A stretch of 64,000 nucleotides of DNA, taken from the NCBI GenBank assembly GCA_963844965.1, contig CAWJQC010000007.1, positions 64,001 through 128,000 on the forward strand, given 5' to 3'. The notes under the pieces were generated by a model. The model was not told the origin of the DNA. It ran no database searches and was given only the letters and a program-made list of their open reading frames with translations. Of the stretch, positions 1 to 64,000 are shown one piece after another (within the stretch, counting starts at the first letter, position 1; every line of letters begins with the position of its first letter). Source of the DNA: an uncultured bacterium. Its GTDB lineage: Bacteria > Patescibacteriota > Minisyncoccia > UBA6257 > 2-01-FULL-56-20. The position numbers were made by a program, and so were the translations under genes.

Positions 1-193
1 CGAGGCGTTGTCCAGGGAATCCTTGGGGGCTCAGCTTAAGTTGGCGAACAAGGAGGGGATATCGCTCGCCTTGATATTGGGGCAGAAAGAGATTTACGAA
101 TCGTCGGTCATAATCCGCGACATGAGGACGGGGTTGCAAGAATCCGTGCCTTTAGATAGACTGGTTGATGAAATTAAAAAGCGCTCGAAGTAG
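1..193 (+). CDS. C-terminal anticodon-binding domain of a class II aminoacyl-tRNA synthetase, most like histidyl-tRNA synthetase (5' end outside the window)
   Basis: Translation ...QLKLANKEGISLALILGQKEIYESSVIIRDMRTGLQESV resembles the HisRS/ProRS/ThrRS anticodon-binding fold. The ORF is open to the window edge. Confidence 0.5.
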   Translation, partial: EALSRESLGAQLKLANKEGISLALILGQKEIYESSVIIRDMRTGLQESVPLDRLVDEIKKRSK

Positions 194-280
194 AGTAATC
201 GCTAATGACGCGAATGATAGCAAATAACGCAAATAAAATTCGCATTATTGGTAAAAATTAGCATTATTCGCGAACACTCT

Positions 281-712
281 ATGGAAGATTGTATCTTTTG
301 TAAAATAGCGGTCAAGAAAAATCCGGCCTTCGTCGTCTACGAGGACGAAGAAACGATGGCGTTTTTGGATGTTACTCCGCGCGCGGAGGGGCACACCATG
401 GTCATACCGAAGCAGCATTACGCCACGCTCGTTGACTTGCCGGAATCGGAGGTTAAGGCGCTTTTTCTGGCCGTGAAGTCGGTATCGGAGCTTCTTCTTA
501 AGAACCTGAACGCGGAAGGGCTTACGATCGGCATCAATCACGGCGCGGTGAGCGGCCAGGTTGTGGGGCACCTACACGTTCACGTTCTGCCAAGATTCAG
601 CAATGATGGTGGCGGCATGATTCAGTCTATCGTGCACCAGCCACCCACGAGTTCGCTAGGAGATACGCTCAAAAAAATACTGGCGAAATCAAAAGGCCGA
701 AAATTAAATTAA
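281..712 (+). CDS. HIT-family (histidine triad) nucleotide hydrolase
   Basis: Carries the HxHxHxx triad as HLHVHVLPR and an N-terminus MEDCIFCKI typical of HIT proteins. The start was moved to the internal ATG that fits the family N-terminus. Confidence 0.8.
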   Translation: MEDCIFCKIAVKKNPAFVVYEDEETMAFLDVTPRAEGHTMVIPKQHYATLVDLPESEVKALFLAVKSVSELLLKNLNAEGLTIGINHGAVSGQVVGHLHVHVLPRFSNDGGGMIQSIVHQPPTSSLGDTLKKILAKSKGRKLN

Positions 713-787
713 AGATGAAAAATGAAATATTAAAAATTAGTACCCATGCGCATTTTTAATTTTTAATATTTAATTTTTTATTTTTCG

Positions 788-1006
788 ATGTCAAGCGTTG
801 AAGCAAAAAGAAAACAGGGCGAGTCGGCTTCAAGCCTTCTCTATAATTTCACCAAAAGGGTAAAACGCAGCGGCGTTTTAAAGGAAGCGCGCAAACGCCG
901 TTTCCACACGCGCCGGATAAGCCGTCTGAAGCGGCGCCTTTCGGCGATTCACCGCGACAATAAGCGGAAAGAAATGGAAAGGGCGCGCAAGCTGGGCATT
1001 CTATGA
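788..1006 (+). CDS. rpsU: 30S ribosomal protein S21
   Basis: Small, very basic protein with the FKRxxxRSGVLxExRKRRF pattern of S21. Confidence 0.6.
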   Translation: MSSVEAKRKQGESASSLLYNFTKRVKRSGVLKEARKRRFHTRRISRLKRRLSAIHRDNKRKEMERARKLGIL

Positions 1007-1018
1007 ACCATATATTTT

Positions 1019-1474
1019 ATGTCTACCCACGACAAAATTAAAGAAGACCTGACGGTGGCGTTGAAGAGTGGCTTGAAAGACCGCATCAGTGTTTTGCGCA
1101 TGATTATGGCGGAGCTTCACAATAAAGAAAAAGAAAAGCCGGCGGATAAGCAATCTTTGATCGAAGAAGAAACGCTCGCGGTTTTGAAAAAAGAAGTTAA
1201 AAAAAGAAAGGAGGCCATAGAACTTTTCCGAAAAGGAAACCGGGAAGATTTGGCAAAAAAAGACGAAGCCGAACTCAAGATTATCGGCGAGTATCTGCCG
1301 CCGGAGATTGACCCCGCAGAAATCAAAGCGGTCGTTGAGCGGCTCTTCACCGCGGGTAACAAAGAATTCAACACGCTGATGCGCGAAACGATGAAAGAAC
1401 TCGCGGGCCGCGCCGATGGCAAGATTGTGAGTGAGAATCGTGAAAGAGAAGTTGGCAAAATAAGCCGTGGTTGA
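1019..1474 (+). CDS. GatB/YqeY domain protein
   Basis: N-terminal LKxxLKxxLKxRxxxxLxxLRMIxAExxNKE pattern and ~150-aa length, as in YqeY. Confidence 0.7.
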   Translation: MSTHDKIKEDLTVALKSGLKDRISVLRMIMAELHNKEKEKPADKQSLIEEETLAVLKKEVKKRKEAIELFRKGNREDLAKKDEAELKIIGEYLPPEIDPAEIKAVVERLFTAGNKEFNTLMRETMKELAGRADGKIVSENREREVGKISRG

Positions 1475-1550
1475 CGCTGTATTGCAGCGGTCGGGCGTTG
1501 CTCGGCTTTTTTGTTATTGACTATGGCCGTTTTTTCAGCGAAGATATGTC

Positions 1551-1958
1551 TTGATGGTTAGAAAATTGGGAAAAACACCACTCGAAACGCGGCTTGAATC
1601 GCTCTCTCAGCGGCTGTTTCGCGTTCTCAAAATTAAAAACTCCTACGCGGAGGTTTTTTTATTGAGCGGGGCGGAAATGCGGCGTTTAAGCAGGAAATAC
1701 CTCAAAAAAAAGAAGGGCTATACGCCGGATGTCCTAAGTTTTGTTGAGCCAAAAGGATTCCCGCACCCGGAAAAATCAAAGAAGCTTCTGGGTGAAATTT
1801 GTATAAATGAAGACATTGCCCGTCGCGACCCGAGGCGCGCGCGGGTGCTCCTCCTGCATGGACTTTTGCACATCTTGGGCTACACACACGACAAGAAAGG
1901 TGATACGCTGAAGATGGAGCGGTTAGAACGAAAGCTGATTAAAAAATTAACGAATTAA
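1551..1958 (+). CDS. ybeY: rRNA maturation endoribonuclease YbeY
   Basis: Metal-binding motif HGLLHILGYTHD (HxxxHxxGxxH) and ~135-aa size. Confidence 0.8.
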   Translation: MMVRKLGKTPLETRLESLSQRLFRVLKIKNSYAEVFLLSGAEMRRLSRKYLKKKKGYTPDVLSFVEPKGFPHPEKSKKLLGEICINEDIARRDPRRARVLLLHGLLHILGYTHDKKGDTLKMERLERKLIKKLTN

Positions 1959-2030
1959 CGAGTTCACGAGTTAGCGCGACGCTTATTGTTTTTATTTAAC
2001 CCGTTAACCGATTAATTGTATTTACTAATT

Positions 2031-3257
2031 ATGTCTTCTAACTTTATAACCGGCTTAGATATCGGAACTTCCGCGATTAAAGTCGCTGTTGCCGAGAACA
2101 AAGACAACCGGCCGGCGCTAAAAGCGGTTTTTAAGGAACCGTCCATGGGATTGAGGAAGGGCGCCATTACCGAGCTCGCGGAGGCCTCCCAGGCCATAAG
2201 CCGCGCCCTCGCGGAGGTCAAAAAGATTTCCAAATCCGCGGCGAAGAACATTTACGTGAACATAGGAACTTCGCAGGTCAAGGCACAGGTTTCAAAAGGA
2301 ATAGTAGCGGTATCCCGCGCCGACACGGAAATTTATCGCGACGACGTAGATAGGGCAGTCAAGGCGAGTCAGGCGGTAAATCTCCTGCCGAATCGGACTA
2401 TCATACATAACGTCACGAGGGAATTCGTAGTTGACGGAGTCGGAGACATTCCTGACCCCTTGGGATTGTCTGGCAGCCGCCTTGAGGTGCAGAGTCTGGT
2501 CATAGACGCATTCTCTCCTCACGTGAAAAGCCTGGTCAAGGCCGTGGAACTTGCCGGTGGTCAAGTATCGGGACTCGTATTCAGTCCGCTTGTCGCAAGC
2601 CGTTCGTCTTTGAGCAGGAGCCAGAAGGATCTGGGAGTCGCGCTCATAGATATCGGATTCGGCACGACGGGCCTCGCGATTTACGAGGAGAACAAATTGT
2701 TGAGCGCGGTGAAGTTCCCGGTCGGCGCCTCCAACATTTCCAACGATTTGGCCGTCGGTTTGAAGATTCCCGTTCCGGCCGCGGAGAGTTTGAAATTGAA
2801 TTATGGCTACGCCTTGGCTCGCGACGTCGGGCAGAAAGAGTCCGTGGACCTCAAGAAATTTTTCCCGGAGGCTAAAGGAACAGTTTCGCGCCGTTTTGTG
2901 GCGGAGATTATAGAATCGCGGCTTGCCGAAATTCTGGATTTTATTAATAATGAATTGAAACTTTTGGAGAATCGAGGAAAGTTGCCCGGCGGAGTTATGT
3001 TAGTTGGGGGCGGAGCGAAGATGCCGGGCTTGAGCGACCTCGTCAAACAGGAACTGAAGCTTCCGAGCCAGGTAGGATTGTCTCTCGGCGATGAATGGGG
3101 AACCGAGGGCGCAAATTTTGAAGAATTTTTGGAAGATCCGGAATTTGTCACAGCCTTGGGGCTGGTCCTTTGGGGAACAGATAATGAGGGTTGGAATCGG
3201 AGCGGAGCGCTTTCCGGTTTCAGTGTCAGAAATGTCGTGAAATTGTTTTTGCCATAA
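2031..3257 (+). CDS. ftsA: Cell division protein FtsA
   Basis: Actin-like ATPase signatures (LDIGTSAIKVAV ... MLVGGGAKMPGL). It sits immediately upstream of ftsZ. Confidence 0.85.
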   Translation: MSSNFITGLDIGTSAIKVAVAENKDNRPALKAVFKEPSMGLRKGAITELAEASQAISRALAEVKKISKSAAKNIYVNIGTSQVKAQVSKGIVAVSRADTEIYRDDVDRAVKASQAVNLLPNRTIIHNVTREFVVDGVGDIPDPLGLSGSRLEVQSLVIDAFSPHVKSLVKAVELAGGQVSGLVFSPLVASRSSLSRSQKDLGVALIDIGFGTTGLAIYEENKLLSAVKFPVGASNISNDLAVGLKIPVPAAESLKLNYGYALARDVGQKESVDLKKFFPEAKGTVSRRFVAEIIESRLAEILDFINNELKLLENRGKLPGGVMLVGGGAKMPGLSDLVKQELKLPSQVGLSLGDEWGTEGANFEEFLEDPEFVTALGLVLWGTDNEGWNRSGALSGFSVRNVVKLFLP

Positions 3258-3387
3258 CCTTCCAATACATGAATCCCGTTAGAAGCCGCGATCGCCATAT
3301 CAAACAACAAATCAGTCCCATGTACTACAGTCGTTGTTATAAAATAATTTTACAGACTCGCATCAATCGCGATCTGCTTCTAACGGG

Positions 3388-4638
3388 ATGAAAGAGAGCA
3401 AGAAGCAGCGCCATATTCAGAAGAAGAAGGAGAAGCCCCAAGAAATCTTGGCGAATATAAAAGTGGTCGGCATTGGCGGCGGAGGGGGAAATGCGGTGGC
3501 GCGCATGAGCAAGAACTTCATCCGCGGAGTTGAATTTGTTGCCATCAATACCGACCATCAGGACCTTGACCGGTGCAGCGTGCGCAGGAAAATTTATATC
3601 GGTAAAAATCTCACGAAAGGATTGGGCACCGGCATGAATCCGGACCTCGGGAGGCAGGCGGCGGAAGAGAATAAGTCGGAGATTGCGGAGGCGCTCGCAG
3701 GCGCGGATATGGTTTTTGTGGCGGCGGGGTTGGGCGGCGGAACCGGTTCCGGCGGAGCGCCGGTCATTGCCGAGGTCGCGAAGCACAGCGGAGCGCTCAC
3801 GATTGCCGTTGTCACGAAACCCTTCGCTTTTGAAGGAGCCCAGCGCGACAGGATCGCCCGCGAGGGCCTCGTGAAGCTGAAGGACAAGGTGGACGCCATA
3901 ATCGTGGTTCCGAACGATAGGATTTTCAGTATCATCAGCAAGGATACGCCGATCATGAAGGCCTTTGACGCAATTGACGACGTTCTGAGGAACGCGCTCC
4001 GCGGCATTGTTGAGCTGATTGTTTCTCCGGGGATAATCAACGTTGACTTCGCCGATGTCAAAACGATAGTTCAGGACGCCGGCGCCGCCGTTATCGGGGT
4101 CGGGATTGGGTCTGGTGCTGACAGGGCCGCGAGCGCCGTCAATCTGGCGCTAAGCTCGCCGCTCGTTGAGGCGACTGCCGAAGGCGCGAAAGCGGTGCTT
4201 TTGGGAATTTCCGGCGGGCGCGATTTGAAAATGAACGAGATAAATGAGGCGGCAAAAGTTGTCGCTCAGGTAGTAGATCCGGGCGCGCGCATAATATTCG
4301 GTGCGTATCACGATAAGAACTTGCGGCCGAACCAGGTCAAGGTCACTTTGATCGCTACCGGTTTTAACGGCAATCAGCCAAGCTCCCTTTTTCCCGGCGG
4401 CCAGTCGGGCGAGAAACATCCGGGTTATGGCGTGGAGTCGGCGCATGGCGACGACAAATCCAAAACCGGCATTGCTGATGCGAGAAAGACACAAGTTTTC
4501 AAATCTAAGCAGGAAAGCGGCGCGGTGCAGGCCGTTGCTGATAAAAGAAGAGACGATAATTTTCCGCAGAAAACCGAGGCGGCAAAAAGCGACAGCGACT
4601 GGGACTTCCCGACGTTTTTGAGAAAAAAGAAAAAATAA
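3388..4638 (+). CDS. ftsZ: Cell division GTPase FtsZ
   Basis: Tubulin signature GGGTGSG and VVGIGGGGGNAV, followed by a C-terminal low-complexity tail. Confidence 0.95.
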   Translation: MKESKKQRHIQKKKEKPQEILANIKVVGIGGGGGNAVARMSKNFIRGVEFVAINTDHQDLDRCSVRRKIYIGKNLTKGLGTGMNPDLGRQAAEENKSEIAEALAGADMVFVAAGLGGGTGSGGAPVIAEVAKHSGALTIAVVTKPFAFEGAQRDRIAREGLVKLKDKVDAIIVVPNDRIFSIISKDTPIMKAFDAIDDVLRNALRGIVELIVSPGIINVDFADVKTIVQDAGAAVIGVGIGSGADRAASAVNLALSSPLVEATAEGAKAVLLGISGGRDLKMNEINEAAKVVAQVVDPGARIIFGAYHDKNLRPNQVKVTLIATGFNGNQPSSLFPGGQSGEKHPGYGVESAHGDDKSKTGIADARKTQVFKSKQESGAVQAVADKRRDDNFPQKTEAAKSDSDWDFPTFLRKKKK

Positions 4639-4654
4639 TCCGCTTAAGAATTTC

Positions 4655-4678
4655 AACCCCCTCTGTTGCGAGGGGGTT
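4655..4678. terminator. Bidirectional intrinsic terminator between ftsZ and rmuC
   Basis: Hairpin AACCCCCT-N8-AGGGGGTT flanked by T-runs, lying between two convergent genes. Confidence 0.6.
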
Positions 4679-4701
4679 TCACTTCTGGCTGAGGTCGTTT
4701 C

Positions 4702-5748
4702 CTAATCGTCGCTTTCAGTGTCTGGTCCTTCAATCGCCATGGGCTCTATATTCATGCCTTCGCCGGTGATTTTCAGAACGTCTTTGTCCACTTTTTTCAG
4801 TTCTTTGTAGGCTTTTGTATACATTCCTACCGTTGTTCCGAGGTGTGTTCCCAATTTTTGCATGTAGGCATCGTAGCTCCCGAGATGTCTTCCCAATTCT
4901 TCCACGCGGGCGCGGATTTCCTTTGCCGATTCTTCAATTTGCATCGCCTTTAGTCCCTGGAGGACCGTTTGCAGATAGGCGAGAAACGAAGTGGGGGAGA
5001 CGATGATCACCTTCTTATCTTTTGTCGCGTACTCCACGAGGTCGCGCGTGTTCGCCTTTACCGAGCCGATTTTGTTGACGAGAAGATCGTAGTAAATGGC
5101 TTCGGAGGGGATGAACATGAAGGCGAAGTCCATCGTGCCTTCGTTGGGCTTGATGTATTTTGACGTTTCGTCAATTCTGGTTTTGAGGTCGTTTTTGAAT
5201 ACTTCCTCAAGTCGTTCCCGCTCGGCGTCATTTTTCGCTTCAAGAATGCGGTTGTAATTATCAAGACTGAATTTGGAATCAATCGGTATGATCCTGTCTT
5301 TTACGAAAATGATGGCATCCACAATCGTTCCGTCCTTGAATCCGTACTGCATTTGATACGTACCCGGCGGCATGACATTCTTCAAAACCGTTTCCAGGTA
5401 ATATTCGCCGAGTATCCCGCGCTGTTTCGGGTTTTTCAGGATATCCTGGAGATTTTTCAGCTGGTCGGTTATGTTCATGACCTGCTTTTGCCCTTCGCCC
5501 ACCTTTGTGAGCTCGGTCGTGATTTCCTTGATGATTTTGGCGCTTTCGCCGAATTGTTGCTGGATCACCTTCGTAGATTCGCCGAGTTTTGTATCAAGCG
5601 TGCGTGAGAGTTCATTGATTTGGTTCTGAATCAGTAGAAACGCCTGATCTTTTTGATCGGTTTTCTTGTGAGCTCTTACGAAATTCCAGAAGATGGCGAT
5701 TCCCGCAGCTAAGACTATTAAGACGATTATGAGGAGTATTGTTTCCAT
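4702..5748 (-). CDS. rmuC: DNA recombination protein RmuC
   Basis: N-terminal transmembrane segment, a long coiled coil, and a C-terminal RmuC-type domain (FAFMFIPSEAIYYDL). Confidence 0.8.
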   Translation of the reverse strand: METILLIIVLIVLAAGIAIFWNFVRAHKKTDQKDQAFLLIQNQINELSRTLDTKLGESTKVIQQQFGESAKIIKEITTELTKVGEGQKQVMNITDQLKNLQDILKNPKQRGILGEYYLETVLKNVMPPGTYQMQYGFKDGTIVDAIIFVKDRIIPIDSKFSLDNYNRILEAKNDAERERLEEVFKNDLKTRIDETSKYIKPNEGTMDFAFMFIPSEAIYYDLLVNKIGSVKANTRDLVEYATKDKKVIIVSPTSFLAYLQTVLQGLKAMQIEESAKEIRARVEELGRHLGSYDAYMQKLGTHLGTTVGMYTKAYKELKKVDKDVLKITGEGMNIEPMAIEGPDTESDD

Positions 5749-5788
5749 TTTTTTAATTCTAACTTTTTTCGTAAAAATTTAAAACAAA

Positions 5789-5818
5789 ACCGCCGAGCAC
5801 GTATACCCGGCGGTTTTA
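5789..5818. terminator. Hairpin plus T-run, a possible bidirectional terminator
   Basis: ACCGCCG-N11-CGGCGGT palindrome flanked by AAAA on one side and TTTT on the other. Confidence 0.5.
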
Positions 5819-6164
5819 TAAAAGGCGTTTCATTTCGACCGTTATCTCAAGATGATTTTCGCCACAGTGCACAGTGGCGAGCGCACTAAACCATCTCAAT
5901 CAAACGCGTTCTACTTTGAAATCTTCTCGTTAGCCTTAGCCGCTGGATTGCTCCAAGCCGTAGGCGGTGGGCCGATAAATCGACTCTGCCTGTATGGGGG
6001 AGGCCTTTCAGCATTCCCGACTTACCTTAAGTATAGCTCCTATATTCCTCAAAGTCAAATTGTTTTATCCACAGGACAAAACATCCCCAATTTGAGCCGG
6101 GGTGTTTTTTGGGTTGCGTTTACCAGCGTCCCTGTCCGCCGCGATCTCCGCGCAGAGCCGGTTC

Positions 6165-6190
6165 AAAGAAAAAAGCTGCCATACGGCAGC
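6165..6190 (-). terminator. Intrinsic terminator of the small minus-strand ORF at 6217-6387
   Basis: Perfect GCTGCC-ATAC-GGCAGC hairpin followed on the minus strand by TTTTTTCTTT. Confidence 0.65.
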
Positions 6191-6216
6191 TATCTGGAGG
6201 ATTTACCTCCCGCACT

Positions 6217-6387
6217 TCATTTTTTTGAGGCGCGTTTTTTGCGCTTAGTACTTTTTGTGGCTGTCTCGTCAATAATTGACTCTATCTGCTTACGCCTTTT
6301 TTCTGAAACCCCCAGAATTTTCGCGACTTCTTTTGTTGTCGGGTATGGTGTGGTGATTAGGACCGGTTTCTTCTTTTGTTTTGCCAT
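6217..6387 (-). CDS. Unannotated 56-aa basic protein (MAKQKKKPVLITTPYPTTKEVAKILGVSEKRRKQIESIIDE...), possibly a small HTH-like DNA-binding protein
   Basis: Not in the ORF track because it is under 60 aa. A strong GGAGG Shine-Dalgarno sits 7 nt upstream, and its own terminator follows immediately. Confidence 0.55.
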   Translation of the reverse strand: MAKQKKKPVLITTPYPTTKEVAKILGVSEKRRKQIESIIDETATKSTKRKKRASKK

Positions 6388-6499
6388 TTTCTAGCCTCCT
6401 CGTACGAGTTAATTGATGCTAAATTTATTATATCGTCATATATACAATAAAACAACCCCGACTTTGTGTCGGGGTTGTTTTATTGTCTCAAGCGGTAAA

Positions 6500-6805
6500 T
6501 TACCAACGTCCCTGTCCGCCGCCGTAACCGCCCCTGTCTCCGCGAGGAGCCCGGGGTTCTAACGGCCGCGCTTCGTTGACCGTGAGCGTGCGTCCGCCGA
6601 ATTCCTTTCCGTTCCACATTTCAATTGCCTTGTTTGCCTCATCGTCAGAGGACATCTCAACAAAGCCGAAGCCCTTGGAGCGGCCGGACATCTTGTCAAC
6701 GATTACCGTTGCCGAGGTGACCGTGCCGGCCTGGGCGAAGGCGTTTTGCAATTCGTCCTGCGTCGTAGAGTAGGGCAGACCGCCAACGTATAACTTCTTA
6801 GCCAT
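6500..6805 (-). CDS. Glycine-rich RNA-binding protein with an RRM domain
   Basis: RNP-1 motif KGFGFVEM and RNP-2 motif LYVGGL, with a C-terminal RGDRGGYGGGQGRW tail. A ~290-nt upstream region has no ORF and is likely a long 5' leader. Confidence 0.9.
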   Translation of the reverse strand: MAKKLYVGGLPYSTTQDELQNAFAQAGTVTSATVIVDKMSGRSKGFGFVEMSSDDEANKAIEMWNGKEFGGRTLTVNEARPLEPRAPRGDRGGYGGGQGRW

Positions 6806-7118
6806 TAATTAATAAATTAACTTCTAGCTTTTAGCTCAAAGCTTTTAGTAATTTTAGTCTTCTAAAACCTAACAGCTAACACCTAAAAACTATTTTCTTG
6901 TAAGGCGACCGATTTCTCTTTATTTCGCGCACACCTCGCACACAGTTTGCTGTTGCGCGGGGCATATCCACACCTTATTTGTGCGTAGATTCGCGTTTGC
7001 GAGAACACTTACAAACATATGTAGTATACACCAATATGAAAAATAAAGCAAGAGGCGGGCTTTTTAGGCTATTTGCTTCACGCCGCTACCTCGGGCGGTG
7101 TATACTTTTTGTATATAT

Positions 7119-7589
7119 ATGCCCAAAACCAGCGCGGGAATAATTTTATATCGCAAACGCGAGGGTGGATTGGAAGTTTTGCTTGTGCACCCAGGAGGAC
7201 CGTTTTGGGCTAAAAAAGATTCGGGCGCATGGAGCGTGCCGAAGGGGGAGATTGAATCCGGCGAGGACTTGCTATCCGCCGCCAAGCGGGAATTTGAAGA
7301 GGAACTGGGGTTTACGCCGCCGTCCGTAGAGCTCTTGCCACTCGGGACGATTATTCAGAAGGGCGGGAAGGTAGTTTATGCCTGGGCGATTGAAGGGGAT
7401 TGTGACGTCCGGGCGATAAGAAGCAACACTGTTAAGGTTGAATGGCCGCCGCACTCGGGAAGACTTCAAGAGTTTCCGGAAGTGGATCGCGCGGAGTTTT
7501 TCGGAATTGAAGAAGCGAAGAAAAAAATCAACCCGGCGCAGGTTGAGCTTCTGGAGAGAGCTGGAGAGAAAAAAGGATTAGGAGCGTAA
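7119..7589 (+). CDS. NUDIX hydrolase
   Basis: Nudix box GEIESGEDLLSAAKREFEEELG. Confidence 0.85.
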   Translation: MPKTSAGIILYRKREGGLEVLLVHPGGPFWAKKDSGAWSVPKGEIESGEDLLSAAKREFEEELGFTPPSVELLPLGTIIQKGGKVVYAWAIEGDCDVRAIRSNTVKVEWPPHSGRLQEFPEVDRAEFFGIEEAKKKINPAQVELLERAGEKKGLGA

Positions 7590-7614
7590 TTTGTCGCCCC
7601 CCCTTATTTCTGTG

Positions 7615-8253
7615 TCATGCTCGGCCGAACAGCAGATAATCCTTCGGGAATATGTATTTTGTAATATGGAAAATACCGAAAGAGATAAAGAGTGCGGAGA
7701 AAACGTCTATGGAATAGTGAAGATGCCCTAAAAGGACGCTTGTGCCGCCGATCGCGGTTGAAAGAAGGAAGAAATACCTTGGAAGTTTTTCTTTCCAGAA
7801 GATGATCGCAAAGAGAAACGGCAAGCCGGTGTGCGCGGAGAAGAACAGATCGTCGCCGGAGCTCAGCTTGTGGAGAATTTCGGTCGGGTCTATATACGAT
7901 TGGGCAAGGGGAGGAGCAAGATGCGTGAGGACCATAAAAAGCGAGCGCACGAGCGTGAAAAGCGCCGCACCCTTCAAGACGAAGGGAATTCGCCGCGGTT
8001 CGTGGAGAAGCATTATCACGACTATGCATATAAAAATTAAAGCGCCCTCGTTGAAAACGAAGTCCACGTTTACTACTGGCAAATTGTCCAGAATGATATC
8101 CGTGACGGCGTTGCTCGCGCGAATGGTGGTGTAAATGTTGGCGTAATACGTCGCGACCAAACTTGCCGCAAGTAGCAGCAAGCCGAACAAAACCTGCCAA
8201 ATGAACGATTTATTTGGCCAAAGTAACTTGTGCTTTTGGAGAATTTCGCGCAT
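7615..8253 (-). CDS. PAP2-superfamily membrane protein (phosphatase / sphingomyelin-synthase-like)
   Basis: Polytopic membrane protein with SAHTG and HYSIDV motifs, the PAP2_C-type SGH...H..D pattern. Confidence 0.5.
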   Translation of the reverse strand: MREILQKHKLLWPNKSFIWQVLFGLLLLAASLVATYYANIYTTIRASNAVTDIILDNLPVVNVDFVFNEGALIFICIVVIMLLHEPRRIPFVLKGAALFTLVRSLFMVLTHLAPPLAQSYIDPTEILHKLSSGDDLFFSAHTGLPFLFAIIFWKEKLPRYFFLLSTAIGGTSVLLGHLHYSIDVFSALFISFGIFHITKYIFPKDYLLFGRA

Positions 8254-8336
8254 TTATCGCTTTGTTGCCGTCCCCGGCTGCTTGTATGGTAGTATACCAC
8301 TCCCGCGCACAGCGCGGGAGTGGTGGCTGGGGAAGA

Positions 8337-8813
8337 TTACTGCTGTGGGTTTGCTTGCTGTCCGGGATTACCTGCGGGGCTATTGGTCGGCCGTATTTGT
8401 ATTGACTGCGCGGTTACGCTGCCGTCGGAATTGGCCGTGCCGACAACGGTTACATTTTCTCCCGTCGTGAGGTCGTCAAGAGTGCCGTTCACCGATTTCG
8501 TTATGGGCGTGGAGTTTGAGACAAGGACTATTTTCGTGGAATTCCCGGAACTTGTAGAACTGCCATTGCTCAATTCCACGATTATGCTCTGGTTATCTTT
8601 GGAGATAATTTGTCCGGATACGAATCCGCCGCTATTTCCTCCGCCGGATCCACCGTTCCTCATCCTTCCTGTTCCAAACCCTTGGCCTCCTGCCGATGTG
8701 CCGCTAGACGGACTTTTAGTTCCGGTTTGCGACTTGCCATATATCATGCCGCCGTAAAACACGGCTATCACAACTATGAGTGCGCCGACGATTGTAATGA
8801 TGCGTTTTTTCAT
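8337..8813 (-). CDS. Secreted / membrane-anchored hypothetical protein, paralogous to the 14311-14789 gene
   Basis: N-terminal signal anchor, a G/S-rich linker, and a C-terminal TGENVTVVGTANSDGSVTAQSIQI block shared with the 14311-14789 gene. Confidence 0.6.
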   Translation of the reverse strand: MKKRIITIVGALIVVIAVFYGGMIYGKSQTGTKSPSSGTSAGGQGFGTGRMRNGGSGGGNSGGFVSGQIISKDNQSIIVELSNGSSTSSGNSTKIVLVSNSTPITKSVNGTLDDLTTGENVTVVGTANSDGSVTAQSIQIRPTNSPAGNPGQQANPQQ

Positions 8814-8895
8814 CTTACGGTTTTTATTTAAGCCACCCGACTAAGTGGCCGGTTTATTTGTGCTCAAGTGTTTTTTATCGGATTAGGTTCAGCGT

Positions 8896-10575
8896 CTATT
8901 TTCCGGCATTGAGCGCCGCCCGTGTCGCAGGGCCAACGTTGCCAAGTGGCTCAATGCCGTTGAGTGTTTGATATTTCTCAACAGCCGTTTCCGTGAGGGA
9001 GCCATAGTATCCCGTGATTGGTCCTGAATATATTCCTTCAGTAGTAAGCCGCTGTTGAAGTTCCGTGACATCCTGACCTGTGGAGCCGAGTGTCAGCGGA
9101 TTGAGGAATTTGTAAGTGGTAGCGGCGCTGTTGCTTTGCTGGGCTTGGGTTTGCAGTTGTGCAAGCTGGGTCTGCAATGCCTGAATTTGAGCTGTTAACG
9201 CGCTTGTGCCCGAAGCTTGAATTGTCGCGGTTGCTCCTGTCTGAACGGTGAATGGGGAAATAAAGAGCTGATTGCTGGTATTCCCGGAATAGTCGGTGAC
9301 CGTAATAGAGCAATTACTGTGTGTTCCGTCAGCCAAACTGTTAAAAATTATGTTATTCGTGCCAGCAATGGCGTTCGCCACAGAACCTGAGCAGTCCCCG
9401 CCGTAACGTATGATGCCGGCAACGTTTGAGACGAAGCCATAGCTTGGGTTTGCCGTCGTAACCACGCTTGGCACCGAAGTTACCACATAAATGAACGGCG
9501 CTGAGGAGTTAGTGTTGATTGTCCTCACCACGTCATAACCGGAAATGGGATAACTTGTGTTGCCGTTCTCGTCTGTCACCGTCACGCCGGTTATCTGAAG
9601 CGGTGTGGATTGGTTGGCTTGGCCACCTGCAACGATATAAGTGGCCGTGTATGTCGCTCCGCCGTCATTTGTATACCAAGAAAGGAGAACGCCATTGTAA
9701 TAGCCGGTTACTTTCGCGTTGGGCAGCGCCGTCCCGAGATGCAGGGTGAAGATGATTGAACCTCCCACGCTCAACACGCCTGCCGTCGTGGCGTCAGACG
9801 TGATATAACCGCTTATGGCCGCTGACGAATTCGTGCTGCCATAGATGTTTACCGTTGCCCGCCCGGAATTTCCTTGGGCATCCGTGAAGGAAACAATGAC
9901 GGGAATGGTTCCTTCCTGATCACCGCTTACTAATGTGTAGTTTACCGTGTACGGGCCGGAACCATTCCCGTTCACCGCGATCGTGTGGCCTAAAATGGTT
10001 ACGGTCGGATTCACCACGGTCTCGTTCGTGGTGAACGAAATTGTTACCATACTGCCGACGGTAGAGAAGGCGTTGTTTATATTATTGAAGTTTGCGGAAA
10101 ATGACTGAAGGATGGGCACGACGGCGCTTGTGACCTGAAATGTTCCGCCGGAGAAATAAGTTGTGTCGCTTATGCCGTAAACACCGCTGCCGATGTAGAG
10201 GTAGCCGGTCGCGCCAGGCTGGAACGGCGTGCCGTTGAAGGTAAGGGTGATGGTGTTCGTGCCGCTGCCGTTCACCGACATCAAAGCGGCTCCGGAAAGT
10301 GACCCCGTGAAGCCGCTGTAATCGCCGGGACTTGTAGCCACCGGCTCCGACCACAGAAGCGTTATCGTATTGGTACTTGTCACTTTCGCGCTTATAAGCG
10401 ACGGTCCCGCCGCGTAGACCGGATAGATGGGGGCGCTTAGCGCGATAATGCCCATGGCAAGGAAAATACTTAAGAAGGTGGACTTGTTTTTACTTGAAAC
10501 CATATTTGTTGTGTTTTTATTTTTAGTAATGGACTTTTTTTTGCAATCGTTCGACCAAACCCGCCGGAATTTCAA
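8896..10575 (-). CDS. Large secreted surface protein with a C-terminal peptidoglycan-binding domain
   Basis: Signal peptide, T/S/G-rich Ig-like repeats, and a C-terminal PG_binding_1-like segment (GSTGQDVTELQQRL...GPATRAALN). Confidence 0.7.
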   Translation of the reverse strand: MKFRRVWSNDCKKKSITKNKNTTNMVSSKNKSTFLSIFLAMGIIALSAPIYPVYAAGPSLISAKVTSTNTITLLWSEPVATSPGDYSGFTGSLSGAALMSVNGSGTNTITLTFNGTPFQPGATGYLYIGSGVYGISDTTYFSGGTFQVTSAVVPILQSFSANFNNINNAFSTVGSMVTISFTTNETVVNPTVTILGHTIAVNGNGSGPYTVNYTLVSGDQEGTIPVIVSFTDAQGNSGRATVNIYGSTNSSAAISGYITSDATTAGVLSVGGSIIFTLHLGTALPNAKVTGYYNGVLLSWYTNDGGATYTATYIVAGGQANQSTPLQITGVTVTDENGNTSYPISGYDVVRTINTNSSAPFIYVVTSVPSVVTTANPSYGFVSNVAGIIRYGGDCSGSVANAIAGTNNIIFNSLADGTHSNCSITVTDYSGNTSNQLFISPFTVQTGATATIQASGTSALTAQIQALQTQLAQLQTQAQQSNSAATTYKFLNPLTLGSTGQDVTELQQRLTTEGIYSGPITGYYGSLTETAVEKYQTLNGIEPLGNVGPATRAALNAGK

Positions 10576-10599
10576 ATAAATTGGGCGGGCAAACGATTT

Positions 10600-11838
10600 T
10601 TATTCATATCTCAGGGCCTCTATGGGATTGAGGCCGGCCGCGCGGCGGGCGGGATAATATCCGAAAACGATTCCCGTTAGCGCCGACACGCCTACGGCCA
10701 GGAAGACCGACCACCAAGAAACGCTCGTGGTAATGCTTGCGAATCTGGTTATCAGGAATGAAACTATCCAGCCGAGTATCACCCCCACAATGCCGCCGAC
10801 AAACGTGAGCATCACGGATTCCAGCAAAAACTGTATGCTTATGTCCCTTTTTTTCGCGCCAATTGCTTTGCGCAGCCCTATTTCCCTCGTCCTTTCGGTC
10901 ACGGTCGTGAGCATCATGTTCATGATCCCTATGCCGCCGACGATAAGTGAAATTCCGGCGATGGAAGCGAGAAGCATGGTGAACGTATTCGTAACGCTTG
11001 AGGCCGTGGCGACAATGTCCGATTGAGTTTGAACGGTGAAATCCGCTTGCGAAGAATCGGAAATGTTATGCCTGCCCAAAAGCAGATCGGTGATCTCGTT
11101 CTGCACTTGTGAAATTGAATTCTGGTCTTGCGCCTGGACGTCTACTTCGGAAACGTAGGACGTGCTTCCCAAAAGATAATGTTGGCCCGTTGTAAGCGGG
11201 ACATAGATGACGTTGTCCTGATTGCCGAATCCGGTGCCGCCTTTGGATACAGTGACGCCGACAACCTTGAAGTTAATGCTTTTTATCCTGATGGTATTTC
11301 CGATCGCCTCGTCCGGAGTAGCGGTGGCATTTACGCCAAAGAGGTCTTGCAGGACCGTAGGACCAATAACCGCAATCTTGTCGGATTTTGTCACGTCCGC
11401 ATCCGTGATAAAAGCGCCCTGATCGATTGCCACGTTGCGTACTTGTGTATACGCCGGGACAGTTCCCACAACGCTTGTGTTGGTGTTCGCACCCTTGTAG
11501 ATAACTTGGTATCTGCCGCTGATTTGGGAGCCGTCGCTTCCACGCCGCTCAGCCCTGCGATCGCGTCTGCGTCGTCCGGCGTCAAGGTTTGCGCGCTTCC
11601 TTGCCCTGCCCGCACACCGTAGCCCAAAGTTCTTTGTTGCCCCGGAGTTACCATTAGAAGATTTGATCCAATTGATTGGATTCGCGCGGTGATCGAATCC
11701 TTGCGCACCTTGGCCGATGGAAACCATGGCGATGACGGAGCCGATGCCGATTACGATGCCCAATATTGTGAGGCCCGACCGCACCTTGTTCACCGTTATG
11801 GCGGACGAGGCCTCGTGAAATAGTTCGGAGATGATCAT
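10600..11838 (-). pseudogene. MacB/FtsX-family ABC transporter permease with two apparent compensating frameshifts (near 11700 and 11515)
   Basis: Frame A encodes TM1 and then an implausible R-rich stretch. Frame B over the same ~190 bp encodes the conserved periplasmic segment ITARIQSIGSNLLMVTPG...LTPDDADAIAGLSGV. Frame A resumes with canonical MacB sequence and a C-terminal FtsX domain. Confidence 0.65.
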
Positions 11839-12548
11839 TGATGGTTAACGTGAACAATGCGGCGGTCGTGACTTTTGCCGTCTGTGGCTATTTCGCCGTC
11901 GAGTATGTGAATTATGCGTTCGGCGTGTTCGGCGATGTATTTTTCGTGCGTGATGAGCACGATGGTGCGTCCTTCTTCGTGCAGGTTCTGGAATGTGTCA
12001 ATGACTATTTCGCCGGTTTTTGAATCAAGATTGCCGGTCGGTTCGTCAGCTAAGATAAGCGTCGGATTATTCACGAGCGCCCGGGCAATGGCTACTCTCT
12101 GCATTTGTCCTCCCGATAGCTGATTTGAATGGTGTTGCCACCATGCTTCGGGCAGGGCCGCACCTCTAAGTGCGCGCTTCGCCTCCTCCTCCCTTTTCTC
12201 TTTCGCCGCGCCGGCGTAAATGAGGGGCAGCATTACGTTGCGGAATACCGTAGCGCGGGGCAATAGATTGAATTGCTGGAATACGAAACCTATTTTTTCG
12301 TTGCGGATGTCGGCGAGCTCGTCTTCGGAGAACTTTGAAACGTCTTTTCCATCGAGAAGATATTCTCCGCTCGTCGGCGTATCAAGAGCTCCCAGGATAT
12401 GCATCAGGGTTGACTTGCCGGAACCGGAAGGTCCCATAATCGAAACAAATTCCCCGTCTTTTATGGTGAAAGAAATGTTTTTCAGCGCCACCGTTTCAAC
12501 ATCGTCGCCGATTTTATATATTTTCGTGATGTTGCGCAGTTCGATCAT
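11835..12548 (-). CDS. ABC transporter ATP-binding protein (MacB/LolD-like)
   Basis: Walker A GPSGSGKST, signature LSGGQMQRV, and Walker B ILADEPT. Confidence 0.9.
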   Translation of the reverse strand: MIELRNITKIYKIGDDVETVALKNISFTIKDGEFVSIMGPSGSGKSTLMHILGALDTPTSGEYLLDGKDVSKFSEDELADIRNEKIGFVFQQFNLLPRATVFRNVMLPLIYAGAAKEKREEEAKRALRGAALPEAWWQHHSNQLSGGQMQRVAIARALVNNPTLILADEPTGNLDSKTGEIVIDTFQNLHEEGRTIVLITHEKYIAEHAERIIHILDGEIATDGKSHDRRIVHVNHQ

Positions 12549-12580
12549 TGTGATTTAGCCGCCGCCAGATCTACCGCCGC

Positions 12581-14278
12581 CTATGAGTATCCCGCCCCCT
12601 CCCCCAAGACCCGGAAGTCTGGTTCCCCTCCGCCCGTAGTAGCTTGCGAAGTGCCAGAAGTTATGGTTTGCGTAACGACGGCGTCTCCTTCGTTCAGGCC
12701 TGAAACTATTTCCGTCATCGTGTCGTTCGATAGGCCGACGGTTACCTCCTGTTGTTTCGGCTTACCGTCTGACCCTAGGACGCTCACATGCGAAGTTCCT
12801 TGTTTTGTCGTAACGGCAGAATTTGGCACAAGAAGCACGCCTGATTTTACGTTTGTGATAATGTTAACCGTGTCGCTCATGCTGGGTTTTACGTCCGAAG
12901 TGGAATTGTCCAGCACGATTTGCACGCCGTAGCTCACAACTCCCTGAGATACGGTTCCTACCGGATCAACCTCCGAAACTTTTCCAGTAAAGGTAACGTC
13001 CGGCAGTGCGTCAAGCGTTATTGTGGTCTCCTGCCCGACTTTTACGTTGACTATGTCGGTCTCGTTGAATGTCGCCTGCGCGAATTTCTGGTCGGAAACG
13101 ATTGTTGCGACGGCGCCGCTTGCCGTATCGCCGACTTTCACGCTGACCGAAGCAATGGTGCCGTCAAACGGTGCAACGATCGTGTAGTAACTCAAATCAT
13201 TTTGCAGGTCAACAAGATTTTGCTCCTCGGTTATAAGATTGTTATTAGCGATCTGAAGGCTTATTGGATTGTCGCCGTTGGGATTGCCGACCTGGAGTAG
13301 CGCGATGTTCTGCTTGTCGGCTGTAATCGTCTGCTTGTCTGTATCGATCGTGTTTTTCTGGGACAAGAGAGCGCTCAGGTCGTTATTCACCGTCGACAAA
13401 TAGTTCCGCGTATTTGTCTGCAGCGTATTTACCGCCGTCGGGAGGTAACGATTATACTGAGTCGCGAGATCGTTCGCCGCCCCAAGTAGATTCAACTCGT
13501 CCTGTAATGTTTGCGCAACGTCAGTCGCCATATCAATCGATTGTTCAAGTATGGTTTCAATCTGGTCGCCGCTCGAATTCCGACTTAATTGTTTATAGGC
13601 AATAACGCTCGGGTCATATTCTGCAGTCGCGGTCGCGTAGCTACTTTTTGCGCTGTCTGCAAGTGTTTCCATTGTTGATGTGGTTTTGTCGCTGAATAAG
13701 TTGATAAGTGTGTCTACGTTCCACTGGCTGGCCTTCGGGTTGATGTCTGTGCCATAGAGGACGTCTTGCATGCCGGTCATGACGTTTGGCAGGTCCAAGT
13801 AGGTGTTCGATAGCGTGTTGAACGCATCGTTATATTGGGTTTGCAAATTATCTTGATCGGTGGTGAGGGTATCAAGCGCTTTTTGGTAATCGATCGGGGC
13901 CTGAGCCGTACTTTGCTGGAGTTGGAGCTTTGCTGTTACGAGGGATTGCTTTGCGTTTGCAACTGCCTGTTGCGCATCGGTGTCATCCATCTTCATTATC
14001 GCCTGATTGGCTTTGACCTTGTCGCCCGCGCTTACCCCTATCCACGTTATCTCTCCGGCAACCTGCGCTTTTATGTCAATTTGGTACAAGGCCGCGATCT
14101 GCCCGCTGCCCGAAACAGAAACGACAAGCGTTCCTTTCTGGGCCTTAGTTGTGACGTATTGCAACTTAGTGGAAGTGCCACCTCTGATTGCGCCGTAGGC
14201 GTAGTAGGCGGCGATAATGATAACGATTGCTGCTATAACGAGAAATTTTTTATTTGTTAATATCTTTTTCATGTTCAA
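12581..14278 (-). CDS. HlyD/MacA-family periplasmic adaptor (membrane fusion protein)
   Basis: N-terminal transmembrane segment, biotin-lipoyl-like halves flanking a long coiled coil, and a C-terminal beta-barrel. It lies upstream of the ABC ATPase and permease in one operon. Confidence 0.75.
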   Translation of the reverse strand: MNMKKILTNKKFLVIAAIVIIIAAYYAYGAIRGGTSTKLQYVTTKAQKGTLVVSVSGSGQIAALYQIDIKAQVAGEITWIGVSAGDKVKANQAIMKMDDTDAQQAVANAKQSLVTAKLQLQQSTAQAPIDYQKALDTLTTDQDNLQTQYNDAFNTLSNTYLDLPNVMTGMQDVLYGTDINPKASQWNVDTLINLFSDKTTSTMETLADSAKSSYATATAEYDPSVIAYKQLSRNSSGDQIETILEQSIDMATDVAQTLQDELNLLGAANDLATQYNRYLPTAVNTLQTNTRNYLSTVNNDLSALLSQKNTIDTDKQTITADKQNIALLQVGNPNGDNPISLQIANNNLITEEQNLVDLQNDLSYYTIVAPFDGTIASVSVKVGDTASGAVATIVSDQKFAQATFNETDIVNVKVGQETTITLDALPDVTFTGKVSEVDPVGTVSQGVVSYGVQIVLDNSTSDVKPSMSDTVNIITNVKSGVLLVPNSAVTTKQGTSHVSVLGSDGKPKQQEVTVGLSNDTMTEIVSGLNEGDAVVTQTITSGTSQATTGGGEPDFRVLGEGAGYS

Positions 14279-14310
14279 TAAAATTCAATATTTAAATATT
14301 AATTAATTTA

Positions 14311-14789
14311 TTACCGCAGAATACGTATGAAACTTGCTTCTATTTGGCCGCTTTCGTCCGGAGAGCCGATGACAACGACCGGGTCACCGGTTTTAAAATC
14401 AGCAATCTGGATTTCTTCACCGCCTTCACGCATGATTGTAGAAGGAAGGATGGTTGCGGTCCTCTCGATCCGTCTTGGCCGCTTATGGCTATGCTGGAAC
14501 TCGTTGTGTTTAGAACCGTGCCGAAAGCGCCGTGCGCATTTATGGGGCCAGGGTTTGGAGGAGTTCCTGGGGCGCCTATAAATCCTGGGCCTGCTGGAAT
14601 TCCTAATATGTTATGACGTTCTCCTCCGAAATTGCGGCCATAGTTCTCTCCCCAGGCGTACGAAAACCGCGCCTTGTTATAGCCAACCAAAATCCCTGCG
14701 CCGAAAGATATTAAAACTATAATAAGCAGGCCGACGCCGATGACGATTCTCTTGAAAAGTTTTGATTGGAGAAAATTATTGTAGTTCAT
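14311..14789 (-). pseudogene. Secreted hypothetical protein (paralog of 8337-8813) with an apparent frameshift near 14455
   Basis: The ORF-track frame loses protein-like character after ...SSSIAISGQDG. An alternative frame gives ...TATILPSTIMREGGEEIQIADFKTGDPVVVIGSPDESGQIEASFIRILR, which matches the C-terminal block of the 8337-8813 paralog. Confidence 0.5.
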
Positions 14790-14792
14790 CGC

Positions 14793-15221
14793 TTAGTTGC
14801 TCTTTACAAGTTTTGAGAACGAGAAGGTGTCGCTCGCGTATTTGGCGGCATATTTGAGCGACTCAAGGAGGACGAGAAGTGTAGTCAGGAAAACTGCCAG
14901 GTAAACAACGGGGAGTGACTCCAGGAGGAACGAACCGAAGTCCAACCAATTGGCCGCGATTGACAGAGGGTCGGAGACGATAAGCGAAAGGAGTTTGAAT
15001 ATTTGTGACTCCGCAAGCGCACCCTCCAGCGATAAGAACGCGGCCAAAAAAGCGATTGCCGAACCGAAAAGCGCGAAAACGAAAAATACCGTTCTCTTTC
15101 GAACCACTTCAAATTTTTTCTCGGCGCGTATGCGGTTCATTATCTTGCCACAAAGACAAGAAGGCGGCGTCGCCGCTTCCTTGTTGTCAAGGAAAATATC
15201 AGTTTTATCGCCTTGTTCCAT
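14793..15221 (-). CDS. Putative membrane anti-sigma factor (partner of the adjacent ECF sigma factor)
   Basis: Lies directly downstream of the ECF sigma gene in the same orientation. It has a cytoplasmic N-terminus with Cys residues and a central transmembrane region. The call rests on position only. Confidence 0.4.
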   Translation of the reverse strand: MEQGDKTDIFLDNKEAATPPSCLCGKIMNRIRAEKKFEVVRKRTVFFVFALFGSAIAFLAAFLSLEGALAESQIFKLLSLIVSDPLSIAANWLDFGSFLLESLPVVYLAVFLTTLLVLLESLKYAAKYASDTFSFSKLVKSN

Positions 15222-15256
15222 AACAATAATACGGCGGGACCGGCGTTTTTGGTGCG

Positions 15257-15880
15257 TTAATCCTCGTTTTCCGGCGCTTTGGCGTAGCTGCGCAAAAGAT
15301 GGATGGCGCGCCAGTAATGGCTTTTGACTGTGTTCAGCGGTTTCTTTAATTTTTTGGCTATTTCCTTGAACGTTAGATATTCTTTGTTCCGCATCGTTAT
15401 TACCGCTTGGTAGTGTTCCGGCAAACTGTTGGCGGCCGCATTCACTTTCTCGGCGGCCATCTTAATGTCCAGTGTGGCGTCGGGCAGGGCAAGCGAATCG
15501 GCCACTTCAAGAATCGGATTTTCGTTTTCTTCTCTGGTCGCGAGCGAAGAGAACGGCAAGGCCCCGCGCTTCTTCAGCCAATCAAGCGCCGTGTTTTTGG
15601 CGATGGCGTAGAGCCACGGTTTGAATTGTTTTGTCCGGTCAAATTTTTTCAGATTGCGCCAGACCTTGATGAATGTTTCCTGCGCGATATCGGCGGCTTT
15701 GTCGGTGTCGCCGGTATAGCGCCGCGAAAAACCATAAATCAACGGTAGGTATCTTTTAATAAGAACCTCCAAAGCCGTTTCATCGCCTTTGCGCGATAAG
15801 AGAATAAGTTCTTCGTCTTTTAGATTTTCCAAATTATTCATGCCTACAGTGTCCATTTTAGCACAACCAAAAGAAATCAC
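15257..15880 (-). CDS. RNA polymerase ECF-type sigma-70 factor
   Basis: Sigma70 region 2 (LIYGFSRRY...AQETFIKVW) and region 4 (LTFKEIAKKLKKPLNTVKSHYWRA). The true start is probably an internal Met (MDTVG or MNNLEN). Confidence 0.85.
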   Translation of the reverse strand: MISFGCAKMDTVGMNNLENLKDEELILLSRKGDETALEVLIKRYLPLIYGFSRRYTGDTDKAADIAQETFIKVWRNLKKFDRTKQFKPWLYAIAKNTALDWLKKRGALPFSSLATREENENPILEVADSLALPDATLDIKMAAEKVNAAANSLPEHYQAVITMRNKEYLTFKEIAKKLKKPLNTVKSHYWRAIHLLRSYAKAPENED

Positions 15881-16136
15881 GCAAGCTCAGTATGGTTGTT
15901 TGTGGTGTTTTTGGAGGTTTATCTAAACATAGACGTTAAATTATGAATAATATCTGAAGAATCATGGGCATGGGTATGACGCATTTCGGGCGTTTACACG
16001 AATCCCGGAAAGAAATCGGTTTTGATTCGTCGCCTTTCTAACCCAATGTTTTTTGATACTTCTTCAAATGCGACGACCATGGAGCGCGGGCCCGAGGGGT
16101 AGAACATTCTTTTCCGATAGTCCGGGATTTCTTTTT

Positions 16137-16535
16137 CTAATTCCAGTTTAGGGCCGTTATGGTGAGTTGCAACACTGTCGCGAATAAGACCCAGAGGAGG
16201 TACGGAATATTTACGAGGGCGATCCAATTCGCGTAGGGATAGATCGCGGCGATTGTCCAGACAAGTGTAGCGAGTACGAGGAGAATGTCGATTGCCGCCA
16301 GGATATTATTTCGCAGGCCGAATTGGATCGGCGCGAAGGCAAGATTGGAAACGAGATTCAGGGCGAACGGCAGAGCCGTTATCTTTGGCAATTGGCCCTC
16401 TGCGATTTTATAGAATGTCGCGCCAAAAGAAACAGCGATAATCGCGTAGAGTACTGTCCAGACCGGCCCGAAGAGCCAGGCGGGCGGAGCCCACGACGGC
16501 TTCGTTAATGTTTGATACCAAGCGTAAGCGCTCAC
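16137..16535 (-). CDS. TspO/MBR tryptophan-rich sensory protein
   Basis: Five-transmembrane, Trp-rich sequence (WYQTLTKPSWAPPAWLFGPVWTVLY), as in the TspO family. Confidence 0.8.
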   Translation of the reverse strand: MSAYAWYQTLTKPSWAPPAWLFGPVWTVLYAIIAVSFGATFYKIAEGQLPKITALPFALNLVSNLAFAPIQFGLRNNILAAIDILLVLATLVWTIAAIYPYANWIALVNIPYLLWVLFATVLQLTITALNWN

Positions 16536-16690
16536 CTGTTAATTCTATATTTTTTTGGGAAATTTGAAAGTTTCGGGCGCAATGATTTTTTCGGCTGGCT
16601 GGATTTTGGTTTGGATTCGAGCTCATTAAGTAAATCCAGTTATTCTGGTACTATAATAGTGTTCTGGCTGAGAAAAAATAAAAGTTCTCA

Positions 16691-19208
16691 ATGCGCAAAC
16701 AAGATGTTCTCGGGATAAGTTTGAGCGGGCTTTTTGGCGAATTGAGATCGTCCGAGAACGGTCTCACCGAAGAAGAAGCCGCCAAACGTTTTCGCGAGCA
16801 CGGTCCGAATATTCTCAAAAAAGAAGGCGTTAGCGCGCTCGGAGTTTTGCTTCGCCAATTCCAAAGCTCACTGATTTATCTTCTTGTCGCGGCGAGCGCG
16901 ATATCTTTTTGGATTAGGGATTATTCGGATGGGACGATTATCGCCGTTATTCTCCTCGTCAACGCCTCCCTGGGATTTTTTCAGGAATATAGATCGGAAA
17001 AGATCGTTGAGAAACTTTCAAAGTTTATCAGCCACCAAGTTCGCCTCAGGAGAAGCGGGCAGATTGTGTTATTGGACGAATCACGGATTGTTGTCGGAGA
17101 CGTGCTTGTCGTTCGCGAAGGCGATATTGTTCCGGCGGACATGCGGCTGTTTGAAGCCGACAATCTGGAAGTGAACGAGTCGCAGCTTACGGGCGAGTCG
17201 GTGCCGGTCGTTAAGCGTGTCTCAAATGATATCGCCAAAAATCCCGACTGCCTCGTTTTCACTGGCAGCGTCATTGAGAAAGGTGAGGGCGTTGGGATTG
17301 TCTATGCGATCGGCAACGACACGGAATTGGGAACTATCGCCAGGTTGTCAACGGAAACAAAGAAAGAAACGCAGTATGAGAAATCACTGCGGTCATTCAG
17401 TTCTTCTTTGATGAAAGTTGTTCTCCTCGGCTTGGCCCTGGTTTTCGCGCTCAAGTTGATTTTGAACGGAGGATTTTCAAACGCAGCGGGTCTTTTGCTT
17501 TTTATCATAGCCATGGCCGTTGCCGTGGTGCCCGAAGTTCTGCCGGTTATCGCCACGGTTACCTTGTCAAACGGAGCATTGAAACTCGCCAAAAGGCATG
17601 TGGTAGTTAAACGCCTGTCGTCGCTGGAGGATCTCGGCAATGTGGATTTGCTGTGCGCCGATAAGACAGGGACCATCACCGAAAACAGAATGGTCATAAA
17701 CAAAATTGTTTCCGCCGATGATAAATTGTTTCAGGAGCTTGCCTACGCCGCCATTACGCCCCTGAAAGGCAGAAAGAGAAGGATGCAGAATTCGTATGAC
17801 GACGCGTTCAACCGATATGTTTCCGACGCCGTGAGGAAAGAGGCGGTGAATTTCAGAGATCTTGAAAGAACTTCCTTTTGACCCGTATGACAGGAGAAGC
17901 CGGGTGGTGCTTGAGGATGCGGCGCACGGAAAACACTTTCTGCTTTCAATCGGCGCCCCCGAAGCGGTCTTTGAAATTAGCGGGAGCGAGCAAAAAGCGA
18001 AATATCTGGAAGACATCGCCGCGGAAGGCAGAAAAGGCCTGCATCATCTGGCGATAGCGTACAAGGAAGTATCATATGCTAACGATTTTGATATTTTGAA
18101 AAACGAACGCGATTTGAAATTCCTCGGATATGTGAGTTTAGAAGATCCGTTGCGGCCTACGGCCAAGAATACCGTTTACCTTGCCGAAAAACTTGGCATA
18201 AAAATCAAAATCCTGACGGGAGACAGCAAAGAGGTCGCCGAGTATGTCGGAAAGCAAATAGGGTTGGTGAAAGAGGGAGATAAAGAGGAAGATAAGGTGT
18301 ATCTCGGCGGCGAACTTGAGAAAATGTCGGAGGACGAATTCAGGACAGCCGTTCGGAGATGCAATGTGTTCGCCAGAGTTTCTCCGACCGATAAATACAA
18401 TATTATAAGGGCTCTCAAGGAAACTAATGTCGTCGGCTACGAGGGAGACGGCATCAATGACGCTCCGGCGCTGAAACTGGCGGACGTGGCGATCGCGGTC
18501 AACTCGGCCACGGACATCGCCAAGGAAAATTCCGACATTGTTCTTCTCAACAAAAGCCTTGAGGTCGTTATCAACGGCATAAAATACGGCAGGTCCATAT
18601 TCGTGAATATCAATAAGTATATTAAATACACCATGGTAAATAATTTTGGCACCTTTATTGCACTGGCCGTTTTATACTTGCTGTCTGCCTATTTACCAAT
18701 GCTCCCGATTCAAATACTTTTGACGAATGTGATTACAGACATTCCTCTCGTCACAATTTCGTCCGACACGGTTGAAGATGTAGAAGTAGTGCGGCCGGAA
18801 AAACACAATACGAAAGAACTGGTGTTCATCTCGCTTATTCTGGGAATTCCAACGGCTTTTTTTGAACTTCTCTACTTCTTGATTATCCGCTCACATCCCC
18901 GAGAGTTCGTGGCAACAGGCCTTTACGTCTTCCTTACCTTCTTGGCATTAATTGTTTTCTATGCGATAAGAAACAAAGAAAATTTCTGGAAAACAAAGCA
19001 GCCATCCCGTCTTTTGAACGTCTCTTTTGTGCTCGCTTTTGTCTTCTCGCTCGCGATCATTTATATGCCCCAGTTTCAGGCGTGGTTTTCCTTCGTGCCG
19101 TTGCCCGCGGCGTCGGTGATTGTCATTCTAATTCTGATGGTGCTCTACCTTTTCGCGGTGGATTTCGTCAAGGTGAGGTATTACAAGTTTTCTGCGGGGG
19201 AGAAATGA
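16691..19208 (+). pseudogene. P-type cation-transporting ATPase split by an apparent frameshift near 17855
   Basis: ORF1 (16691-17881) carries TGESVPV and DKTGTIT. ORF2 (17862-19208, TTG start) carries ELPFDPYDRR, GDGINDAPAL and C-terminal transmembrane helices. The two ORFs overlap by 20 nt in different frames. Confidence 0.75.
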
Positions 19209-19320
19209 GGTTTATATCATAACCGGTTATTTTTCCGTTGTTGTGTGTTTGATGGTTACAAATCGTTGGGCCATTACGATAGATTTTGCAATATCATACC
19301 GGACAGTTGGTTAGAAAATA

Positions 19321-19350
19321 AAAACGCCCCGTTTGTTTCGGGGCGTTTTT
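19321..19350. terminator. Bidirectional intrinsic terminator between the P-type ATPase and the CBS gene
   Basis: AAAACGCCCCG-TTTGTTT-CGGGGCGTTTTT. Confidence 0.7.
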
Positions 19351-19388
19351 ATAGCTTACTGGGCATTTATTTATAGCATAGCGTTTTG

Positions 19389-19862
19389 TCAGAACCCCAA
19401 ATGTTTCTTGAAAATGGTGCCGTAGATGTCTCTGCGGGTTATGATGCCGATCAGCTTTTTATTTTCCACCACGGGCAAGCGATGGAGGCCTCGGCCGAGC
19501 ATAAGGCCGCCGGCGCTCAGGATGCAGGCGTCGGCGTCAATCGTGACTACGCGCCTGTTCATATATTTTTCTATCGGCTGCGCGCGAATCTCTTCAATTT
19601 CATCTTCCTGAAGCTCCGGGTCGTGGTACACGTAAGGTTCCCGTGCGTAGTTCTCGTAGGACGGGAACATTGCCCGGAAGAGATCTTTCTCCGAAACAAT
19701 GCCGATGAGATTCCCCGCGTCGTCCACCACTGGCATGCCACTGATTTTGTGCTTATGAAGAAGCGCCGCCGTCTCCTCGTAGCTTGTCTTCGGCGAGACC
19801 GTGACGACAGGCGCAATCATTACTTCACGCACCTTCATGCAGTTTATCGTAGCGCTTGCCAC
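19389..19862 (-). CDS. CBS-domain pair protein
   Basis: Two CBS motifs. The likely true start is the internal MKVREVM at about 19838. Confidence 0.8.
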   Translation of the reverse strand: MASATINCMKVREVMIAPVVTVSPKTSYEETAALLHKHKISGMPVVDDAGNLIGIVSEKDLFRAMFPSYENYAREPYVYHDPELQEDEIEEIRAQPIEKYMNRRVVTIDADACILSAGGLMLGRGLHRLPVVENKKLIGIITRRDIYGTIFKKHLGF

Positions 19863-19969
19863 GCAAAAGGGAAGTCACAGTTTGTGCACCGATTTCCTTA
19901 CACAAAATTAAAAAATATTGCTTGCTATGACAACAGGAATCGAACCTAAAATTGGAAGCCCCCGATATC

Positions 19970-20030
19970 CAGAGGCTATTATAAGTGTCCTTTCAGATAG
20001 AAATTATATGGAAAATCTGCATTTTAAATT
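19970..20030 (+). repeat. Copy 1 of a ~65-bp direct repeat (CCAGARGCTATTATAAGTGTC...AATTATATGGAAAATCTG...)
   Basis: About 85% identical to the copy at 22484-22545. Preceded 20 nt upstream by a tRNA T-arm-like motif (GGTTCGATTCC on the minus strand). Confidence 0.7.
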
Positions 20031-20296
20031 CTGTTTCATAAAGGCGTTACAACGCTCAGAAACGGCACATTAACGGCGGCAAGAAATTATTATAACAAAG
20101 GACCTCTTCTTGCGCGGCATAGTAGACGACGCTAGAGCCGTCATCCAGCGATAAAATGAGTATATTTACATCCCAAATTTGAGGGCAGAAGCAATGAGGG
20201 TATAATTTCACCTACTGCATTATTCACTATTTCTCTTGCCATAATATCCTGCGCTTGACACCTGTTTTTAATTTTTGGAAGGGATATAATTATATT

Positions 20297-20572
20297 ATGA
20301 ATAAAAAATTACTAATAAGCGTCTTAGGTGTCTTCGTGTTATTAATTTTAGGCCTAGCCGGTTATTATTTGTGGTTTTATAAAAAACCAATGTCTCCTAC
20401 CGCCGAACAAGCGGTTACGGATATTCAAAAAACGGTTCAGTCTATTGATCAGAATGTAGCCGGGAGTGTTTTCGGCACCACAACGGCTAATCCAATGGAG
20501 AATGTCCCCGATGTTAATCCCTATAAAAATACCAACCCATTTTCAGATATTAAAACCAATCCTTTTCAATAA
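20297..20572 (+). CDS. Small signal-anchored protein with a C-terminal NPY/NPF-repeat tail
   Basis: Begins MNKKLLISVLGVFVLLILGLAGYYLW, a transmembrane anchor. A TATAAT box lies 7 nt upstream. Confidence 0.55.
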   Translation: MNKKLLISVLGVFVLLILGLAGYYLWFYKKPMSPTAEQAVTDIQKTVQSIDQNVAGSVFGTTTANPMENVPDVNPYKNTNPFSDIKTNPFQ

Positions 20573-20577
20573 AAACT

Positions 20578-22263
20578 ATGAATAAAAAAACTTTAAGCGT
20601 ATTGATACTAATTTCTTCAGTAATGATCTCCGGTGTTATTGTCGGTTCGGCGATGGCGCAGACCCCGGCCGATCAAAGTACGACAACTTTATCCGCAAGT
20701 ATCACGTATCCGATTCCGGAATTGGGCAATTGTCAAAGTCAGGCGGATTGTAAAACCTTTTGCGACGATACCAAGAATACCGATGCCTGTTTGGCTTTTG
20801 CCCAAGCCAATAATTTAATGAGTTCCGACCAAGTGGCTGCCGCTAAAAAATTTGCGGATAGCGGAATGGTTGGTCCGGGCGGATGCAAGGGAGAAACCGA
20901 ATGCGACACGTATTGCGGCGATACGAGCCACATAGAAGAGTGTATTACGTTTGCGCAAAATAACGGATTGATGTCCGAACAAAAGCTACAGGAATCGCAA
21001 AAGGTTTTGGCAGCCATTAAAACAGGTGTCAAACCTTTGGGCTGCAATAGTGAGCAGGAATGTGAAGCATATTGTGCGACCGCTGAACATATGGAGGAGT
21101 GCATAAATTTCGGCACCGAGGCAGGAATATTGCCGGCTCAGGATCAGGAGAATGCGCGCAAAGTTTTGACCGCTATAAAAAATGGTGCCGTGCCTCCGTG
21201 CGAAGGTGATGCGTGTCCGGCTTTTTGCAGCAAACCGCAGAACGCGGATGCTTGCGAGAAGTTCCGTATCGAGGCTGGAATTCCGTCACGCTCCGAAATG
21301 ATAGTAGTTCAGGCAATACTTACTCTTATAGCAAAAGGAACTACTATGTCTACTTGCAGCGGTGCGCAAGGATGCCAGGATTATTGTTCTCAAGATGCCC
21401 ATGCTGAAGAATGCGCTAAATTTGCCGAGGATAATGGGGCGATTACGTCTTCAGAGGCAGAAGCAGCTATAGGCGGAGAAGCAGCGCCCGAAGGACCGGG
21501 TGGATGTAAGACTAAAGACGAGTGCGATGCTTATTGCAATAATCCGGATAATTCCGAAACTTGCTTTAATTATGCCAAGGATAACGGACTGATTTCCTCG
21601 GAAGACCTAAAGAAAATAGAAGATAGCCAGCAGCAAATGAAAGATTCTTTTAATAATATGCCCGCAGAGATATTAACCTGTTTAACTACTTCTTTAGGCG
21701 CAGACACGGTTGAAAAATTAAAAAGCGGAAACGCTATACCAGATCAGAAAACGGCCGAACAAATGAAGACTTGTTTTGACCAATACACTCCAACCGCTCC
21801 AACCGCTCCGGCTGGTCCGGGGAGTCAAGCCGGACAAAATCAGGGCGGACAAGGACAGGGTGGCGGAGGAGGTGGCAACGGTGGTGGTAGCGGCGGAGGT
21901 AGTGGCGGGGGAGGACAGGGCCAAGGTAACCAACCAACCCAACCTACTCAACCGAGCCAACCTATGCAACCAACCCAACCTACTCAACCGGGCCAGCCGA
22001 CTCAGCCCAGCCAACCATCACAGCTACTACCTCAGACGGGCCCCGGTGGATGCAAAACCATCGAAGAATGTAAGACGTATTGCCAGGCGCATCCGGAAGC
22101 TAAAACAGAGTGTCAGCAATTTAAGCAGAGTCAACAGGGACAATCTGGACAGAATCAGCCGACGCAAGGCCCGAATAATCAACAACCCAGTCAACCCAGC
22201 CAGCCGACTCCACCGCAACCTCCGACTCAGCCTACTCCACCAAGTCAACCAAGCCCGCCATAA
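20578..22263 (+). CDS. Secreted cysteine-rich repeat protein with a G-rich and (PTQ)n-rich C-terminal tail
   Basis: Signal peptide followed by at least six ~40-aa repeats of the pattern GGCKxxxECDxYCx6-8CxxFAxxNGLxS. Then a GGGGGNGGGSGGGSGGGG stretch and PTQPTQPSQP repeats. Confidence 0.8.
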   Translation: MNKKTLSVLILISSVMISGVIVGSAMAQTPADQSTTTLSASITYPIPELGNCQSQADCKTFCDDTKNTDACLAFAQANNLMSSDQVAAAKKFADSGMVGPGGCKGETECDTYCGDTSHIEECITFAQNNGLMSEQKLQESQKVLAAIKTGVKPLGCNSEQECEAYCATAEHMEECINFGTEAGILPAQDQENARKVLTAIKNGAVPPCEGDACPAFCSKPQNADACEKFRIEAGIPSRSEMIVVQAILTLIAKGTTMSTCSGAQGCQDYCSQDAHAEECAKFAEDNGAITSSEAEAAIGGEAAPEGPGGCKTKDECDAYCNNPDNSETCFNYAKDNGLISSEDLKKIEDSQQQMKDSFNNMPAEILTCLTTSLGADTVEKLKSGNAIPDQKTAEQMKTCFDQYTPTAPTAPAGPGSQAGQNQGGQGQGGGGGGNGGGSGGGSGGGGQGQGNQPTQPTQPSQPMQPTQPTQPGQPTQPSQPSQLLPQTGPGGCKTIEECKTYCQAHPEAKTECQQFKQSQQGQSGQNQPTQGPNNQQPSQPSQPTPPQPPTQPTPPSQPSPP

Positions 22264-22483
22264 CAACCAACTCCACCACAACTGCCGACTCCGCCAAGCA
22301 GTTTCTTGCGACAAACGCAGAAGTTTTTAGGGAGCATCTTGGATGTATTCACGAGGTAAGGATTTTTGCAATAAAATAGATTGTTATTCCTCCCGGCCCT
22401 CTCCTTCGGTTCGAATCCAGACTGTCAAAACGAGAAATAAAAATGAACGGCGCAAGACCGTTCATTTTTATTTTAGCTCCAGG

Positions 22484-22545
22484 TTCCAGAAGCTATTATA
22501 AGTGTCTTATCGGATAGGAATTATATGGAAAATCTGTATTCCAAG
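22484..22545 (+). repeat. Copy 2 of the ~65-bp direct repeat
   Basis: Aligns with 19970-20030. It lies 43 bp from the IS3 copy A end and is preceded by a bidirectional hairpin terminator (22437-22470) and a T-arm-like GGTTCGAATCCAG motif. Confidence 0.7.
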
Positions 22546-22644
22546 TTTTACATTTTGAGGGAGATGGAGCGGTTGGAAATATCTAAATGTAAAGGATAGG
22601 TTTCTTTAGACAGTGATTCGACGGCTTTTTGCCGTTTTTTTTCG

Positions 22645-23427
22645 TTAAGCCGCAATCTTCTCGGCAAACACGGACGGCGGCATCTTGAGGGCGGAGTGGA
22701 TCCGCGTGTGGTTGTACTGCCACAAGGTGCTGTAGATCTCCGCCACGAGCTCGCCGAAGGTCCCGAACCGGTTGGGATCACCGAGGTCAATCTTGAACTT
22801 GTCATAGAACGATTCCTGGTAGCCGTTTTCCCATGGGGCACCGGGCCGCGACCGCGAGATCGTGATGCCACAGTCCCCCAGTGTATCGGTGAACGCTCGT
22901 GCCTTGTACTCGCTGCCGTTGTCCGAATGGAAGATGACCGGATGCGGATGGTGGAAAAGCGCGTTGGCCAGGGTCTGTATCGTGAGGGGCGATCCTTTCC
23001 GCAACGCCACATGGACGCCCATCAATCGTCTCGTGAAAAGATCGAGTATCGTGGACACGTACACTTTCTTGCCGCGATACAGGAACTCCGTGAAATCGGT
23101 TGCCCAGACGTGGTTCGCGTACGAGGGCATGATGGCAAGTAAGAGGTTCGGAAAGGCCCGCGATGCCTTTGATTTCCGGTATTTCCTGCCTCGCCTCCGG
23201 TACGGCCTTATGCCGAAGATTCGCATGACGCGCTGCGCTCGCGGACGGCTCACGCCCAGAGCTTGTCCCAAGCGCCGGGAACCGTATGCCGGATGGCGCT
23301 GCAATTCTTCTTCCATGCGGATCTTGAGCGCCCAATCTTTCTTGTCCTGCCGTGATACGTAGTAGAGCGATGCCCGCGAGACGCCCATGGCCCGCGCCAT
23401 GGCGGACTTGTTCCGCTTTTCCGTCAA
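22645..23427 (-). CDS. IS3-family transposase OrfB (DDE integrase, rve domain)
   Basis: HSDNGSEYKARAF...PGAPWENGYQESFY rve-type DDE motif. Confidence 0.9.
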   Translation of the reverse strand: MTEKRNKSAMARAMGVSRASLYYVSRQDKKDWALKIRMEEELQRHPAYGSRRLGQALGVSRPRAQRVMRIFGIRPYRRRGRKYRKSKASRAFPNLLLAIMPSYANHVWATDFTEFLYRGKKVYVSTILDLFTRRLMGVHVALRKGSPLTIQTLANALFHHPHPVIFHSDNGSEYKARAFTDTLGDCGITISRSRPGAPWENGYQESFYDKFKIDLGDPNRFGTFGELVAEIYSTLWQYNHTRIHSALKMPPSVFAEKIAA

Positions 23428-23687
23428 TTCTTTTTTTGGGCCTGGGAGAGCTTCACGGTGAGCTCGCCCACCACTTCAAACAGCTCCCTGTTCTGCTTCT
23501 GGAGACGGCTGAACTCGCCCCAGGAAGGGACGCCCGATGCTCCTGCGCCTAGCCAATTGTAGATGGTGGACTCGTGCAAACCGTGGTCCTTCGCAGCCTG
23601 CGCTACGGGGACTCCTTCTTCCTTCACCCGGCGGAGGATGTCCGCCTTCACTTCCTTCGCAATCCGATGCCCTTTTTTGTTGCTCAT
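23424..23687 (-). CDS. IS3-family transposase OrfA (HTH)
   Basis: HTH segment VPVAQAAKDHGLHESTIYNWL. The ORF ends at an A AAA AAG slippery site that overlaps the start of orfB. Confidence 0.85.
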   Translation of the reverse strand: MSNKKGHRIAKEVKADILRRVKEEGVPVAQAAKDHGLHESTIYNWLGAGASGVPSWGEFSRLQKQNRELFEVVGELTVKLSQAQKKN

Positions 23688-23741
23688 GACACAATGGTAG
23701 TTTGTTTCGACCTTTGTGTCTAAATTATCCTATCCGGGTCA

Positions 23742-23773
23742 ACCTTTGTGTCTAAATTATCCTATCCGGGTCA
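23742..23773. repeat. 32-bp tandem duplication of the IS3 left terminal repeat
   Basis: CCTTTGTGTCTAAATTATCCTATCCGGGTCA occurs twice in tandem at 23711-23741 and 23743-23773. Confidence 0.8.
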
Positions 23774-23777
23774 AGTG

Positions 23778-23951
23778 ATGGTTGATTTAAGTAAGCTCTA
23801 TCCCGATATTGATATTGCCGAAACGCTCTCGAACCTAACGGGAAAATGGATCAAGACAATCAAGGGCAATAAGGTTGAATTTTCTGATGGTAGCGAGATA
23901 GATACAAGCGATATGGATTACAAACTTATTAAGCCATTGATTTGGTGGTAA
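23778..23951 (+). CDS. 57-aa ORF whose N-terminus resembles that of the downstream helicase (possible 5' duplicate fragment)
   Basis: MVDLSKLYPDIDIAETL...GKW versus MSKLYLQDIVEDIPFDDLPAKW in the next gene. It overlaps that gene's start by 10 nt. Confidence 0.35.
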   Translation: MVDLSKLYPDIDIAETLSNLTGKWIKTIKGNKVEFSDGSEIDTSDMDYKLIKPLIWW

Positions 23952-23953
23952 AT

Positions 23954-26650
23954 ATGTCGAAGTTGTATTTACAAGACATAGTTGAGGACATCCCGTTTGA
24001 TGATCTGCCCGCGAAATGGCAGGACTTTGACTTCGGCAGGTTTTCTTCCGATAAAACACTATTTGGCTTCCAGCAAAATGGCTTACGGAACGCTCTGAAA
24101 GCGCTCTGGCTTTTTTATAAAGATAGGAAGGGAAACAAAATAGAGCTTTATGAACAATATAAGGCAAATGGCTTGGGCGCGGATTTTGATTATGATTTGA
24201 CGCGAGAAAGAAAAGCCGCTGACCATCTTTTGGAATTTGATACGGATTATCCGAAAACAGACGGCAAAATTGCTTTTGCCCACTTCTTAAACCGCATGAG
24301 CTTTTGGATGGCTACGGGCTCTGGAAAGACGCTGATTATCGTAAAACTCATTGATATGCTCGGCGCTTTAATGAGGCAAAAAGAGATTCCTCAAAACGAT
24401 ATTCTGTTCTTGGCTCATAGGGACGACCTTTTGGAACAATTCAAAAATCATGTGGATCAATTCAATAGCTTCAATTTTGAAACAAGAATCAACTTCAAGA
24501 GCTTGAAAGATTATGAGAGCGTCAAGCGCGAGAACGCTCTGCCATTTGCAAAAAACGAGATAACGGTATTCTACTACCGCTCGGATTTAATATCAGACGA
24601 GCACAAAGAAAAAATTGTCAATTTCAAAAATTATGATAACGGCGGCAAGTGGTATGTTCTTCTCGATGAGGCGCACAAAGGCGATAGAGAGGACAGCAAA
24701 AGACAGATTCTATATTCAATCCTTTCAAGAAGCGGCTTTCTGTTCAATTTTTCCGCTACCTTTACCGATCCGCGGGATTACGCAACCTGTGCCTTTAATT
24801 TCAATCTTTCAAAATTCATTGAGGATGGTTACGGCAAGCATATTTATGTATCAAGCGCGGAAGTAACGGCTTTCCGCGATCAAGACGACTTCTCAAAAAT
24901 TACGAAGCAGAAAATCGTTTTGAAAACGCTGATACTGCTTACATATATCAATAAGTATTTTGAGAAGGTTCGGAAACAGGATAAAAAGCTGTATCATCGC
25001 CCACTCCTTCTTACTCTCGTCAATTCCGTTGATACGAAAGATGCGGACTTAAAGCTGTTCTTTTCCGAACTGGAAAAGATAGCCAAAAATGAAATAAGAG
25101 GCGACTTGATTGAAAAAGCCAAAGAGGAACTCATAAAAGAATTTGAAGAAAATCCGCAATATGAATTTGAGGGCATAAATGTAGAGATTGATAAGGCCTC
25201 GCTCAAAAAAATCTGCTATAAGGATATTTTGAAGCAGATTTTCAACGCAAAATCTTCTGGTAATATCGAGGTTTTGAAAATTCCGAATAACAGAAACGAA
25301 ATAATCTTTAAGCTGCAAACTTCTGAAAAACCATTCGGGCTGATTAAGATCGGGGATATTTCGGGATGGCTTAAGGAAACGCTTGAGGGTTATGAAATAA
25401 TCGAGAGCTTTGAGAATGAAAGCGTATTTAAGCGGATCAACCACGATGACTCCGAAATTAACATTCTGATGGGCTCCCGTGCCTTTTACGAGGGCTGGGA
25501 CTCAAACAGGCCGAACATTCTCTTATTCGTAAATATCGGCATCGGAAGCGACGCAAAGAAGTTTGTCCTGCAATCCGTTGGCCGAGGCGTAAGAATTGAA
25601 CCGCAAAAGAATAAACGGAAAAGAATTTTGGAATTGCACAACGCAAAAGAAATAAAGACAGAGCTATTTAATAAAATCCGAAGCAATATACAAGCGCTTG
25701 AGAGCTTGTTCGTATTCGGAACAAACGCCGATAATCTGAAGGAAATAATCAAGGCGCTGAAAGAAGAAAAACAAGAGCAAGATTTAGGTGCCGAATTTAT
25801 TATAAATAAAGATGCTGAAAAACGGCTGTTGCTTATACCTACTTACCGAGAATCGGAAAAGATATTTGCCGAAGAAAAAGAGCCGCAGAAATACGGAATC
25901 AGCCGAGAGGACTTGGCACTCGCAAAATCAATGTTCAGCTATCTTGGCGATAAAGTAACTCTGGCAAAATTTGAGTGTGAAGTAAGGGTTATTAAAAAGA
26001 CAGCCGAGAGTTTTGAAACAGCCGAGCAATACTTTGACCTTAACGAGGAGAGGTCAATTTCCGAGCCAGATTTGCTGGTTGATAGGATACTGGACTACTT
26101 CAGCGTCAGGGATAAAGAATTTGATAAATTCAAAAAACTGGAAAACGAGATCGTCCACTTCAAGCGGATAAGGTTTAATGACGGCGAGAAGTTTGAAGAA
26201 ATAAAACAGAAAATCGGCAAAATAAAGGAGTATCCAGAAAGACAGCGAGAACTGGATAAACAATACGGAAAAATATCGCGGGAAGAATTTGCGAGAAAGC
26301 AGGCGAGTTTGTTTGACGCGCAGACCTTTGAATACAAGAGCAAAAAGCTAAAAATCAAATATATCCAAAACCATTACTACATTCCTCTGATTATTTCAGA
26401 AAATGAAAAAGTTGATTATCTCAACCACATTATTGATGTTGAAAGCGAAGTCCGTTTCATAGAACAATTGGAAGAATACCTACAGCAGGACGACAATGTA
26501 TTCAAACAATTTGATTGGTGGATGTTCTCAAAGCTCGATCAAACGCTGGACGAAGTTCATGTGCCGTATTACAGCCCAAAAGAAAACAATATGGCAAGGT
26601 TTAAGCCCGACTTTATCTTCTGGCTGCAAAAGGTGACCCGGATAGGATAA
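23954..26650 (+). CDS. SF2 helicase / Type III restriction Res-like protein (DEAH box), C-terminally truncated by IS3 copy B
   Basis: Motif I MATGSGKT, motif II LLDEAHKG, and motif VI QSVGRGVR. The C-terminus ...FKPDFIFWLQK runs 17 nt into the IS terminal repeat and stops (KVTRIG*), as if the PD-(D/E)xK nuclease motif were cut off. Confidence 0.7.
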   Translation: MSKLYLQDIVEDIPFDDLPAKWQDFDFGRFSSDKTLFGFQQNGLRNALKALWLFYKDRKGNKIELYEQYKANGLGADFDYDLTRERKAADHLLEFDTDYPKTDGKIAFAHFLNRMSFWMATGSGKTLIIVKLIDMLGALMRQKEIPQNDILFLAHRDDLLEQFKNHVDQFNSFNFETRINFKSLKDYESVKRENALPFAKNEITVFYYRSDLISDEHKEKIVNFKNYDNGGKWYVLLDEAHKGDREDSKRQILYSILSRSGFLFNFSATFTDPRDYATCAFNFNLSKFIEDGYGKHIYVSSAEVTAFRDQDDFSKITKQKIVLKTLILLTYINKYFEKVRKQDKKLYHRPLLLTLVNSVDTKDADLKLFFSELEKIAKNEIRGDLIEKAKEELIKEFEENPQYEFEGINVEIDKASLKKICYKDILKQIFNAKSSGNIEVLKIPNNRNEIIFKLQTSEKPFGLIKIGDISGWLKETLEGYEIIESFENESVFKRINHDDSEINILMGSRAFYEGWDSNRPNILLFVNIGIGSDAKKFVLQSVGRGVRIEPQKNKRKRILELHNAKEIKTELFNKIRSNIQALESLFVFGTNADNLKEIIKALKEEKQEQDLGAEFIINKDAEKRLLLIPTYRESEKIFAEEKEPQKYGISREDLALAKSMFSYLGDKVTLAKFECEVRVIKKTAESFETAEQYFDLNEERSISEPDLLVDRILDYFSVRDKEFDKFKKLENEIVHFKRIRFNDGEKFEEIKQKIGKIKEYPERQRELDKQYGKISREEFARKQASLFDAQTFEYKSKKLKIKYIQNHYYIPLIISENEKVDYLNHIIDVESEVRFIEQLEEYLQQDDNVFKQFDWWMFSKLDQTLDEVHVPYYSPKENNMARFKPDFIFWLQKVTRIG

Positions 26651-26687
26651 TTTAGACACAAAGGTCGAAACAAACTACCATTGTGTC

Positions 26688-26951
26688 ATGAGCAACAAAA
26701 AAGGGCATCGGATTGCGAAGGAAGTGAAGGCGGACATCCTCCGCCGGGTGAAGGAAGAAGGAGTCCCCGTAGCGCAGGCTGCGAAGGACCACGGTTTGCA
26801 CGAGTCCACCATCTACAATTGGCTAGGCGCAGGAGCATCGGGCGTCCCTTCCTGGGGCGAGTTCAGCCGTCTCCAGAAGCAGAACAGGGAGCTGTTTGAA
26901 GTGGTGGGCGAGCTCACCGTGAAGCTCTCCCAGGCCCAAAAAAAGAATTGA
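26688..26951 (+). CDS. IS3-family transposase OrfA (HTH)
   Basis: Identical to the product of 23424-23687. Confidence 0.85.
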   Translation: MSNKKGHRIAKEVKADILRRVKEEGVPVAQAAKDHGLHESTIYNWLGAGASGVPSWGEFSRLQKQNRELFEVVGELTVKLSQAQKKN

Positions 26952-27730
26952 CGGAAAAGCGGAACAAGTCCGCCATGGCGCGGGCCATGGGCGTCTCGCG
27001 GGCATCGCTCTACTACGTATCACGGCAGGACAAGAAAGATTGGGCGCTCAAGATCCGCATGGAAGAAGAATTGCAGCGCCATCCGGCATACGGTTCCCGG
27101 CGCTTGGGACAAGCTCTGGGCGTGAGCCGTCCGCGAGCGCAGCGCGTCATGCGAATCTTCGGCATAAGGCCGTACCGGAGGCGAGGCAGGAAATACCGGA
27201 AATCAAAGGCATCGCGGGCCTTTCCGAACCTCTTACTTGCCATCATGCCCTCGTACGCGAACCACGTCTGGGCAACCGATTTCACGGAGTTCCTGTATCG
27301 CGGCAAGAAAGTGTACGTGTCCACGATACTCGATCTTTTCACGAGACGATTGATGGGCGTCCATGTGGCGTTGCGGAAAGGATCGCCCCTCACGATACAG
27401 ACCCTGGCCAACGCGCTTTTCCACCATCCGCATCCGGTCATCTTCCATTCGGACAACGGCAGCGAGTACAAGGCACGAGCGTTCACCGATACACTGGGGG
27501 ACTGTGGCATCACGATCTCGCGGTCGCGGCCCGGTGCCCCATGGGAAAACGGCTACCAGGAATCGTTCTATGACAAGTTCAAGATTGACCTCGGTGATCC
27601 CAACCGGTTCGGGACCTTCGGCGAGCTCGTGGCGGAGATCTACAGCACCTTGTGGCAGTACAACCACACGCGGATCCACTCCGCCCTCAAGATGCCGCCG
27701 TCCGTGTTTGCCGAGAAGATTGCGGCTTAA
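26948..27730 (+). CDS. IS3-family transposase OrfB (DDE)
   Basis: Identical to the product of 22645-23427. Probably expressed as an OrfAB fusion through a -1 frameshift. Confidence 0.9.
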   Translation: MTEKRNKSAMARAMGVSRASLYYVSRQDKKDWALKIRMEEELQRHPAYGSRRLGQALGVSRPRAQRVMRIFGIRPYRRRGRKYRKSKASRAFPNLLLAIMPSYANHVWATDFTEFLYRGKKVYVSTILDLFTRRLMGVHVALRKGSPLTIQTLANALFHHPHPVIFHSDNGSEYKARAFTDTLGDCGITISRSRPGAPWENGYQESFYDKFKIDLGDPNRFGTFGELVAEIYSTLWQYNHTRIHSALKMPPSVFAEKIAA

Positions 27731-27861
27731 CGAAAAAAAACGGCAAAAAGCCGTCGAATCACTGTCTAAAGAAACCTATCCTTTACATCGGGCAAAAAGT
27801 TAGAGTTTACAATGCGAAAACCGTTTGATGCGGTCCTCGAATTGGCTACTTGTCCAACTGG

Positions 27862-27933
27862 GCTCCGGCGCCTGGATTCGAACCAGGAACCTTCTCCTTA
27901 ACAGGGAGCCGCTCTACCGTTGAGCTACGCCGG
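27862..27933 (-). tRNA. tRNA-Asn (GTT anticodon)
   Basis: Cloverleaf with acceptor TCCGGCG/CGCCGGA, D-arm GCTC-AACGGTA-GAGC, anticodon loop CTGTTAA, and T-arm CCTGG-TTCGAAT-CCAGG. The first base is U1, as in E. coli tRNA-Asn. CCA is not encoded. Confidence 0.8.
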
Positions 27934-28087
27934 AATCCTTATTCTTATTAATGTATCAAAAAAACAGATTTTTTTCAATCTCGCCAGCCGCAATGCTGCG
28001 AGATCATACTTTAATGTTGAAAAAAAAGAAAAAAGCCGAGTGGTTGGAAAAGTTAGGAAAGGCGGCGTAAAAATTAAAACGTCCCGG

Positions 28088-28831
28088 TTAGAATCGGGGC
28101 GTTCTTGTTTGGTGCCAGGCGCGCAATTTTTTCCAGGCGAGCTTTAATATCTTCGTTTCGTCAGTGACGTCAGTGAACGGTATTGGAAAAGCGTTGAGTA
28201 CGATAAGGAAGATAGAGAAGAATCCTCCAATAATTAGCCACACAACAATATTGCCGTAGTCAGGGGCGGATGTCCCTGCGGCGTGCGCGGTAGTGGTTGT
28301 GACGGCGTTGTGGTGGATTATAAAAGCGCAGAAGGTGTAGTAGGAGAGAAGTCCGGCGGCTATCGGGCCAAGAAGCGGCAATACGTAGGCACAGAATATT
28401 TTTGAGAAAATAATCAATACGGAAATTACCGCGCAGCTCGCGGCGGCAATTATCATAAACCACTGGTTTTTTGGACAGTAGCCGATAAGGAAAGCGGCGG
28501 AAAGCAAGGTTATTCCGAATACAATATTTGCTAACATGCCGGCTCCGTGAAAAAGAGCAGCGTCTTTGTATGCGAGTTTCCCGAATTTCTCTGTGGTATC
28601 GGGCGACGTTTCAAGGTTGATTCCAACGAAAAATAGTGGATTTATTGTTATCGGATATTTGCGGAATTTCAGCTGCAAGGAGGGGAGCCATTTTATTTTC
28701 ATGCCTAAGCCGATTTTCACTATTTTTATGCCGAGATTGCGCATGGCAAGCCAATGTCCAGTTTCGTGTACGGCGGCAACCAAAGCGATCAAAAAGACAG
28801 TAGAAATAATGGGTAACACAGCAGCCTCCAC
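28088..28831 (-). CDS. Site-2 protease family membrane metalloprotease (M50)
   Basis: HETGHWL zinc-binding HExxH within a transmembrane helix; polytopic. Confidence 0.75.
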   Translation of the reverse strand: MEAAVLPIISTVFLIALVAAVHETGHWLAMRNLGIKIVKIGLGMKIKWLPSLQLKFRKYPITINPLFFVGINLETSPDTTEKFGKLAYKDAALFHGAGMLANIVFGITLLSAAFLIGYCPKNQWFMIIAAASCAVISVLIIFSKIFCAYVLPLLGPIAAGLLSYYTFCAFIIHHNAVTTTTAHAAGTSAPDYGNIVVWLIIGGFFSIFLIVLNAFPIPFTDVTDETKILKLAWKKLRAWHQTRTPRF

Positions 28832-28967
28832 ATAAAATATAAAAGCAACGCTGTTTTATTTATACAGCAGGCGCGATTTTTTGTATAGTCGACGGTTTAT
28901 CGGTGGCAAGCGATCAGCCACGGGTAGTTGTGCGGCAGGCGCGATTCTTCCGGCGCGGTATCTTTGG

Positions 28968-31274
28968 TTAGGAAGTATATTTGGCCAGATTTTCGTCGCC
29001 GATTTTCGCCACGGCCTCGTCTATTTCGCAAACGCCGCCGACGCACGCCAATTCTTTCTTTACGTCCGTTTCATCATCTTTCTCGTAGAGAAGGATCTGC
29101 GAGAAATCTATCTCGGGCATTTTCGCTGCCATTTCTTCGTACCTCTCTTTCGTGATCTCTTCGTACGGCGCGAGAAGGTAAGAATGGTCGTCGCGCGGCA
29201 GGAAAGAAAGTCCGCCGATTATTTCCCAATTGTCGTAGACCCAGTTCGCAACTCCGATCCATTCTTTATCGCCGACGGAAATGGTCACCGAAGGATTGTG
29301 CTCCGTGTAATTCACCTTCACTTTTTTCCAGTAGTCCAGTTGTTCAAGCGCGGTGAGGTCGTCTTTCACGACGGCTCCTTCCGGCGACTTTATGGGGAAT
29401 TCAATCACGAAAGTGTTTGCCGCGTTCGTTGATTGTCCGACTTCCGGATAGTAGGGGATCTTCTGGTCCTTGAGCATTTGGAAGAGAGCGTCGGTGGAAG
29501 CGATGCGCACGCGCCGGATGTAATACTTGGAGTGACGCGGATGGAGGCCGGAAGAGGCGTCAACGGTTTGCGAAAGATTTCCGGATGGTTTGATGCAGGT
29601 GATCGCGGCGGAGGGGTTGATGCCGAACCTCGCTGCATATTCCTTATTGACTTCAATGGCGCGATTCAGCAGTTTGCGGAGCGTTTGTTCGTTCCTCACT
29701 GCTTCGCAATCCCATTGGCCGGTGATGGAGACACCAAGGAGTCGCTCCTCGTCGCAGTGTTTTTTCCATTCGCTTGAAAGGAAAGGAAAGTTTGTGAGCG
29801 TTGACTGGTATGTCCCCAAAATCGTGGCCAAGCTGATTTTTTTGAGCAGGGTTTCTTCGGTGTCCTTGGCGCGGGCGACAACTTCCGACAGATTGCAGAA
29901 TTCCTTCGGCTCAAGAAGTATTTCGCCGCAGGGATTTGTACCGATTTTTGAGATATAGGGTTTTATTGTTTTGCGGCGACGCTCGGGAATTTGGTTTAAG
30001 ATGCTACCGCGGTTGAATATGCCGCGCTCGCCCGTGCCGCTTCTCGCCAAGGCGAGCCATTCTTCCAAGAATTGCGTCGCGCTCGGCTTTTCGGTATAGA
30101 CGGCGGAGTTGTTGGCCATGGAGCGCTGCGGTTCTGTGATGTAGAATTGTCCTTTTTTCGCGTCGCGCATTAGTGGATCGTCCAGATCGGAGAGGGAGAT
30201 CATCGCGCTCCTTCGCACGCCGCCCGACACCACGACTTCGCCGATCTTGCAGATGATGTCGTGGACGTCAATGTTCGAGAGCCGCTTGTTCTGGTTAGCC
30301 AAAATTTTGCGGCGGGTGAAATCCAAGAGCGCGCGCAACGGTTCCGGTCCAGAACTTTTGCCTCCCATGGTCTTAAGGCGAGCTCCCGCCGGCCGGAGTT
30401 TTGAATAGTCAAATGTGATATCTTTGCCGCCGAACCAAGCTTTGAGGCCGAACGTGAGTGCTCCGCACCATCCTTCCTTGCTGTCCTCTATAATGTGGGT
30501 CGGCAATTTTTTTCCGGTTTGTTTTTTTATTTGCGGGAGTTGCTGGACTGATTGGCTTTCAACGCTGAAGCCCGCGCCGGTGCCGCACATGGAGATGTAC
30601 ATGATCTCAGCGAAGTCCTCGAGCTTCTCCGGCGTTATGAATGAGCAATTGAAAGCGGCGACGTTCGTCGCGCGCGCCGCGCGGCCCGCGAATTGCAGAA
30701 GCCGCATTGAAGGCATCGCTTCCTGACGGAGAATTCCTTCGCGCAATTCCGCGTATTCATCGTCGTTGAGCTTCCCTCCAAGATTTTCTTTCATGAAGTT
30801 CATGTAGCGGTCAACGGTCTCTATCCAGGTTTCGCGGCGGCCTTCCTCGTCTACCCAACGGGAGTAGGTGCGGTAATACACGAACTCGGCGAGCTGATTT
30901 CTGAAATATTTTTTGCTTTCGGCGGCAAGGTGCGCGACGTGTTCCGGGATCTGTCTCCTTTGTTCCCTGATTTCGGCGCGCTTTTTTCTGTATAAGATGT
31001 AGGCTTTCGCGGTTTTGGCGAAGTCCATCATCACGAGCTGTTCCTCAACGACATCCTGTATCTCTTCAATGGAGGGAACATGGTCTTTGTCAATTTTTTT
31101 TGCGAGCGAACTTATCACCTGGTCGGCGACTTTCTCCGCGTCGTCCTTCGGATCGCCTTCCTGAGCCGCCTGCATCGCGCGCGAAACTGCGCTTACTATT
31201 CTCGTTTGATCAAAAGGCGCGATTCTCCCATCGCGCTTTCTTACTTCCGTGAACGGAAACTTCTTGAAGAGCAT
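28968..31274 (-). CDS. nrdJ: Class II (adenosylcobalamin-dependent) ribonucleotide reductase with an N-terminal ATP-cone
   Basis: ATP-cone (KRDGRIAPFDQTRIVSAV), a monomeric ~770-aa RNR with active-site Cys segments (NPCGEI) and a C-terminal Cys pair (CVGGVC). Confidence 0.85.
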   Translation of the reverse strand: MLFKKFPFTEVRKRDGRIAPFDQTRIVSAVSRAMQAAQEGDPKDDAEKVADQVISSLAKKIDKDHVPSIEEIQDVVEEQLVMMDFAKTAKAYILYRKKRAEIREQRRQIPEHVAHLAAESKKYFRNQLAEFVYYRTYSRWVDEEGRRETWIETVDRYMNFMKENLGGKLNDDEYAELREGILRQEAMPSMRLLQFAGRAARATNVAAFNCSFITPEKLEDFAEIMYISMCGTGAGFSVESQSVQQLPQIKKQTGKKLPTHIIEDSKEGWCGALTFGLKAWFGGKDITFDYSKLRPAGARLKTMGGKSSGPEPLRALLDFTRRKILANQNKRLSNIDVHDIICKIGEVVVSGGVRRSAMISLSDLDDPLMRDAKKGQFYITEPQRSMANNSAVYTEKPSATQFLEEWLALARSGTGERGIFNRGSILNQIPERRRKTIKPYISKIGTNPCGEILLEPKEFCNLSEVVARAKDTEETLLKKISLATILGTYQSTLTNFPFLSSEWKKHCDEERLLGVSITGQWDCEAVRNEQTLRKLLNRAIEVNKEYAARFGINPSAAITCIKPSGNLSQTVDASSGLHPRHSKYYIRRVRIASTDALFQMLKDQKIPYYPEVGQSTNAANTFVIEFPIKSPEGAVVKDDLTALEQLDYWKKVKVNYTEHNPSVTISVGDKEWIGVANWVYDNWEIIGGLSFLPRDDHSYLLAPYEEITKERYEEMAAKMPEIDFSQILLYEKDDETDVKKELACVGGVCEIDEAVAKIGDENLAKYTS

Positions 31275-31398
31275 GGTGATAACGATAAATCTGTTTTTTC
31301 AACCCAATATGATTTTAGCACGTCAAGCTATCCGCTTTTCACGGAAACTGGGGATAACTTTCGCCTGGATATTGAAGTCCGGCTCGGATCCGGGAAAT

Positions 31399-31415
31399 TT
31401 TTACCCCAGATACAC
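31399..31415. promoter_or_regulatory. 17-bp palindrome ATACACA-TTT-TGTGTAT upstream of nrdJ, a candidate operator
   Basis: Perfect 7-bp arms, ~125 bp upstream of the ATP-cone RNR start. Its ACAC...GTGT ends recall NrdR boxes, but the spacing differs. Confidence 0.3.
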
Positions 31416-31598
31416 ATTTTGTGTATGGCATGAACCGTTCGCACTGCCATTTCAATGGAAATACGCTTGGAGGCGCTGGTAACTGATGTTTTTTGTCGGT
31501 GCGGTGATTTTTTTGGGGGCGTATTGACGCGAAGAGGCCGTCTTTGATAGGGTAGTGGTGATTTTATTTGGGATTCCGTGTGTTAGATTCCCGCGAAT

Positions 31599-33539
31599 AT
31601 GGACACTTTTGGCTTGGAAGAAGAAAAACAAAAGGAGAAAAATAGCCGCAGATTGCGATTCGTGCTTATTATTGTTGTGGTCGCCGCCGTTTTGGTGGTT
31701 GGCATATGCGGATTTATTTACGGATTTGACGTACCGGAGGCATTTTTGAGCAAAACCGCGGCTTTGACGCTTAATACGTTCCGTGATGTGCTTGGTTCGG
31801 GAGGCGGAGGAAAATTGGCCTTCGAGATTGACATGAGCGGCGAGCCGCAGTCGTCTTCGCCGCTGTCCGCGATTTCCGAAACGGCGTCATCCGGCGCCGT
31901 CCAAGATTACGCGAGCGGTGAAATGGTCTCCGTGTCTCAAATTTTGAATGCGAGCGGCGAAAAAAGCGCGGCTTTGGGCGGCTCCAACGGGGAATCGTCA
32001 TCAGCTTCTTCGCTTGGAGCGGGTTTCGGAAGCGATTCCGCGCCTTCCGACGCCACGGCAAAGACGTCTTCAGGTAAGTCGGCGAAAAATTCTTCGGCTC
32101 CAGCCACGTCTCTTTGCGGTTTTGCCTCGGCTGGTAGTCCGGCTCGTAAGGTTATCTTTAATGAAATTGCTTGGATGGGTTCCGCGCCGCAAGCCGGTGA
32201 AACCGCGGCTCACGCCGCGAACAGAGAGTGGATTGAACTCAAGAATATTTCCCGCGACGACATTGATCTGACCGGCTGGCAGATTTCGGACAGTTCGGGA
32301 AAATTTAAAGTTATTTTCGGCGCCGGAGATAAAATCGGCACTGGCGGTTCGGTCACGTTCAACGCTGGCGGATTTTACCTGCTTGAACGCGCGAGCGATA
32401 ATTCCGTGCCTGGGATCAAAGCGAACGAAATTTATTCGGGCGTTCTTACGAATTCCGGAATGAGTTTGCGCCTCTTCGGTGCGGATTGCACGCTCTCCGA
32501 TGAAATTGTAAACGCTTCCTCCGGTTGGGCTGCCGGGGATAATCCAACCAAAGCGACGATGGAGCGGAATGCCCACGATTTTGGCTGGCACACGAGTGTC
32601 TCTCCCGGCGGAACGCCCAAAGCGGAGAATTCTGTTCCAGCGGTTGTCGCAAGCGCAACTACAACCGCAAGTACCTCCACGATTACTGCAGCGACAACAA
32701 CGGCGGTGACGGTGACGACGACAACCGTTTCGGCGGCCACAACCACTCCGATTTCCTCAATCGTGTCCTATACGGTCGGCGTTTCGTCCCAGGGCGACGG
32801 CTCCGGTATGGTTATTTCCAGTCCGGTTGGAATTTATTGCGGCACGGATTGCGTGGAATCGTATATCTCGGGGACATTACTCACTCTCGCCGCCATGCCG
32901 GACAGCAATTCGGAATTTGCCGGCTGGTCCGGCCCCTGCAGCGGCACTGGCGTTTGTGTGTTTGCCGTGAACGGCACGACGGCGGTTGTTGGTATGTTCA
33001 AGTCGCTCGCGCCGTCTTCGCCAACGGCCTCGCAAAGTTCAGGCGATGATCAAAGTGGGGAGAATCCTACTTCAACTCCTGCCGTACCAGCTTCTGGCGG
33101 CATCGTTGTCAGCGAAATTTTTTATGATGCCGTGGGCAGCGACGCGGGAAAAGAATTCGTTGAACTTTACAACGGGGGCACTGCCGCCGTTGACCTTCCC
33201 GGCTGGTCGCTCAAGAACGGCACGAGCTCGCTTGTTTCAATAGGTTCAAAGACCGAGGACAAGACCAGCGTGAACGGCGGCGGATATTTCCTGATCGGCT
33301 TCAGCAGCTACAACTCAACGCCGCCGGCGGACGCCGTGCGCTCGGCTTCTTTGCCGAACACGACCACCACACTTACTTTTTACAATAAGGACGGTGGCAT
33401 TGTTGATTCCGTTACTTATCCTGCTTCTTGCTCAGGCTGCCTTTTGTCGGCCGGCCAAAGCTATGAACGCGATCCTCTTTCGGGTGACCAGTTTGTCGTA
33501 GAGCCTAATCCCAATCCGCAAAATTCCGGGAATTTATGA
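31599..33539 (+). CDS. Cell-surface protein with two lamin-tail domains (LTD) and an InlB B-repeat-like Cys domain
   Basis: VIFNEIAWMGS...EWIELKN and IVVSEIFYDAVGS...EFVELYN are LTD signatures. GWSGPCSGTGVC is a B-repeat. The N-terminus has a transmembrane anchor. Confidence 0.75.
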   Translation: MDTFGLEEEKQKEKNSRRLRFVLIIVVVAAVLVVGICGFIYGFDVPEAFLSKTAALTLNTFRDVLGSGGGGKLAFEIDMSGEPQSSSPLSAISETASSGAVQDYASGEMVSVSQILNASGEKSAALGGSNGESSSASSLGAGFGSDSAPSDATAKTSSGKSAKNSSAPATSLCGFASAGSPARKVIFNEIAWMGSAPQAGETAAHAANREWIELKNISRDDIDLTGWQISDSSGKFKVIFGAGDKIGTGGSVTFNAGGFYLLERASDNSVPGIKANEIYSGVLTNSGMSLRLFGADCTLSDEIVNASSGWAAGDNPTKATMERNAHDFGWHTSVSPGGTPKAENSVPAVVASATTTASTSTITAATTTAVTVTTTTVSAATTTPISSIVSYTVGVSSQGDGSGMVISSPVGIYCGTDCVESYISGTLLTLAAMPDSNSEFAGWSGPCSGTGVCVFAVNGTTAVVGMFKSLAPSSPTASQSSGDDQSGENPTSTPAVPASGGIVVSEIFYDAVGSDAGKEFVELYNGGTAAVDLPGWSLKNGTSSLVSIGSKTEDKTSVNGGGYFLIGFSSYNSTPPADAVRSASLPNTTTTLTFYNKDGGIVDSVTYPASCSGCLLSAGQSYERDPLSGDQFVVEPNPNPQNSGNL

Positions 33540-33722
33540 CCTCGCGAAATCTCGCGAGAGGGAGATCAAACCAGCCGCCACTCATCCCACGCGTACTTTT
33601 GGTATGTGTGGTTAATCGACTAACAGAAAATTTTGTGATAGATTAAAAGGTGTAGTTTTCGCGGTTCACAGAGTTTTGCCATTCCTCGCGTCACCTTGAG
33701 CCCGCCGCCAATAATTTATAAG

Positions 33723-34436
33723 ATGAACACGCAAAATTTGGACAAGTCCGGGATATGCTTCATCATTCTGCACGGTTTCGCTTCAGATCCCGATCCGCTC
33801 AAGCCTATAAAAAGTTATCTTGAGAAGATCGGATGCGCGGCGATAGCGACAAATTTTTGGGGCGACGGCGTCGTATCCGATTTTTCCAAGTTGAGAATTG
33901 AGCCGTGCATTGAGAATCTTGATTCTTTGGTCAAAAAAGTCAGGAGCAAATGCCGACTTGTGGTTGGTGTCGGTATAAGCCTCGGCGGTTCAATATTGAT
34001 TGAATACGCCAAAAATCATTCAGAATTGGATTATATCGTGAGCGTTGGGACGCCGTTCAGATTAAAGAACAGAAAATTAATATCTATCGGCCTTTTTTTG
34101 CTTCCCATCATCAATCCTGTGTGGAATTTAATAGATAAAATAAAAATATTGAGGTTGCCTCCAATCGGTGCCTCAAAAACAGTTGTGAATTTTTTGGAGA
34201 GGCAATGTTTGGAAAATTTGGACAAAGTAAAGACACCCCTTCTCTTCCTCCATAGCTGCAAGGATCCCATAGCCGATTACAGAGCGGTAGGCGAGTACGC
34301 GGAAAAAATTTTGAACGCGCCCAAAAAGATAATTTTATTTGAGAACGGGAGCCACGAGATAAATTACGATTCGGAAACCATATGCGAGAATATAATGAAA
34401 TTCGTCGGGCTGACGCGAAACGTCAACCGGAAATGA
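33723..34436 (+). CDS. Alpha/beta hydrolase
   Basis: HGF oxyanion motif and GISLGG nucleophile elbow. Confidence 0.7.
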   Translation: MNTQNLDKSGICFIILHGFASDPDPLKPIKSYLEKIGCAAIATNFWGDGVVSDFSKLRIEPCIENLDSLVKKVRSKCRLVVGVGISLGGSILIEYAKNHSELDYIVSVGTPFRLKNRKLISIGLFLLPIINPVWNLIDKIKILRLPPIGASKTVVNFLERQCLENLDKVKTPLLFLHSCKDPIADYRAVGEYAEKILNAPKKIILFENGSHEINYDSETICENIMKFVGLTRNVNRK

Positions 34437-34508
34437 CGCATTTCAGATTCTGGTTGCGGCTGGTCGTTTCGCATTTTTGTATCATGGGCGCGAGAGGTTA
34501 TAATAATA

Positions 34509-35234
34509 GTGATGCTTGAGATAAAAAATCTCGTAAAAAAGTTCGGTCCGGTGGGGGCGGTGAACAAAGTGACGCTTAACGTGAAAGCCGGAGAAATTTA
34601 TGCACTGATTGGGCCGAACGGTTCCGGAAAGACCACGCTTATAAAAACCGTCGCCGGACTTCTGCGGCCGACGGCGGGCGAGGTGCGCGTCGGCGGGGCG
34701 GATGTGAAAAAGGATCCCGCCGCGACAAAACAGCTGATAGGCTATGTTCCGGACGAACCGTCCGTCTGGCCGGCGATGACCGGGGAGGAGTTTTTGCATT
34801 TCACGGGCGCGCTTTTCGGAGTCGCGGAGAACGAACGCGCGAAAAAAATAAGCGGGTTGCTCAAAATTTTCGGCTTGGAAGGAATAGAAAAGGGGTATTT
34901 TGAGGATTATTCCCGCGGCAACAAGCAGAAGTTCACAATTATCGCGGCACTGCTCCATAAACCGAAACTGCTTCTGGTTGACGAACCGATCGTAGGCCTT
35001 GACCCGACATCCGCCGAGGTCGCGAAAAACGAATTCAAGAAATTCGCCGCCGGAGGCGGCGCCGTGCTTCTCGCGACTCACACGCTTCCCGTGGCGCAGG
35101 AGATCGCGGACACTATCGGCGTCTTGAGGGAAGGAAAACTTCTTGCTTCGGCGCCCTTCCCGAAACTCGTTTCGCGGGCCAGGCTCGGGCGTAGCGCCTC
35201 GCTTGAGGATGTGTACCTCGTGCTCACAAAATAA
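34509..35234 (+). CDS. ABC transporter ATP-binding protein
   Basis: GPNGSGKTT Walker A, LSGGQ-like signature, and LLVDEP Walker B. Confidence 0.9.
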   Translation: MMLEIKNLVKKFGPVGAVNKVTLNVKAGEIYALIGPNGSGKTTLIKTVAGLLRPTAGEVRVGGADVKKDPAATKQLIGYVPDEPSVWPAMTGEEFLHFTGALFGVAENERAKKISGLLKIFGLEGIEKGYFEDYSRGNKQKFTIIAALLHKPKLLLVDEPIVGLDPTSAEVAKNEFKKFAAGGGAVLLATHTLPVAQEIADTIGVLREGKLLASAPFPKLVSRARLGRSASLEDVYLVLTK

Positions 35235-36919
35235 TGTTCGCTTATTTACTTCGTTTCCGGTTTTTACAGGCCCGCCGTTATTTCAAAAACAGGCGCCTCG
35301 CCAAGGCCATAACGGCCTTGATCTTCCTCGCAGTCATATTCCTTGTGGCGGTCGGCATCTACGTTTTTTTCCGCTGGGAGTTCCGGCTCACGTCCGCGGA
35401 CCAGTATCTGAAATCCGCCCTGCCTCTCTATCTCTTTGAGTGGCTTTTCTTCGTTGTTTTCGCTCTCGTCGCGGCGAGTGCCTTCGTTACCGGCCTCTTC
35501 ACGCTTTTCCGCGGTGAGAACGACGGCTGGCTCATCGCCTCGCCGAAATTCAAAACTGTTTTCTGGAGCGCTTACGCGAGAATTTTTCTTTCCTCCGTCT
35601 GGCCGCTTTTGATCGTTGCCCTGCCTGCCTTCCTCGGTTTCCGCGCCTCATACAATATCGGACTCGCGGGAATTGCGCTCGGACTTTTGGCAATGGTGTT
35701 TTTGGTCGGATTCGCCGTTTCGCTCGCGGTTTTTATCGTGATGCTTTGCGCGTATATCTTGTCCGTTCCGTCAAAGAAAAATTTTTTGACCATTGGGCGG
35801 GTCGCGCTTCTCGTCGCGCTTATTTTCGTGGCATTCGTTTTCTTCGCCTGGCAGAGGATCGGAACGGCGGATATTTTGAAACTGTTCGCGCCGGTCAGTC
35901 CGTCGTGGAATTTCTCCCGTACAGATGTTATTCTCGGGCAGTTCAGGATTTTCCCGTCGCATCTTGTTGCGCTCACCCTTTTCGCTTTGCAAAATAATCT
36001 GGTGGGTGAGGCGTTTCTCGCGGTTATCCAGCTCGGTGTTATGTTTATTTTGGGATTTCTTCTCGTATGGATTTCGTCCCTGACATATCTGGAGTTGTGG
36101 CAAATTTTGCGCGAGGGGCATCTTCAGGCGAAAACTGCGGTGCGCGGAGTGAGAACGGGGCCGGTTCGCTTCCCGCGGTATTTGAAGAGTCCGCTCGGCG
36201 CGTTCTTTGAAAAGGAAGCGCTCGTCAACTTCCGCGAACTTCGGAACGTCCTTTGGTTCGGTTTTCTCTTTTTCCTCTGGCTCGTGCAGGTGGCGGCCGG
36301 GTTTTTCATCCGCCGCAACATGGTTCATTACGGGACAAGCCAGCTCGCGTCCGTGGCTTTGCTTGAAGCGCTGGAAATAGTCGTCGCGGTTTATTTCGCG
36401 AGCGCCTTCGTTCTGCGCTTCGCTTTTCCTTCGTTCAGCACGGAGCGCAAGACCGCCTGGATCTTCGGCAGCGCGCCTTTGAAGCTTGAAAAAGTTTTTT
36501 TGGCAAAACTTTTGTTTTACGGAGCGGTTTTCATGGCGATGGGGTTAGCCGTGGGCGCCGCGAATTCCTTCATCATCGGCGTTCCTCTCGCGGATGCGGT
36601 GCTATTCCTCTTTTTTGTCGCGCTCGCTATCGCTTTTGTCACCACATTCGGGCTTTGCATGGGAACAGTTTACCCGAATTTTGACACCGACGACCCGGAA
36701 GTTCTGAGCACGTCGCTTGCCGGCCTCGGATTCATTTTCGGCTCGCTCATATACGGCGGCGCGGGCTCGCTTGCGTTCTATGTGTTCCTCGCGGGCGGCG
36801 GCCCGCTTGGCCTCGTCGCTTTCGGAATTTTATCCGTCCTCGGCATCGCGGTGCTTTTGGATTGGGCGTTCCGCTCGCTCCGCACATTTGAATTCGTGAA
36901 AGAAATTTCGGCAGGTTGA
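35234..36919 (+). CDS. Polytopic membrane protein, putative permease partner of the upstream ABC ATPase
   Basis: At least ten hydrophobic helices. Its start codon overlaps the ATPase stop. Confidence 0.6.
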   Translation: MFAYLLRFRFLQARRYFKNRRLAKAITALIFLAVIFLVAVGIYVFFRWEFRLTSADQYLKSALPLYLFEWLFFVVFALVAASAFVTGLFTLFRGENDGWLIASPKFKTVFWSAYARIFLSSVWPLLIVALPAFLGFRASYNIGLAGIALGLLAMVFLVGFAVSLAVFIVMLCAYILSVPSKKNFLTIGRVALLVALIFVAFVFFAWQRIGTADILKLFAPVSPSWNFSRTDVILGQFRIFPSHLVALTLFALQNNLVGEAFLAVIQLGVMFILGFLLVWISSLTYLELWQILREGHLQAKTAVRGVRTGPVRFPRYLKSPLGAFFEKEALVNFRELRNVLWFGFLFFLWLVQVAAGFFIRRNMVHYGTSQLASVALLEALEIVVAVYFASAFVLRFAFPSFSTERKTAWIFGSAPLKLEKVFLAKLLFYGAVFMAMGLAVGAANSFIIGVPLADAVLFLFFVALAIAFVTTFGLCMGTVYPNFDTDDPEVLSTSLAGLGFIFGSLIYGGAGSLAFYVFLAGGGPLGLVAFGILSVLGIAVLLDWAFRSLRTFEFVKEISAG

Positions 36920-37001
36920 TTTTGAGCCGGAAAGGGCAATAATGCAGTGGAGATTTGCGGTTGAGGAAATTTAAAAAGTATGATAAAATAAGAACAACGG
37001 G

Positions 37002-38027
37002 ATGGATAAAAAACAGATTATACAATATATAGAAGGCGCGCGGCACTCGCGCATTATAACCTACCTTACGAGCGACAGGCAGGGGCCGTTTAACGCGCGG
37101 ATAGCGATGGACATTGTGCCGCTTGTGAGCAAACAGCTTCGGAATATAGGGAAAACGCAGAATATAGACCTTTACCTTTATAGTGTGGGCGGGGATACGA
37201 TGGCGCCGTGGCGGCTGGTGTCTATGATCCGCGAATATTGCGACAAATTTTCCGTGCTGGTGCCATATAAAGCGCACAGTGCGGCAACGATGGTTGCGCT
37301 TGGAGCGGATGAAATTGTGATGAGCGACCTTTCGGAGCTTTCGCCGATTGATCCCTCCACCGCGAACGTTTTCAATCCGATTGACCCGGCGAATCCGCAA
37401 AATCGCATTCCGATTTCGGTTGAGGATGTGATGGCATATTTTGAACTGGCAAAAAATAAATTCGGCATAAAAAGCGACGAAGATTTAGCCCGCATATTTA
37501 TGAAATTCGTTGAAGCCAATCCGCAAATTCATCCGCTCGCGCTTGGAAACGTAAACCGCATCCATAACCTTATTCGTATCCTTGCGAAGCGGTTGATCAA
37601 AAGCCACAAAACGCCGCTCAAAGAAGAAGAGGTGGAAAAAATCGTTGATTACTTCACCGAAAAATTATATTCTCACCAGTATTTCATCGGTAGAAAAGAA
37701 GCGAAAGACGATTTGGGGCTTAAAACCGTCGTTGACGCCGACGCCAATCTTTCCAAAGCGATGTCCGACCTCCTGGAGGAATACAACAAAGATTTGGATT
37801 TTGGGAAAATCTGGAATCCCGAAGGCGAATTGGGCGCGAACGCCGTGCAGACCCGAAAGGATTATAAAATTGCCTACATTGAGAGCCGCCAGCTTTCAAA
37901 TTATTATGATATCTCCGTTGAGTACAGAAAACAGCAGGTAAATATGGTCCAACAAACGCCGCAAGGACCAATTCAGGTTCCGCAGGAACAAGTCGGGTTC
38001 AAAATCATCGGGCAAGGGTGGAAATAG
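37002..38027 (+). CDS. ClpP-fold (SDH / S49-like) serine peptidase
   Basis: ClpP/crotonase-fold core LYLYSVGGDTMAPWRLV...YKAHSAATMVALGADEIVMS. No ATPase domain. Confidence 0.6.
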   Translation: MDKKQIIQYIEGARHSRIITYLTSDRQGPFNARIAMDIVPLVSKQLRNIGKTQNIDLYLYSVGGDTMAPWRLVSMIREYCDKFSVLVPYKAHSAATMVALGADEIVMSDLSELSPIDPSTANVFNPIDPANPQNRIPISVEDVMAYFELAKNKFGIKSDEDLARIFMKFVEANPQIHPLALGNVNRIHNLIRILAKRLIKSHKTPLKEEEVEKIVDYFTEKLYSHQYFIGRKEAKDDLGLKTVVDADANLSKAMSDLLEEYNKDLDFGKIWNPEGELGANAVQTRKDYKIAYIESRQLSNYYDISVEYRKQQVNMVQQTPQGPIQVPQEQVGFKIIGQGWK

Positions 38028-38029
38028 CC

Positions 38030-38710
38030 ATGAATTTTTCTGATTACAAGAATTCTATTTTACTGCCCGATCAATCTGCTTGGCAACAGGCGGAGTATTG
38101 GATTACTGAATCGAATATCAATGTTTTCAGCTTTCTTTCCTCTCAAAACGTTTCCATCAAAACTACGAGTTCTTCTGCTAGAGAGCTTTCATTCCAGTCG
38201 TACGTTCAGAATTTGTTTGTCAACGACCTTTCGAATACAGCGTCAGAATTAAATAGTAAGGAATCCTTTGTTTTGTCTTCCATTAATGGCTCTTTGACTT
38301 TTGAAAAATTAAGCCCCTTGGGATTTCCGGCACAAGTTATTCCAGATAAAGAGTTGGGTTCTTTAATAAAATCAAACCAATTTCCACTTTGGGATTCCTC
38401 GCCCTTCTTTTTGAGAATGAAAAGGAATAGGCGCAGTCAAGCTGATATCGAGCATTTTTATCTTGGGAGATATTTACAGAAGAATAAGCAGCCATTTTTC
38501 GTTTTTACAAATGACGACGACCAGATCCGGCAGGCTCAGCTTGAAGGATTTAAATTTATGCGGCCGCCAGACCTTCTGGTGTGGATGGTTAAAGATACGT
38601 TTGTCACGCGACAAAAAGCCGTGTGGGCTTACGAGAAAGCAAAAAAACATAATGCGCGATGGGCGAAAGCAGGCCTAAGATTCAGAGATATTCTGAACAA
38701 GTGTAGGTAA
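38030..38710 (+). CDS. Hypothetical protein, translationally coupled to the ClpP-like peptidase
   Basis: The ATG lies 3 nt after the upstream stop, with a GGTGGA ribosome-binding site. No recognisable domain. Confidence 0.55.
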   Translation: MNFSDYKNSILLPDQSAWQQAEYWITESNINVFSFLSSQNVSIKTTSSSARELSFQSYVQNLFVNDLSNTASELNSKESFVLSSINGSLTFEKLSPLGFPAQVIPDKELGSLIKSNQFPLWDSSPFFLRMKRNRRSQADIEHFYLGRYLQKNKQPFFVFTNDDDQIRQAQLEGFKFMRPPDLLVWMVKDTFVTRQKAVWAYEKAKKHNARWAKAGLRFRDILNKCR

Positions 38711-38775
38711 CTTAGCGCAATGCCCTCTCTTAACTGGATTGGGAAAGAAAAAATCGTAAATCACGACAAAGTTAA

Positions 38776-39795
38776 ATGACCGAGTTGAAAAATCGGACTT
38801 TATATTTCGGCGACAATCTGGAAATCCTACGCGAGAAAATTCCCGACGAGAGTTTTGATTTGATTTACCTTGACCCGCCGTTCAATTCCAACCGTGCCTA
38901 CAATGTAATTTATAAGGAAGGGTTGCAGGACAGCCCGGCACAAATTAAGGCCTTTGAGGATTCTTGGCATTGGACGCCGGAGGCGCAGGCAACTTTTGAG
39001 GAACTTGTCGGCATGCGGCAATCAAGGACGAAAATCAACGCTGACATTGTCAATTTGATGCAGGCGATGGAAAAACTCGTGGGACACAATGATATGCTTG
39101 CGTACCTTACAATGATGACAGTTCGGCTCATTGAACTGCGGCGCGTTTTGAAGTCAACCGGCAGTATTTATCTGCATTGCGACCCGACCGCAAGCCATTA
39201 TTTGAAAATCGTGATGGACACGATTTTCGGAAAACAGAATTTCCAAAACGAAATTATTTGGTGTTATGAAATCGGAGCTAGAAGTAAAACACACTGGGGG
39301 AGTAAACACGATGTAATTCTCTTTTATACAAAATCAGGAAACTTTATCTTTAACACAAGGGCCGTTGCTGTGCCACGGAAAGAAGGGACACACATGAAAA
39401 CCGCAGTAGACGAAGAAGGAAGAGAATATCAAGAAAAGAAGGATGCAAAAAGTGGTAAGGTCTATAGATATTATCTTGATGAAGGCGCCATCCCTCCCGA
39501 TTGGTGGGTGGGAATTCAGCAATTAAATCGTGAAGCACAAGAAAGATTGCATTATCCCACCCAAAAACCCGAAGCGCTTCTGGAAAGAATTATTAAGGCA
39601 TCGTCTAACGGACCTCCGCCAAGTCCTTCGCTGATTGCGACAGAGACAGAGGAGGTGGAGGAGAATAGAGGCGATTGGGTTCTTGACCCGTTTTGCGGTT
39701 GCGGCACGACGGTTGCCGTCGCCGAGCGGCTGAAAAGAAACTGGGTCGGCATTGACCCGCTCCGCCGCAAGCCCCGGCCTTTAGGCCGAGGATAA
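38776..39795 (+). pseudogene. N4/N6 DNA methyltransferase (beta class) whose 3' end is interrupted by an IS200/IS605 element
   Basis: DPPFN motif IV near the N-terminus and DPFCGCGTT motif I near the C-terminus. The reading frame runs into IS sequence after ...NWVGID. Confidence 0.8.
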
Positions 39796-40320
39796 GGCGA
39801 CCCCGTAGCCCCGAGCGAAGCGAGGGGCGGAGGGCTTATTTGCCTGTTCCCACTGGTTTCTGCCGGTGCGATAATGAAGATAATGCCCTCTGGATTCTGG
39901 CCAAGCAACCACAGCTATACGCGATGTTTGTACCACGTTGTTTTCTGCCCAAAGTACCGCCGCTCGATACTGCGAGGGGACATGGTCGGGCGACTCAAGA
40001 CATTGTTCTTTCAAGCCGCCAAGATGAATAAATGGTTCATCCATGAAGCGCAGATAATGCCCGACCATGTCCATCTATTGCTTCAAATTCCTGCTACCCT
40101 GACGGTTGCCAAAGCGGTGTTTTATCTCAAAGGCGGTACGTCCAGGGCTGTCAGAAAAGAATTTCCCGAGCTGGAAGAATTCCTCTGGGGAGACAGCTTG
40201 TGGCAGGATGGTTACTTTGCCGAAACCGTTGGCCGTCAAAACGAAAAAGCGATGAGAGAATATATCAGAAACCAGTGGGAACAGGAGCCGAACACAAGCC
40301 GCGGGCTTTAGCCCGCGGTG
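39757..40320 (+). mobile_element. IS200/IS605-family element (tnpA only)
   Basis: Y1 HuH transposase ORF and subterminal hairpins (CCGCGGGC-TTTA-GCCCGCGG at 40297-40317). A 20-bp inverted repeat CCTGTTCCCACTGGTTTCTG occurs at 39844-39863 and 40266-40285. An ATTGAC hexamer abuts both ends. Confidence 0.75.
39874..40311 (+). CDS. tnpA: IS200/IS605 TnpA (Y1 HuH transposase)
   Basis: YHVVFCPKYRR ... MPDHVHLLLQIP (HuH motif) ... YIRNQ C-terminus. Confidence 0.9.
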   Translation: MKIMPSGFWPSNHSYTRCLYHVVFCPKYRRSILRGDMVGRLKTLFFQAAKMNKWFIHEAQIMPDHVHLLLQIPATLTVAKAVFYLKGGTSRAVRKEFPELEEFLWGDSLWQDGYFAETVGRQNEKAMREYIRNQWEQEPNTSRGL

Positions 40321-40935
40321 ATTGACATTACGATGCTTGCCATCAATTTAATAAAACACCGGCTGATAGACGGCTTGGGAGTGGGACGGAACGAAATATG
40401 CACCGACGGTATTCCAAAGGACTTGAGCGGAGCGGAGGAACTGGCCAAAAAGGACAGATTTGCCTTTGAGTATTGGGTTTTGGATTTGGTGAACGCCGTT
40501 CCGGCGCAAAGCAAGACGAAAGAAAATATGCGCGGCGCGGACAAGGGGATTGACGGCATAATTACCATCGTAAAGTCGGTCAAGGACAATAAAAAAGAGC
40601 TTGGGAAAATTTTGGTTCAGGTGAAAAGCGGCGGCGTCCATCGCGACGACGTAGCCACGCTTAAGAGCGACGTTGAACGGGAAAAGGCCGTCGGCGGCGT
40701 TTTCATCACGCTGGAAAAGCCGACTCAGCCGATGAGAACGGAGGCGGTTGAGGCGGGAACGTTCAGGGTTGACTACTCCCAGGAAAATTTGCCGAAAATT
40801 CAGATTATAACGGTTGAGGACTTGTTGAGCGGCAAGAAACTGGACCTGCCTCCGGCCGTGGCGCTTCAGGAAACCTACTATAAGGAAGCAAAACCTGCGA
40901 AACCCGAAAACAGGGCAAAAAAATTGGGAATATAG
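40318..40935 (+). pseudogene. Mrr-like PD-(D/E)xK restriction endonuclease domain, separated from the methyltransferase by the IS200 insertion (likely the C-terminal part of one fusion protein)
   Basis: FAFEYWVLDLV...GADKGIDGII...ILVQVKSG is the Mrr_cat pattern. The frame is open from the IS end with no ATG (GTG only). Joining ...NWVGID to ITMLAINLIKHRL... gives a typical methyltransferase C-terminal helix. Confidence 0.65.
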
Positions 40936-40941
40936 AATTTT

Positions 40942-41595
40942 ATGAATTTGGATGAATTTAAACTGCAGAATTTGGGCATTGACAAAGAAAAATTCGGAAA
41001 AATTCTCAGCTTTGTAGACTTCGGCAACGTTAATTATTGGTATGAGAAAGACCGGCGCGACTGGGAGGACAACACCATTAAGCCGAATCAAAGATTAATA
41101 ATTGATATCGCAAAACTCGCTCAATTTTTGAATCTTTTCTCTGATCAAAAGCGCTTTTACTACGGATGGCACAAGCGCATGAAGAGATCTTGGCATATTT
41201 TGGTATTGGCGGAGAGAAATGGATTTGTTAAAATTACCAAACCAATACAATTCATAAAGCATTATCTTGAAGAGTTAGAGTTGGCGAGCGCAAACGGGAG
41301 GCTTGTTAAAGAAGACTTGATGGGCAGGTATATTGAAATTCCAAAAAGCAATTTTGATGTAGAGATAAGCGTTGATTCAATTCGTTTGCTGGACAAATAC
41401 AATACATTTTGCTTGCTTTCCGGCGATAGCGATTTTACTTATTTAAACCGATTTTTAAAAAGAAGGGGGAAGAAAATTATTGTTATTGCTGCAGGTCAAA
41501 TACTTCATTCCCTAAAAGAAACCGCGGACTTATATATAAACGCGCAGACAATTAAGGGAAGCATTGCCGCCGTAAAAGAAACCTCGCCCGGTTAA
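40942..41595 (+). CDS. NYN-domain (LabA-like, PIN fold) protein
   Basis: FVDFGNVNYW, DVEISVD and LLSGDSDF acidic motifs. Confidence 0.7.
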   Translation: MNLDEFKLQNLGIDKEKFGKILSFVDFGNVNYWYEKDRRDWEDNTIKPNQRLIIDIAKLAQFLNLFSDQKRFYYGWHKRMKRSWHILVLAERNGFVKITKPIQFIKHYLEELELASANGRLVKEDLMGRYIEIPKSNFDVEISVDSIRLLDKYNTFCLLSGDSDFTYLNRFLKRRGKKIIVIAAGQILHSLKETADLYINAQTIKGSIAAVKETSPG

Positions 41596-41724
41596 GGGCG
41601 AGGTTTGGATATCGGATCCGTCTCCGACGGACAGGGTAGCTTGAGGCTACAAAGTAAGCATAGCATGGGCAATTATTAAAAGTCAATGAACTGTGGATAA
41701 TTAAAGGAGTAATCAAAATACAAC

Positions 41725-42507
41725 ATGTCCCAATATTACAAGCCGAAACGCGGCAGGAATTTATACAATCCGGCGAATCCGGAGCCGTTCGTCGTCAGCC
41801 GTTCCGGCATTGACCTATATATAGAGTGCCCGCGGTGTTTTTATCTGGACAGGCGTCTTGGCACCGCTAGGCCGCCGGGTTTTCCTTTCAGTTTGAACAC
41901 GGCGGTTGATGCTTTGCTCAAAAAAGAATTTGACATCCACCGCGCCGCGAACACGCAGCATCCCTTGATGAAAAAATATGGCATTGACGCCGTGCCCTAT
42001 GCGCACGAAAAGCTGGAAGAGTGGCGCGATTCCCGCCTTCGGGGCATAAAATTTTTCCACGAGCCGACGAATCTCACGATAAAAGGCGGCATTGACGACG
42101 TCTGGGTAAATCCGAAAGGAGAATTGCATATCGTGGATTACAAAGCTACCTCAAAAACATCGGAAGTTAACATTGACGCCGAGTGGCAGAGCGGATACAA
42201 GCGGCAGATGGAAGTTTACCAGTGGCTTTTCCGCAAGAACGGCTTTGATGTTTCCGACATCGGCTATTTCGTTTACTGCAACGGCGACACGGACAAAAAA
42301 GCGTTTGACGCCAAGCTGGAATTTAACGTCAAGGTGATTCCCTACAAAGGAAACGACGGCTGGGTGGAGGAAACGATTCGCGAGGTAAAAAGCTGCCTTG
42401 ATTTTGATGAACTTCCCGCGGCGAACGACAGCTGCGACTGGTGTGCCTACTTCGGCGCGAGAGAACGGCTGGAGAAAGGAAACAGCGACTTTATTGAGAG
42501 CGCGTGA
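41725..42507 (+). CDS. PD-(D/E)xK nuclease with a four-Cys cluster (Cas4/RecB-like)
   Basis: GIDDVWVNPKGELHIVDYKATSK core; N-terminal CPRC and C-terminal CDWC. Confidence 0.65.
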   Translation: MSQYYKPKRGRNLYNPANPEPFVVSRSGIDLYIECPRCFYLDRRLGTARPPGFPFSLNTAVDALLKKEFDIHRAANTQHPLMKKYGIDAVPYAHEKLEEWRDSRLRGIKFFHEPTNLTIKGGIDDVWVNPKGELHIVDYKATSKTSEVNIDAEWQSGYKRQMEVYQWLFRKNGFDVSDIGYFVYCNGDTDKKAFDAKLEFNVKVIPYKGNDGWVEETIREVKSCLDFDELPAANDSCDWCAYFGARERLEKGNSDFIESA

Positions 42508-42558
42508 TTTGGAGGCGTTCTTCATCAAATATTTCGGTGTCTCCATTAGCTTTTTAAT

Positions 42559-43248
42559 ATGCTTAGGAGTTTTCTGGGCAAACGTTTGCTTGTTCTTGTG
42601 GCGCATCCCGACGACGAGAGTTTCGCGGCCGCCGGAACTATCCACAAGAATCGCGAGGCGGGCGGAAAGAACGCCATCATTTGCGTTACCCGCGGCGAGA
42701 GGGGAAAGTCCCATCTCGCAAGGCCGCATACGTCGCGCGAGCTTAAAGCCATCCGTTCAAAGGAGCTTGAAGCCGCGGCGCGGTTTTTGAAGGTGATGGA
42801 ACTGCGCATTCTTGATTTTCCCGATGGAAGAGTCACGGAGAATAAAAATAAAATTTACGAAAGATGCCTGCCACTTGCGCGGTGTTTGAAGCCCGACGTG
42901 ATTTTGAGCTTCGGTCCGGACGGAATTTCCGGGCATCTTGACCACATCGCCGTCGGTTCCGTGGCGAAAAAAATAGCAAGAGACCTGAAAGTTCCTTTCA
43001 TAGCTTTCGCTGCTTCGCCGCATCTCGTCAAGAATTTCCGAAGTCTTGAACAACGTAGGAAATTCGGCGTGTATTCAAAGAGCGTCCGTCACGCGGCGCA
43101 CGATCTGAAGATAGCCGTCAATTCTAAAATAAAATCAAAGACGCTGCGGTTCCATAGATCGCAGATAGGCGATGTTGGGCAGTTCCGCTCCGAAAACAGG
43201 GTGATTGCCAAAAATTTTTTGCGATACGAATATTTTCGCGTGTTGTGA
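42559..43248 (+). CDS. LmbE/PIG-L family N-acetylglucosaminyl deacetylase
   Basis: VAHPDDESFAAAG motif. Confidence 0.75.
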   Translation: MLRSFLGKRLLVLVAHPDDESFAAAGTIHKNREAGGKNAIICVTRGERGKSHLARPHTSRELKAIRSKELEAAARFLKVMELRILDFPDGRVTENKNKIYERCLPLARCLKPDVILSFGPDGISGHLDHIAVGSVAKKIARDLKVPFIAFAASPHLVKNFRSLEQRRKFGVYSKSVRHAAHDLKIAVNSKIKSKTLRFHRSQIGDVGQFRSENRVIAKNFLRYEYFRVL

Positions 43249-43333
43249 GCAGCGGGCGCGGCTTGCGCGAGCGTTTCAGCGCCGGGGAAAATCCGGAGAA
43301 AAAATCGCGATGTCGGGAGATTTGCTGCGGAGG

Positions 43334-43930
43334 TTATCGGGAATATTTTTTTGTTATCCTGCGGTAAATTCTTACTAGTACAAAAATTACGACTCCGACG
43401 GCAACGATGCCGGCGATGGTGCTTTGGATACCGGAAAAATCGCCCCAATAGCTTCCTGCGGCGTATCCAAGGGACAGCGCAACGAAAGGTTCAATAAAGT
43501 TACCTAAGAAATCATATGTGATGAAGGTTTTGAACGGCACCTTCACGAGGCCGGCGAGAATCGCCGCAATTGGGCTTAGCGATCCCGCAAAGCGGGTCGC
43601 GAATACCGTCGCCGCGGCATCAGCAACCAGTTCTTCTTTGAGCCGGGTAAAAAAGACAATTTTTTCCAGCCGCAGGACGCGGACAATCCACCTGCTGTAT
43701 TTTCTTGTAACCGCGTAGTCGGTTAAGTCGCCGAGCGTGTTGGCGGTAACGGCAACGGTGAGCGCCAGCCAATAACTGAAATACCCCTGGCTTGAAAACG
43801 CTCCTATGGCGAGGAGCATGGCATTGCCGGGAAGCGGCAGAATCACCGCGGCGGAATAGACGATGATGAAGATCGCCTCATATCTATATAGTAGTACGTA
43901 GGATAGAAGAGAACCGAGCAGGGGAATCAT
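43334..43930 (-). CDS. DedA/VTT-family membrane protein
   Basis: Polytopic, with a GDLTDYAVTRK-type DedA motif. Confidence 0.6.
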   Translation of the reverse strand: MIPLLGSLLSYVLLYRYEAIFIIVYSAAVILPLPGNAMLLAIGAFSSQGYFSYWLALTVAVTANTLGDLTDYAVTRKYSRWIVRVLRLEKIVFFTRLKEELVADAAATVFATRFAGSLSPIAAILAGLVKVPFKTFITYDFLGNFIEPFVALSLGYAAGSYWGDFSGIQSTIAGIVAVGVVIFVLVRIYRRITKKYSR

Positions 43931-44391
43931 TTTGTTGCGCTGGGTACCGTGCTTGTTGAGTAGGTGCGCACCGCGTTTTGGACGACGGCTAAGAACACGG
44001 TTGCCGTGATGTGCTGGTTACTCGCGCAGCGGTTAAGAGAAACGCGCGGATAATGCGGGTCCGATATCCCCAGTTTTGTTTTGAGATAATACGGCTGCAG
44101 GTTGAAAATTCTGTTTATGTAGTCAAATGTCATCCAGCCCTGGATGATGCCGGAGTTTTCTGGTGAAAGCGGGCCGCGCCCGCGAAGAGTGTTCAAAAAG
44201 GAGGTGTGGTCGCGCATAATTTGCGACCTGCGCAAGGTCCGGTATTCCCTGTAGAGCGCGAAACACAAAACGACCAGTATGATGCCGAGAACCGCGATGA
44301 CGTACTTCAGGTACGAACCGGTGTGGTTTGGTTTTGATATTGTCATACCGTTAATTATAATCCTTTTAGTTTTAGAAAACCCGATATTCAC
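43927..44391 (-). CDS. Hypothetical membrane protein (operon partner of DedA)
   Basis: Single transmembrane segment. Its stop overlaps the DedA start (4-nt overlap). Confidence 0.4.
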   Translation of the reverse strand: MNIGFSKTKRIIINGMTISKPNHTGSYLKYVIAVLGIILVVLCFALYREYRTLRRSQIMRDHTSFLNTLRGRGPLSPENSGIIQGWMTFDYINRIFNLQPYYLKTKLGISDPHYPRVSLNRCASNQHITATVFLAVVQNAVRTYSTSTVPSATK

Positions 44392-44421
44392 GAATCTTTA
44401 CTTTGCGGCTAAAATAAAGAG

Positions 44422-45042
44422 ATGAGAGGCGCTTATTTTTTTATTGTATTAGCGGGAATCGCGGCACTGTCTGCTCCCGTGGCGCGGGTCGCGGCGGATG
44501 TGAATGCGGCTTCGTCAACGGGGAATATTCGCCCGACCATTCCTGCCGGTGTGGACGTGAACCGCGTGCCGGTTACGGAGCGCGGCTGGGAAGTCGGGAG
44601 GACAGACGATATAGAAATTGTCGGATTGAAAGCTCCAGCCGTTGTGCCGGCTGTCGCGACGACAAGCGACCCTTTGCTCGTTCAAACCGTGAGCGACATG
44701 AGAACGTTCGGGCGGGACGTAGCGGAGCGTGACGCGAATATCAGATTGATTATGGTCAGTCCCGAGACGACGGAGGTGGATTATGCCGTCCAGGGAAAGT
44801 TTCTTTGGATCGTGCCAATGAAAGTAAACGTAGATGTGTCGGTTGATAAGGAAGACGACGTGAAAGTAGAACTGCCGTGGTACGGAGCTTTCGTGAAAAT
44901 GGCGGCGAGATTTGACGTTTGGGACATTGAACAGACGCTTGATGAGCGCGCCGTCTCGGCGCCGGAGGATGAGTTCAGCCGTCAGGCGTGGACCCTGCAG
45001 GAATTGGCCGCGATCATGAAGGAATATACCGCGCGTAATTAG
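44422..45042 (+). CDS. Secreted hypothetical protein
   Basis: Signal peptide MRGAYFFIVLAGIAALSAPVARVAA. No recognisable domain. Confidence 0.5.
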   Translation: MRGAYFFIVLAGIAALSAPVARVAADVNAASSTGNIRPTIPAGVDVNRVPVTERGWEVGRTDDIEIVGLKAPAVVPAVATTSDPLLVQTVSDMRTFGRDVAERDANIRLIMVSPETTEVDYAVQGKFLWIVPMKVNVDVSVDKEDDVKVELPWYGAFVKMAARFDVWDIEQTLDERAVSAPEDEFSRQAWTLQELAAIMKEYTARN

Positions 45043-45697
45043 ATTCGTTTTTTCTTAATCGGTTTGTTGGGAAGTGTTCGGTCACGGCGCGTGAGCTTGA
45101 CCACGCCCGCAGTTCGCGCTAAACTGCGGCTGGCGTTAATTTTTGAGAAAACACGGGAGGCGCGGAGTGGAAATACAGATTGTTGGTATTGGGTGTGCGT
45201 TGCTTAGCGGGATATGGGTTGCCCATCTGGATATGGGCATTTTGTTGCTTGCCATCATGCTCTTTGTGGTGATCATCGCGGCGAGACATTTACTGCCCAA
45301 AATGTCCCAGGCTTCACATGAACCGCTGGCGAAAGATGGCAAAAGATAGAGAATCGCGGTGAGGAGGGCGAGGAGAAGGAAGTATCCCGGGGTTATCGCC
45401 GAAATCAAGAAAGTGAAATCGGCCAGAGACCTTATGGATATTGTCGGCAGGTATAATTGCTTGGTCGGGAAAGAGAACAATGTTTTCCTAGTGAAAGCAC
45501 AGTTGTTTGAAAACCATCTCTCTGAGTGTGACTGGGCCAATATCTATTGCATCGCGGAAGAAGGGAGCGAGCTTGAAAAAGTCGCCAGAGAAAAAGCCGG
45601 CGATGCGTTGGATTTTCCTGAACCGATTTGAGTTTTTACGGCCGCGCGGTCAAGAACCGGCGGCCTGTTTTATTTTTAGTTGTGTTAAAATTACCTT

Positions 45698-46597
45698 ATG
45701 AAGTTGCCAAAGAAAGAAATTCCTACGCTCGCGGGAGTCGCCGCGGTGATTTTGCTTTTGGTTTTCGGGGGATATTATTTCTGGAAACTGAACGAAGAGA
45801 AGAAAATTCTTGAGGCGCGGAATACCACGCTCACGCAGTCCTTGAAGACCACCGAGGAAGCGCTTACGCGCCTCGAGGGGAATTTGTCGCAGTCCCAGAA
45901 AGACAACTCCGATCTCTCGGAGTCGCTCACGGCGGAAAAAACTAGGAACGATTCGTTCGCGTCGCAGATCAGCGACCTTTCGGGAACGGTCGGCACGCTT
46001 CAGAAGCTGGCCGCGACCGACCCGGAGCTTTTGATGAAATATTCCAAAGTTTATTTTTTGAGCGAAAATTACGTGCCCGCCCAACTTTCACCTATCGGTT
46101 CGGATTATCTTTACGACGAGAAAAAACCCCAGCTCATACTTTCCGGCGTTCTGCCGTACATCACGGCGATGCTCGCGTCGGCCAAGCGTGACGGAGTTGA
46201 ACTGCGCGTTCTTTCCGCCTACCGGTCTTTCTATGAGCAATTTTCGCTTAAGTACGAATACAAAATGGTCTACGGTTCGGGCGCCAACCAATTTTCTGCC
46301 GACCAGGGATATTCTGAGCACCAGCTGGGGACGGCTTGCGACTTCACGACGCCCGCGGTCGGTGGAAACCTTTCAGAATTCGCGAGTTCAACCGCTTATG
46401 CTTGGCTTACGGCGAACGCTTACGAATTCGGTTTCACGCTTTCCTATCCGGAAAACAATTCCTATTACCAGTTTGAACCGTGGCACTGGCGTTTCGTCGG
46501 TGTGGCTTTGGCGACCCATCTCCACGAAACGAACGAATATTTTTACGAGATGGCCCAGCGCGACATAGACCAATATCTCGTTTCATTTTTTGATTAG
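45698..46597 (+). CDS. M15-family D-Ala-D-Ala carboxypeptidase (VanY-like) with an N-terminal anchor and coiled coil
   Basis: SEHQLGTACD and EPWHWRFVG zinc-peptidase motifs. Confidence 0.75.
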   Translation: MKLPKKEIPTLAGVAAVILLLVFGGYYFWKLNEEKKILEARNTTLTQSLKTTEEALTRLEGNLSQSQKDNSDLSESLTAEKTRNDSFASQISDLSGTVGTLQKLAATDPELLMKYSKVYFLSENYVPAQLSPIGSDYLYDEKKPQLILSGVLPYITAMLASAKRDGVELRVLSAYRSFYEQFSLKYEYKMVYGSGANQFSADQGYSEHQLGTACDFTTPAVGGNLSEFASSTAYAWLTANAYEFGFTLSYPENNSYYQFEPWHWRFVGVALATHLHETNEYFYEMAQRDIDQYLVSFFD

Positions 46598-47060
46598 GCG
46601 CGGTTCGTCTGTCCGCCGGAAAGAAGCAGCCGCGCAGATTTTATAAGGCGAAACCGGCTTATGCACAGGGGTGTGCACAACGCGCCACTTTACGGGCAGA
46701 CCGCGGCACTACAATTAAGGTGAGCCTCGGGATGAGGAGAACGAAGTCGTAAGGCAGAGTTGTTCAGCAGAAATGTTGATATGTGTCCCGGGGCTCACGA
46801 AAGACCGCGCCCGCGCGGCTTTTTGTTTTGGCTGGTATGAGTTCATTTGCGCGCAAGTTTTATCCACACAAGATTTGCCGAATTGATGTTTATTTAGTTT
46901 AGTTGAGGACGTCAGTAGCCTGTCTGGTTGGACAGGACGGCAAGAGACCTATCCCTCACAAGGCGAGTTGATTGAGTGTAGGTATTATGGTAAGATGTCC
47001 TTAATGGGTCGATGGATTGAATTAATTAAACATAATTATTAATTATCTATAAAATTTAAA

Positions 47061-48230
47061 ATGGTTTCCAAGAAATTGTTTTGTTTCGGCATTATTGTTT
47101 CTCTTGTTTCTTTCGCGGGAGCGATGTCCTTTGTTTTTGCTCGCCAGCCGATAGACGGTTTTGAAGCTCATCATCCTATCCATGTGAGAGGAGAAGATTC
47201 TCATGGGAATATAACGGCTATCGCCGCCGCTCTTAGGCCCGATCAGACAACCAGCCTTACGCCGACAGCGATAAAGAGCGCATATAAATTGCCGGCAACC
47301 GGCGGCAGCGGAACGACGATTGCCATCGTGGACGCATACAACGATCCGAACATAGAAAACGACCTCAATGTCTTCAGTAAACAGTTTGGCTTGCCTTCGG
47401 TTACCAGTGCGAACTTCAGCGAGGTTTTAATGTCCCCGAGAGTTCAGAACGACAGCGGCTGGGGGCTTGAGGAATCACTCGATACCCAGTGGGCTCATGC
47501 TGTTGCGCCAAGCGCAAAAATTCTTCTAGTGATTGCGAAATCGGCGAGCGGCAATGACCTTCTTGCGGCAGTTGATTACGCGCGATCTCAGCGTGGCGTT
47601 GTGGCGGTCTCTATGAGCTGGGGTGGCAGCGAATTTTCAGGCGAGTCAAGCTATGATTCGTATTTTACGAGCAAGAACGGCAATAGCATTACCTTCTTTG
47701 CCGCCTCGGGAGATGGCGGACACGGTGTTGAATGGCCTGCGGTTTCTTCAAATGTCGTTGGCGTAGGCGGGACAACACTTACGCTCGCGGCGAACGGCGC
47801 AGTATCTTCTGAAACGGCCTGGAGCGGGAGTGGTGGAGGATTGAGCGGCTACGAGTCTGAGCCGGGCTACCAGACAACGTATAATATTCCAAATGATGCA
47901 AAAAAGTATCGGGCGGTACCGGATGTGTCGTATGATGCCGATCCCAATTCCGGTGTTTCGGTATATGACAGTTACGCTTATCAGGGATATAAGGGTTGGT
48001 TTGTCGTTGGCGGCACAAGCGTCGGAGCACCTCAATGGGCGGCAATCAAAGCGCTCGGCGGCACAGCCTCAAACCAGAAATTCTATCCGGACGCTTCGGG
48101 TGTCTCCTATGCATCCTACTTCCGCGACATCATGAGCGGCGGAAATGGTTCGTGTGCTCTTTATTGTACGGCCTCAGGTGGCTACGATTACGTTACTGGA
48201 CTCGGAAGTCCGCTTACGACAAAGTTCTAG
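47061..48230 (+). CDS. Secreted S8/S53-family serine peptidase (sedolisin-like)
   Basis: Signal peptide, IAIVDAY (catalytic Asp), and GGTSVGAPQWAAIKAL (catalytic Ser motif). Confidence 0.6.
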   Translation: MVSKKLFCFGIIVSLVSFAGAMSFVFARQPIDGFEAHHPIHVRGEDSHGNITAIAAALRPDQTTSLTPTAIKSAYKLPATGGSGTTIAIVDAYNDPNIENDLNVFSKQFGLPSVTSANFSEVLMSPRVQNDSGWGLEESLDTQWAHAVAPSAKILLVIAKSASGNDLLAAVDYARSQRGVVAVSMSWGGSEFSGESSYDSYFTSKNGNSITFFAASGDGGHGVEWPAVSSNVVGVGGTTLTLAANGAVSSETAWSGSGGGLSGYESEPGYQTTYNIPNDAKKYRAVPDVSYDADPNSGVSVYDSYAYQGYKGWFVVGGTSVGAPQWAAIKALGGTASNQKFYPDASGVSYASYFRDIMSGGNGSCALYCTASGGYDYVTGLGSPLTTKF

Positions 48231-48263
48231 TTCCCCTTCGGAAACGGAAAAGACAATCCAATT

Positions 48264-48290
48264 AAAAACCGGGCGTATGCCCGGTTTTTA
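48264..48290 (+). terminator. Intrinsic terminator of the peptidase gene
   Basis: ACCGGGC-GTAT-GCCCGGT followed by TTTTTA. Confidence 0.75.
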
Positions 48291-48363
48291 ATTTGTCCGT
48301 GCGTTACCGGGCACCGGCTGTTTCTGTTATACTTAAACCAGATCTTGCGAAGGAGGTGGAATT

Positions 48364-48498
48364 ATGTTCGGTCAGATCTTTGCTATAGTATTTATCGTGG
48401 CCGAAGCCGCTGCAGTAACTTTTATTTTTGCCGGCGCCAGGCCGAAAAAGCCGAAAGAGTCCAGAGAGGAGAAGCAGGAGAAAAAGAAAGATAAGTAG
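48364..48498 (+). CDS. Unannotated 44-aa membrane peptide (MFGQIFAIVFIVAEAAAVTFIFAGARPKKPKESREEKQEKKKDK)
   Basis: Strong AAGGAGGTG Shine-Dalgarno 5 nt upstream of the ATG. One hydrophobic helix plus a charged tail, followed by its own terminator. Below the 60-aa threshold of the ORF track. Confidence 0.6.
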   Translation: MFGQIFAIVFIVAEAAAVTFIFAGARPKKPKESREEKQEKKKDK

Positions 48499-48533
48499 GC
48501 CGCCCATCGCGCTTCACCGGGCGGCTTTTTTTG
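48499..48533 (+). terminator. Intrinsic terminator
   Basis: GGCCGCCC-N13-GGGCGGC followed by TTTTTTT. Confidence 0.7.
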
Positions 48534-48673
48534 ATTACGTTGCGACACATCGCGCTTGCCTTGCGGAACCGCTCCATCATTCGGGCGAATGGTGGAATAG
48601 TTGATGAAATCGCTTAAATGTAGGATGATGCAGGGACCGCGGAAATTCCCGGCAAACGGCAAATTTTAAGCAG

Positions 48674-49420
48674 ATGAAAATAAGGAACATCGGCGCGGGG
48701 AAGGCAACAGTCCTCGTGGGCGTTCTCAAGCGCAAGCGGGATTTGGACATATTTCTCAAAGAACATTGGTATAGGATCCCGCTTCTTAAAGTGCCCAAGC
48801 GGAAGTTTCGTTATTTGGCGCTGTACGAACCGGCGCGCTTTGGACGGCGAAGCAAGTGCATCAGATATTACGCCCGCGTCGCGCGGTGCCTTGTGGAGAA
48901 GCGGCGCGAACTGCTGCCGGACGAAAGGGAGCATCCGAACGCCGAAGAGAGGTATCTGAGGATTCGCGTCGGCAGGGTCACGCGGTTGCCGCGGCCAATT
49001 CGGAACGTGCCGCCGCGCCGCCTGTCTTTCGGTTTCGCCGACCTTGACCGGCTGCTTGCCGTGAAGACCATTTTACAGCTTTACCACGTCGCTCCGACCG
49101 AGGAGATCGTCGGCGCGGCGCTCAAGCGTTCTCACATCCGCGCCATTCCCCAGTGCCATGTTTCGTGCGCCGGGAAACATTACTGTTTGGATTTCGCGGT
49201 CCATTGCGAACGCGGCTCAATTGCCGTTGAGTGCGACAATAAGAAAGCGCATGCCGGCGCCCGCCAGCAAGCGTACGATAGCGCCAAAGACACTTTTCTT
49301 TTTAATCATGGCTGGACGGTCATCCGGCTGAAGGAGGAAGCGATACTCTCCGATGTCCAATCCTGTGTTTTGCGGATACGGCGCGCCATAAAAAACTTCG
49401 GTGGAATGGCCTGTCGGTAG
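48674..49420 (+). CDS. DUF559-type (Vsr-like) endonuclease-domain protein, GC-rich and probably foreign
   Basis: C-terminal DFAVHCERGSIAVECDNKKAH...D..R...L...GWTVIRL pattern of DUF559. Arg-rich and visibly higher GC than neighbouring genes. Confidence 0.55.
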   Translation: MKIRNIGAGKATVLVGVLKRKRDLDIFLKEHWYRIPLLKVPKRKFRYLALYEPARFGRRSKCIRYYARVARCLVEKRRELLPDEREHPNAEERYLRIRVGRVTRLPRPIRNVPPRRLSFGFADLDRLLAVKTILQLYHVAPTEEIVGAALKRSHIRAIPQCHVSCAGKHYCLDFAVHCERGSIAVECDNKKAHAGARQQAYDSAKDTFLFNHGWTVIRLKEEAILSDVQSCVLRIRRAIKNFGGMACR

Positions 49421-49580
49421 TTGCCAGAAATTCGCGCCGCCATAAAAATTTCCGCGGGTGTTTGCCTGCTGGTAGGGCGGTTATGTTTTCGGATTTTTTC
49501 CGATTTCGTTTCCGCCGAGGGCGGATTAGCTTCCGATAGAAACCTACGGCGAGCCGTCGGGTAATTCAAGCGTCCTCACC

Positions 49581-50367
49581 GCCCGCCGGTTAACAATTGT
49601 TAACCGGCGGGCGGGAAGAGCAGGGTGTAATGAGGCGCGTAGCTCACCTGGCTGCTAATGGCGCGGCGCGATTTTCTCGCGCTAATTTCCGGGATGCGAA
49701 CCATTTCAGGATTTTCGGCAGATCGTTTTTGCTGATAACAAAAGCCCTCCCGATGCGGGTTGCCGGAATTCTCTTTTTGTCTATATTTTTGAAAACCGCG
49801 ACGCGGCTGATGCCCAAAACTTTCGCAAGTTCCGCCGTGGATATGAATTCCTTGTTGATCTCGTCCGCCATTCTCCGCATTTTCATTTTTCCACCTTAGC
49901 ACAATATCCGCGGGTTAACAATTGTTAACTTTGTCGGAATGGTAATCGGCCATAGTTAAAATCATAGTCAAAATGGTGGCTCATCTAGTGATTTGCCTCT
50001 GGTTGGGGGCTCTGAGTATCAACCAGTACCGGTTAACAATTGTTAACTTTGTCAGAATAGTGATTTGACATAGTTAGAACAATTAGAATGGTGACCTGCC
50101 ATAGTCGCATAGTCACGTGGCTCGTCCTTGGTGGTGGACTTTGGGCATCAATCGGCGCGGGTTAACAATTGTTAACTTTGTCAGAATGGTAATCTGTAGC
50201 CGGCGGGATCTCTGGCGGAGTCCTCCGCCAGGGGCGTGGTATCCCGGACATCAACTGGCGCCGGTTAACAATTGTTAACCGAGCAACAGAAAACAAAACC
50301 GAGAAAAAATCCCCCCAGTCATTTTTTCATCGTTTTTCCGTCCGCAGGTTAACAATTGTTAACCTGC
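49581..50367. repeat. Array of six perfect 16-bp palindromes GTTAACAATTGTTAAC. Copies 2-5 sit within ~100-130-bp degenerate tandem repeat units.
   Basis: Palindrome cores at 49589, 49914, 50032, 50161, 50264 and 50348. Three are extended to 22-32-bp perfect palindromes (for example GCCCGCCGGTTAACAATTGTTAACCGGCGGGC at 49581-49612). Copies 2-4 share a TTTGTCRGAATRGTRATY extension, and repeat units share ...ATCAAYNNNNCSGGTTAAC. Confidence 0.85.
49644..49886 (-). CDS. Excisionase-family / MerR-like helix-turn-helix DNA-binding protein
   Basis: ISTAELAKVLGISRVAVFKNIDKKRIPATRIGRAFVISKNDL matches the excisionase-family HTH pattern. Confidence 0.7.
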   Translation of the reverse strand: MKMRRMADEINKEFISTAELAKVLGISRVAVFKNIDKKRIPATRIGRAFVISKNDLPKILKWFASRKLARENRAAPLAAR

Positions 50368-50484
50368 ACTGTGCGCTGCCTGTTGACTATTACTGACTAT
50401 TAAAAAATGCGGGTAGATAAAGCGAGCACGGTATGGAGTTGGGGCCGCTTGACGATGCGCGGTCGCGGTGTTAATTTCATAAAT

Positions 50485-50967
50485 ATGAACGAGGAAAAGA
50501 GGGGGAAATATTGGAAGTTCGCGGTCGGGCTCGTCGCGCTCGTTCTTTTGGCGTTAGGGGCTTTTGTCGCGGCGAGGTATTATGGGCGACTGGAAGAGCA
50601 GCGGGCGGCGAACGACGCCACACAGTCGCTCCAAAAAGAAATCGCGGACTACAACGCGCGTCTCGCCTTGGACACCTACGGCGGCAAAACGCCGCAGGAA
50701 ACGCTGCAGCTCTACGTTGACGCCGTGGAGAAAGGCAACTACGTCCTCGCGAGCAAGTATTTCATAGGGGACAATCAGGAGAAGGAATTAAGCAGTTTAC
50801 AGAACAGTCCGAAGGAAAACACACAAAATGTTTTGCGTCTGCTTAAAACCGATCTTCAATCCGAAGGAAGTTTTTCTGAGAATAAAGATACGTATGGTAT
50901 AGAGAAGCCGCTTTTTGTTGATTTCAGACTTTATCCCAACGGCATCTGGAAGATTATAGAAATTTAG
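50485..50967 (+). CDS. Membrane-anchored hypothetical protein
   Basis: MNEEKRGKYWKFAVGLVALVLLALGAFVAA transmembrane anchor. Lies downstream of the palindrome array and is followed by a weak hairpin terminator at 51075-51096. Confidence 0.5.
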   Translation: MNEEKRGKYWKFAVGLVALVLLALGAFVAARYYGRLEEQRAANDATQSLQKEIADYNARLALDTYGGKTPQETLQLYVDAVEKGNYVLASKYFIGDNQEKELSSLQNSPKENTQNVLRLLKTDLQSEGSFSENKDTYGIEKPLFVDFRLYPNGIWKIIEI

Positions 50968-51100
50968 TAGTTCTTGTGGCTCTTGCCTGCCGGCAGGCAG
51001 GCAATAGGGTTTGGCCAACAGTCGTCTGTCATCTATCTGTCCGTCACAGCATCGCTTGGCACTGGCTTGAAAAAATCCGCCGAGAAGCGGTTTTTATTGA

Positions 51101-51130
51101 CTGGAAAAATTCGCGAAAAAGTGGGACAAT
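51101..51130 (+). promoter_or_regulatory. 30-bp motif CTGGAAAAATTCGCGAAAAAGTGGGACAAT immediately upstream of the RhuM-Fic gene (copy 1)
   Basis: 29 of 30 nt identical to the motif at 52340-52369. Contains the palindromic core TTCGCGAA. Confidence 0.6.
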
Positions 51131-51141
51131 AAGACAAAACC

Positions 51142-52107
51142 ATGAAAAAGAAGGCGATAAAAAATGAAATTGTAATATATCAGGCCAAAAACGGAGCGAT
51201 AGAATTTCGTAAGGACTTGCGCGCAGAAACGATTTGGGCAACGCAGGCGCAGATCGTTAAACTTTTTGATATTGATCAGTCAGTAGCTTCGCGGCACATA
51301 AGCAATATCTTCAAGGACGGCGAGGTTGACAAAAAAAGCAATATGCAAAAAATGCATATTGCAAATTCGGACAAACCAGTTGTTCTTTATTCACTCGATA
51401 TGATTTTAGCAGTCGGATATAGGACGAACTCGGGACGGGCGATAACTTTCCGCCAGTGGGCAACCAAGACCTTGCGGGCGCATATTATAGATAGCTATAC
51501 CATCAACCGTGCTCGCATTGCCCAGAATTACGAAGTTTTTCTGAAAGCGGTGGAAGATGTAAAAAAACTTCTTCCAACGGGCGGAGCAGTGGATATTGTC
51601 AATGTATTGGAATTGATCAAGACATTCGCGAGTACCTGGGTATCGCTGGATGCCTACGACAAATCCGCTCTGCCAAAGAGCGGCGCTACAAAAAAACAGG
51701 TTAAACTGACGGCGCAGGATTTCTCGGCCGCGCTCCTTGAACTTAGGCGGGAATTAACGGCCAAAAAAGAAGCCAGTGAACTTTTCGCGGTTGAACACCA
51801 GAAAGGAAACGTGACCGGTATAGTCGGCAACGTACTCCAATCCTTCGGCGGCAAAGACCTCTATCCAAGTGTTGAAGAAAAAGCGGCCCACCTTTTGTAT
51901 TTTATGGTTAAGAATCATCCGTTCACTGACGGCAACAAACGAGCAGGCGCATTTTCGTTCGTATGGTTTTTGAGAAAAGCCGGATTGCTGAATACCGCGC
52001 GCCTTACTCCCGAAGCCTTGACGGCGCTCACTCTGCTCGTTGCGGAAAGCAGTCCGAAAGACAAAGAGCGGGTAGTCGGATTGGCTCTTCTGCTTTTAAA
52101 AAAGTAG
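51142..52107 (+). CDS. RhuM-family N-terminal domain fused to a Fic/Doc domain
   Basis: N-terminal IVIYQAKNGAIEFRKD...WATQAQIVKLFD (RhuM-like). C-terminal HPFTDGNKRAG (Fic/Doc motif HxFx(D/E)GNKR). Confidence 0.7.
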   Translation: MKKKAIKNEIVIYQAKNGAIEFRKDLRAETIWATQAQIVKLFDIDQSVASRHISNIFKDGEVDKKSNMQKMHIANSDKPVVLYSLDMILAVGYRTNSGRAITFRQWATKTLRAHIIDSYTINRARIAQNYEVFLKAVEDVKKLLPTGGAVDIVNVLELIKTFASTWVSLDAYDKSALPKSGATKKQVKLTAQDFSAALLELRRELTAKKEASELFAVEHQKGNVTGIVGNVLQSFGGKDLYPSVEEKAAHLLYFMVKNHPFTDGNKRAGAFSFVWFLRKAGLLNTARLTPEALTALTLLVAESSPKDKERVVGLALLLLKK

Positions 52108-52339
52108 TTGCGACGAACCATCGAACAGTCCCACCCGTGCTCATCGGGGTTTAGTATTGGGGTGCGAAGCAGGGTGGTGAATGCGGCCTTTTTATATCCG
52201 GAGGATACCGCGTTCTACTGCTCTGGCCCGGCTAGGTTAATTGCCCCGACCTTGCGTCGGGGCTACTACCCATGAGCCCCATGGTGAAATTGCGACCAAA
52301 AATCGTGGCCGTAGGCCTTCGCAATTTCTACTATCGGGG

Positions 52340-52369
52340 CTGGAAAAATTCGCGAAAAAGTGGGAGAAT
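52340..52369 (+). promoter_or_regulatory. 30-bp motif CTGGAAAAATTCGCGAAAAAGTGGGAGAAT immediately upstream of the restriction endonuclease gene (copy 2)
   Basis: See copy 1. It ends 6 nt before the ATG at 52376. Confidence 0.6.
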
Positions 52370-52375
52370 GGGGAT

Positions 52376-53062
52376 ATGTCACAAGAGCAAATTAGGAAAA
52401 AAAATGGAGGCGCGGCAATCAAGGCTTTAGTCTCGGCAGGAGAAGAGATTTTGTCTAATTTGCAGCGAGTTATTGCTGTTGGCGGTTTCGATTATCGCAC
52501 TTTTGGTACGGCCATCGAGAAACACCTTAGCAATATTATTGTCAAAATTTTTAAAGAGAGAGGTTTTATTAGAAATAATCGGGATTACATTGTTGCACCA
52601 CATAAAAATTATTTTCCTGATTTTGAGTTAAAAACTGCGCCGCCCATTGCGATAGAGTTTAAATCCGGCAATAAAAGTCAGAACAGAAAGGGCAAATGGG
52701 TTACCGTTAAAAACAGCGAGAACGATATGGGCACGTTGAACGAGTGGCCCAAAAAGATTAAAAGATTTGGGGGAGAAAATATATACTATGTTTTTGTAAT
52801 CTATAATTTTAATAAAAAAACGAAACAGATCTTGAGTATAGAAATAGCCCCATTTTATAAATTTTTAGGACTTAGCAAGGGAAGCGTTCTTAAATATAGA
52901 GAAAAAGACGGAAATTTGCGGCCAAAAAATTTCGACGCCGAACCGCCGATAAAAAACCTGAGTCAGTTTGAGCAGTTATTTAATAAAACTATAATTTACA
53001 GATCAAAACGAATAATCAAAAAACACAAGCTAATTATTAAAAAAGCATCCTCGGGTTCTTGA
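52376..53062 (+). CDS. PD-(D/E)xK Type II restriction endonuclease candidate
   Basis: FPDFELKTAPPIAIEFKSG fits the PD...ExK pattern. Convergent with the methyltransferase and overlaps its 3' end by 26 bp. The start was chosen at the Met directly downstream of the conserved motif. Confidence 0.55.
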   Translation: MSQEQIRKKNGGAAIKALVSAGEEILSNLQRVIAVGGFDYRTFGTAIEKHLSNIIVKIFKERGFIRNNRDYIVAPHKNYFPDFELKTAPPIAIEFKSGNKSQNRKGKWVTVKNSENDMGTLNEWPKKIKRFGGENIYYVFVIYNFNKKTKQILSIEIAPFYKFLGLSKGSVLKYREKDGNLRPKNFDAEPPIKNLSQFEQLFNKTIIYRSKRIIKKHKLIIKKASSGS

Positions 53063-54617
53063 CGTTCACAGGGCTAGCTTTTTTATTAATTTGTTTTCTG
53101 GCAATAGCGAATGCGGGGTTATCTATCGGATAGATTCCTTCATCTTCGGATATCGTTAAATTTCTCAGATATTTTGATGCAACTTCTGGGGTATCGCCAT
53201 TGTATTTATAGCCGTTACTTGATCTATAATTAACTTTTTTGAGCTTGTCCGCAACAATTTTTTTATATTTTGGATCTATGTCAATACCGATATAGTTTCG
53301 GCCGAGTCGCTTTGCGGCCAATGCGGTTGTTCCTGCCCCAACGAAAGGATCTAGTACCACGTCGCCCTCGTCCGTCGTCATCAGAATCAAGCGTTCAAGT
53401 AGCGGCTCCGGAAGTTGGCACGGATGGGCGTCTCTGCGCGCATTATGTCTTATGCGGTGAATATCGGCCCAAACATCGCTTAGAAGTGTTCCGTGCGGGT
53501 GTATCTGACTTTTCTTTCCTCCGTAATCTTTGATCATTTTGCCACAACTCCGGCATTTCTTATGTGGCGCCCTAAGTTCGTGGAATTTAAATCCTTTGGG
53601 AAGTTTTGTATAGAATAGTATTCCGTAGTGTGCGGGTAATAAGGTTTTGCCTAAAGGCGTACTCATTGAATCCCACGCGATCCAGTGTTTAAAGACCGCA
53701 ATCTTATTGAGATGATTAGCATAATAAATTAACCACTTTGGTATATTGTGGACCAAAATAGAGCCCGTTGGTTTAGTTATTCTAACCATCTCGGTTAGCC
53801 ATTGCTCACACCACTTTATATAATCTTCCGCCGCTTTTTTGTCTTTATAGCTGCCGTATTTCTTATTTAGGTTAAATGGAGGGTCCGCGAAGGTCATATC
53901 AATTGAGTCGGCGGGAAGTTTTCTCATTTCCTCAATCGAATCTCCGCATAAAATTTCGTTGAGCGGTATCTTTTTGTATTGCTTATATTCTGTTTTTGTT
54001 TCCGGAAAGGTGACAGTAGAGGGAGTTTCTTCGCTGATAACATCGAGTACTATTCCTTGTATGGAAATATCCCGGCCATTTCGAAAGATTAGAGGCTCCA
54101 TGTTTTTGTTCGCCGGTTGTAAACGGATTCGGCCCCGTTCTTTATAGAATTTTTTAAGCGTTGCTTCGTGATTATCTATAAGTGCCACCACCTTTTGTCC
54201 ATTTTCGGCAACGCCCTGTTGTTTAACCAAGACGAGATCGCCATTGTTTATATTTTCGTCAACCATACTGTTTCCGACCACGCGTAGAGCGAAGAATTCT
54301 CCGGAGCGGGGAAGTTTGCTTTGCGGAACGGCAATGGTTTCTTTTTCCTCAACAGCTTCAATCGGCTGGCCGGCAGCTATGATGCCTAACAGGGGGATGC
54401 TAACCATTTTTTCCGATTCAGAAATTTGAATGCCGCGTCGCTTGTTCTCTTCTATTCGCAGGTGGCCGCCTTCCTGGAGCTTCTGAAGGTGTTCATGAAT
54501 GGTTCCGACTGCTCGCTTAAAATGTTTAGCTGTCTCCGGGATAGAAGGAGAGTAGCCATGTTTTTTTGAGTACGTTTTAAAAAAATCCAGAACCTCCTTT
54601 TGTTTTTTAGTGATCAT
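53037..54617 (-). CDS. LexA-like repressor (HTH plus S24 peptidase domain) fused to an N4/N6 DNA methyltransferase
   Basis: N-terminal ~200 aa: KQKEVLDFFK...HL, IPLLGIIAAGQPIEA, GNSMVDENINNGDLVLV and ATLKKF, the Ser/Lys dyad context of LexA. C-terminal ~320 aa: DPPFN, VLDPFVGAGTT and GIDIDPKY methyltransferase motifs. Confidence 0.75.
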   Translation of the reverse strand: MITKKQKEVLDFFKTYSKKHGYSPSIPETAKHFKRAVGTIHEHLQKLQEGGHLRIEENKRRGIQISESEKMVSIPLLGIIAAGQPIEAVEEKETIAVPQSKLPRSGEFFALRVVGNSMVDENINNGDLVLVKQQGVAENGQKVVALIDNHEATLKKFYKERGRIRLQPANKNMEPLIFRNGRDISIQGIVLDVISEETPSTVTFPETKTEYKQYKKIPLNEILCGDSIEEMRKLPADSIDMTFADPPFNLNKKYGSYKDKKAAEDYIKWCEQWLTEMVRITKPTGSILVHNIPKWLIYYANHLNKIAVFKHWIAWDSMSTPLGKTLLPAHYGILFYTKLPKGFKFHELRAPHKKCRSCGKMIKDYGGKKSQIHPHGTLLSDVWADIHRIRHNARRDAHPCQLPEPLLERLILMTTDEGDVVLDPFVGAGTTALAAKRLGRNYIGIDIDPKYKKIVADKLKKVNYRSSNGYKYNGDTPEVASKYLRNLTISEDEGIYPIDNPAFAIARKQINKKASPVNVKNPRMLF

Positions 54618-54798
54618 ATTTCCATTATATCATACCGACCCGAAAGAAAACCGAAAGTTATCCACAGGTTGGTTTTCGTTGATACGCGCGCTTGACGCCG
54701 CTCGTGTCGTTTGCTACCTTGTAGCGAATAGTAAATAGCCCATAACTCAATAACGAGTTCTGCCGCACTGGAGTAGCTTGCGGCGGAACATTTAATAT

Positions 54799-57700
54799 AT
54801 GCGAATAGCAAATAAGCTATCCGCGCACCAATCCCGCCTGGCGGGATGGTGCGGGATTTCGCTCCGCGGATCTACTCATTTGATAAAGCAAATGCGCGTT
54901 GGAAGCCGCGGAGCTCAACTTTTTGTTGTGTTGATTTTCTGTTTTGTTTTCCTGCCGTATCCCGGTGTCGTTTCGGCTTACGATAATTTGACGACACATC
55001 CGGCGCTCACGCAGGAGGTTGTTGATTTCTACAACAACGGCGGAAATTCCATAACGGCGGAGGAAAAAGAATGGATTATACAAGGGAGCGTTGAGGAAGA
55101 CACGCCGCCGAGGTGGCTGAACCATTTTTACGACCCGATAAGCGGGCAGGGTTGGACCGGCGAAAACACGGGAGAGTTGCCGTCAAGCTTTGTCTTGGAA
55201 TTTTCCGACCTATTTCTCGCGCCGGCAGACCCCGTCTCCGCCGTGCATTGGGTGAATGACGAGCTCACGCAATTGGAATACGGCCGCTATGGCGGCGACT
55301 GGACATGGAAACGCGGGCTCAGATATTTTGCCGACGGCGACAAGAAAGACGCCTATATTGCTTTGGGCCACACCCTGCATCTTTTGGAAGATATGGCCGT
55401 GCCGGAGCACACGAGGAACGATACGCACGTTGACCTGGGCGGCGTGGCGGGCGAATACGGTTCGCCGTACGAGGAATACGCGACCAAGTGGACGCGTACG
55501 ACGATTGGCGATTTGCACATTGTGGACGCGCTTCGCGCCGAGAACGCGACACCGCCCGCGAAAACATCAATTGAGGATTATTTGATTTCCGTCGCGCAAT
55601 ATTCCAATAAATATTTTTTCTCCAAGGATACGATTAACTCGGCGAAGTATTCTCTGCCGAAAATCGTCCGAGATGACGGGAATTTCGGATATGGAATTGA
55701 TGAAAATGAAACAGAGTTTCCGTTGGTAAAAGTTCATCAAACGAAAGATGCGAACAACAATATCCTTACGGGATATTCTATTGAGAACCTTCAAGATTAT
55801 CACCCTGTCCTTGATGCCTACTTTTCTCATCTCGCCCGGCAGGCGGTTCTGAACGGAGCGGGCGCGATAGCTTTATTCCAAAAGCAGGCGCAGGACGCCG
55901 TCGTCAACAAAGATTTCCAGTTCCAGACGGTGAACGAGGACGTGGTGAAGCCCGTCGTCTCCGGATTCTCTCTTTATGGTGAATTTGTGCAGGCGGCGAA
56001 TACGGTTGGAAGTTTCATCGGCAACGCTTTCTCCACGGTCGGCGGCTGGTTCGGCAGCGGCGGCGCGTTGATTGCCGACGCGTTCGGGACGATTACCGGC
56101 CCGAACGAGATAACGATTGTCCCTGAATTAACGACGTCGGACATCGTTAATTCGGGGAATAATGCAACATCAGGACATCCGACGTCCGAGAATTGCGTTA
56201 ATGTTGGGGACGTCGGATGTCCAAGCATTGGCGCGACAAATTCTACACAACATTCCAACATTCTTGAGAATGTTGGAATGTTGTCGTCCACCGTTGTCGG
56301 AGATGTTCCGGCTCAATCGTCGTCGCAGGAAGAACTCGCGGCCGCGCTTGGCAGGTTGGTTGAATTACTGCGGGGTCGGTTTGCGGCGAGTGTCGCGCCG
56401 ACATCCACCCAAATTGCGCCGGTTGCCGGCGGCGGTTCGGCGCTGCTTACCGCAAGCGGCGGCGGAAATTCTCCGGGCGGCGTGAGCATCGTGCTCGCGG
56501 ACGCGGGAGGAGCGTCAACGGCCGGATCGCAAACGGATTCAACGAGTTCCTCGCAGACGGATTCCACAAATTCCGCGAGTTCAACCGATTCACAGCAAGC
56601 CGGTTCCGGGCAGGCCTCCTCAACCGATTCGGGTCAAGCAACTTCAACCGATTCCTCCCAGCAAAATTCCAGCTCGGGAGAGACCACTTCCACCGGTTCA
56701 GGGATTGCCGTTTTGCTGGCCGACGTTCCCTCATCCATGTTTGCCCAGCGCGTTGATTCCACGGTATCAATTGGAAGCGATTACTCCGACAGCTGGTACG
56801 AGTTGGGAACTGGATTTTCCGGAACAATACACTCGCTCACGTTCTACGGATACGCCGATATCATCAGGCCGGATTTCGCCTCGCACATTTGGCTTGATGA
56901 GTTTAACGACCCGGGTTACGCAAGTTCCAGCAACCACTGGGTGATTTCCGATAACGCGCCGTTCGGCACGAGCGCCGGTTATGTCACGATTGGCGGCTTG
57001 AACATCACACTCTCGCCCGATAAATATTATCGCCTGGACACCTATCAGAGCGAGCAGAACAGAAATGTTTATCTCCTGGGCACGAGTTCCACGGGCACGG
57101 CGATGCGCAACTGGTTTTCCTATGGCACGGGGCGCGTGGAAGAACTTTATACTTTTTATCCGTACATCGTGGCGGATAAGCCGGTTCTAAATATTTCTTC
57201 ACTCGCGCAATATCAGCCGGACGGAACGACGGCGATCGGCGAAGGAGACGAGATAAGCGGGGACGCGGTTGCTCTCGGCGCGGTGCCGCAGTCATCGCCG
57301 GAGGGTCACCTGCAGCTGGAGGCACAAATGTTCACGACCGTGTCGCAGGGCGCGTGGTTCTCAAATCCTGTCGTTGACGCAGCCGGTTCTTTTGTTGCGT
57401 CCGGCGGCACGGCGACAGTTGCCGTAAAATTGCCGCGGAACGGATTTTACCATTGGCGCGCGAGGGCCGTGAATATTTGGGGCGACACTTCGGATTGGCT
57501 GGAGTTCGGAACACCGGGCAACACGGACTTCACGGCGCTTCACGTTTATCCAACACCGCCTCCGAGCCAGACGGTTTTTGATGCTTCTACAACATTGCCG
57601 ATGTCCGTCGGCTGCGAGAACGTGACAGGGGACGGGAGCGTGATAAGCAACGTCCGGGTTAAATACAAAACTGCAGATGCCGGCAACAATCCGCGTTTCA

Positions 57701-57990
57701 TAATAGAGACACCTCTTTATCCCGATGATTACAATAATTGCACGGGCAAGGATTCGCCGGCTTCCGCCGGCGCGGATAATCTCTACGACAGCGACTGGCA
57801 CGACATCAATTTCACTTTTCCGTCCACCACGCTTGAACTGGGAAAGCGTTATTTGTACCTTTTCATGTGCACGAACACTGGCTGTTATTTCGGCGGTTCC
57901 GCGTCCGATACTTATTCCGGCGGTAATTGGCTTTCCGGAAGCGGCATTGAGGACGCTTACTTCACGAGCGACGGCGTTGTCCAACAGTAG
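54799..57990 (+). CDS. 1063-aa secreted protein with an N-terminal zinc phospholipase C / P1-nuclease-like domain and long S/T-rich regions
   Basis: Signal anchor, then NHFYDP and LGHTLHLLEDMAVPEHT (PLC/P1 zinc ligands), then S/T/D/Q-rich low-complexity stretches. Confidence 0.55.
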   Translation: MRIANKLSAHQSRLAGWCGISLRGSTHLIKQMRVGSRGAQLFVVLIFCFVFLPYPGVVSAYDNLTTHPALTQEVVDFYNNGGNSITAEEKEWIIQGSVEEDTPPRWLNHFYDPISGQGWTGENTGELPSSFVLEFSDLFLAPADPVSAVHWVNDELTQLEYGRYGGDWTWKRGLRYFADGDKKDAYIALGHTLHLLEDMAVPEHTRNDTHVDLGGVAGEYGSPYEEYATKWTRTTIGDLHIVDALRAENATPPAKTSIEDYLISVAQYSNKYFFSKDTINSAKYSLPKIVRDDGNFGYGIDENETEFPLVKVHQTKDANNNILTGYSIENLQDYHPVLDAYFSHLARQAVLNGAGAIALFQKQAQDAVVNKDFQFQTVNEDVVKPVVSGFSLYGEFVQAANTVGSFIGNAFSTVGGWFGSGGALIADAFGTITGPNEITIVPELTTSDIVNSGNNATSGHPTSENCVNVGDVGCPSIGATNSTQHSNILENVGMLSSTVVGDVPAQSSSQEELAAALGRLVELLRGRFAASVAPTSTQIAPVAGGGSALLTASGGGNSPGGVSIVLADAGGASTAGSQTDSTSSSQTDSTNSASSTDSQQAGSGQASSTDSGQATSTDSSQQNSSSGETTSTGSGIAVLLADVPSSMFAQRVDSTVSIGSDYSDSWYELGTGFSGTIHSLTFYGYADIIRPDFASHIWLDEFNDPGYASSSNHWVISDNAPFGTSAGYVTIGGLNITLSPDKYYRLDTYQSEQNRNVYLLGTSSTGTAMRNWFSYGTGRVEELYTFYPYIVADKPVLNISSLAQYQPDGTTAIGEGDEISGDAVALGAVPQSSPEGHLQLEAQMFTTVSQGAWFSNPVVDAAGSFVASGGTATVAVKLPRNGFYHWRARAVNIWGDTSDWLEFGTPGNTDFTALHVYPTPPPSQTVFDASTTLPMSVGCENVTGDGSVISNVRVKYKTADAGNNPRFIIETPLYPDDYNNCTGKDSPASAGADNLYDSDWHDINFTFPSTTLELGKRYLYLFMCTNTGCYFGGSASDTYSGGNWLSGSGIEDAYFTSDGVVQQ

Positions 57991-58053
57991 GTTCATAATG
58001 TTCCAAACAAACGGTGTCCCGCGGGCACGAATTTTGGGGAACAGGCAAAGCGC

Positions 58054-58081
58054 TTGACGTTTTAATGGTTTTATGTATAAT
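58054..58081 (+). promoter_or_regulatory. Sigma70-like promoter (TTGACG-16 nt-TATAAT) upstream of the DksA-like gene
   Basis: TTGACG at 58054-58059 and TATAAT at 58076-58081, ~70 nt before the start codon. Confidence 0.5.
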
Positions 58082-58149
58082 GGGCAGTAGTACGACAGTT
58101 GTGAAGTAAGTAATCTTGCAAGCAATCTTCAGGTATAAGGAGGAAAAGG

Positions 58150-58533
58150 ATGACAGAAAGAGCGGATGTTAACGTTGTTAGAAAACGTTTGTTGGCCTTA
58201 TTGCCCAGGGTTAGCGCAGAGGTGGAAACTTTGCGCGAAACCGAGAAACTGAACTTGCTTGGATTTTTGGGTGATGACGCGCGGCTGGTTGTGGTCCAAG
58301 AGGAAACGACCGTGGCCGTTATCGGTGTGAAGGAAAATATAAGGCAAAACATCCTTTACGCCCTGCGGCGTCTCCGCGAAGGCCATTACCATTACGGGCA
58401 GTGCGAAGATTGCGGCGCCGAAATTCCGCAGGTGCCGCGCCTGGAAAGCGTTCCTTGGGCAACCCGTTGTGTGAGTTGCCAGGAATATTTTGAAACGTTC
58501 GGCGAACCACGAGTGCTTGCCCGGGCTGCGTAG
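58150..58533 (+). CDS. DksA/TraR-family C4 zinc-finger protein
   Basis: C-terminal CEDCGAEIP...RCVSCQ four-Cys finger after a coiled-coil N-terminus. Confidence 0.7.
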   Translation: MTERADVNVVRKRLLALLPRVSAEVETLRETEKLNLLGFLGDDARLVVVQEETTVAVIGVKENIRQNILYALRRLREGHYHYGQCEDCGAEIPQVPRLESVPWATRCVSCQEYFETFGEPRVLARAA

Positions 58534-58551
58534 GGCGCGGCAATCGCGGAC

Positions 58552-58583
58552 GTATCCTTGTGAGGCCTTTTTGTGCAAGGCCT
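58552..58583 (+). terminator. Intrinsic terminator
   Basis: GAGGCCT-N9-AGGCCTC followed by TTTTGTTTT. Confidence 0.75.
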
Positions 58584-58670
58584 CTTTTGTTTTCGGGAAA
58601 TAAAAATCCGAGCTTCTGGCTCGGTTTTTTGGTCTTAGTAATTGCTGTGTTGGAATTGCGGTTCGTGCTC

Positions 58671-59189
58671 TCAGCTCAGGCCTTTCGGAATTTTGTTCGT
58701 GTCAATGTTTCGTAAGAACTCCAATGCTTGCGCGTCGCTCATCCGCTCCGTTTTGTGCTCGCTTTGAAGACCCTGCTTCATTTTTTCAAGGACGCTTTCT
58801 TCTATATAGATAGGGCGAGTTGCGAGTACCGCTAAAACTATGGCTTCGTCAGGTGACGAATCAATTTTTATCACTTCGTTGCCGCGTTCTATGAATATCA
58901 GCGCTTGGAAGGCGTCACCTTGGCAATCGCTCACAACTACTTTCTGAACATGTCCGCCGAGCGCGTCAATGCAGTTGCTCAACGTCGCGTACACTTTGGA
59001 GCGCGGCGTCGGTATATTATCTCCGGCTCCCTTTGCCGCTAATATTGAAAGTACGGCTTCGGAGTCAATATTAAGACAGTAAAGGTCGGCTGGACCAGTT
59101 ATCTTCTGGCCTGACCTATGGAAGAATACCATTGATATCGGCAATTGTTCGGCCGCTATCACGCTTAAGACCTTAACCTCAACTTCCAT
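58671..59189 (-). CDS. Bifunctional nuclease (BFN/DUF151) family protein
   Basis: Pattern ...ALGGHVQKVVVSDCQGDAFQALIFIERGNEVIKIDSSPDEAIVLAV... matches the BFN domain. Confidence 0.6.
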   Translation of the reverse strand: MEVEVKVLSVIAAEQLPISMVFFHRSGQKITGPADLYCLNIDSEAVLSILAAKGAGDNIPTPRSKVYATLSNCIDALGGHVQKVVVSDCQGDAFQALIFIERGNEVIKIDSSPDEAIVLAVLATRPIYIEESVLEKMKQGLQSEHKTERMSDAQALEFLRNIDTNKIPKGLS

Positions 59190-59330
59190 CGTTTATCTCC
59201 TTTTGTCGTTGTCGGACAACTGTCAGTATAATAGCTGTTCTTCAATTCAAGTCAAGTGTGAGGGGCGCGGTCTGCGCGGAAACAAAAAGCCCCGCTCCGA
59301 CCGTGGTCGGAGCGGGATAGCCAAAGGATG

Positions 59331-59729
59331 TTATAAACTTCTCCGAACGAGGATTTTCTCCACCTGTTTCCTTAGCTCGGGATCATGTCCCTTGAGCCCG
59401 CGGGAGGCATCCATCAATTTGGTCGCCTCATCGTGGGGAAGGCCAATATCTTTGGCCGCAAGAGCCCATTGTTCAGGAGGATGATATTTTCCCTTGATGG
59501 CGTAGCACACCGCCGTAATCGGGCACAATTCACCTTCCAGGCTTTGAGCGTGTATGTGTCCATTCTCACCAATTTTCCAGTTGTAGCAATCGTGACACGC
59601 CGCGGCAAATCGCAGAACTTCTTTAGCGTTTATCATTCGTTGCTGTTCCACCCCCCCTCCTTTTGAAGCGTCATAGAATTGAACTTCGGTGAACTGTAAG
59701 CGATAATAGCATTCTACTTCTGAAGACAC
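59331..59729 (-). CDS. Hypothetical Cys/His-containing protein
   Basis: ORF only; no recognisable domain. Confidence 0.35.
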   Translation of the reverse strand: MSSEVECYYRLQFTEVQFYDASKGGGVEQQRMINAKEVLRFAAACHDCYNWKIGENGHIHAQSLEGELCPITAVCYAIKGKYHPPEQWALAAKDIGLPHDEATKLMDASRGLKGHDPELRKQVEKILVRRSL

Positions 59730-60225
59730 AAGGAAGCCGCGCCGAATTCTCTCCGTGTTGCCCGGAAATTATTGAACGCCCGCGGCATTTGACTTTTTAT
59801 GGGCTGGGAGTATTATTGTATGTGGTTCTACATTCCGGCGGAACCGATGTTCCGTCGCTGTCCCTGATAATCATTACGCCCGGTTGGCTGAAAGAGGCGG
59901 TTCGTCGCTCATTCTCCGCTCGAAACGCGGAGGAGCCGATGAAAATCGGATGCGTGAAGAGTACTGCCATCTAAGCGGTAAAACGTTGTGGCAGGAAAGT
60001 AGCGCTTTGACGAGGGCTGTCAACCCCACCGATTCGGCTTTTGAGGACGCGTTGCTTCTTTCTGGGAAGAAAGGAGGGCTAAAGACTCCCGAAAATGTTG
60101 CGATTGCGTTTTTCTTCGGTTTTTTTCGCGGTCCGGATGCGCGGCGACTATGTTCTGTCGCCGCGCATTCCCCCCTACCTAAATTCGTTACGTCGTAGTG
60201 GGTTTAGGCAGAGGAATAGGAAAAT

Positions 60226-60702
60226 ATGTCCGAGGTAGTCGTGGTTCTGCATAATATAAGAAGCTTGCACAACGTCGGTTCTATTTTCCGTACGGCGGAT
60301 GCCGCCGGCGTCTCCAAGATTTATTTGTGCGGTATAACGCCGGCGCTAATTGACCGGTTCGGAAAAATCCGCCCGCAGTTCGCGAAGGTTTCGCTGGGCG
60401 CGGAGAAATACGTGGAATGGGAAAAGGTTAATGCGACAAGCGCCTGTTTGAGAAAATTGAAAAAAGATAACTATAAAGTTTTTGCCGTTGAGCAATCAAA
60501 AAAATCAATTCCGTATTACAAATTGAAAATTGAAAATTTAAAATTGAAAATTGCTTTAGTGCTTGGCAACGAGGTCAATGGCCTGCCGCCGTCGGTTTTG
60601 AAACTTGCCGATAAAATTCTGGAGATTCCCATGGGGGGCGGGAAAGAATCGCTTAATGTGAGCGTGGCCGCCGGCGTTGTGCTTTTTGGGATTCAATACT
60701 AA
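60226..60702 (+). CDS. SpoU/TrmH-family RNA 2'-O-methyltransferase
   Basis: LVLGNEVNGL and SLNVSVAAGVVLF SPOUT motifs. Confidence 0.8.
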   Translation: MSEVVVVLHNIRSLHNVGSIFRTADAAGVSKIYLCGITPALIDRFGKIRPQFAKVSLGAEKYVEWEKVNATSACLRKLKKDNYKVFAVEQSKKSIPYYKLKIENLKLKIALVLGNEVNGLPPSVLKLADKILEIPMGGGKESLNVSVAAGVVLFGIQY

Positions 60703-60920
60703 AATTTCCGTCATACCCAGTAGGAAAATTTCGAATTGGCATCCCATATATTGCCCACCCATGAACATTCCCACTATCAACATAATAGGAACGAATCAAC
60801 GGCTTAGTCGAAAAAGCCGAAGAACTATTATAATGTGAAATTCTCCGGCAGAAGAGCAAAGCTCTCTACCGGACTTTAATCCCGTAGACAGCTTCGCTGT
60901 TCTACGGGGCTCTACTAGGT

Positions 60921-62156
60921 ATGGACAACGATAAAAAAATTTTCGGCGTCACGCGCAACGTATTTTTTCTGGGGCTCGTAAGTTTTTTCAACGACTTTTC
61001 CGCAGAGATGGTGCAGTCGGTGATGCCGGTTTTCATCACCAGCGTTCTGGGCGCGCCGGCTTTTTTTGTCGGCCTCATTGAAGGAGTGGCGGACGCCTTA
61101 TCAAGCGTGCTTAAGGTTTTTTCCGGCTGGTTTTCCGACAAAATAGGCCGGCGCAAGTTGCCGACCGTCCTGGGCTATGTGCTCTCGGTCGCCACGCGGC
61201 CGTTCCTAGCGCTGGTTTCCGGTTTTTGGCAGGTGTTTGAGCTTCGCGTCGTTGACCGCATCGGCAAGGGATTCCGCGACTCGCCGCGCGACGCCCTGAT
61301 TTCCGAATCCGTGGACAAAGCGGAGCTCGGAAAATCTTTCGGTTTTCACCGCTCGCTTGATACGCTCGGCGCGACGTTCGGTCCGCTTCTCGCGCTCGTG
61401 CTCCTGCCCCTGCTTCACGACAACTACCGCCATCTTTTTCTGATCGCCTTCGTGATAGGCGTAGGCGCGATTTTCAGTTTTATTTTCGTGAAAGAAAAGT
61501 CCCGACCCAGAGTCGGGACTCCGACCGAAGCGTCGGAGAAAGGAAAACCTCCGGCGGCGGAAGCGGTTAAGGCAAGGCCGAAGCTTAATTTTCAGCTCCT
61601 GCGAAATAACAAGAAATTTGCCCTCGCGGTTTTTTCTTTGTTTGTTTTCGGTCTCGGTACCCTGCCTATACTTTTGGTATTGCTGAAGGCAAAAGAGGCC
61701 GGCTTTCCCGGCGATATGGTACCGCTCATGTATTTTATATACAGTTTGACCTTTGTCCTGACCGCGGTTCCCTTGGGGCGGCTATCGGACAGAGTAGGTG
61801 AGCGCTATGTCATCGCCGGCGGGTTCTTGGCGGCGGCGCTCGCTTATTTCGGATTGGCAATGACCGCGAATCGGCTCGCTGTCATCGCGCTGTTCGTAGT
61901 CCTCGGGCTTTATTCCGCGGCAACTGACGGAATTGAGCGCGCGCTCGCGGCGAAGAATTTGGCGCCGGAAATTTTGGCGACGGGCCAGGGATTTTTGAAT
62001 ATGGCCATCGGTTTTTCATCTTTGTTCGCGGGAATTGTGGGTGGTCTTCTTTGGACGAACATCGGCTCTTCGGCGGCGCTCGTTTACGCCGGTGCATTCT
62101 CGGTGGTTGGCCTCATTTTCTTTCTCGTGATGACCCGCTCCAAGAGATATTCATAA
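60921..62156 (+). CDS. MFS transporter
   Basis: Twelve predicted transmembrane helices and an MFS loop motif GRLSDRVGER. Confidence 0.8.
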   Translation: MDNDKKIFGVTRNVFFLGLVSFFNDFSAEMVQSVMPVFITSVLGAPAFFVGLIEGVADALSSVLKVFSGWFSDKIGRRKLPTVLGYVLSVATRPFLALVSGFWQVFELRVVDRIGKGFRDSPRDALISESVDKAELGKSFGFHRSLDTLGATFGPLLALVLLPLLHDNYRHLFLIAFVIGVGAIFSFIFVKEKSRPRVGTPTEASEKGKPPAAEAVKARPKLNFQLLRNNKKFALAVFSLFVFGLGTLPILLVLLKAKEAGFPGDMVPLMYFIYSLTFVLTAVPLGRLSDRVGERYVIAGGFLAAALAYFGLAMTANRLAVIALFVVLGLYSAATDGIERALAAKNLAPEILATGQGFLNMAIGFSSLFAGIVGGLLWTNIGSSAALVYAGAFSVVGLIFFLVMTRSKRYS

Positions 62157-62211
62157 TGCGGAATTTTTCCGGTTTTTATTTTTCCCCGGCGCCGTATATA
62201 CTTAATACAAC

Positions 62212-62724
62212 TTGGTTGGGCAAATGACCAAAAACGTGTTTATAATCGCTGTTTTATTTGTGGTTTTGGCCGCGGTCGTTTTTGGTTACTACTTTTTGGG
62301 AATGCAAAACCCCGCGCTTCGCAAGGCTCAGGTTACGATTGGCACAAAAACTTTCCAGGTTGAAGTTGCCTCCACGACGCTTGAGCGTGCGCGCGGACTT
62401 TCGGGGCGCGACAGTTTGGCCGAGGACAGCGGAATGTTCTTCATTTTTGATGCGCCGTCCGATTACGGTTTCTGGATGAAGGATATGAAATTTCCTATAG
62501 ACATAATTTGGATAAAAGGTTCACCCTCCCAAATTTTGCCGGGCAAAACCTGGGAGGGCAAGGTGGCCGGCTTCGCGGAAAACGCCGCACCGGAACCTAG
62601 CAAGTCGGTTTGGGATTTGAAGATATATTATCCGCCGGAACCGGTTGACCGTGTGCTGGAAGTGAACGCCGGCGATGTCGCGAAATACGGCATAAAAGTC
62701 GGCGATAAAGTGTCGGCTCAGTAA
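62212..62724 (+). CDS. DUF192-domain protein
   Basis: RARGLSGRDSL...GMFFIF...FWMKDMKFPIDIIWI matches the DUF192 (COG1430) pattern. Confidence 0.65.
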   Translation: MVGQMTKNVFIIAVLFVVLAAVVFGYYFLGMQNPALRKAQVTIGTKTFQVEVASTTLERARGLSGRDSLAEDSGMFFIFDAPSDYGFWMKDMKFPIDIIWIKGSPSQILPGKTWEGKVAGFAENAAPEPSKSVWDLKIYYPPEPVDRVLEVNAGDVAKYGIKVGDKVSAQ

Positions 62725-62806
62725 TTGAGAACTGTCGGTTGCCGTTGGTATTGCGACCGGGCGTTTATTGGTATAGAATGGCTTCGGAAGAAATTTTGAA
62801 AAGGAG

Positions 62807-63541
62807 ATGACTAATATGGGAGAACTTGGCTGCTGTGTTGACCTTACTTGCCTTAAATCGTGGGCGACGCTGGGTGATTATGAAAAGCTGTGCCTGGATG
62901 CGATCGCTAACCGGGAAATTGTCCGCGCGGTTTGCATACCGCCCGTCTTGGAGATAATTTCTTATTGCAAGGGTTTCTCGCCGTCGATGGTGCCGATATG
63001 CGCGGTTGTGGACTTCCCGGAGGGATGGAGCGGTTTGGCTAAGATCTCCGAGGCACAAATTATGAAAGAAACGGGCGTCAACGAGGTTGATACGGTATTG
63101 AATGCCAGATTGATCATGTCCGCGGTGAAACACCCGGAGATGAAAGAGACATTCTACGATTTATTGGTTGCAGAGCTGAAGTCCGTTACGAGCAAATTTC
63201 CCGGACGGACCAAGGTTATCCTTGAAACCGGCCACGAGTTTTGGACCAAAGAGCTGATTCAGGAAGCGGTTCGGCTTGTCGGGAGGGCCGGAGTGTTCTG
63301 CGTCAAAACCAGCACCGGAGTTATTGATAATATCCCTCGCGCCGGAATACCGCTAGAGGTGAAAGTTCAGCACGTTGCCTGGATGTGGGAAGCTATCACA
63401 AGAGACAATTTGGGTCTTGCGATAAAGGTTGCCGGCGGCATAAAGACCATGAAAGACGCACGACTTTTTATGGATCTTGGCATTCCGCCGGAGAAACTTA
63501 TCTTCGGCGCCTCGGAAAAGTTCTGGGAGAAAGAAGAATAG
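62807..63541 (+). CDS. deoC: Deoxyribose-phosphate aldolase-like (DeoC family)
   Basis: CVKTSTGV Schiff-base lysine segment and an AGGIKT motif. Confidence 0.65.
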   Translation: MTNMGELGCCVDLTCLKSWATLGDYEKLCLDAIANREIVRAVCIPPVLEIISYCKGFSPSMVPICAVVDFPEGWSGLAKISEAQIMKETGVNEVDTVLNARLIMSAVKHPEMKETFYDLLVAELKSVTSKFPGRTKVILETGHEFWTKELIQEAVRLVGRAGVFCVKTSTGVIDNIPRAGIPLEVKVQHVAWMWEAITRDNLGLAIKVAGGIKTMKDARLFMDLGIPPEKLIFGASEKFWEKEE

Positions 63542-63656
63542 TTCATTATTGCAATAAGTTGTTATTGCAGCCGCCCCGGTTTGGACTTGGGCGGTTTTTT
63601 ATTTGGATTGCATTAATTTTTTAAAAGATGTAATATAAGCATAGCGCAATGTTTTT

Positions 63657-64000
63657 ATGAGGAGGCGGGAATGTTGTTTGCGGAACGAGAAGACGAAGAA
63701 TGTCACAAAAATTTATAAAGAAACGGAAAAGGAAGCGATTGCCTGGGGGCCGGTGAAATTTACCAAGGAAGAAGGCGACAGCTGGCGCATAAGTTTTAAG
63801 GCGCAATGGCAGGGGATGGAGCTGGTTCTCGAAAAACGGCATTCTATCGAATATGGTGGAAATGTTTCGAGAGATATTTGTTCTTTGACCGTCAGCAAGA
63901 ATGGCAAGAAGGAATTTTCGGCAGGTTATTCCACGGACGAAGATTACGTAGAGACGCTTGGCGCGACCGGCGTTCCGACTCTTGGATTACTCACGAGGCA
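63657..64000 (+). CDS. Hypothetical protein, 3' end outside the window
   Basis: Open frame from the ATG at 63657 (MRRRECCLRNEKTKNVTKIYKETEKEAIAWGPVKF...) to the window edge. Not in the ORF track because no stop codon is reached. Confidence 0.35.
   Translation, partial: MRRRECCLRNEKTKNVTKIYKETEKEAIAWGPVKFTKEEGDSWRISFKAQWQGMELVLEKRHSIEYGGNVSRDICSLTVSKNGKKEFSAGYSTDEDYVETLGATGVPTLGLLTR

What the first reader, a model, noticed from the sequence alone, without database searches (positions are those of the whole stretch)
10600..11838. MacB/FtsX-type ABC permease appears to carry two compensating frameshifts
The long ORF encodes TM1 and then ~60 aa of Arg-rich nonsense. The overlapping frame (ORF 11391-11708, GTG-initiated in the track) encodes the canonical periplasmic segment ...ITARIQSIGSNLLMVTPGQQ...LTPDDADAIAGLSGV. 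The shifts fall near 11700 and 11515. Either the permease of this MacAB-like efflux system is a pseudogene, or the assembly has two indel errors within 190 bp.
Basis: partly seen in the sequence, partly recalled or inferred. Interest (0 to 1): 0.5.

Follow-up and report, generated by a model that had tools for sequence, protein, structure and literature searches.

The report
Assembly-error frameshifts in MacB permease gene
An ordinary efflux-pump permease gene of a Patescibacteria genome reads out of frame for 58 codons because of one extra and one missing base, and these are most likely consensus errors of the assembly linked to GATC sites, not biology.

Summary
The minus-strand ORF 11838..10600 (412 aa) is a MacB/FtsX-type permease. 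Its residues 47-104 are Arg-rich nonsense. The overlapping frame (11699..11526) encodes the expected periplasmic segment.

Removing one base at 11695-11703 and adding one at 11523-11533 gives a 412-aa protein. It aligns without gaps to the eight closest relatives (83-84% identity). It carries every invariant residue and models as MacB.

Codon-position statistics show that the hidden frame was the selected one until essentially now. No homologue has the Arg-rich stretch.

The lesion is not isolated. A small membrane-protein gene (about 14468) and a P-type ATPase (17855-17858) are also frameshifted within 6.4 kb.

Three of the four indels abut GATC. So do two of five differences from independent Logan contigs of the same strain. 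So do three of six ends of those contigs.

A perfect 1,162-nt inverted repeat resolved inside the contig suggests a long-read assembly.

Best reading: motif-linked consensus errors, and the real gene is intact. A genuine, very recent pseudogene is not excluded without reads. Interest is low.

The parts
10600..11838 (-). MacB/FtsX-type ABC permease gene as assembled (412 aa, P0001). Its start ATG overlaps the stop of the ATPase gene (ATGA).
   Evidence: Pfam MacB_PCD plus FtsX. MacB structures 5gko, 5lil, 5nik and 5xu1 matched by sequence and by fold.
11526..11700 (-). Stretch read in the wrong frame in the assembled ORF (residues 47-104, Arg-rich). The true frame is +1 and encodes the stalk end and the first beta-alpha-beta of the periplasmic domain.
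   Evidence: Codon-position pattern. AF2 pLDDT is 23-28 as assembled versus a structured model when repaired.
11695..11703 (-). Indel site 1: one extra base in CAAGGATTCGATC. It lies 1 nt from GATC at 11691-11694.
   Evidence: Nucleotide alignment with L082 and L084. Frames.
11523..11533 (-). Indel site 2: one missing base in ACGGC^TCCCAAATC. The nearest GATC is 26 nt away.
   Evidence: Nucleotide alignment. Distance to GATC.
11835..12548 (-). ABC ATPase partner (237 aa), intact.
   Evidence: Pfam ABC_tran. NCBIfam MacB positions 5-233. 85-87% identity to relatives.
12581..14278 (-). Membrane-fusion (HlyD/YknX-type) adaptor (565 aa). It is intact except for a dubious Gly-rich C-terminal tail.
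   Evidence: Pfam HlyD_D23 and HlyD_3. TIGR01730 above its cut-off. Alignment. Alternative-frame tail.
14317..14789 (-). Small membrane protein with a DUF5666-like C-terminus, frameshifted. One base is missing at GACGG^ATCGAG (14467-14471), inside or next to GATC.
   Evidence: Homologue L082_6966_7427 residues 1-102 align in frame -3 and residues 103-153 in frame -2. Syntenic homologues are collinear. Sequence.
14793..15880 (-). Upstream conserved genes: a 142-aa membrane protein (possible anti-sigma factor) and an ECF-type sigma-70 (207 aa).
   Evidence: Pfam Sigma70_r2 and r4. Synteny in L081-L085.
16691..19208 (+). MgtA-like P-type ATPase split into 396-aa and 448-aa ORFs by one extra base in AGAG 17855-17858, overlapping GATC at 17858-17861.
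   Evidence: Pfam domains are divided between the two ORFs. Homologues are single proteins of 830-845 aa. The junction alignment has no gaps.

Best explanation
The gene encodes a normal 412-aa MacB-type permease. It belongs to a three-gene adaptor/ATPase/permease efflux system of a Patescibacteria bacterium. The apparent double frameshift is most likely an error of the assembled consensus: one spurious extra base at 11695-11703 and one dropped base at 11523-11533.

These errors belong to a local set of at least four single-base indels in three genes between 11.5 and 17.9 kb. This stretch is dense in GATC. In the underlying read data, GATC sites of this organism appear to be poorly resolved.

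The most economical cause is miscalling at modified GATC sites in long-read (nanopore-type) data at modest coverage. That platform assignment is inferred, not shown.

Shown:
- the frames and the positions of the indels;
- the additional frameshifted genes;
- the GATC association;
- the differences from independent contigs of the same strain.

Inferred:
- that the lesions are absent from the organism's DNA;
- the sequencing platform;
- that base modification is the cause.
For: 1. Repair by -1 nt and +1 nt gives a protein that aligns without gaps to all close homologues and has every invariant residue of the segment: S55, G57, N59, L60, P65, G72, G80, L85, D89.

2. Differences from relatives inside the hidden frame sit at third codon positions (0.43, against 0.12-0.22 at first and second positions). 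The rest of the gene shows the same pattern, so there has been no decay.

3. Two more genes within 6.4 kb carry single-base frameshifts that their homologues lack. The genes elsewhere in the window that match a Pfam family are, with few exceptions, matched over nearly the whole profile.

4. Three of the four indel intervals touch GATC. GATC is the most enriched 4-mer (nominal p 3.4e-4; family-wise p about 0.005 by permutation).

5. Logan contigs from run ERR10755942 carry the same strain (99.9% identity over 9.7 kb; a 1.1-kb contig from a second run, SRR18214601, is identical). They differ from the window at five places. One is a coding indel at 7560. Two are at GATC/AATC.

6. Three of the six ends of those contigs fall exactly at GATC (p 8e-5 to 4e-4).

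7. The region 10.9-15.4 kb has 19 GATC sites, and Logan yields no complete gene there.

8. A perfect 1,162-nt inverted repeat is resolved within the contig. This is typical of long-read assembly.

9. Nanopore consensus indels that cause frameshifts at low coverage, and assembly errors linked to methylated GATC/GANTC, are documented (PMC9262707, PMC12392509, PMC11610603).

10. As assembled, a +11 net-charge segment (16 R/K against 5 D/E) follows TM1 on the outer side, and AF2 leaves residues 43-104 unstructured.
Against: - No reads were available, so the lesions have not been shown to be absent from the DNA.
- Published methylation-linked nanopore errors are mainly substitutions, not indels.
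- Site 2 is 26 nt from the nearest GATC.
- The four indels cluster in 6.4 kb of 64 kb (roughly p 0.004 under uniform placement; my own estimate). Random error alone does not predict this. It needs the GATC density or a local coverage or strain problem as an added assumption.
- No independent assembly shows the intact gene.
Confidence: 0.82

Rival explanations
1. The two indels are real and very recent. The permease, the small membrane protein and the P-type ATPase are young pseudogenes in this strain. The macB frame restoration is either accidental or a selected partial rescue.
For: - The sequence as assembled is all that is observed.
- The lesions cluster in a few neighbouring genes rather than across the window.
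- An off-frame stretch of 58 codons is free of stops only 13% of the time in this genome. That mildly favours a selected compensation.
Against: - There is no relaxation of codon-position constraint in the hidden frame.
- Partner genes are intact and 77-87% identical to relatives.
- Three unrelated genes on both strands would each need an independent recent hit.
- The GATC association also shows up in technical features of an independent assembly, namely contig ends and base discrepancies.
- The replaced segment would probably destroy the periplasmic domain.
Confidence: 0.12
2. Programmed recoding: the ribosome or RNA polymerase shifts +1 near 11700 and -1 near 11528, so the intact protein is made from the sequence as assembled.
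For: The two shifts compensate exactly.
Against: - All close homologues encode the segment collinearly with no shift.
- No X XXY YYZ heptamer, stop or rare-codon context, or long homopolymer is present at either site.
- Rfam finds nothing in the window except a tRNA.
- Two other genes nearby carry uncompensated shifts.
Confidence: 0.01
3. A genuine GATC-targeted mutational process, such as nicking or cleavage at GATC followed by imprecise repair, produced clustered real indels in this lineage.
For: GATC is enriched at the indel sites. Adenine-methyltransferase-like and restriction-like genes are present in the window.
Against: - The same motif marks contig ends and base disagreements between two assemblies of one strain. 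That points to the data, not the genome.
- Most GATC sites are unaffected.
- I know of no mechanism that gives +/-1 nt at such sites.
Confidence: 0.04

Closest known systems
MacB-type (type VII) ABC permeases with a separate ATPase and a membrane-fusion adaptor, as in Streptococcus pneumoniae Spr0693-0694-0695 (PDB 5xu1) and Bacillus subtilis YknXYZ (YknZ domain, PDB 5f9q)
   Same: - Four-helix topology with a large extracytoplasmic domain between TM1 and TM2 (MacB_PCD plus FtsX).
- The ATPase is a separate polypeptide encoded just upstream with an ATGA overlap.
- A YknX/HlyD-type adaptor gene lies upstream.
- Foldseek TM-score is 0.71/0.75 to 5xu1_M. The YknZ domain is also matched.
   Different: - Sequence identity to solved members is only 25-34%.
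- The host is a Patescibacteria bacterium.
- The operon sits behind an ECF sigma factor and two small membrane proteins.
- The substrate is unknown.
- As assembled, the gene is out of frame for 58 codons.
Gram-negative MacB of MacAB-TolC (PDB 5gko, 5lil, 5nik)
   Same: Best sequence matches (E 7.7e-62 to 5gko over residues 3-410). The hidden-frame segment aligns to MacB residues about 319-372. Same fold.
   Different: The nucleotide-binding domain is not fused. NCBIfam MacB equivalog scores 237 bits against a cut-off of 966. No TolC-type partner was seen in the window.
Frameshift artefacts in long-read metagenome-assembled genomes
   Same: - Single-base indels split or scramble otherwise conserved genes.
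- Several genes are affected.
- The errors are linked to a short methylation-type motif.
- A resolved long exact repeat is present in the contig.
- Such artefacts are described in PMC9262707, PMC12392509 and PMC11610603.
   Different: The platform of this assembly is not known to me. The sites are not long homopolymers. Published motif-linked errors are mostly substitutions.

Membership tests
MacB/FtsX-type (type VII) ABC permease | N-terminal TM helix followed by a MacB-like periplasmic core domain (PF12704) | tested here: met
   PF12704 positions 1-206 of 207. Score 127.2 bits as assembled and 163.9 bits repaired, against a cut-off of 27.
MacB/FtsX-type (type VII) ABC permease | C-terminal FtsX domain with three TM helices (PF02687) | tested here: met
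   82.6 bits, profile positions 2-120 of 120. AF2 predicts helices 272-315, 330-367 and 375-402.
MacB/FtsX-type (type VII) ABC permease | Overall fold like solved MacB or Spr0695 | tested here: met
   Foldseek: 5gko E 2.5e-30; 5xu1_M TM-score 0.71/0.75. The model has moderate confidence (pLDDT 71.8).
MacB/FtsX-type (type VII) ABC permease | Cognate ABC ATPase and membrane-fusion adaptor encoded alongside | tested here: met
   The ATPase gene 11835-12548 overlaps the permease start. The adaptor gene 12581-14278 passes TIGR01730 (150.7 bits against 94.9).
E. coli-type MacB (NCBIfam NF007826 equivalog) | ATPase fused N-terminally to the permease, with a score above the equivalog cut-off | tested here: not met
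   237 bits against a cut-off of 966. Only profile positions 259-646 are matched. The ATPase is a separate gene.
Pseudogene | Reading frame disrupted relative to homologues | tested here: met
   58 codons are out of frame as assembled.
Pseudogene | Relaxed selection or further decay in the affected gene | tested here: not met
   The excess of third-position differences is retained in the hidden frame, and no other lesions are present.
Pseudogene | The lesion is present in the organism's DNA (supported by reads) | not testable with these tools
   No reads are available. Independent Logan contigs stop at 10926 and do not reach the sites.
Programmed frameshift | The shift site is conserved in homologues, with a slippery motif | tested here: not met
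   Homologues are collinear. No slippery heptamer is present. There is no Rfam element.
Long-read consensus error | Other genes in the same assembly carry indel frameshifts that homologues lack | tested here: met
   Gene 14317-14789. P-type ATPase 16691-19208. An indel against the Logan contig at 7560.
Long-read consensus error | Errors are linked to a short motif or a systematic context | tested here: met
   GATC lies at 3 of 4 indels, with family-wise p about 0.005. GATC also lies at 2 of 5 differences between assemblies and at 3 of 6 Logan contig ends.
Long-read consensus error | The assembly was made from long, error-prone reads | tested here: inconclusive
   A 1,162-nt perfect inverted repeat is resolved inside the contig, and the contig is 331,718 bp. 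The source record and its platform were not identified.

The most novel reading that the evidence does not exclude
The indels are real. Under this reading, a lineage of Patescibacteria recently suffered clustered single-base indels at or next to GATC sites, a motif-targeted mutational process. In macB a second indel restored the frame. The result would be a permease whose first periplasmic beta-alpha-beta unit is replaced by an Arg-rich stretch.
Probability: 0.07. Interest if true: 0.45.

Novelty: not a real feature. Interest (0 to 1): 0.08.

Why it matters
The main value is as a quality flag. The deposited protein (412 aa, a singleton cluster) carries 58 wrong residues. Two neighbouring genes are mis-called. 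The same contig probably holds further GATC-linked base errors.

If such GATC-linked indels are common in assemblies of organisms that modify GATC, a motif-aware frameshift check would be a cheap filter. The biology itself, a MacB/YknXYZ-type efflux operon behind an ECF sigma factor, is ordinary and widely conserved in Patescibacteria.

Tried and rejected
- **Programmed frameshifting.** Rejected. Homologues are collinear and there is no slippery motif or RNA element.

- **Classical homopolymer error.** The contexts are runs of only 1-3 bases, so this alone does not explain the sites.

- **Independent intact copy of the gene.**
  - The best non-self protein is 84% identical.
  - A degenerate DNA pattern for the hidden peptide finds nothing in JGI metagenomes.
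  - The repaired 159-aa neighbour is not in the protein collection.
  - Logan contigs of the same strain stop 600 nt short of the sites.

- **Identifying the source genome.** An exact look-up of the ORF found no contig on record. The run identifiers are not in the paper library. Supplements of the Microflora Danica long-read paper are not held. The link to that project is only a guess, based on similar-looking records such as L001.

- **A fifth frameshift in TspO (16137-16535), which lacks profile positions 1-21.** No frame upstream encodes a TM helix, so this was rejected.

- **Hi-C ligation junctions as the reason why Logan contigs end at GATC.** The contig ends lack GATCGATC and do not even contain an intact GATC. 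This is less likely than miscalling.

- **Deciding which assembly is right.** At 5649-50 and 16490 the positions are variable, so this was inconclusive. At 7560 the Logan tail ...LLERLERKKD looks more natural to me than ...LLERAGEKKGLGA, but PDB homologues do not cover the tail.

- **GANTC as an alternative motif.** It is present as assembled only at site 1, so it was not pursued.

Full report
**1. Observation**

The ORF 11838..10600 on the minus strand (412 aa) and the overlapping GTG-initiated ORF 11391..11708 are present as described. I translated the gene strand codon by codon.

- Frame 0 encodes TM1 (...LTILGIVIGIGSVIAMVSIGQGAQ).
- Frame 0 then gives 58 residues of Arg-rich sequence (GFDHRANPINW...RRRRDRRAERRGSDGS; 13 R and 3 K).
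- Frame 0 then continues as QISGRYQVIYKG....
- Frame +1 between 11699 and 11526 encodes DSITARIQSIGSNLLMVTPGQQRTLGYGVRAGQGSAQTLTPDDADAIAGLSGVEATAP.

I spliced frame 0, frame +1 and frame 0 together. The result is a 412-aa protein.

- Its Pfam MacB_PCD score is 163.9 bits, against 127.2 for the ORF as assembled.
- The repaired protein aligns without a single gap to the eight closest proteins in a 5.8-billion-sequence collection. These are 83-84% identical and all 412 aa long.
- It carries every invariant residue of the segment in a 65-sequence alignment.
- The hidden peptide is 84% identical to residues 48-103 of P0009 (E 5e-27).
- The Arg-rich peptide matches none of 119 homologues.
- Against 1.84 billion representative proteins, the Arg-rich peptide gives only two marginal low-complexity hits.

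The homologues that would have argued for a genuine Arg-rich segment do not exist.

**2. Where the lesions are**

I aligned the gene at the nucleotide level with two relatives (76-77% nucleotide identity).

- There is one extra base in GCGCAAGGATTCGATC (11695-11703).
- There is one missing base in ACGGC^TCCCAAATC (11523-11533).

Neither site is a long homopolymer.

**3. Is the hidden frame still under selection?**

I compared the 58 hidden-frame codons with the two relatives. Differences fall at third positions (0.43 per codon) far more often than at first or second positions (0.12-0.22). The rest of the gene shows the same pattern (0.50-0.53 against 0.06-0.13). The hidden frame has therefore been the translated frame for essentially all of the divergence. 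The lesions are either extremely recent or not real.

An off-frame run of 58 codons without a stop occurs 13% of the time in this genome. The open long ORF is therefore not remarkable.

**4. The gene and its system**

- The repaired protein matches MacB structures by sequence (5gko, E 7.7e-62 over residues 3-410; also 5lil, 5nik and 5xu1).
- Its AlphaFold model (pLDDT 71.8) matches them by fold. The best TM-scores are to S. pneumoniae Spr0695.
- The model of the ORF as assembled has pLDDT 23-28 and no secondary structure over residues 43-104. Its pTM falls from 0.55 to 0.35.
- Upstream lie an intact ABC ATPase, joined by an ATGA overlap, and a YknX/HlyD-type adaptor.
- The conserved neighbourhood in relatives runs: ECF sigma factor, two small membrane proteins, adaptor, ATPase, permease, DUF5666-like protein, PAP2.
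- Names given to homologues place the organism in Patescibacteria (Paceibacterota/Minisyncoccia).

This is an ordinary MacB/YknXYZ-type efflux operon with a separate ATPase.

**5. The lesion is not isolated**

A codon-usage scan recovered the macB segment. It also flagged gene 14340-14789.

- *Gene 14317-14789.* Syntenic homologues show that residues 1-102 of this small membrane protein lie in one frame and residues 103-153 in another. One base is missing at GACGG^ATCGAG (14467-14471).
- *P-type ATPase.* This gene is split into 396-aa and 448-aa ORFs. Pfam domains are divided between them. Homologues are single proteins of 830-845 aa. The junction alignment has no gaps, which places one extra base in AGAG 17855-17858.
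- *Rest of the window.* I scanned the other genes of about 130 aa or more against Pfam. Those that match a family are, with few exceptions, matched over nearly the whole profile.

So at least four single-base indels hit three genes within 6.4 kb, and I detected none elsewhere.

**6. A motif link**

Three of the four indel intervals touch GATC. There are 170 GATC sites in 64 kb.

- In an unbiased test over all 4-mers, GATC is the most enriched. Nominal p is 3.4e-4. Family-wise p is about 0.005 by permutation.
- The stretch 10.9-15.4 kb holds 19 GATC sites, which is denser than the window average.

**7. An independent assembly of the same strain**

While following a side lead, I found that an identical protein from the window is also held in Logan. 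Look-ups then gave Logan contigs from run ERR10755942 that cover window 5266-10926, 15377-16991 and 52432-54869. A 1.1-kb contig from SRR18214601 was also found.

- The three ERR10755942 contigs are 99.88-99.96% identical to the window; the SRR18214601 contig is 100% identical.
- They differ from it at five places.
  - One is a coding indel at 7560, in the tail of a NUDIX gene.
  - Two are at GATC/AATC: window GAATCC against Logan GGATCC at 16617, and window AGATC against Logan CAATC at 5649-50.
- Three of the six ends of the ERR10755942 contigs fall exactly at GATC (p 8e-5 to 4e-4).
- Those ends do not contain GATCGATC junctions.
- None of the five genes between 10.9 and 15.4 kb exists in full length in Logan. 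That assembly therefore breaks up in the same GATC-rich stretch.

The contigs do not reach the frameshift sites. The decisive comparison could not be made.

**8. Interpretation**

GATC marks three kinds of anomaly: the frameshifts, the disagreements between two assemblies of one strain, and the breakpoints of a k-mer assembly. That points to the sequence data, not the genome.

- A perfect 1,162-nt inverted repeat is resolved inside the contig. The contig is 331,718 bp. Both fit a long-read assembly.
- Nanopore consensus indels cause frameshifts below about 40-fold coverage (PMC9262707).
- Assembly errors occur at or near methylated GATC and GANTC sites (PMC12392509 and PMC11610603).
- The published motif-linked errors are mostly substitutions.
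- Two adenine-methyltransferase-like genes lie in the window. Their specificity is unknown.

I conclude, with confidence of about 0.8, that the double frameshift is a consensus artefact and the true gene is intact.

A real and very recent pseudogenisation remains possible (about 0.12). It would need three independent recent hits in neighbouring genes that happen to fall at a motif which also troubles the read data.

Programmed recoding is effectively excluded. Homologues are collinear, there is no slippery site, and there is no RNA element.

**9. Limits**

- I had no reads.
- I could not identify the source record or its platform.
- Site 2 is not next to a GATC.
- The clustering of the indels is explained only partly by GATC density.

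**10. Verdict**

I resolve it towards assembly error. The feature is not real biology and interest is low. The practical output is a corrected protein sequence and a warning about GATC-linked errors in this contig.

Noticed in passing
window 14317-14789 (minus): A small membrane protein with a DUF5666-like C-terminus is frameshifted. One base is missing at GACGG^ATCGAG (14467-14471). The deposited 149-aa product has a nonsense tail, and the repaired protein is 159 aa.
   Followed up: yes
window 16691-19208 (plus): An MgtA-like P-type ATPase is split into 396-aa and 448-aa ORFs by one extra base at 17855-17858, next to GATC. Homologues are single proteins of 830-845 aa.
   Followed up: yes
window 7560; L088 position 3368: The window has one base more than the Logan contig of the same strain. 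This changes the tail of a NUDIX hydrolase: 163 aa ...LLERAGEKKGLGA against 153 aa ...LLERLERKKD. Which version is right is undecided.
   Followed up: partly
window 5649-5650, 16490, 16617, 53565; L087, L088, L090: These are base differences between the window and Logan contigs from run ERR10755942. Two are at GATC/AATC. Three of the six ends of those contigs fall exactly at GATC (10926, 16991, 54869).
   Followed up: partly
window 22587-23748 and 26627-27788: A perfect 1,162-nt inverted repeat. Each arm carries an IS3-like pair: an 87-aa HTH_Tnp_1 ORF and a 260-aa rve integrase ORF. The arms flank a 902-aa ResIII/SNF2-type helicase gene in a low-GC stretch (0.40). tRNA-Asn lies at 27859-27935, just outside one arm. 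It looks like a composite transposon.
   Followed up: partly
window 53037-54617 (minus): A single 526-aa ORF fuses a full LexA repressor (DNA-binding domain plus S24 peptidase, above the NCBIfam LexA cut-off) to an N6/N4 DNA methyltransferase domain. More than 100 protein clusters of 500-530 aa, several named from Patescibacteria, share this architecture. It is therefore real and conserved. Its function is unexplored here.
   Followed up: partly
window 22261-22263 and 22264-22359 (plus): A Cys-repeat, Pro/Gln-rich secreted protein (20578-22263) ends at a TAA. The same Pro-rich repeat then continues in frame for 11 codons, followed by a plausible tail (SFLRQTQKFLGSILDVFTR). This may be a premature stop or a base error.
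   Followed up: no
window 12558-12670 (minus): The Gly-rich C-terminal tail of the adaptor protein differs from relatives (...GGGEPDFRVLGEGAGYS against ...SLLGGGGGPPL). An alternative frame reads ...TRLPGLGGGGGILIGGGRSGGG* and ends 7 nt before the ATPase start. This may be a further indel in the G-runs, but the evidence is weak.
   Followed up: partly
window 16137-16535 (minus): The TspO/MBR protein is only 132 aa and starts at Pfam profile position 22. It therefore lacks the first TM helix. No upstream frame encodes that helix.
   Followed up: partly
window 38776-42507 (plus): A run of genes typical of a defence or mobile island: an N6/N4 adenine-methyltransferase-like gene, an IS200-type Y1 transposase, an Mrr-like restriction endonuclease domain protein, a NYN-domain protein and a PD-(D/E)XK nuclease. 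Three of them sit in the same frame, separated by 6 nt.
   Followed up: no
window 8896-10575 (minus): A 559-aa secreted protein with a C-terminal peptidoglycan-binding domain is inserted between the permease gene and the DUF5666-like gene. Close relatives (L081, L082, L084) lack it at this place.
   Followed up: no
whole window: Palindromic 4-mer counts are strongly skewed. Observed/expected ratios are CTAG 0.10, TCGA 0.28, GTAC 0.33, CATG 0.48 and GATC 0.68. This hints at several restriction-modification specificities.
   Followed up: no

Follow-up and report, generated by a model that had tools for sequence, protein, structure and literature searches.

To our knowledge, little has been established about how genes are gained and lost in the very small genomes of Patescibacteria, and recognisable integrases are scarce in them. 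Diversity-generating retroelements are common in this group, and in some mobile elements the joining of the ends creates a gene or transcript spanning attP, or restores one, as in the joint transcripts of the circular form of Tn916 and in phage regulatory switches. Genomic islands and integrative elements in tRNA and tmRNA genes have been catalogued by Islander (PMC4383910), and group I introns are known in tRNA-Asn of Patescibacteria (PMC13011429). The locus analysed here shares several traits with islands of the Islander type: an intact tRNA stands at one end, the apparent insertion lies exactly at the tRNA 3' end, each junction has a short direct repeat, a restriction system forms the foreign, GC-poor cargo, removal of the segment restores a tRNA-plus-terminator locus, and a relative (locus L017) carries tandem arrays of tRNA 3'-end repeats. 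It differs from them in three respects, as no tyrosine or serine integrase was found in the island or close to it, the repeat in this DNA measures 5 bp compared with a displaced tRNA fragment of 15-50 bp, and the junction splits a small gene of the incoming DNA, called A-B in the following, whose B half recurs as a conserved marker. As in joined-end systems of the Tn916 type, the A-B open reading frame (ORF) is intact only when joined and split when integrated, whereas here any excision, expression or role of the A-B protein would be hypothetical. Like IS3-family composites, the locus has two identical IS3-family copies (HTH_Tnp_1 and rve, TG...CA ends) flanking a 2.9-kb segment, but these are inverted, without target-site duplications, and truncate the genes they flank. 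A pair of ~100-bp direct repeats, 85-90% identical and with one copy at the 3' end of an ORF, also recalls the template and variable repeats of diversity-generating retroelements; this candidate was rejected, as the mismatches (pairs G/A, C/T, T/A, A/G, A/G, C/T, TT/CC and A/G) are not confined to adenines in either copy and no reverse transcriptase was found among the ORFs screened.

The window, i.e. the whole stretch of DNA analysed, comprises 64 kb of the genome of an uncultured patescibacterium. In the original prediction two direct repeats of about 65 bp and about 85% identity had been described on either side of a locus for cysteine-rich proteins, and this pair was borne out: 19968-20030 and 22485-22547 form an ungapped direct repeat of 63 nt with 54/63 identical positions (86%; 89% over the first 56 nt), the coordinates lying within 1-3 nt of the earlier ones. 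An nhmmer profile of both copies gave just these two matches in the window (E 4e-18 and 8e-19; next best E about 5), and exact-pattern scans yielded 0 matches in the genome contig and metagenome contig collections, which do not include the source sequence. The left boundary is sharp, with flanks 21-26% identical, which is the random level, while to the right a weaker similarity, 46% over 39 nt with p about 0.003, continues as far as the end of an insertion sequence (IS). The proximity of this IS3 end to copy 2 was likewise correctly described, the IS starting at 22588, 40 bp past the repeat as delimited here and 42-43 bp past the earlier end coordinate. The features of the region are listed below by position in the window.

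19927-20073, plus strand: ORF1, an intact 48-aa member of the B-module family, MTTGIEPKIGSPRYPEAIISVLSDRNYMENLHFKFCFIKALQRSETAH, which holds repeat copy 1 (annotated gene P0236 in the source record; family matches)
19936-19946, minus strand: T-arm-like motif GGTTCGATTCC inside ORF1, where it codes for GIEP (motif scan; no tRNA by ARAGORN or Rfam)
19958-19962, plus strand: GCCCC, presumably equivalent to the GCTCC core found before B elsewhere (cf. L011, GCTCCCCGAT followed by CCAGAG)
19968-20030, plus strand: repeat copy 1, covering the 5' two-thirds of module B1, its best-conserved part (alignment, profile)
20082-20096, plus strand: second copy of the B-start motif, AGAAATTATTATAAC, directly past the ORF1 stop (motif comparison across loci)
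20297-20572, plus strand: gene of a 91-aa secreted small protein, the first of a conserved two-gene cassette (Pfam screen, relatives)
20578-22263, plus strand: gene of a 561-aa cysteine-rich secreted protein of a family widespread in Patescibacteria and without Pfam match (Pfam screen, homologue search)
22408-22418, plus strand: T-arm-like motif GGTTCGAATCC, part of a 13-nt match to the reverse complement of the tRNA-Asn T-arm (motif scan)
22435-22473, both strands: bidirectional intrinsic terminator with a 17-bp stem, ending the cysteine-rich operon (terminator and fold scans)
22476-22480, plus strand: GCTCC, left copy of the 5-bp junction repeat, attL-like (junction comparison)
22477-22587, plus strand: module B2, LQVPEAIISVLSDRNYMENLYSKFYILREMERLEISK, without start codon (in-frame TAG at 22474-22476; frame and family comparison)
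22485-22547, plus strand: repeat copy 2 (alignment, profile)
22588-23741, minus strand: IS3-family IS copy 1, 1154 bp, orfA with HTH_Tnp_1, orfB with rve, ends TG...CA (Pfam, alignment)
23775-26633, plus strand: low-GC remnant, consisting of an ORF tail without family match (presumed mod gene, cut by IS copy 1) and a Type III ResIII helicase gene with its C-terminus cut by IS copy 2 (Pfam, alignment)
26634-27787, plus strand: IS3-family IS copy 2, identical to copy 1 and inverted (alignment)
27788-27865, plus strand: module A, SGKKLEFTMRKPFDAVLELATCPTGL, the N-terminal half of the A-B gene with the first ~7 codons missing, abutting tRNA-Asn (homologue alignment)
27859-27935, minus strand: intact tRNA-Asn (GTT), the presumed insertion target (ARAGORN; Rfam 68 bits)
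27862-27866, plus strand: GCTCC, right copy of the junction repeat, attR-like, overlapping the last 4 nt of tRNA-Asn (junction comparison)

Both repeats are coding sequence on the plus strand, two copies of the gene of a tiny uncharacterised protein. Only one of the six reading frames is open in both copies, and in the shared 17-residue peptide PEAIISVLSDRNYMENL all five nucleotide differences, spread over four codons, are synonymous (simulated chance about 2e-4); ORF1 matched copy 2 in tblastn at E = 2e-10. A profile built from the two peptides found 25 proteins at E <= 1e-3 among 1.84 billion. Two of these exceed 1,000 aa, align in several short stretches and are not part of the small-ORF description; the others are short ORFs, 36-143 aa, that carry the module at the C-terminus or close to it, preceded by unrelated N-terminal parts. 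Across 14 loci entropy by codon position was 0.38, 0.21 and 0.82, that is, with 3-base periodicity, a stop codon follows 34 codons past the P in nine of the 14, and the 3' half of B is conserved at the amino-acid level at just 40-50% nucleotide identity. Open frame, purifying selection and homologues elsewhere were all found, as in a protein-coding family of small ORFs. By sequence comparison B (~100 bp) encodes the conserved C-terminal ~34 residues of an uncharacterised small-protein family of Patescibacteria, whose full-length form A-B has about 60-90 aa, A standing directly upstream of B in P0243 and P0248. The AlphaFold2 model of B is a confident helical hairpin (pLDDT 82-93). The family has no Pfam match and nothing significant in NCBIfam or the PDB sequences, a PDB fold search was empty, and relatives were found neither in 185,579 GTDB reference genomes nor in viral contigs. 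An identity as ClpS, suggested by one weak NCBIfam match (E = 0.12), was dismissed, being unsupported by Pfam or alignment, as was a Phd/YefM or ribbon-helix-helix antitoxin guessed from the residue pattern, which had no support from Pfam, PDB sequences or folds, the model being all-helical. Many B-only copies have a start codon of their own and may work alone.

The original prediction had offered, as one option, that the repeat is a duplicated promoter or leader and that the gene downstream of the second copy was replaced by the IS. Both copies do lie upstream of plus-strand sequence, with the IS 40 bp after the second, but the repeat is coding (one open frame, synonymous-only changes in the conserved half, homologous ORFs from many metagenomes, 3-base periodicity), and this option is now scarcely credible. 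A sigma-70 promoter scan gave no match in either copy, whereas the operon has a promoter-like site of its own at 20179-20206; RNA structure was absent from the repeat on both strands (fold z -0.3 to +1.5), no Rfam family rose above noise in 19700-22700, and the IS sits exactly at the expected stop codon of B2, not within a downstream target gene. It is also very unlikely, if somewhat less so, that the functional element is non-coding DNA, such as a recombinase or repressor site or an outward-facing promoter, and the ORF incidental. Such a role would fit the near-invariant GTTATTATAAC, an 11-bp palindrome in the family consensus that reads TATAAT on the minus strand (the window copies read GCTATTATAAG instead and are not exact palindromes), the spelling of Ile-Ile as ATT ATA in 13/14 loci though third positions vary freely elsewhere, and the return of the B-start motif just past the stop in 8/14 loci by eye (5/14 by pattern). 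It would fit, too, the two perfect minus-strand TATAAT boxes conserved in both copies, the first of which faces the CBS gene. As promoters these boxes were rejected: they are without a -35 partner, the promoter scan was empty, and the minus strand of copy 2 runs into the terminator; strong 3-base periodicity, the conserved stop position and conservation at the amino-acid level argue for translation. A DNA-level signal overlapping a real ORF is possible and would be compatible with the explanation preferred below.

Copy 2 has its complement 5.3 kb away, where module A abuts the 3' end of tRNA-Asn. Joined, A and B2 give 62 aa, with gapless 70% identity over 57 aa to P0243, an intact 68-aa homologue (E = 1e-30), and a 40% match to P0248; the joined DNA is 73% identical to L007 right through the junction, this 1-kb sequence being the one comparator with an intact A-B junction at the DNA level. 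The left junction reads terminator-TTTTA-GCTCC-B2 and the right junction A-GCTCC-tRNA-Asn. When 22481-27866 is removed in silico, tRNA-Asn is followed 5 nt later by the terminator with its 17-bp stem. Judged from these sequences, the joined ends are a plausible attP and the flanks a plausible empty site, and copy 2 reads as the junction of an island inserted at tRNA-Asn, with copy 1 as a probable older one. An intact tRNA thus stands at one end of the inserted segment, and at the far end just the 5-bp GCTCC of its 3' segment is repeated (22476-22480 and 27862-27866), which could be chance microhomology and need not derive from the tRNA, since these five letters also encode part of the (L/S)P residues conserved in the protein. 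Once the IS composite is discounted, just ~190 bp of inserted DNA remain, B2 followed by A, which a tandem A-B-A-B rearrangement would explain as well as integration of a circle. The closest homologue found of the CBS protein is just 70% identical, and among relatives this distant no empty site was seen. The CBS-gene neighbourhoods of relatives are not syntenic and were uninformative.

The segment between B2 and A is occupied by the IS copies and the remnant of a restriction system, which at ~40% GC deviates from the ~50% found elsewhere. IS copy 1 cuts B2 exactly at the usual stop position of the family, 34 codons after P; the IS copies account for the damage to copy 2, not for the repeat itself. 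Domains and TG...CA ends fit the IS3 family, while its 3-bp target duplication is absent at both copies, and none was found for the composite; later rearrangement is therefore likely. A Pfam search of all ORFs in 19.4-28.8 kb returned only IS3 transposase parts (rve, HTH_Tnp_1) and ResIII. No integrase or other site-specific recombinase was detected in 19.9-27.9 kb or among ten other large ORFs of the window.

The T-arm-like motifs had been given a part in the second option of the original prediction, in which the repeats are att-like remnants of an integrated element carrying the secreted-protein genes. The two GGTTCGAWTCC 11-mers are present in opposite orientations as stated, and with a third in the real tRNA-Asn (27874-27884, minus strand) the window has three occurrences versus 0.17 expected. 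They are not att cores, because the motif at 19936 lies inside the 48-aa ORF and that at 22408 is on the opposite strand; neither belongs to a tRNA recognised by ARAGORN or Rfam, although the former may descend from a tRNA 3' fragment that was displaced. A tRNA pseudogene or a tRNA split by a group I intron at these motifs was unsupported by ARAGORN and Infernal, and no group I intron was detected here; the minus-strand fragment has a Gly-UCC-like loop (CTTCCAA), but its spacing to the T-loop is 8 nt too short. What held of the second option is that copy 2 marks an apparent tRNA-linked recombination junction. The tRNA concerned is the intact tRNA-Asn at 27859-27935 with GCTCC as core, and the DNA that can be shown to be inserted is on the right of copy 2 (22481-27866: IS, restriction remnant, IS) and not between the repeats.

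Other loci with B show a similar boundary. In 12 of 16 aligned B junctions GC(T/C)CC, some 5 nt ahead of CCAGA, is where the conserved unit starts, and the sequences to its left are unrelated; in this set L018-L020 are one sequence, and L013, L015 and L016 are without GC(T/C)CC. L017 has tRNA-Asn, and the 3' end of this gene recurs there three more times, the flank downstream being included or not (63 nt at 87%, a copy matching in the first 48 nt, and a 22-nt stretch of the tRNA 3' end); B lies immediately inside one of these copies, GCTCCGCG being joined directly to TTCCAGAAG. L018 has a T-arm-like direct repeat of 37 nt (92%) with B 300 nt inside, and in L009 B directly follows a bidirectional terminator, as with copy 2. 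The adjacency of B to a tRNA is not universal, as the ARAGORN tRNAs of L009 and L018 are located only to the left of B, at 0.6 kb and 5.8 kb, respectively. No integrase or recombinase was found near B within 10 kb in L017, or in 10 kb upstream and 3.5 kb downstream in L018.

The explanation we consider reasonably likely is that B1 and B2 are paralogous coding modules, that the A-B join is a recombination site, and that copy 2 and A are the halves of one gene split by insertion at tRNA-Asn. DNA carrying A-B would enter the chromosome at the extreme 3' end of tRNA-Asn with GCTCC as core, leaving B at the far end of the segment and A against the tRNA, so that B2 and module A (27788-27865) would be two halves of one A-B gene and the segment between them would now hold the two IS3-family copies and the decayed restriction system. 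B1, lying 2.5 kb farther away from the tRNA and with its 48-aa ORF still intact, would be another such module and probably the older one. If B1 and B2 are successive modules, the cysteine-rich operon sits between two junction markers of a tandem array at tRNA-Asn, and it is possibly island cargo. We infer that the event was the site-specific integration of a circular element, that the conserved motif CCAGAAGYTATTATAAC would be where a recombinase acts, and that this recombinase presumably acts in trans or was lost.

Two other accounts of the bracketing compete with this explanation. The 2.5-kb block with the two secreted-protein genes might itself be mobile, B1 and B2 being attL and attR, duplicated by integration and capable of excision between them, which we regard as possible but doubtful. 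B modules do mark junctions elsewhere, and the near-identical 5' halves of the copies (90% over 51 nt) next to 3' halves of different subfamilies (52%) form a mosaic that would fit a crossover in the 5' half. The first kilobase of the cassette has 41% GC, the contexts of orthologous cassettes differ among L001, L002 and L003, and in L002 the cassette lies within exact 16-nt direct repeats at near-equal spacing (2508 vs 2517 nt), 1.8 kb from the tmRNA 3' end; derivation of the 16-nt repeat from that end was discarded, the resemblance being too weak. The flanks of all three cassettes, however, are without the repeat, only about 100 bp upstream of the small gene are conserved with L002, and before B2 there is no arm resembling A or the tRNA flank but only the terminator of the operon, itself conserved in L001 and L002. 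B1 is moreover a complete unit that, like solo B units in other loci, has a stop and a post-B motif of its own, no recombinase was found, and synonymous-only divergence points to separately evolved functional genes, unlike a duplicate made in a single integration. A degenerate module A after B1 was considered and found not significant (p = 0.05-0.4), only the 15-nt B-start motif being so. It is less likely still, and in our view unlikely, that the small genes are immobile paralogues, B1 and B2 having arisen by local duplication and the B2...A permutation by IS-mediated or illegitimate rearrangement, with the bracketing of the operon incidental. That the two IS copies are identical and inverted, have no target duplications and both cut neighbouring genes does indicate a rearranged locus, post-B motifs like the start of A suggest tandem A-B-A-B arrays that slippage could reshuffle, and the missing integrase would agree. 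A permutation of B and A, however, cannot result from recombination between IS copies in inverted orientation; the break falls at the same nucleotide position, GC(T/C)CC, as in 12 of the 16 aligned B junctions, L017 independently joins B to a tRNA-Asn 3'-end repeat, and deletion of the segment restores tRNA and terminator.

In our view the region is a set of decayed islands linked to a tRNA, fairly ordinary apart from an unusual marker gene. A bolder proposal, to which we give little credence, is that the A-B gene is the core of an integrase-less mobile unit of Patescibacteria targeting tRNA-Asn, a circle of ~190 bp or larger that would recombine at GCTCC / CCAGAAGYTATTATAAC and carry cargo between the B stop and the A start, here the restriction system and possibly the cysteine-rich secreted-protein operon too. 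Its gene would be whole only when excised, a split-gene switch, and the recombinase would be host-borne or unrecognised.

For this window the meaning is more modest, as the repeats would be decayed junction relics and paralogous small ORFs, not regulators of the cysteine-rich operon. Should A-B truly straddle a recombination site, it would represent a recombination system overlooked by current annotation. If B reliably marks the far edge of insertions at tRNA-Asn, islands in Patescibacteria, along with what they carry, could be found by a simple sequence tag; defence systems would be one example of such cargo, and cysteine-rich secreted proteins with a possible role at the host interface another.

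The two copies form an ungapped direct repeat of 63 nt (19968-20030 and 22485-22547) with 54/63 identical positions, identity reaching 89% over the first 56 nt. A profile built from both copies returned them with E-values of 4e-18 and 8e-19 in the 64-kb window, the next best match lying at about 5. The left edge is sharp, flanking sequences being 21-26% identical between copies, and to the right identity falls to 46% over 39 nt (p ~0.003), ending at an insertion sequence (IS). The motif GGTTCGAWTCC was found three times against 0.17 expected occurrences.

Features associated with the repeat (window coordinates)
19927-20073, plus strand: ORF1, 48 aa, MTTGIEPKIGSPRYPEAIISVLSDRNYMENLHFKFCFIKALQRSETAH, containing copy 1; a called gene in the source record (P0236)
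19936, minus strand: GGTTCGAWTCC, inside ORF1
22408, plus strand: GGTTCGAWTCC, part of 13 nt that match the tRNA-Asn T-arm in reverse complement
27874, minus strand: GGTTCGAWTCC, within the real tRNA-Asn
22588-23741 (IS1) and 26634-27787 (IS2): IS3-family copies, 1154 bp each, 100% identical, inverted

Repeat pair, motif sites and IS copies were thus all located, and the original prediction had described the repeats, the T-arm-like motifs and the nearby IS accurately.

On the plus strand a single frame of the six is open in both copies, and copy 2 translates as LQVPEAIISVLSDRNYMENLYSKFYILREMERLEISK before the IS is reached. The copies share an identical stretch of 17 residues, in which each of the five nucleotide differences is synonymous; in simulation, five random substitutions preserved the peptide about 2 times in 10,000. 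Past this stretch the two proteins diverge conservatively, hence the ‘decaying’ similarity of the DNA. The repeats represent a small coding module, termed B, in two paralogous copies (B1 in copy 1, B2 in copy 2); they are not regulatory elements. A duplicated promoter or leader, one of two options proposed originally, is not upheld, as the repeat is coding and contains no sigma-70-type promoter match, and the cysteine-rich operon's own promoter-like site lies at 20179-20206. Further readings were discarded: no known RNA family matched, folding was no better than in shuffled sequence on both strands, and a diversity-generating retroelement (DGR) pair was rejected because the mismatches lack adenine specificity. 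Group I introns interrupt tRNA-Asn genes in Patescibacteria (PMC13011429); none was detectable at this locus.

A profile of the two peptides gave 25 matches at E <= 1e-3 among 1.84 billion representative proteins. Two of these, proteins of >1,000 aa with several short matching stretches, were left out of the module description; the remainder are ORFs of 36-143 aa with the ~34-residue B at or near the C-terminus and unrelated N-termini. Over 14 loci gathered from metagenomes for DNA comparison, variability at the three codon positions of the conserved half was 0.38, 0.21 and 0.82 bits, synonymous differences were 2-5 times commoner in the coding frame than in the other two, and a stop codon lay 34 codons past a conserved proline in nine loci. 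AlphaFold2 modelled B confidently as helix-turn-long-helix (pLDDT 82-93). The family matched nothing in Pfam or in a PDB fold search and nothing significantly in PDB sequences or NCBIfam; searches of 185,579 reference genomes and of viral contigs gave no member. In their 5' halves B1 and B2 are mutual closest relatives (90%, versus 65-84% to other loci); the 3' halves fall into separate subfamilies, with 52% identity between them and 60-69% between that of B2 and loci L007-L011. This mosaic suggests exchange inside the conserved 5' part. The B-start motif recurs directly after the stop in eight of 14 loci by eye, copy 1 included (five by pattern scan), and its Ile-Ile codons are ATT ATA in 13 of 14, which hints at an extra constraint at the DNA level; the motif may be the recombination or binding site.

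In two family proteins, P0243 (68 aa) and P0248 (88 aa), a conserved module A directly precedes B, e.g. GKKLAFTMRKPFDVVLELAECPNGL; weaker A-like segments occur in P0247, P0253 and P0256. The window holds a sole copy of A, at the far right of the locus.

Order of the locus from left to right
CBS-domain gene, minus strand
T-arm-like relic
GCCCC, then B1 as an intact ORF
Promoter, small secreted-protein gene, cysteine-rich protein gene, terminator
GCTCC, then B2
IS1
Remnant ORF tail, last ~58 codons, no family match, cut by IS1
Remnant Type III res gene (ResIII helicase), C-terminus cut by IS2
IS2
27788-27865: module A, immediately right of IS2 and abutting the tRNA-Asn 3' end
GCTCC and tRNA-Asn

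IS1 starts at the exact expected stop position of B2, IS2 ends about seven codons into A, and the B2 frame continues into A once the whole IS composite is removed. Joined, A and B2 give 62 residues that align gaplessly with P0243 (70% identity over 57 residues, E = 1e-30) and are 40% identical to P0248. The joined DNA is 73% identical straight across the junction to L007, a short contig and the only one with an intact A-B junction at the DNA level (...TGGGCTCC-AGGT-TCCAGAAG in the window, ...TGGGCTCC-CCGT-CCCAGAAG in L007). Judged by the gapless alignment and the L007 match, the window contains one circularly permuted A-B gene: B2, 5.2 kb, then A.

The DNA between the IS copies is a remnant of ~40% GC, in which the ORF tail is presumed to be a mod gene. 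No target-site duplication was found at either IS copy or around the composite (22588-27787). At the inner end of IS1 (23710-23773) 32 bp of the IS terminus are duplicated in tandem (TCGACCTTTGTGTCTAAATTATCCTATCCGGG, two copies, 97%), which is not the case in IS2. Same-family copies (transposase 79% identical) lie at 10570-11612 and 18136-19199 of L003, a related 804-kb Patescibacteria contig, one beside a CBS gene and one immediately upstream of the cysteine-rich cassette.

At the left junction a terminator hairpin (22435-22473) is followed by TTTTA, GCTCC and B2, and at the right junction A is followed by GCTCC and GGCGCCTGGATTCGAACC..., the antisense tRNA-Asn. Deletion of 22481-27866 in silico leaves, on the minus strand, tRNA-Asn, 5 nt and an intrinsic terminator with a 17-bp stem, which is a natural arrangement. 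A circle carrying A-GCTCC-B that recombined at the extreme 3' end of the tRNA gene would yield the observed topology, the same as in the classic tRNA-island pattern (PMC4383910). Copy 2 is thus probably an attL-type junction, and copy 1 looks like another, older marker of a junction from this family. However, the junction repeat is just 5 bp (GCTCC) and also codes for conserved protein residues, and searches for an integrase were negative for the island, for 10 further large ORFs in the window and for the surroundings of B in contigs L017 and L018. With the IS composite taken out, the insert would amount to only ~190 bp, so that rearrangement of a tandem A-B-A-B array is a real alternative to circle integration. 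Both T-arm-like motifs of the original prediction (19936 and 22408) fall outside what integration explains. The tRNA-Asn T-arm (27871-27883) and a site just past the terminator (22406-22418) match exactly over 13 nt in inverted orientation (CTGGATTCGAACC), and only ~75 nt would separate them in the reconstructed empty site.

The second option proposed originally, att-like remnants of an element with two secreted-protein genes, would make the cysteine-rich operon the cargo of an outer island with B1 and B2 at its ends. Homologues of the 561-aa cysteine-rich protein number in the hundreds and carry annotations such as Patescibacteria, Paceibacteria and Nomurabacteria, and the neighbours of its cassette differ among contigs L001, L002 and L003. 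In L002 the orthologous cassette (small plus cysteine-rich gene, 70% aa identity) lies between the two copies of an exact 16-nt direct repeat (ACGGAGGCGGAAGGAT, 1843-1858 and 4351-4366) with a spacing of 2508 nt versus 2517 nt in the window, 1.8 kb downstream of a tmRNA gene 3' end (17-47). Yet B2 has no A-like arm in front, the terminator is part of the cassette in relatives, and their cassettes lack the 63-nt repeat. The cargo reading is less likely than not.

Some observations concern single genes and repeats of the window. The cysteine-rich gene stops at TAA with its frame open for 27 further codons (22261-22345, QPTPPQLPTPPSSFLRQTQKFLGSILDVFTR), which could reflect readthrough or a premature stop. 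A P-type cation ATPase (16691-19208) is divided between two ORFs that overlap, with the N-terminal and E1-E2 domains in 16691-17881 and the hydrolase and C-terminal domains in 17862-19208, and may represent a frameshift or pseudogene. Three tandemly spaced copies of a 49-68-nt repeat, 118-129 nt apart with palindrome GGTTAACAATTGTTAAC inside (49913-50208), resemble operator or iteron sequences. A stand-alone N6/N4 DNA methylase (38776-39795) and a RhuM/Fic-domain protein (51142-52107) are further defence-like or mobile-type genes.

Among 16 aligned B junctions (L018-L020 being one sequence), conserved DNA begins at GC(T/C)CC, ~5 nt before CCAGAAGYTATTATAAC, in 12; this start is absent from L013, L015 and L016, and the DNA to its left is unrelated among loci. 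In the 122-kb contig L017 the distance from B to a minus-strand tRNA-Asn on its right is 8.4 kb. A 63-nt stretch (the last 25 nt of the tRNA gene plus 38 nt downstream) is repeated at 12677 (87%), the first 48 nt of this stretch at 10004, and a 22-nt piece of the tRNA 3' end at 9008.

Copies of the tRNA-Asn 3' end in L017 (four, three with downstream flank)
9008-9029
10004-10066
12677-12739
18516-18578

B lies immediately inside the 10004 copy (GCTCCGCG|TTCCAGAAG), and by its repeats L017 looks like a tandem array of islands at tRNA-Asn, one of which carries B on its far edge. Its cargo includes APH, OTCase, methyltransferase, NDK and deaminase genes and no integrase. In L018 the copies of a T-arm-like 37-nt direct repeat (92%) are 3.8 kb apart, and B is found 300 nt inward of the left one; in L009 a bidirectional terminator directly precedes B, as for copy 2. 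A solo B unit of ~130 bp in L008 is flanked on each side by the 8-bp direct repeat AGAGCTCC (2361-2368 and 2493-2500), as if it were a minimal insertion.

As a whole the locus is an island array linked to a tRNA, decayed and riddled with IS copies, and as such a known type of structure; unusual are the small gene split over the junction and the lack of a recognisable recombinase. On present sequence comparisons, a small coding module would mark recombination junctions at tRNA-Asn in Patescibacteria.

Follow-up and report, generated by a model that had tools for sequence, protein, structure and literature searches.

The window, as we call the whole 64-kb stretch of DNA that was analysed, carries a small gene (gene 1) followed by a large one (gene 2). 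The locus contains the following features, in addition to the parts of gene 2 given further below:

19968..20030 (+): upstream copy of a 63-nt direct repeat, 86% identical to the downstream copy
20179..20206 (+): promoter-like site TTGAGG-16-TATAAT, a weak match from a consensus scan (10/12 positions), ~90 nt upstream of gene 1
20297..20572 (+): gene 1, ORF for a predicted bitopic membrane protein of 91 residues with an NP[F/Y] tail; homologues lie directly upstream of gene 2 in 83 related loci
20309..20374 (+): putative hydrophobic signal-anchor helix of gene 1, residues 5-26, LLISVLGVFVLLILGLAGYYLW, from Kyte-Doolittle hydropathy
20486..20569 (+): C-terminal tail of gene 1, residues 64-91, with four N-P-x turns reaching the C-terminus; the most conserved part of gene 1
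20578..22263 (+): gene 2, ORF for a putatively exported four-Cys helical-repeat protein, with more than 1435 full-length homologues at ~45% identity
22261..22263 (+): in-frame TAA, a premature end of the ORF; the same codon is CAA (Gln) in a locus of 89% identity (L086)
22264..22359 (+): cryptic continuation of the ORF, QPTPPQLPTPPSSFLRQTQKFLGSILDVFTR*, corresponding to the conserved C-terminal amphipathic tail of the family and fitting the consensus PPxS-x9-G-x5-F
22435..22473 (no strand assigned): perfect 16-bp hairpin between A/T runs, found as an inverted repeat, with a terminator-like match on the minus strand
22485..22547 (+): downstream copy of the 63-nt direct repeat, 40 nt ahead of an IS3-family element

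As terminated in this genome, the gene 2 ORF encodes a protein of 561 residues. The parts that characterize its family, from the signal peptide through six tandem modules, a two-Cys helical cap and a spacer to a seventh module, are all present in the window protein, which ends in a Pro-rich segment:

20578..20658 (+): Sec-type signal peptide, residues 1-27 (...GSAMA/Q), read from the sequence; A27 in at least 90% of sequences
20716..20868 (+): module 1, residues 47-97, Cys 52/58/62/71, helices 55-63, 65-77 and 83-94; mean column conservation 0.64
20869..21027 (+): module 2, residues 98-150, Cys 103/109/113/122
21028..21183 (+): module 3, residues 151-202, Cys 156/162/166/175, three helices
21184..21339 (+): module 4, residues 203-254, the variant C-x4-C-x3-C-x8-C, Cys 208/213/217/226, three helices
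21340..21489 (+): module 5, residues 255-304, Cys 260/266/270/279, helical
21490..21645 (+): module 6, residues 305-356, Cys 310/316/320/329
21646..21792 (+): helical cap domain of ~50 residues with one Cys pair, C368/C399; helices 363-373, 375-382 and 390-403, pLDDT ~90
21793..22035 (+): disordered Gly/Gln-rich and P-T-Q-P spacer, residues 406-486, pLDDT <50, conservation 0.24
22036..22137 (+): module 7, residues 487-520, C-x5-C-x3-C-x9-C without the third helix, Cys 492/498/502/512; helices 495-504 and 506-523, pLDDT 80-92
22138..22260 (+): Gln/Pro-rich C-terminal segment, read from the sequence, pLDDT <50

A sequence-only reading of this DNA had described a signal peptide followed by at least six four-Cys repeats, a poly-Gly stretch and PTQ repeats, and most of this description holds. 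The signal peptide is N-terminal, its A-x-A-Q site is kept across the gene 2 family and it has no twin arginine. The poly-Gly and PTQ sequences lie at residues 406-486, where the DNA carries 9-nt periodic repeats. Six modules indeed stand in tandem, and a regular-expression search together with alignment revealed the seventh after the low-complexity spacer. Module 6 is the most conserved module, with a mean column conservation of 0.74, the highest of all gene 2 segments; the cap ranks with it among the best-conserved parts. The two-Cys helical domain (Cys 368 and 399) was absent from the earlier description; in an alignment of 95 members C368 is invariant and C399 is present in at least 90% of sequences.

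The dimensions of the repeat had to be revised. The earlier spacing, C-x5-C-x3-C-x7-C, is one residue short in its last gap: C-x5-C-x3-C-x8-C is the spacing in 545 of the 558 modules compared across 95 members of the family. Rather than ~40 residues, the period is ~52, made up of a conserved 35-residue core and a linker helix. In a six-frame translation of the 64 kb the exact Cys pattern occurs five times, always within the gene 2 ORF. The Cys residues are almost never lost: of the 1931 complete modules compared in 263 relatives, 1930 retain all four. In the alignment of 95 members every Cys of modules 1, 2, 5 and 6 is invariant, and those of the other modules are present in at least 90% of sequences. 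With just 1 of 1931 modules short of any Cys, co-loss gave no signal about disulfide connectivity.

Structure prediction of one repeat, which the sequence-only reading had suggested, gave a well-defined three-helix module. Module 2, modelled alone from a 60-module alignment, reached a pLDDT of 92 and a pTM of 0.70, with helices at 9-16, 19-31 and 37-51, and the module fold is thus predicted to be all-helical. In this model C1 lies in a loop, C2 and C3 are spaced i/i+4 within helix A, and C4 is in helix B. The AF2 model of the whole gene 2 product has pLDDT values of ~90 in the modules and cap and <50 in the spacer and tails, and the signal peptide lies outside the fold with low pLDDT. Because the pTM of the whole model is only 0.49, the arrangement of the modules relative to one another, as a rod or a superhelix, is uncertain.

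That the protein is extracellular, and stabilised by disulfides or by metal, is suggested by its signal peptide and by Cys residues that are invariant and even in number. The metal alternative would make the modules Cys4 metal or cluster sites, and gene 2 a seven-site extracytoplasmic metal-binding, metal-buffering or redox protein docked at the membrane by the small protein. Four invariant Cys at fixed spacing in every module would suit such sites, as would the His that is often conserved four residues ahead of C4 (consensus H-x-E-E-C), and these organisms are often anaerobes, in which disulfides are less expected. However, the signal is of Sec type and lacks a twin arginine, which makes export of a cofactor-loaded protein unlikely given what is established for Tat, and an i/i+4 pair such as C2/C3 within one helix is unusual for tetrahedral Zn(Cys)4. 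Furthermore, each gene 2 domain has an even number of Cys and the cap conserves exactly two, which is compatible with a disulfide and not with a four-ligand metal site. Since no metal-binding family was matched in Pfam, NCBIfam or the PDB either, we regard metal sites as improbable. If the Cys form disulfides, C1 probably pairs with C3 and C2 with C4, given that C2 and C3 are one turn apart in helix A, C4 is in helix B and C1 is in the preceding loop.

The sequence-only reading had not recognised the module, and our searches bear this out: no known family was matched in Pfam, NCBIfam, PDB profile or Foldseek searches, and none of the searches run gave a confident hit to an established Cys-rich domain family, the finding that reading had named as evidence against it. 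A Pfam scan of the 561-residue protein at E<=10 returned 0 families, and NCBIfam gave merely sub-threshold noise. With both proteins as queries, Pfam, NCBIfam, PHROGs and PADLOC yielded nothing significant; the marginal NCBIfam, PHROG and CD34/FliL-type matches are far under the cut-offs and were set aside as reflecting the transmembrane helix or composition. PDB sequence searches with whole-family and single-module profiles found just noise at E>0.5 (poly-Q, a Tic110 helix, designed proteins). Pfam gave no match in the window protein to known Cys-rich extracellular domains, including Kazal, defensin-like and ADAM10 Cys-rich domains. Pfam matches to these three types in three homologues were rejected as sporadic and marginal, and leave the module array uncovered; the Kazal match in homologue P0041 (residues 503-547), outside the six-module array, is the sole real matched stretch of the three. 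We found no description of the gene 2 family in the literature; one paper mentions, without detail, a secreted cysteine-rich protein in Roizmanbacteria.

We also considered whether gene 2, instead of containing a new module, could have diverged very far from a helical-repeat family that is already known (Sel1-like/Helicobacter cysteine-rich or TPR). Hcp proteins are likewise secreted, disulfide-bridged alpha repeats, and the top structural neighbours from Foldseek, although not significant (best E-value against the PDB 0.2), are helical-repeat proteins (PPR/TPR, AlgK, CTR9, CstF-77, PlcR and AimR). However, the Pfam Sel1, TPR and PPR families are unmatched even at E<=10, and the unit of 52 residues with three helices and four Cys differs from the known 34-36 residues, two helices and zero or two Cys. 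We therefore find membership of such a family very improbable.

The gene 2 family comprises 1857 clusters at 50% identity, all in genomes labelled Patescibacteria, and 360 loci in a one-genome-per-species collection. Its architecture is kept end to end in the full-length homologues and each module position retains its own signature across them, while the number of modules ranges from 6 to 13 depending on the lineage. The two-gene locus recognised by the sequence-only reading is equally constant: wherever a related locus includes upstream sequence, gene 1 lies immediately upstream of gene 2, with a gap of -26 to +152 nt (median ~5 nt), and the pairing is obligatory. No other neighbour of the pair is conserved, the next best gene cluster occurring in 11 of 84 loci, and a DsbA-like gene is found nearby in just 4 of 84. 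Past the ancestral end of the ORF, the hairpin at 22435..22473 is likely a bidirectional terminator. The pair is real, widely conserved and completely uncharacterised in these ultra-small (Patescibacteria/CPR) bacteria.

The flanking 63-nt repeats, which had been read as bracketing the locus, do so in this genome, where they are present in two copies only in the 64-kb window, but they are not a feature of the family. We examined whether they mark a mobile cassette: only 4 of 71 related loci are flanked by comparable repeats, and the sequence of the closest relative departs from that of the window directly behind the gene. We therefore rejected the repeats as characteristic of the family. tRNA-like T-arm strings adjoin both copies, and neither ARAGORN nor Rfam found a tRNA there.

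The upstream ORF proved to be, as previously read, a small NP[F/Y]-tailed membrane protein; its hydrophobic helix is N-terminal and its tail reads ANPMENVPDVNPYKNTNPFSDIKTNPFQ. An identical small gene occurs in the raw reads ERR10755942. In its 83 homologues the best 19-residue window has a mean Kyte-Doolittle hydropathy of 2.56, and among 34 aligned pairs N and P are invariant in the last three N-P-x motifs. The 45 database homologues are all 67-98 residues long; none has a meaningful name and none is a natural fusion of gene 1 with gene 2. The net charge flanking the hydrophobic helix is +1.5 N-terminally and +1.2 C-terminally; these values do not settle its orientation, and the tail could therefore be cytoplasmic.

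The DNA alignment with the closest relative (L086) indicates that a CAA-to-TAA nonsense codon removes the conserved C-terminal helix of gene 2 in the window. This amphipathic tail, PPxSxF-x6-LGxxLxxF[KR], is found in 72 of 94 homologues and absent from 22, and in the window it is still encoded in frame behind the TAA. It has a hydrophobic moment of 0.63-0.69 and a mean hydrophobicity near 0, and its last residue is usually K, R or H. Because the helix is cut off in the window and is also missing from the closest relative, it appears to be dispensable at least in this lineage. The C-terminal 45 residues of 95 members contain no LPXTG, PEP or GlyGly sorting signal, and their hydrophobic stretch is short and amphipathic.

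The loss of this helix in 22 of 94 homologues and in the window could also mean that the large protein is released, as an effector, adhesin or inhibitor directed at hosts or competitors, and that the small protein is an export, maturation or immunity factor and not a tether. An effector role is common among secreted repeat proteins rich in Cys, the Helicobacter Hcp proteins being one example; in addition, one homologue has a Kazal-type inhibitor domain near its C-terminus, and the module number varies from lineage to lineage. On the other hand, full-length orthology at ~45% identity, position-specific module signatures and one conserved partner across many candidate phyla look more like a housekeeping envelope component than a fast-evolving effector, and proteins that are anchored and span the wall are likewise laid out with a Pro-rich spacer ahead of an amphipathic helix at the end. 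We consider a released effector unlikely.

We tentatively favour a role for the pair as a lineage-specific two-gene envelope operon of Patescibacteria that builds a disulfide-stapled rod as a cell-surface scaffold, tethered by the NP[F/Y] tail of gene 1, by the C-terminal amphipathic helix or by both. The gene 2 product would leave the cell by Sec and fold outside the membrane into six tandem three-helix modules, each probably locked by two disulfides, as the invariant C-x5-C-x3-C-x8-C pattern suggests. The two-Cys helical domain would cap the six modules to complete a rigid, oxidation-stabilised alpha-helical rod or solenoid. Against such disulfides stands the anoxic water that many Patescibacteria inhabit, in which a dedicated oxidase is required for disulfides to form, and the scarcity of DsbA-like genes near the pair. 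The disordered spacer of ~80 residues (Gly/Gln/Pro-Thr) could act as a flexible stalk that spans the wall, followed by the seventh module and the Pro-rich segment, and the C-terminal amphipathic helix would in most relatives hold the protein at the membrane surface. The gene 1 product would be signal-anchored, with an extracytoplasmic tail of three to four invariant N-P-(F/Y) turns running up to its C-terminus. We hypothesize that the helical repeats bind this tail as a short linear motif and that gene 1 thereby tethers or organises the large subunit; the complex may then provide the CPR cell surface with a structural or adhesive scaffold. A more specific and rather doubtful proposal is that the six-module array is a new bacterial peptide-recognition repeat whose ligand is the co-encoded N-P-(F/Y) tail, forming a Patescibacteria-specific envelope tether for the cell surface or for episymbiotic attachment.

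Patescibacteria account for a large part of bacterial diversity, and the majority are believed to be attached to other cells; to our knowledge, almost nothing is known of their surface proteins. The gene pair occurs in many candidate phyla, is absent from all curated family libraries tested, and has a confidently predicted fold without a solved relative. If it does form an envelope scaffold or tether, it would offer a defined and testable way into CPR surface biology: the proteins are expressible, a short peptide ligand and a content of about 15 disulfides are predicted, and TNPFSDIKTNPFQ and ANPMENVPDVNPYKNTNPFSDIKTNPFQ are candidate ligand peptides. The pair is also a candidate lineage marker and the module could be registered as a new domain family.

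Several known systems share parts of this design. HcpA, HcpB and HcpC (Sel1-like, PF08238) are Sec-exported proteins of tandem alpha-helical repeats that form a disulfide-stapled solenoid, the concave face of which is thought to bind ligands. The gene 2 product resembles them in its predicted Sec export, tandem helical repeats, probable disulfides in each repeat and possible solenoid shape. However, Hcp repeats have ~36 residues, two helices and one disulfide, whereas the gene 2 unit has ~52 residues, three helices and four invariant Cys, and the Hcp proteins are not accompanied by an obligatory small membrane protein, as gene 2 is. The SEL1 profile (PF08238) does not match the 561-residue protein at Pfam E<=10, nor is there a significant fold match; similarly, neither family profiles nor significant fold similarity identify the 34/35-residue helix-turn-helix of TPR/PPR repeats. 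The twin CX9C (CHCH) and twin CX3C (small Tim) proteins are small helical units that fold oxidatively after translocation, two disulfides between regularly spaced Cys linking their helices, and the module would resemble them in this. In contrast to the module, their two antiparallel helices carry two Cys each, where here the spacing is x5/x3/x8 and just C2 and C3 share a helix; they are single mitochondrial hairpins, not tandem arrays, and have no sequence match with the module. Gram-positive wall-spanning surface proteins share the order of parts, with a signal peptide, a folded head, a low-complexity Pro/Thr/Gly spacer and a C-terminal membrane-proximal element. Gene 2 differs from these in lacking LPXTG or any known sorting motif, in having a short amphipathic helix as its terminal element, and in placing a seventh module between its two low-complexity segments. 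Finally, TPR clamps (Hop TPR1/2A with EEVD-COOH) and EH domains (NPF) are helical modules that recognise short linear motifs, as proposed here for the gene 1 tail, the clamps acting at the extreme C-terminus of the partner and EH domains recognising an Asn-Pro-Phe turn. This parallel is an analogy only: Pfam and PDB searches show no homology, and Pfam finds no EF-hand or EH profile in the gene 2 product. Whereas those examples are cytosolic, eukaryotic and disulfide-free, recognition of the tail by the array would be comparable to TPR/EEVD or EH/NPF binding but take place outside the cytoplasm, in a protein hardened by disulfides.

The gene pair and its surroundings comprise the following features.

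20297..20572, + strand: small gene, ORF of 91 aa, ending 5 nt before the large gene
20578..22263, + strand: large gene, ORF of 561 aa
22261-22263, + strand: in-frame stop TAA ending the large ORF; CAA in L086, the closest relative's locus
22261-22359, + strand: cryptic tail region; the TAA falls 31 codons short of the ORF end, with the tail intact downstream
22435-22473: perfect 16-bp hairpin downstream of the putative ancestral ORF end
19968-20030 and 22485-22547: 63-nt direct repeat, 86% identity, only two copies in the window

The large protein opens with a hydrophobic segment, MNKKTLSVLILISSVMISGVIVGSAMA, with Q at the predicted cleavage site. Seven four-Cys modules were located by pattern search: modules 1-6 run in tandem, with C1 at residues 52, 103, 156, 208, 260 and 310, and module 7 (C1 at 492) lies downstream of a low-complexity spacer at residues 406-486, Gly/Gln-rich and then composed of P-T-Q-P repeats, which is visible in the DNA as 9-nt periodic repeats. 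An extra pair, Cys 368 and Cys 399, lies between module 6 and the spacer. The sequence-only reading had proposed at least six repeats of ~40 aa with a final spacing of x7, followed by a poly-Gly stretch and PTQ repeats; the count and the low-complexity region hold, the latter preceding module 7, but the actual spacing is C-x5-C-x3-C-x8-C and the period ~52 aa. All five occurrences of the exact Cys pattern in a six-frame translation of the 64-kb window fall within the large ORF, and the repeated four-Cys module is therefore confirmed with these small corrections.

An AlphaFold2 model of the large protein, built with a 95-sequence alignment, gave pLDDT ~90 for residues 40-405 and 488-520; values in the signal peptide, the spacer and the tails were <50. 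All folded parts are alpha-helical, with three helices per module, and the whole-model pTM of 0.49 makes the relative arrangement of the modules uncertain. A single module modelled with 60 aligned modules likewise gave three helices (9-16, 19-31 and 37-51; pLDDT 92, pTM 0.70): helix A holds C2 and C3, separated by one turn, helix B holds C4, and C1 falls in the loop that leads into helix A. Because of this placement, the disulfide pairs within a module would be C1-C3 and C2-C4. Alternatively, the module cysteines could form Cys4 metal sites. However, the protein carries a Sec-type signal peptide, every domain has an even number of Cys, one domain, the cap, has a single conserved Cys pair, and two of the four module Cys lie at i/i+4 in one helix; these four points favour disulfides and leave metal sites improbable.

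Searches with the large protein returned zero Pfam matches at E<=10, nothing but far sub-threshold noise in NCBIfam, no meaningful match in PHROGs or PADLOC, and no match in PDB sequence profile searches. Foldseek against the PDB listed designed and natural PPR/TPR solenoids at TM 0.1-0.2, with a best E of 0.21. Literature searches turned up no description of this four-Cys repeat family, and the initial impression of an unrecognised module is borne out in that none of these databases matched it confidently to any known Cys-rich domain. Pfam matches in three homologues were marginal and sporadic and were set aside.

A database search with residues 1-430 matched >1435 proteins. Query coverage among the best 120 is 73-100%, mostly at 40-50% identity, and nearly all are 450-750 aa long. 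Their sources annotate them as 'hypothetical', and those that are named carry Patescibacteria lineage labels. The entire architecture is conserved in a 95-member alignment, in the order A-x-A-Q signal-peptidase site, six modules each retaining its own signature, 2-Cys domain, variable spacer, seventh module and Pro-rich end. The x5/x3/x8 spacing is found in 545 of 558 modules, and all four Cys are kept in 1930 of the 1931 complete modules of 263 family proteins. Among 1.84 billion representative proteins, a single-module profile matched 1857 clusters at E<=1e-3, of which 999 reach E<=1e-30. The top matches hold 6-13 modules, and the module occurs almost exclusively in this family. A one-genome-per-species collection holds 360 loci with a relative, named ones being labelled Paceibacterota, Nomura-, Yanofsky-, Jorgensen-, Wolfe-, Staskawicz-, Nealson-, Lloyd-, Gribaldo-, Niyogi-, Taylor-, Wildermuth-, Azam-, Magasanik- and Peregrinibacteria.

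Some homologues (from loci L007, L021, L078 and L082, and proteins P0128, P0134 and P0041) have long Pro/Gln/Gly-rich insertions between module C1 and C2, with C1 kept, and some have 10-13 modules and lengths up to 1431-1555 aa. P0041 also contains a Kazal-type inhibitor domain at residues 503-547. An ARAGORN call of a 95-nt 'tRNA-Stop (anticodon tta)' in L021, at 6710-6804 (-), falls within the coding sequence of the large-gene homologue on the other strand and is probably spurious.

The small protein consists of an N-terminal MNKK, a ~22-residue hydrophobic helix, a variable helical stretch and the tail ANPMENVPDVNPYKNTNPFSDIKTNPFQ; the charge bias around the helix does not settle its topology. 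The first four homologous contigs have an 89-100-aa ORF of the same layout directly upstream of the large gene, with differing neighbours otherwise. Among the fetched loci, the small ORF was found in 83 (L054 included) and is absent only where the contig starts at the large gene; the gap between the genes is -26 to +152 nt (median ~5). All-against-all clustering of neighbouring ORFs showed only these two genes to be conserved, the next cluster occurring in 11 of 84 loci. The proposed two-gene locus thus stands, as a self-contained two-gene operon. Every homologue of the small protein is 67-98 aa long; no fusions and no meaningful names occur among them. Conservation is highest in the last 28 residues, and 34 aligned pairs show no variation at the N and P of three N-P-x turns.

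At the other end of the large protein, 72 of 94 homologues finish with PPxSxF-x6-LGxxLxxF and then K, R or H, an amphipathic stretch. The 31 in-frame codons after the window's TAA read QPTPPQLPTPPSSFLRQTQKFLGSILDVFTR and a stop, fitting this consensus exactly, with a hydrophobic moment of 0.63-0.69, and L086 (89% identity) has CAA at the stop position. The TAA as read therefore appears to be a C-to-T nonsense change removing the conserved tail, and the ancestral ORF would have extended to 22359, with the hairpin at 22435-22473 a likely terminator. In L086 the sequence diverges shortly ahead of the tail, so this locus has no tail either, and the tail would thus be dispensable in this lineage. 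The P-type cation ATPase at 16691-19208 is split into overlapping ORFs, 16691-17881 (N-terminal and E1-E2 domains) and 17862-19208 (hydrolase and C-terminal domains), probably by a frameshift, and is thus, next to the TAA, a further sign of decaying genes or erroneous sequence close to the pair.

The best-supported reading, which we hold tentatively, is an exported, disulfide-stapled rod on a spacer, held via an amphipathic helix and/or the partner's tail. Sec would export the large protein, and oxidative folding would shape the cap and the six modules, each stapled by two disulfides, into a rigid helical rod displayed on a flexible wall-spanning spacer. Membrane retention could come from the C-terminal amphipathic helix and/or binding of the partner's N-P-(F/Y) tail, much as TPR clamps hold C-terminal peptides or EH domains hold NPF, and the complex may have a structural or adhesive role in the CPR envelope. 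That the large protein is instead a released effector, with the small protein as its helper, we consider unlikely. Against the rod reading, many of these organisms are anaerobes, and only 4 of 84 loci have a DsbA-like gene close to the pair. Upstream of the pair in L005, at a distance of 3-5 kb (923-2879), are genes for a DsbA/thioredoxin-like protein, a glutaredoxin and a thioredoxin-reductase-like protein; across the 84 loci, DsbA-like and glutaredoxin clusters recur near the pair in just 4-5, which makes the link to disulfide formation a weak hint at most.

The direct repeats that were thought to bracket the locus are real in the window, but are not a family feature: only 4 of 71 related loci have comparable flanking repeats of at least 49 nt, and the 63-nt repeat is absent downstream of the gene in L086. 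The repeats are local and do not belong to the gene pair as such, and are possibly connected with the IS element starting 40 nt further on. The pair in L007 is likewise flanked by direct repeats (5480-5551 and 8356-8427; 63-72 nt and 86% identity across the window and L007), one copy overlapping a tRNA-Gln gene at the gene's 3' end. Of 60 loci scanned, roughly 21 have a tRNA gene within ~0.7 kb of the pair (L001, L005-L007, L010-L012, L026, L036, L044, L045, L050, L053-L055, L066, L067, L069, L073-L075), far above chance spacing; the tRNA species vary, with Lys and Arg on either side of the pair in one clade and Gln, Asn, Thr, His and Ala in others. T-arm-like strings, GGAATCGAACC near 19945 and GGTTCGAATCC near 22431, adjoin both 63-nt copies in the window, and no tRNA was called at either. 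Further downstream, two IS3-family elements (22587-23748 and 26627-27788; 1162 nt each, 100% identical, inverted), whose ORFs carry HTH_Tnp_1 plus rve, flank a lower-GC gene for a 902-aa ResIII/DEAD helicase (23942-26650), the last codons of which enter the second copy. The arrangement is composite-transposon-like and adjoins tRNA-Asn (27859-27935). A 32-nt unit is tandemly duplicated (23707-23770, 97% identity) across the first copy's end at 23748, with one unit inside the IS (23707-23738) and the other spanning the boundary (23739-23770).

We rate these proteins as a new family of helical-repeat proteins, probably disulfide-rich and at the cell surface, with which a small membrane protein is obligatorily paired. 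The four-Cys repeat would merit a domain-family entry, and the gene pair, with its inferred function, is conserved, lineage-defining and tractable to experiment. With no profile or significant fold match to Sel1-like proteins, the large protein is not a member of that group, and that it is a very divergent Sel1/TPR protein is highly improbable. Its closest known analogue is nevertheless found in the Helicobacter cysteine-rich, Sel1-like repeat proteins, which are secreted alpha-repeat solenoids with disulfide bridges, although the unit here differs from theirs in length, helix number and Cys number.
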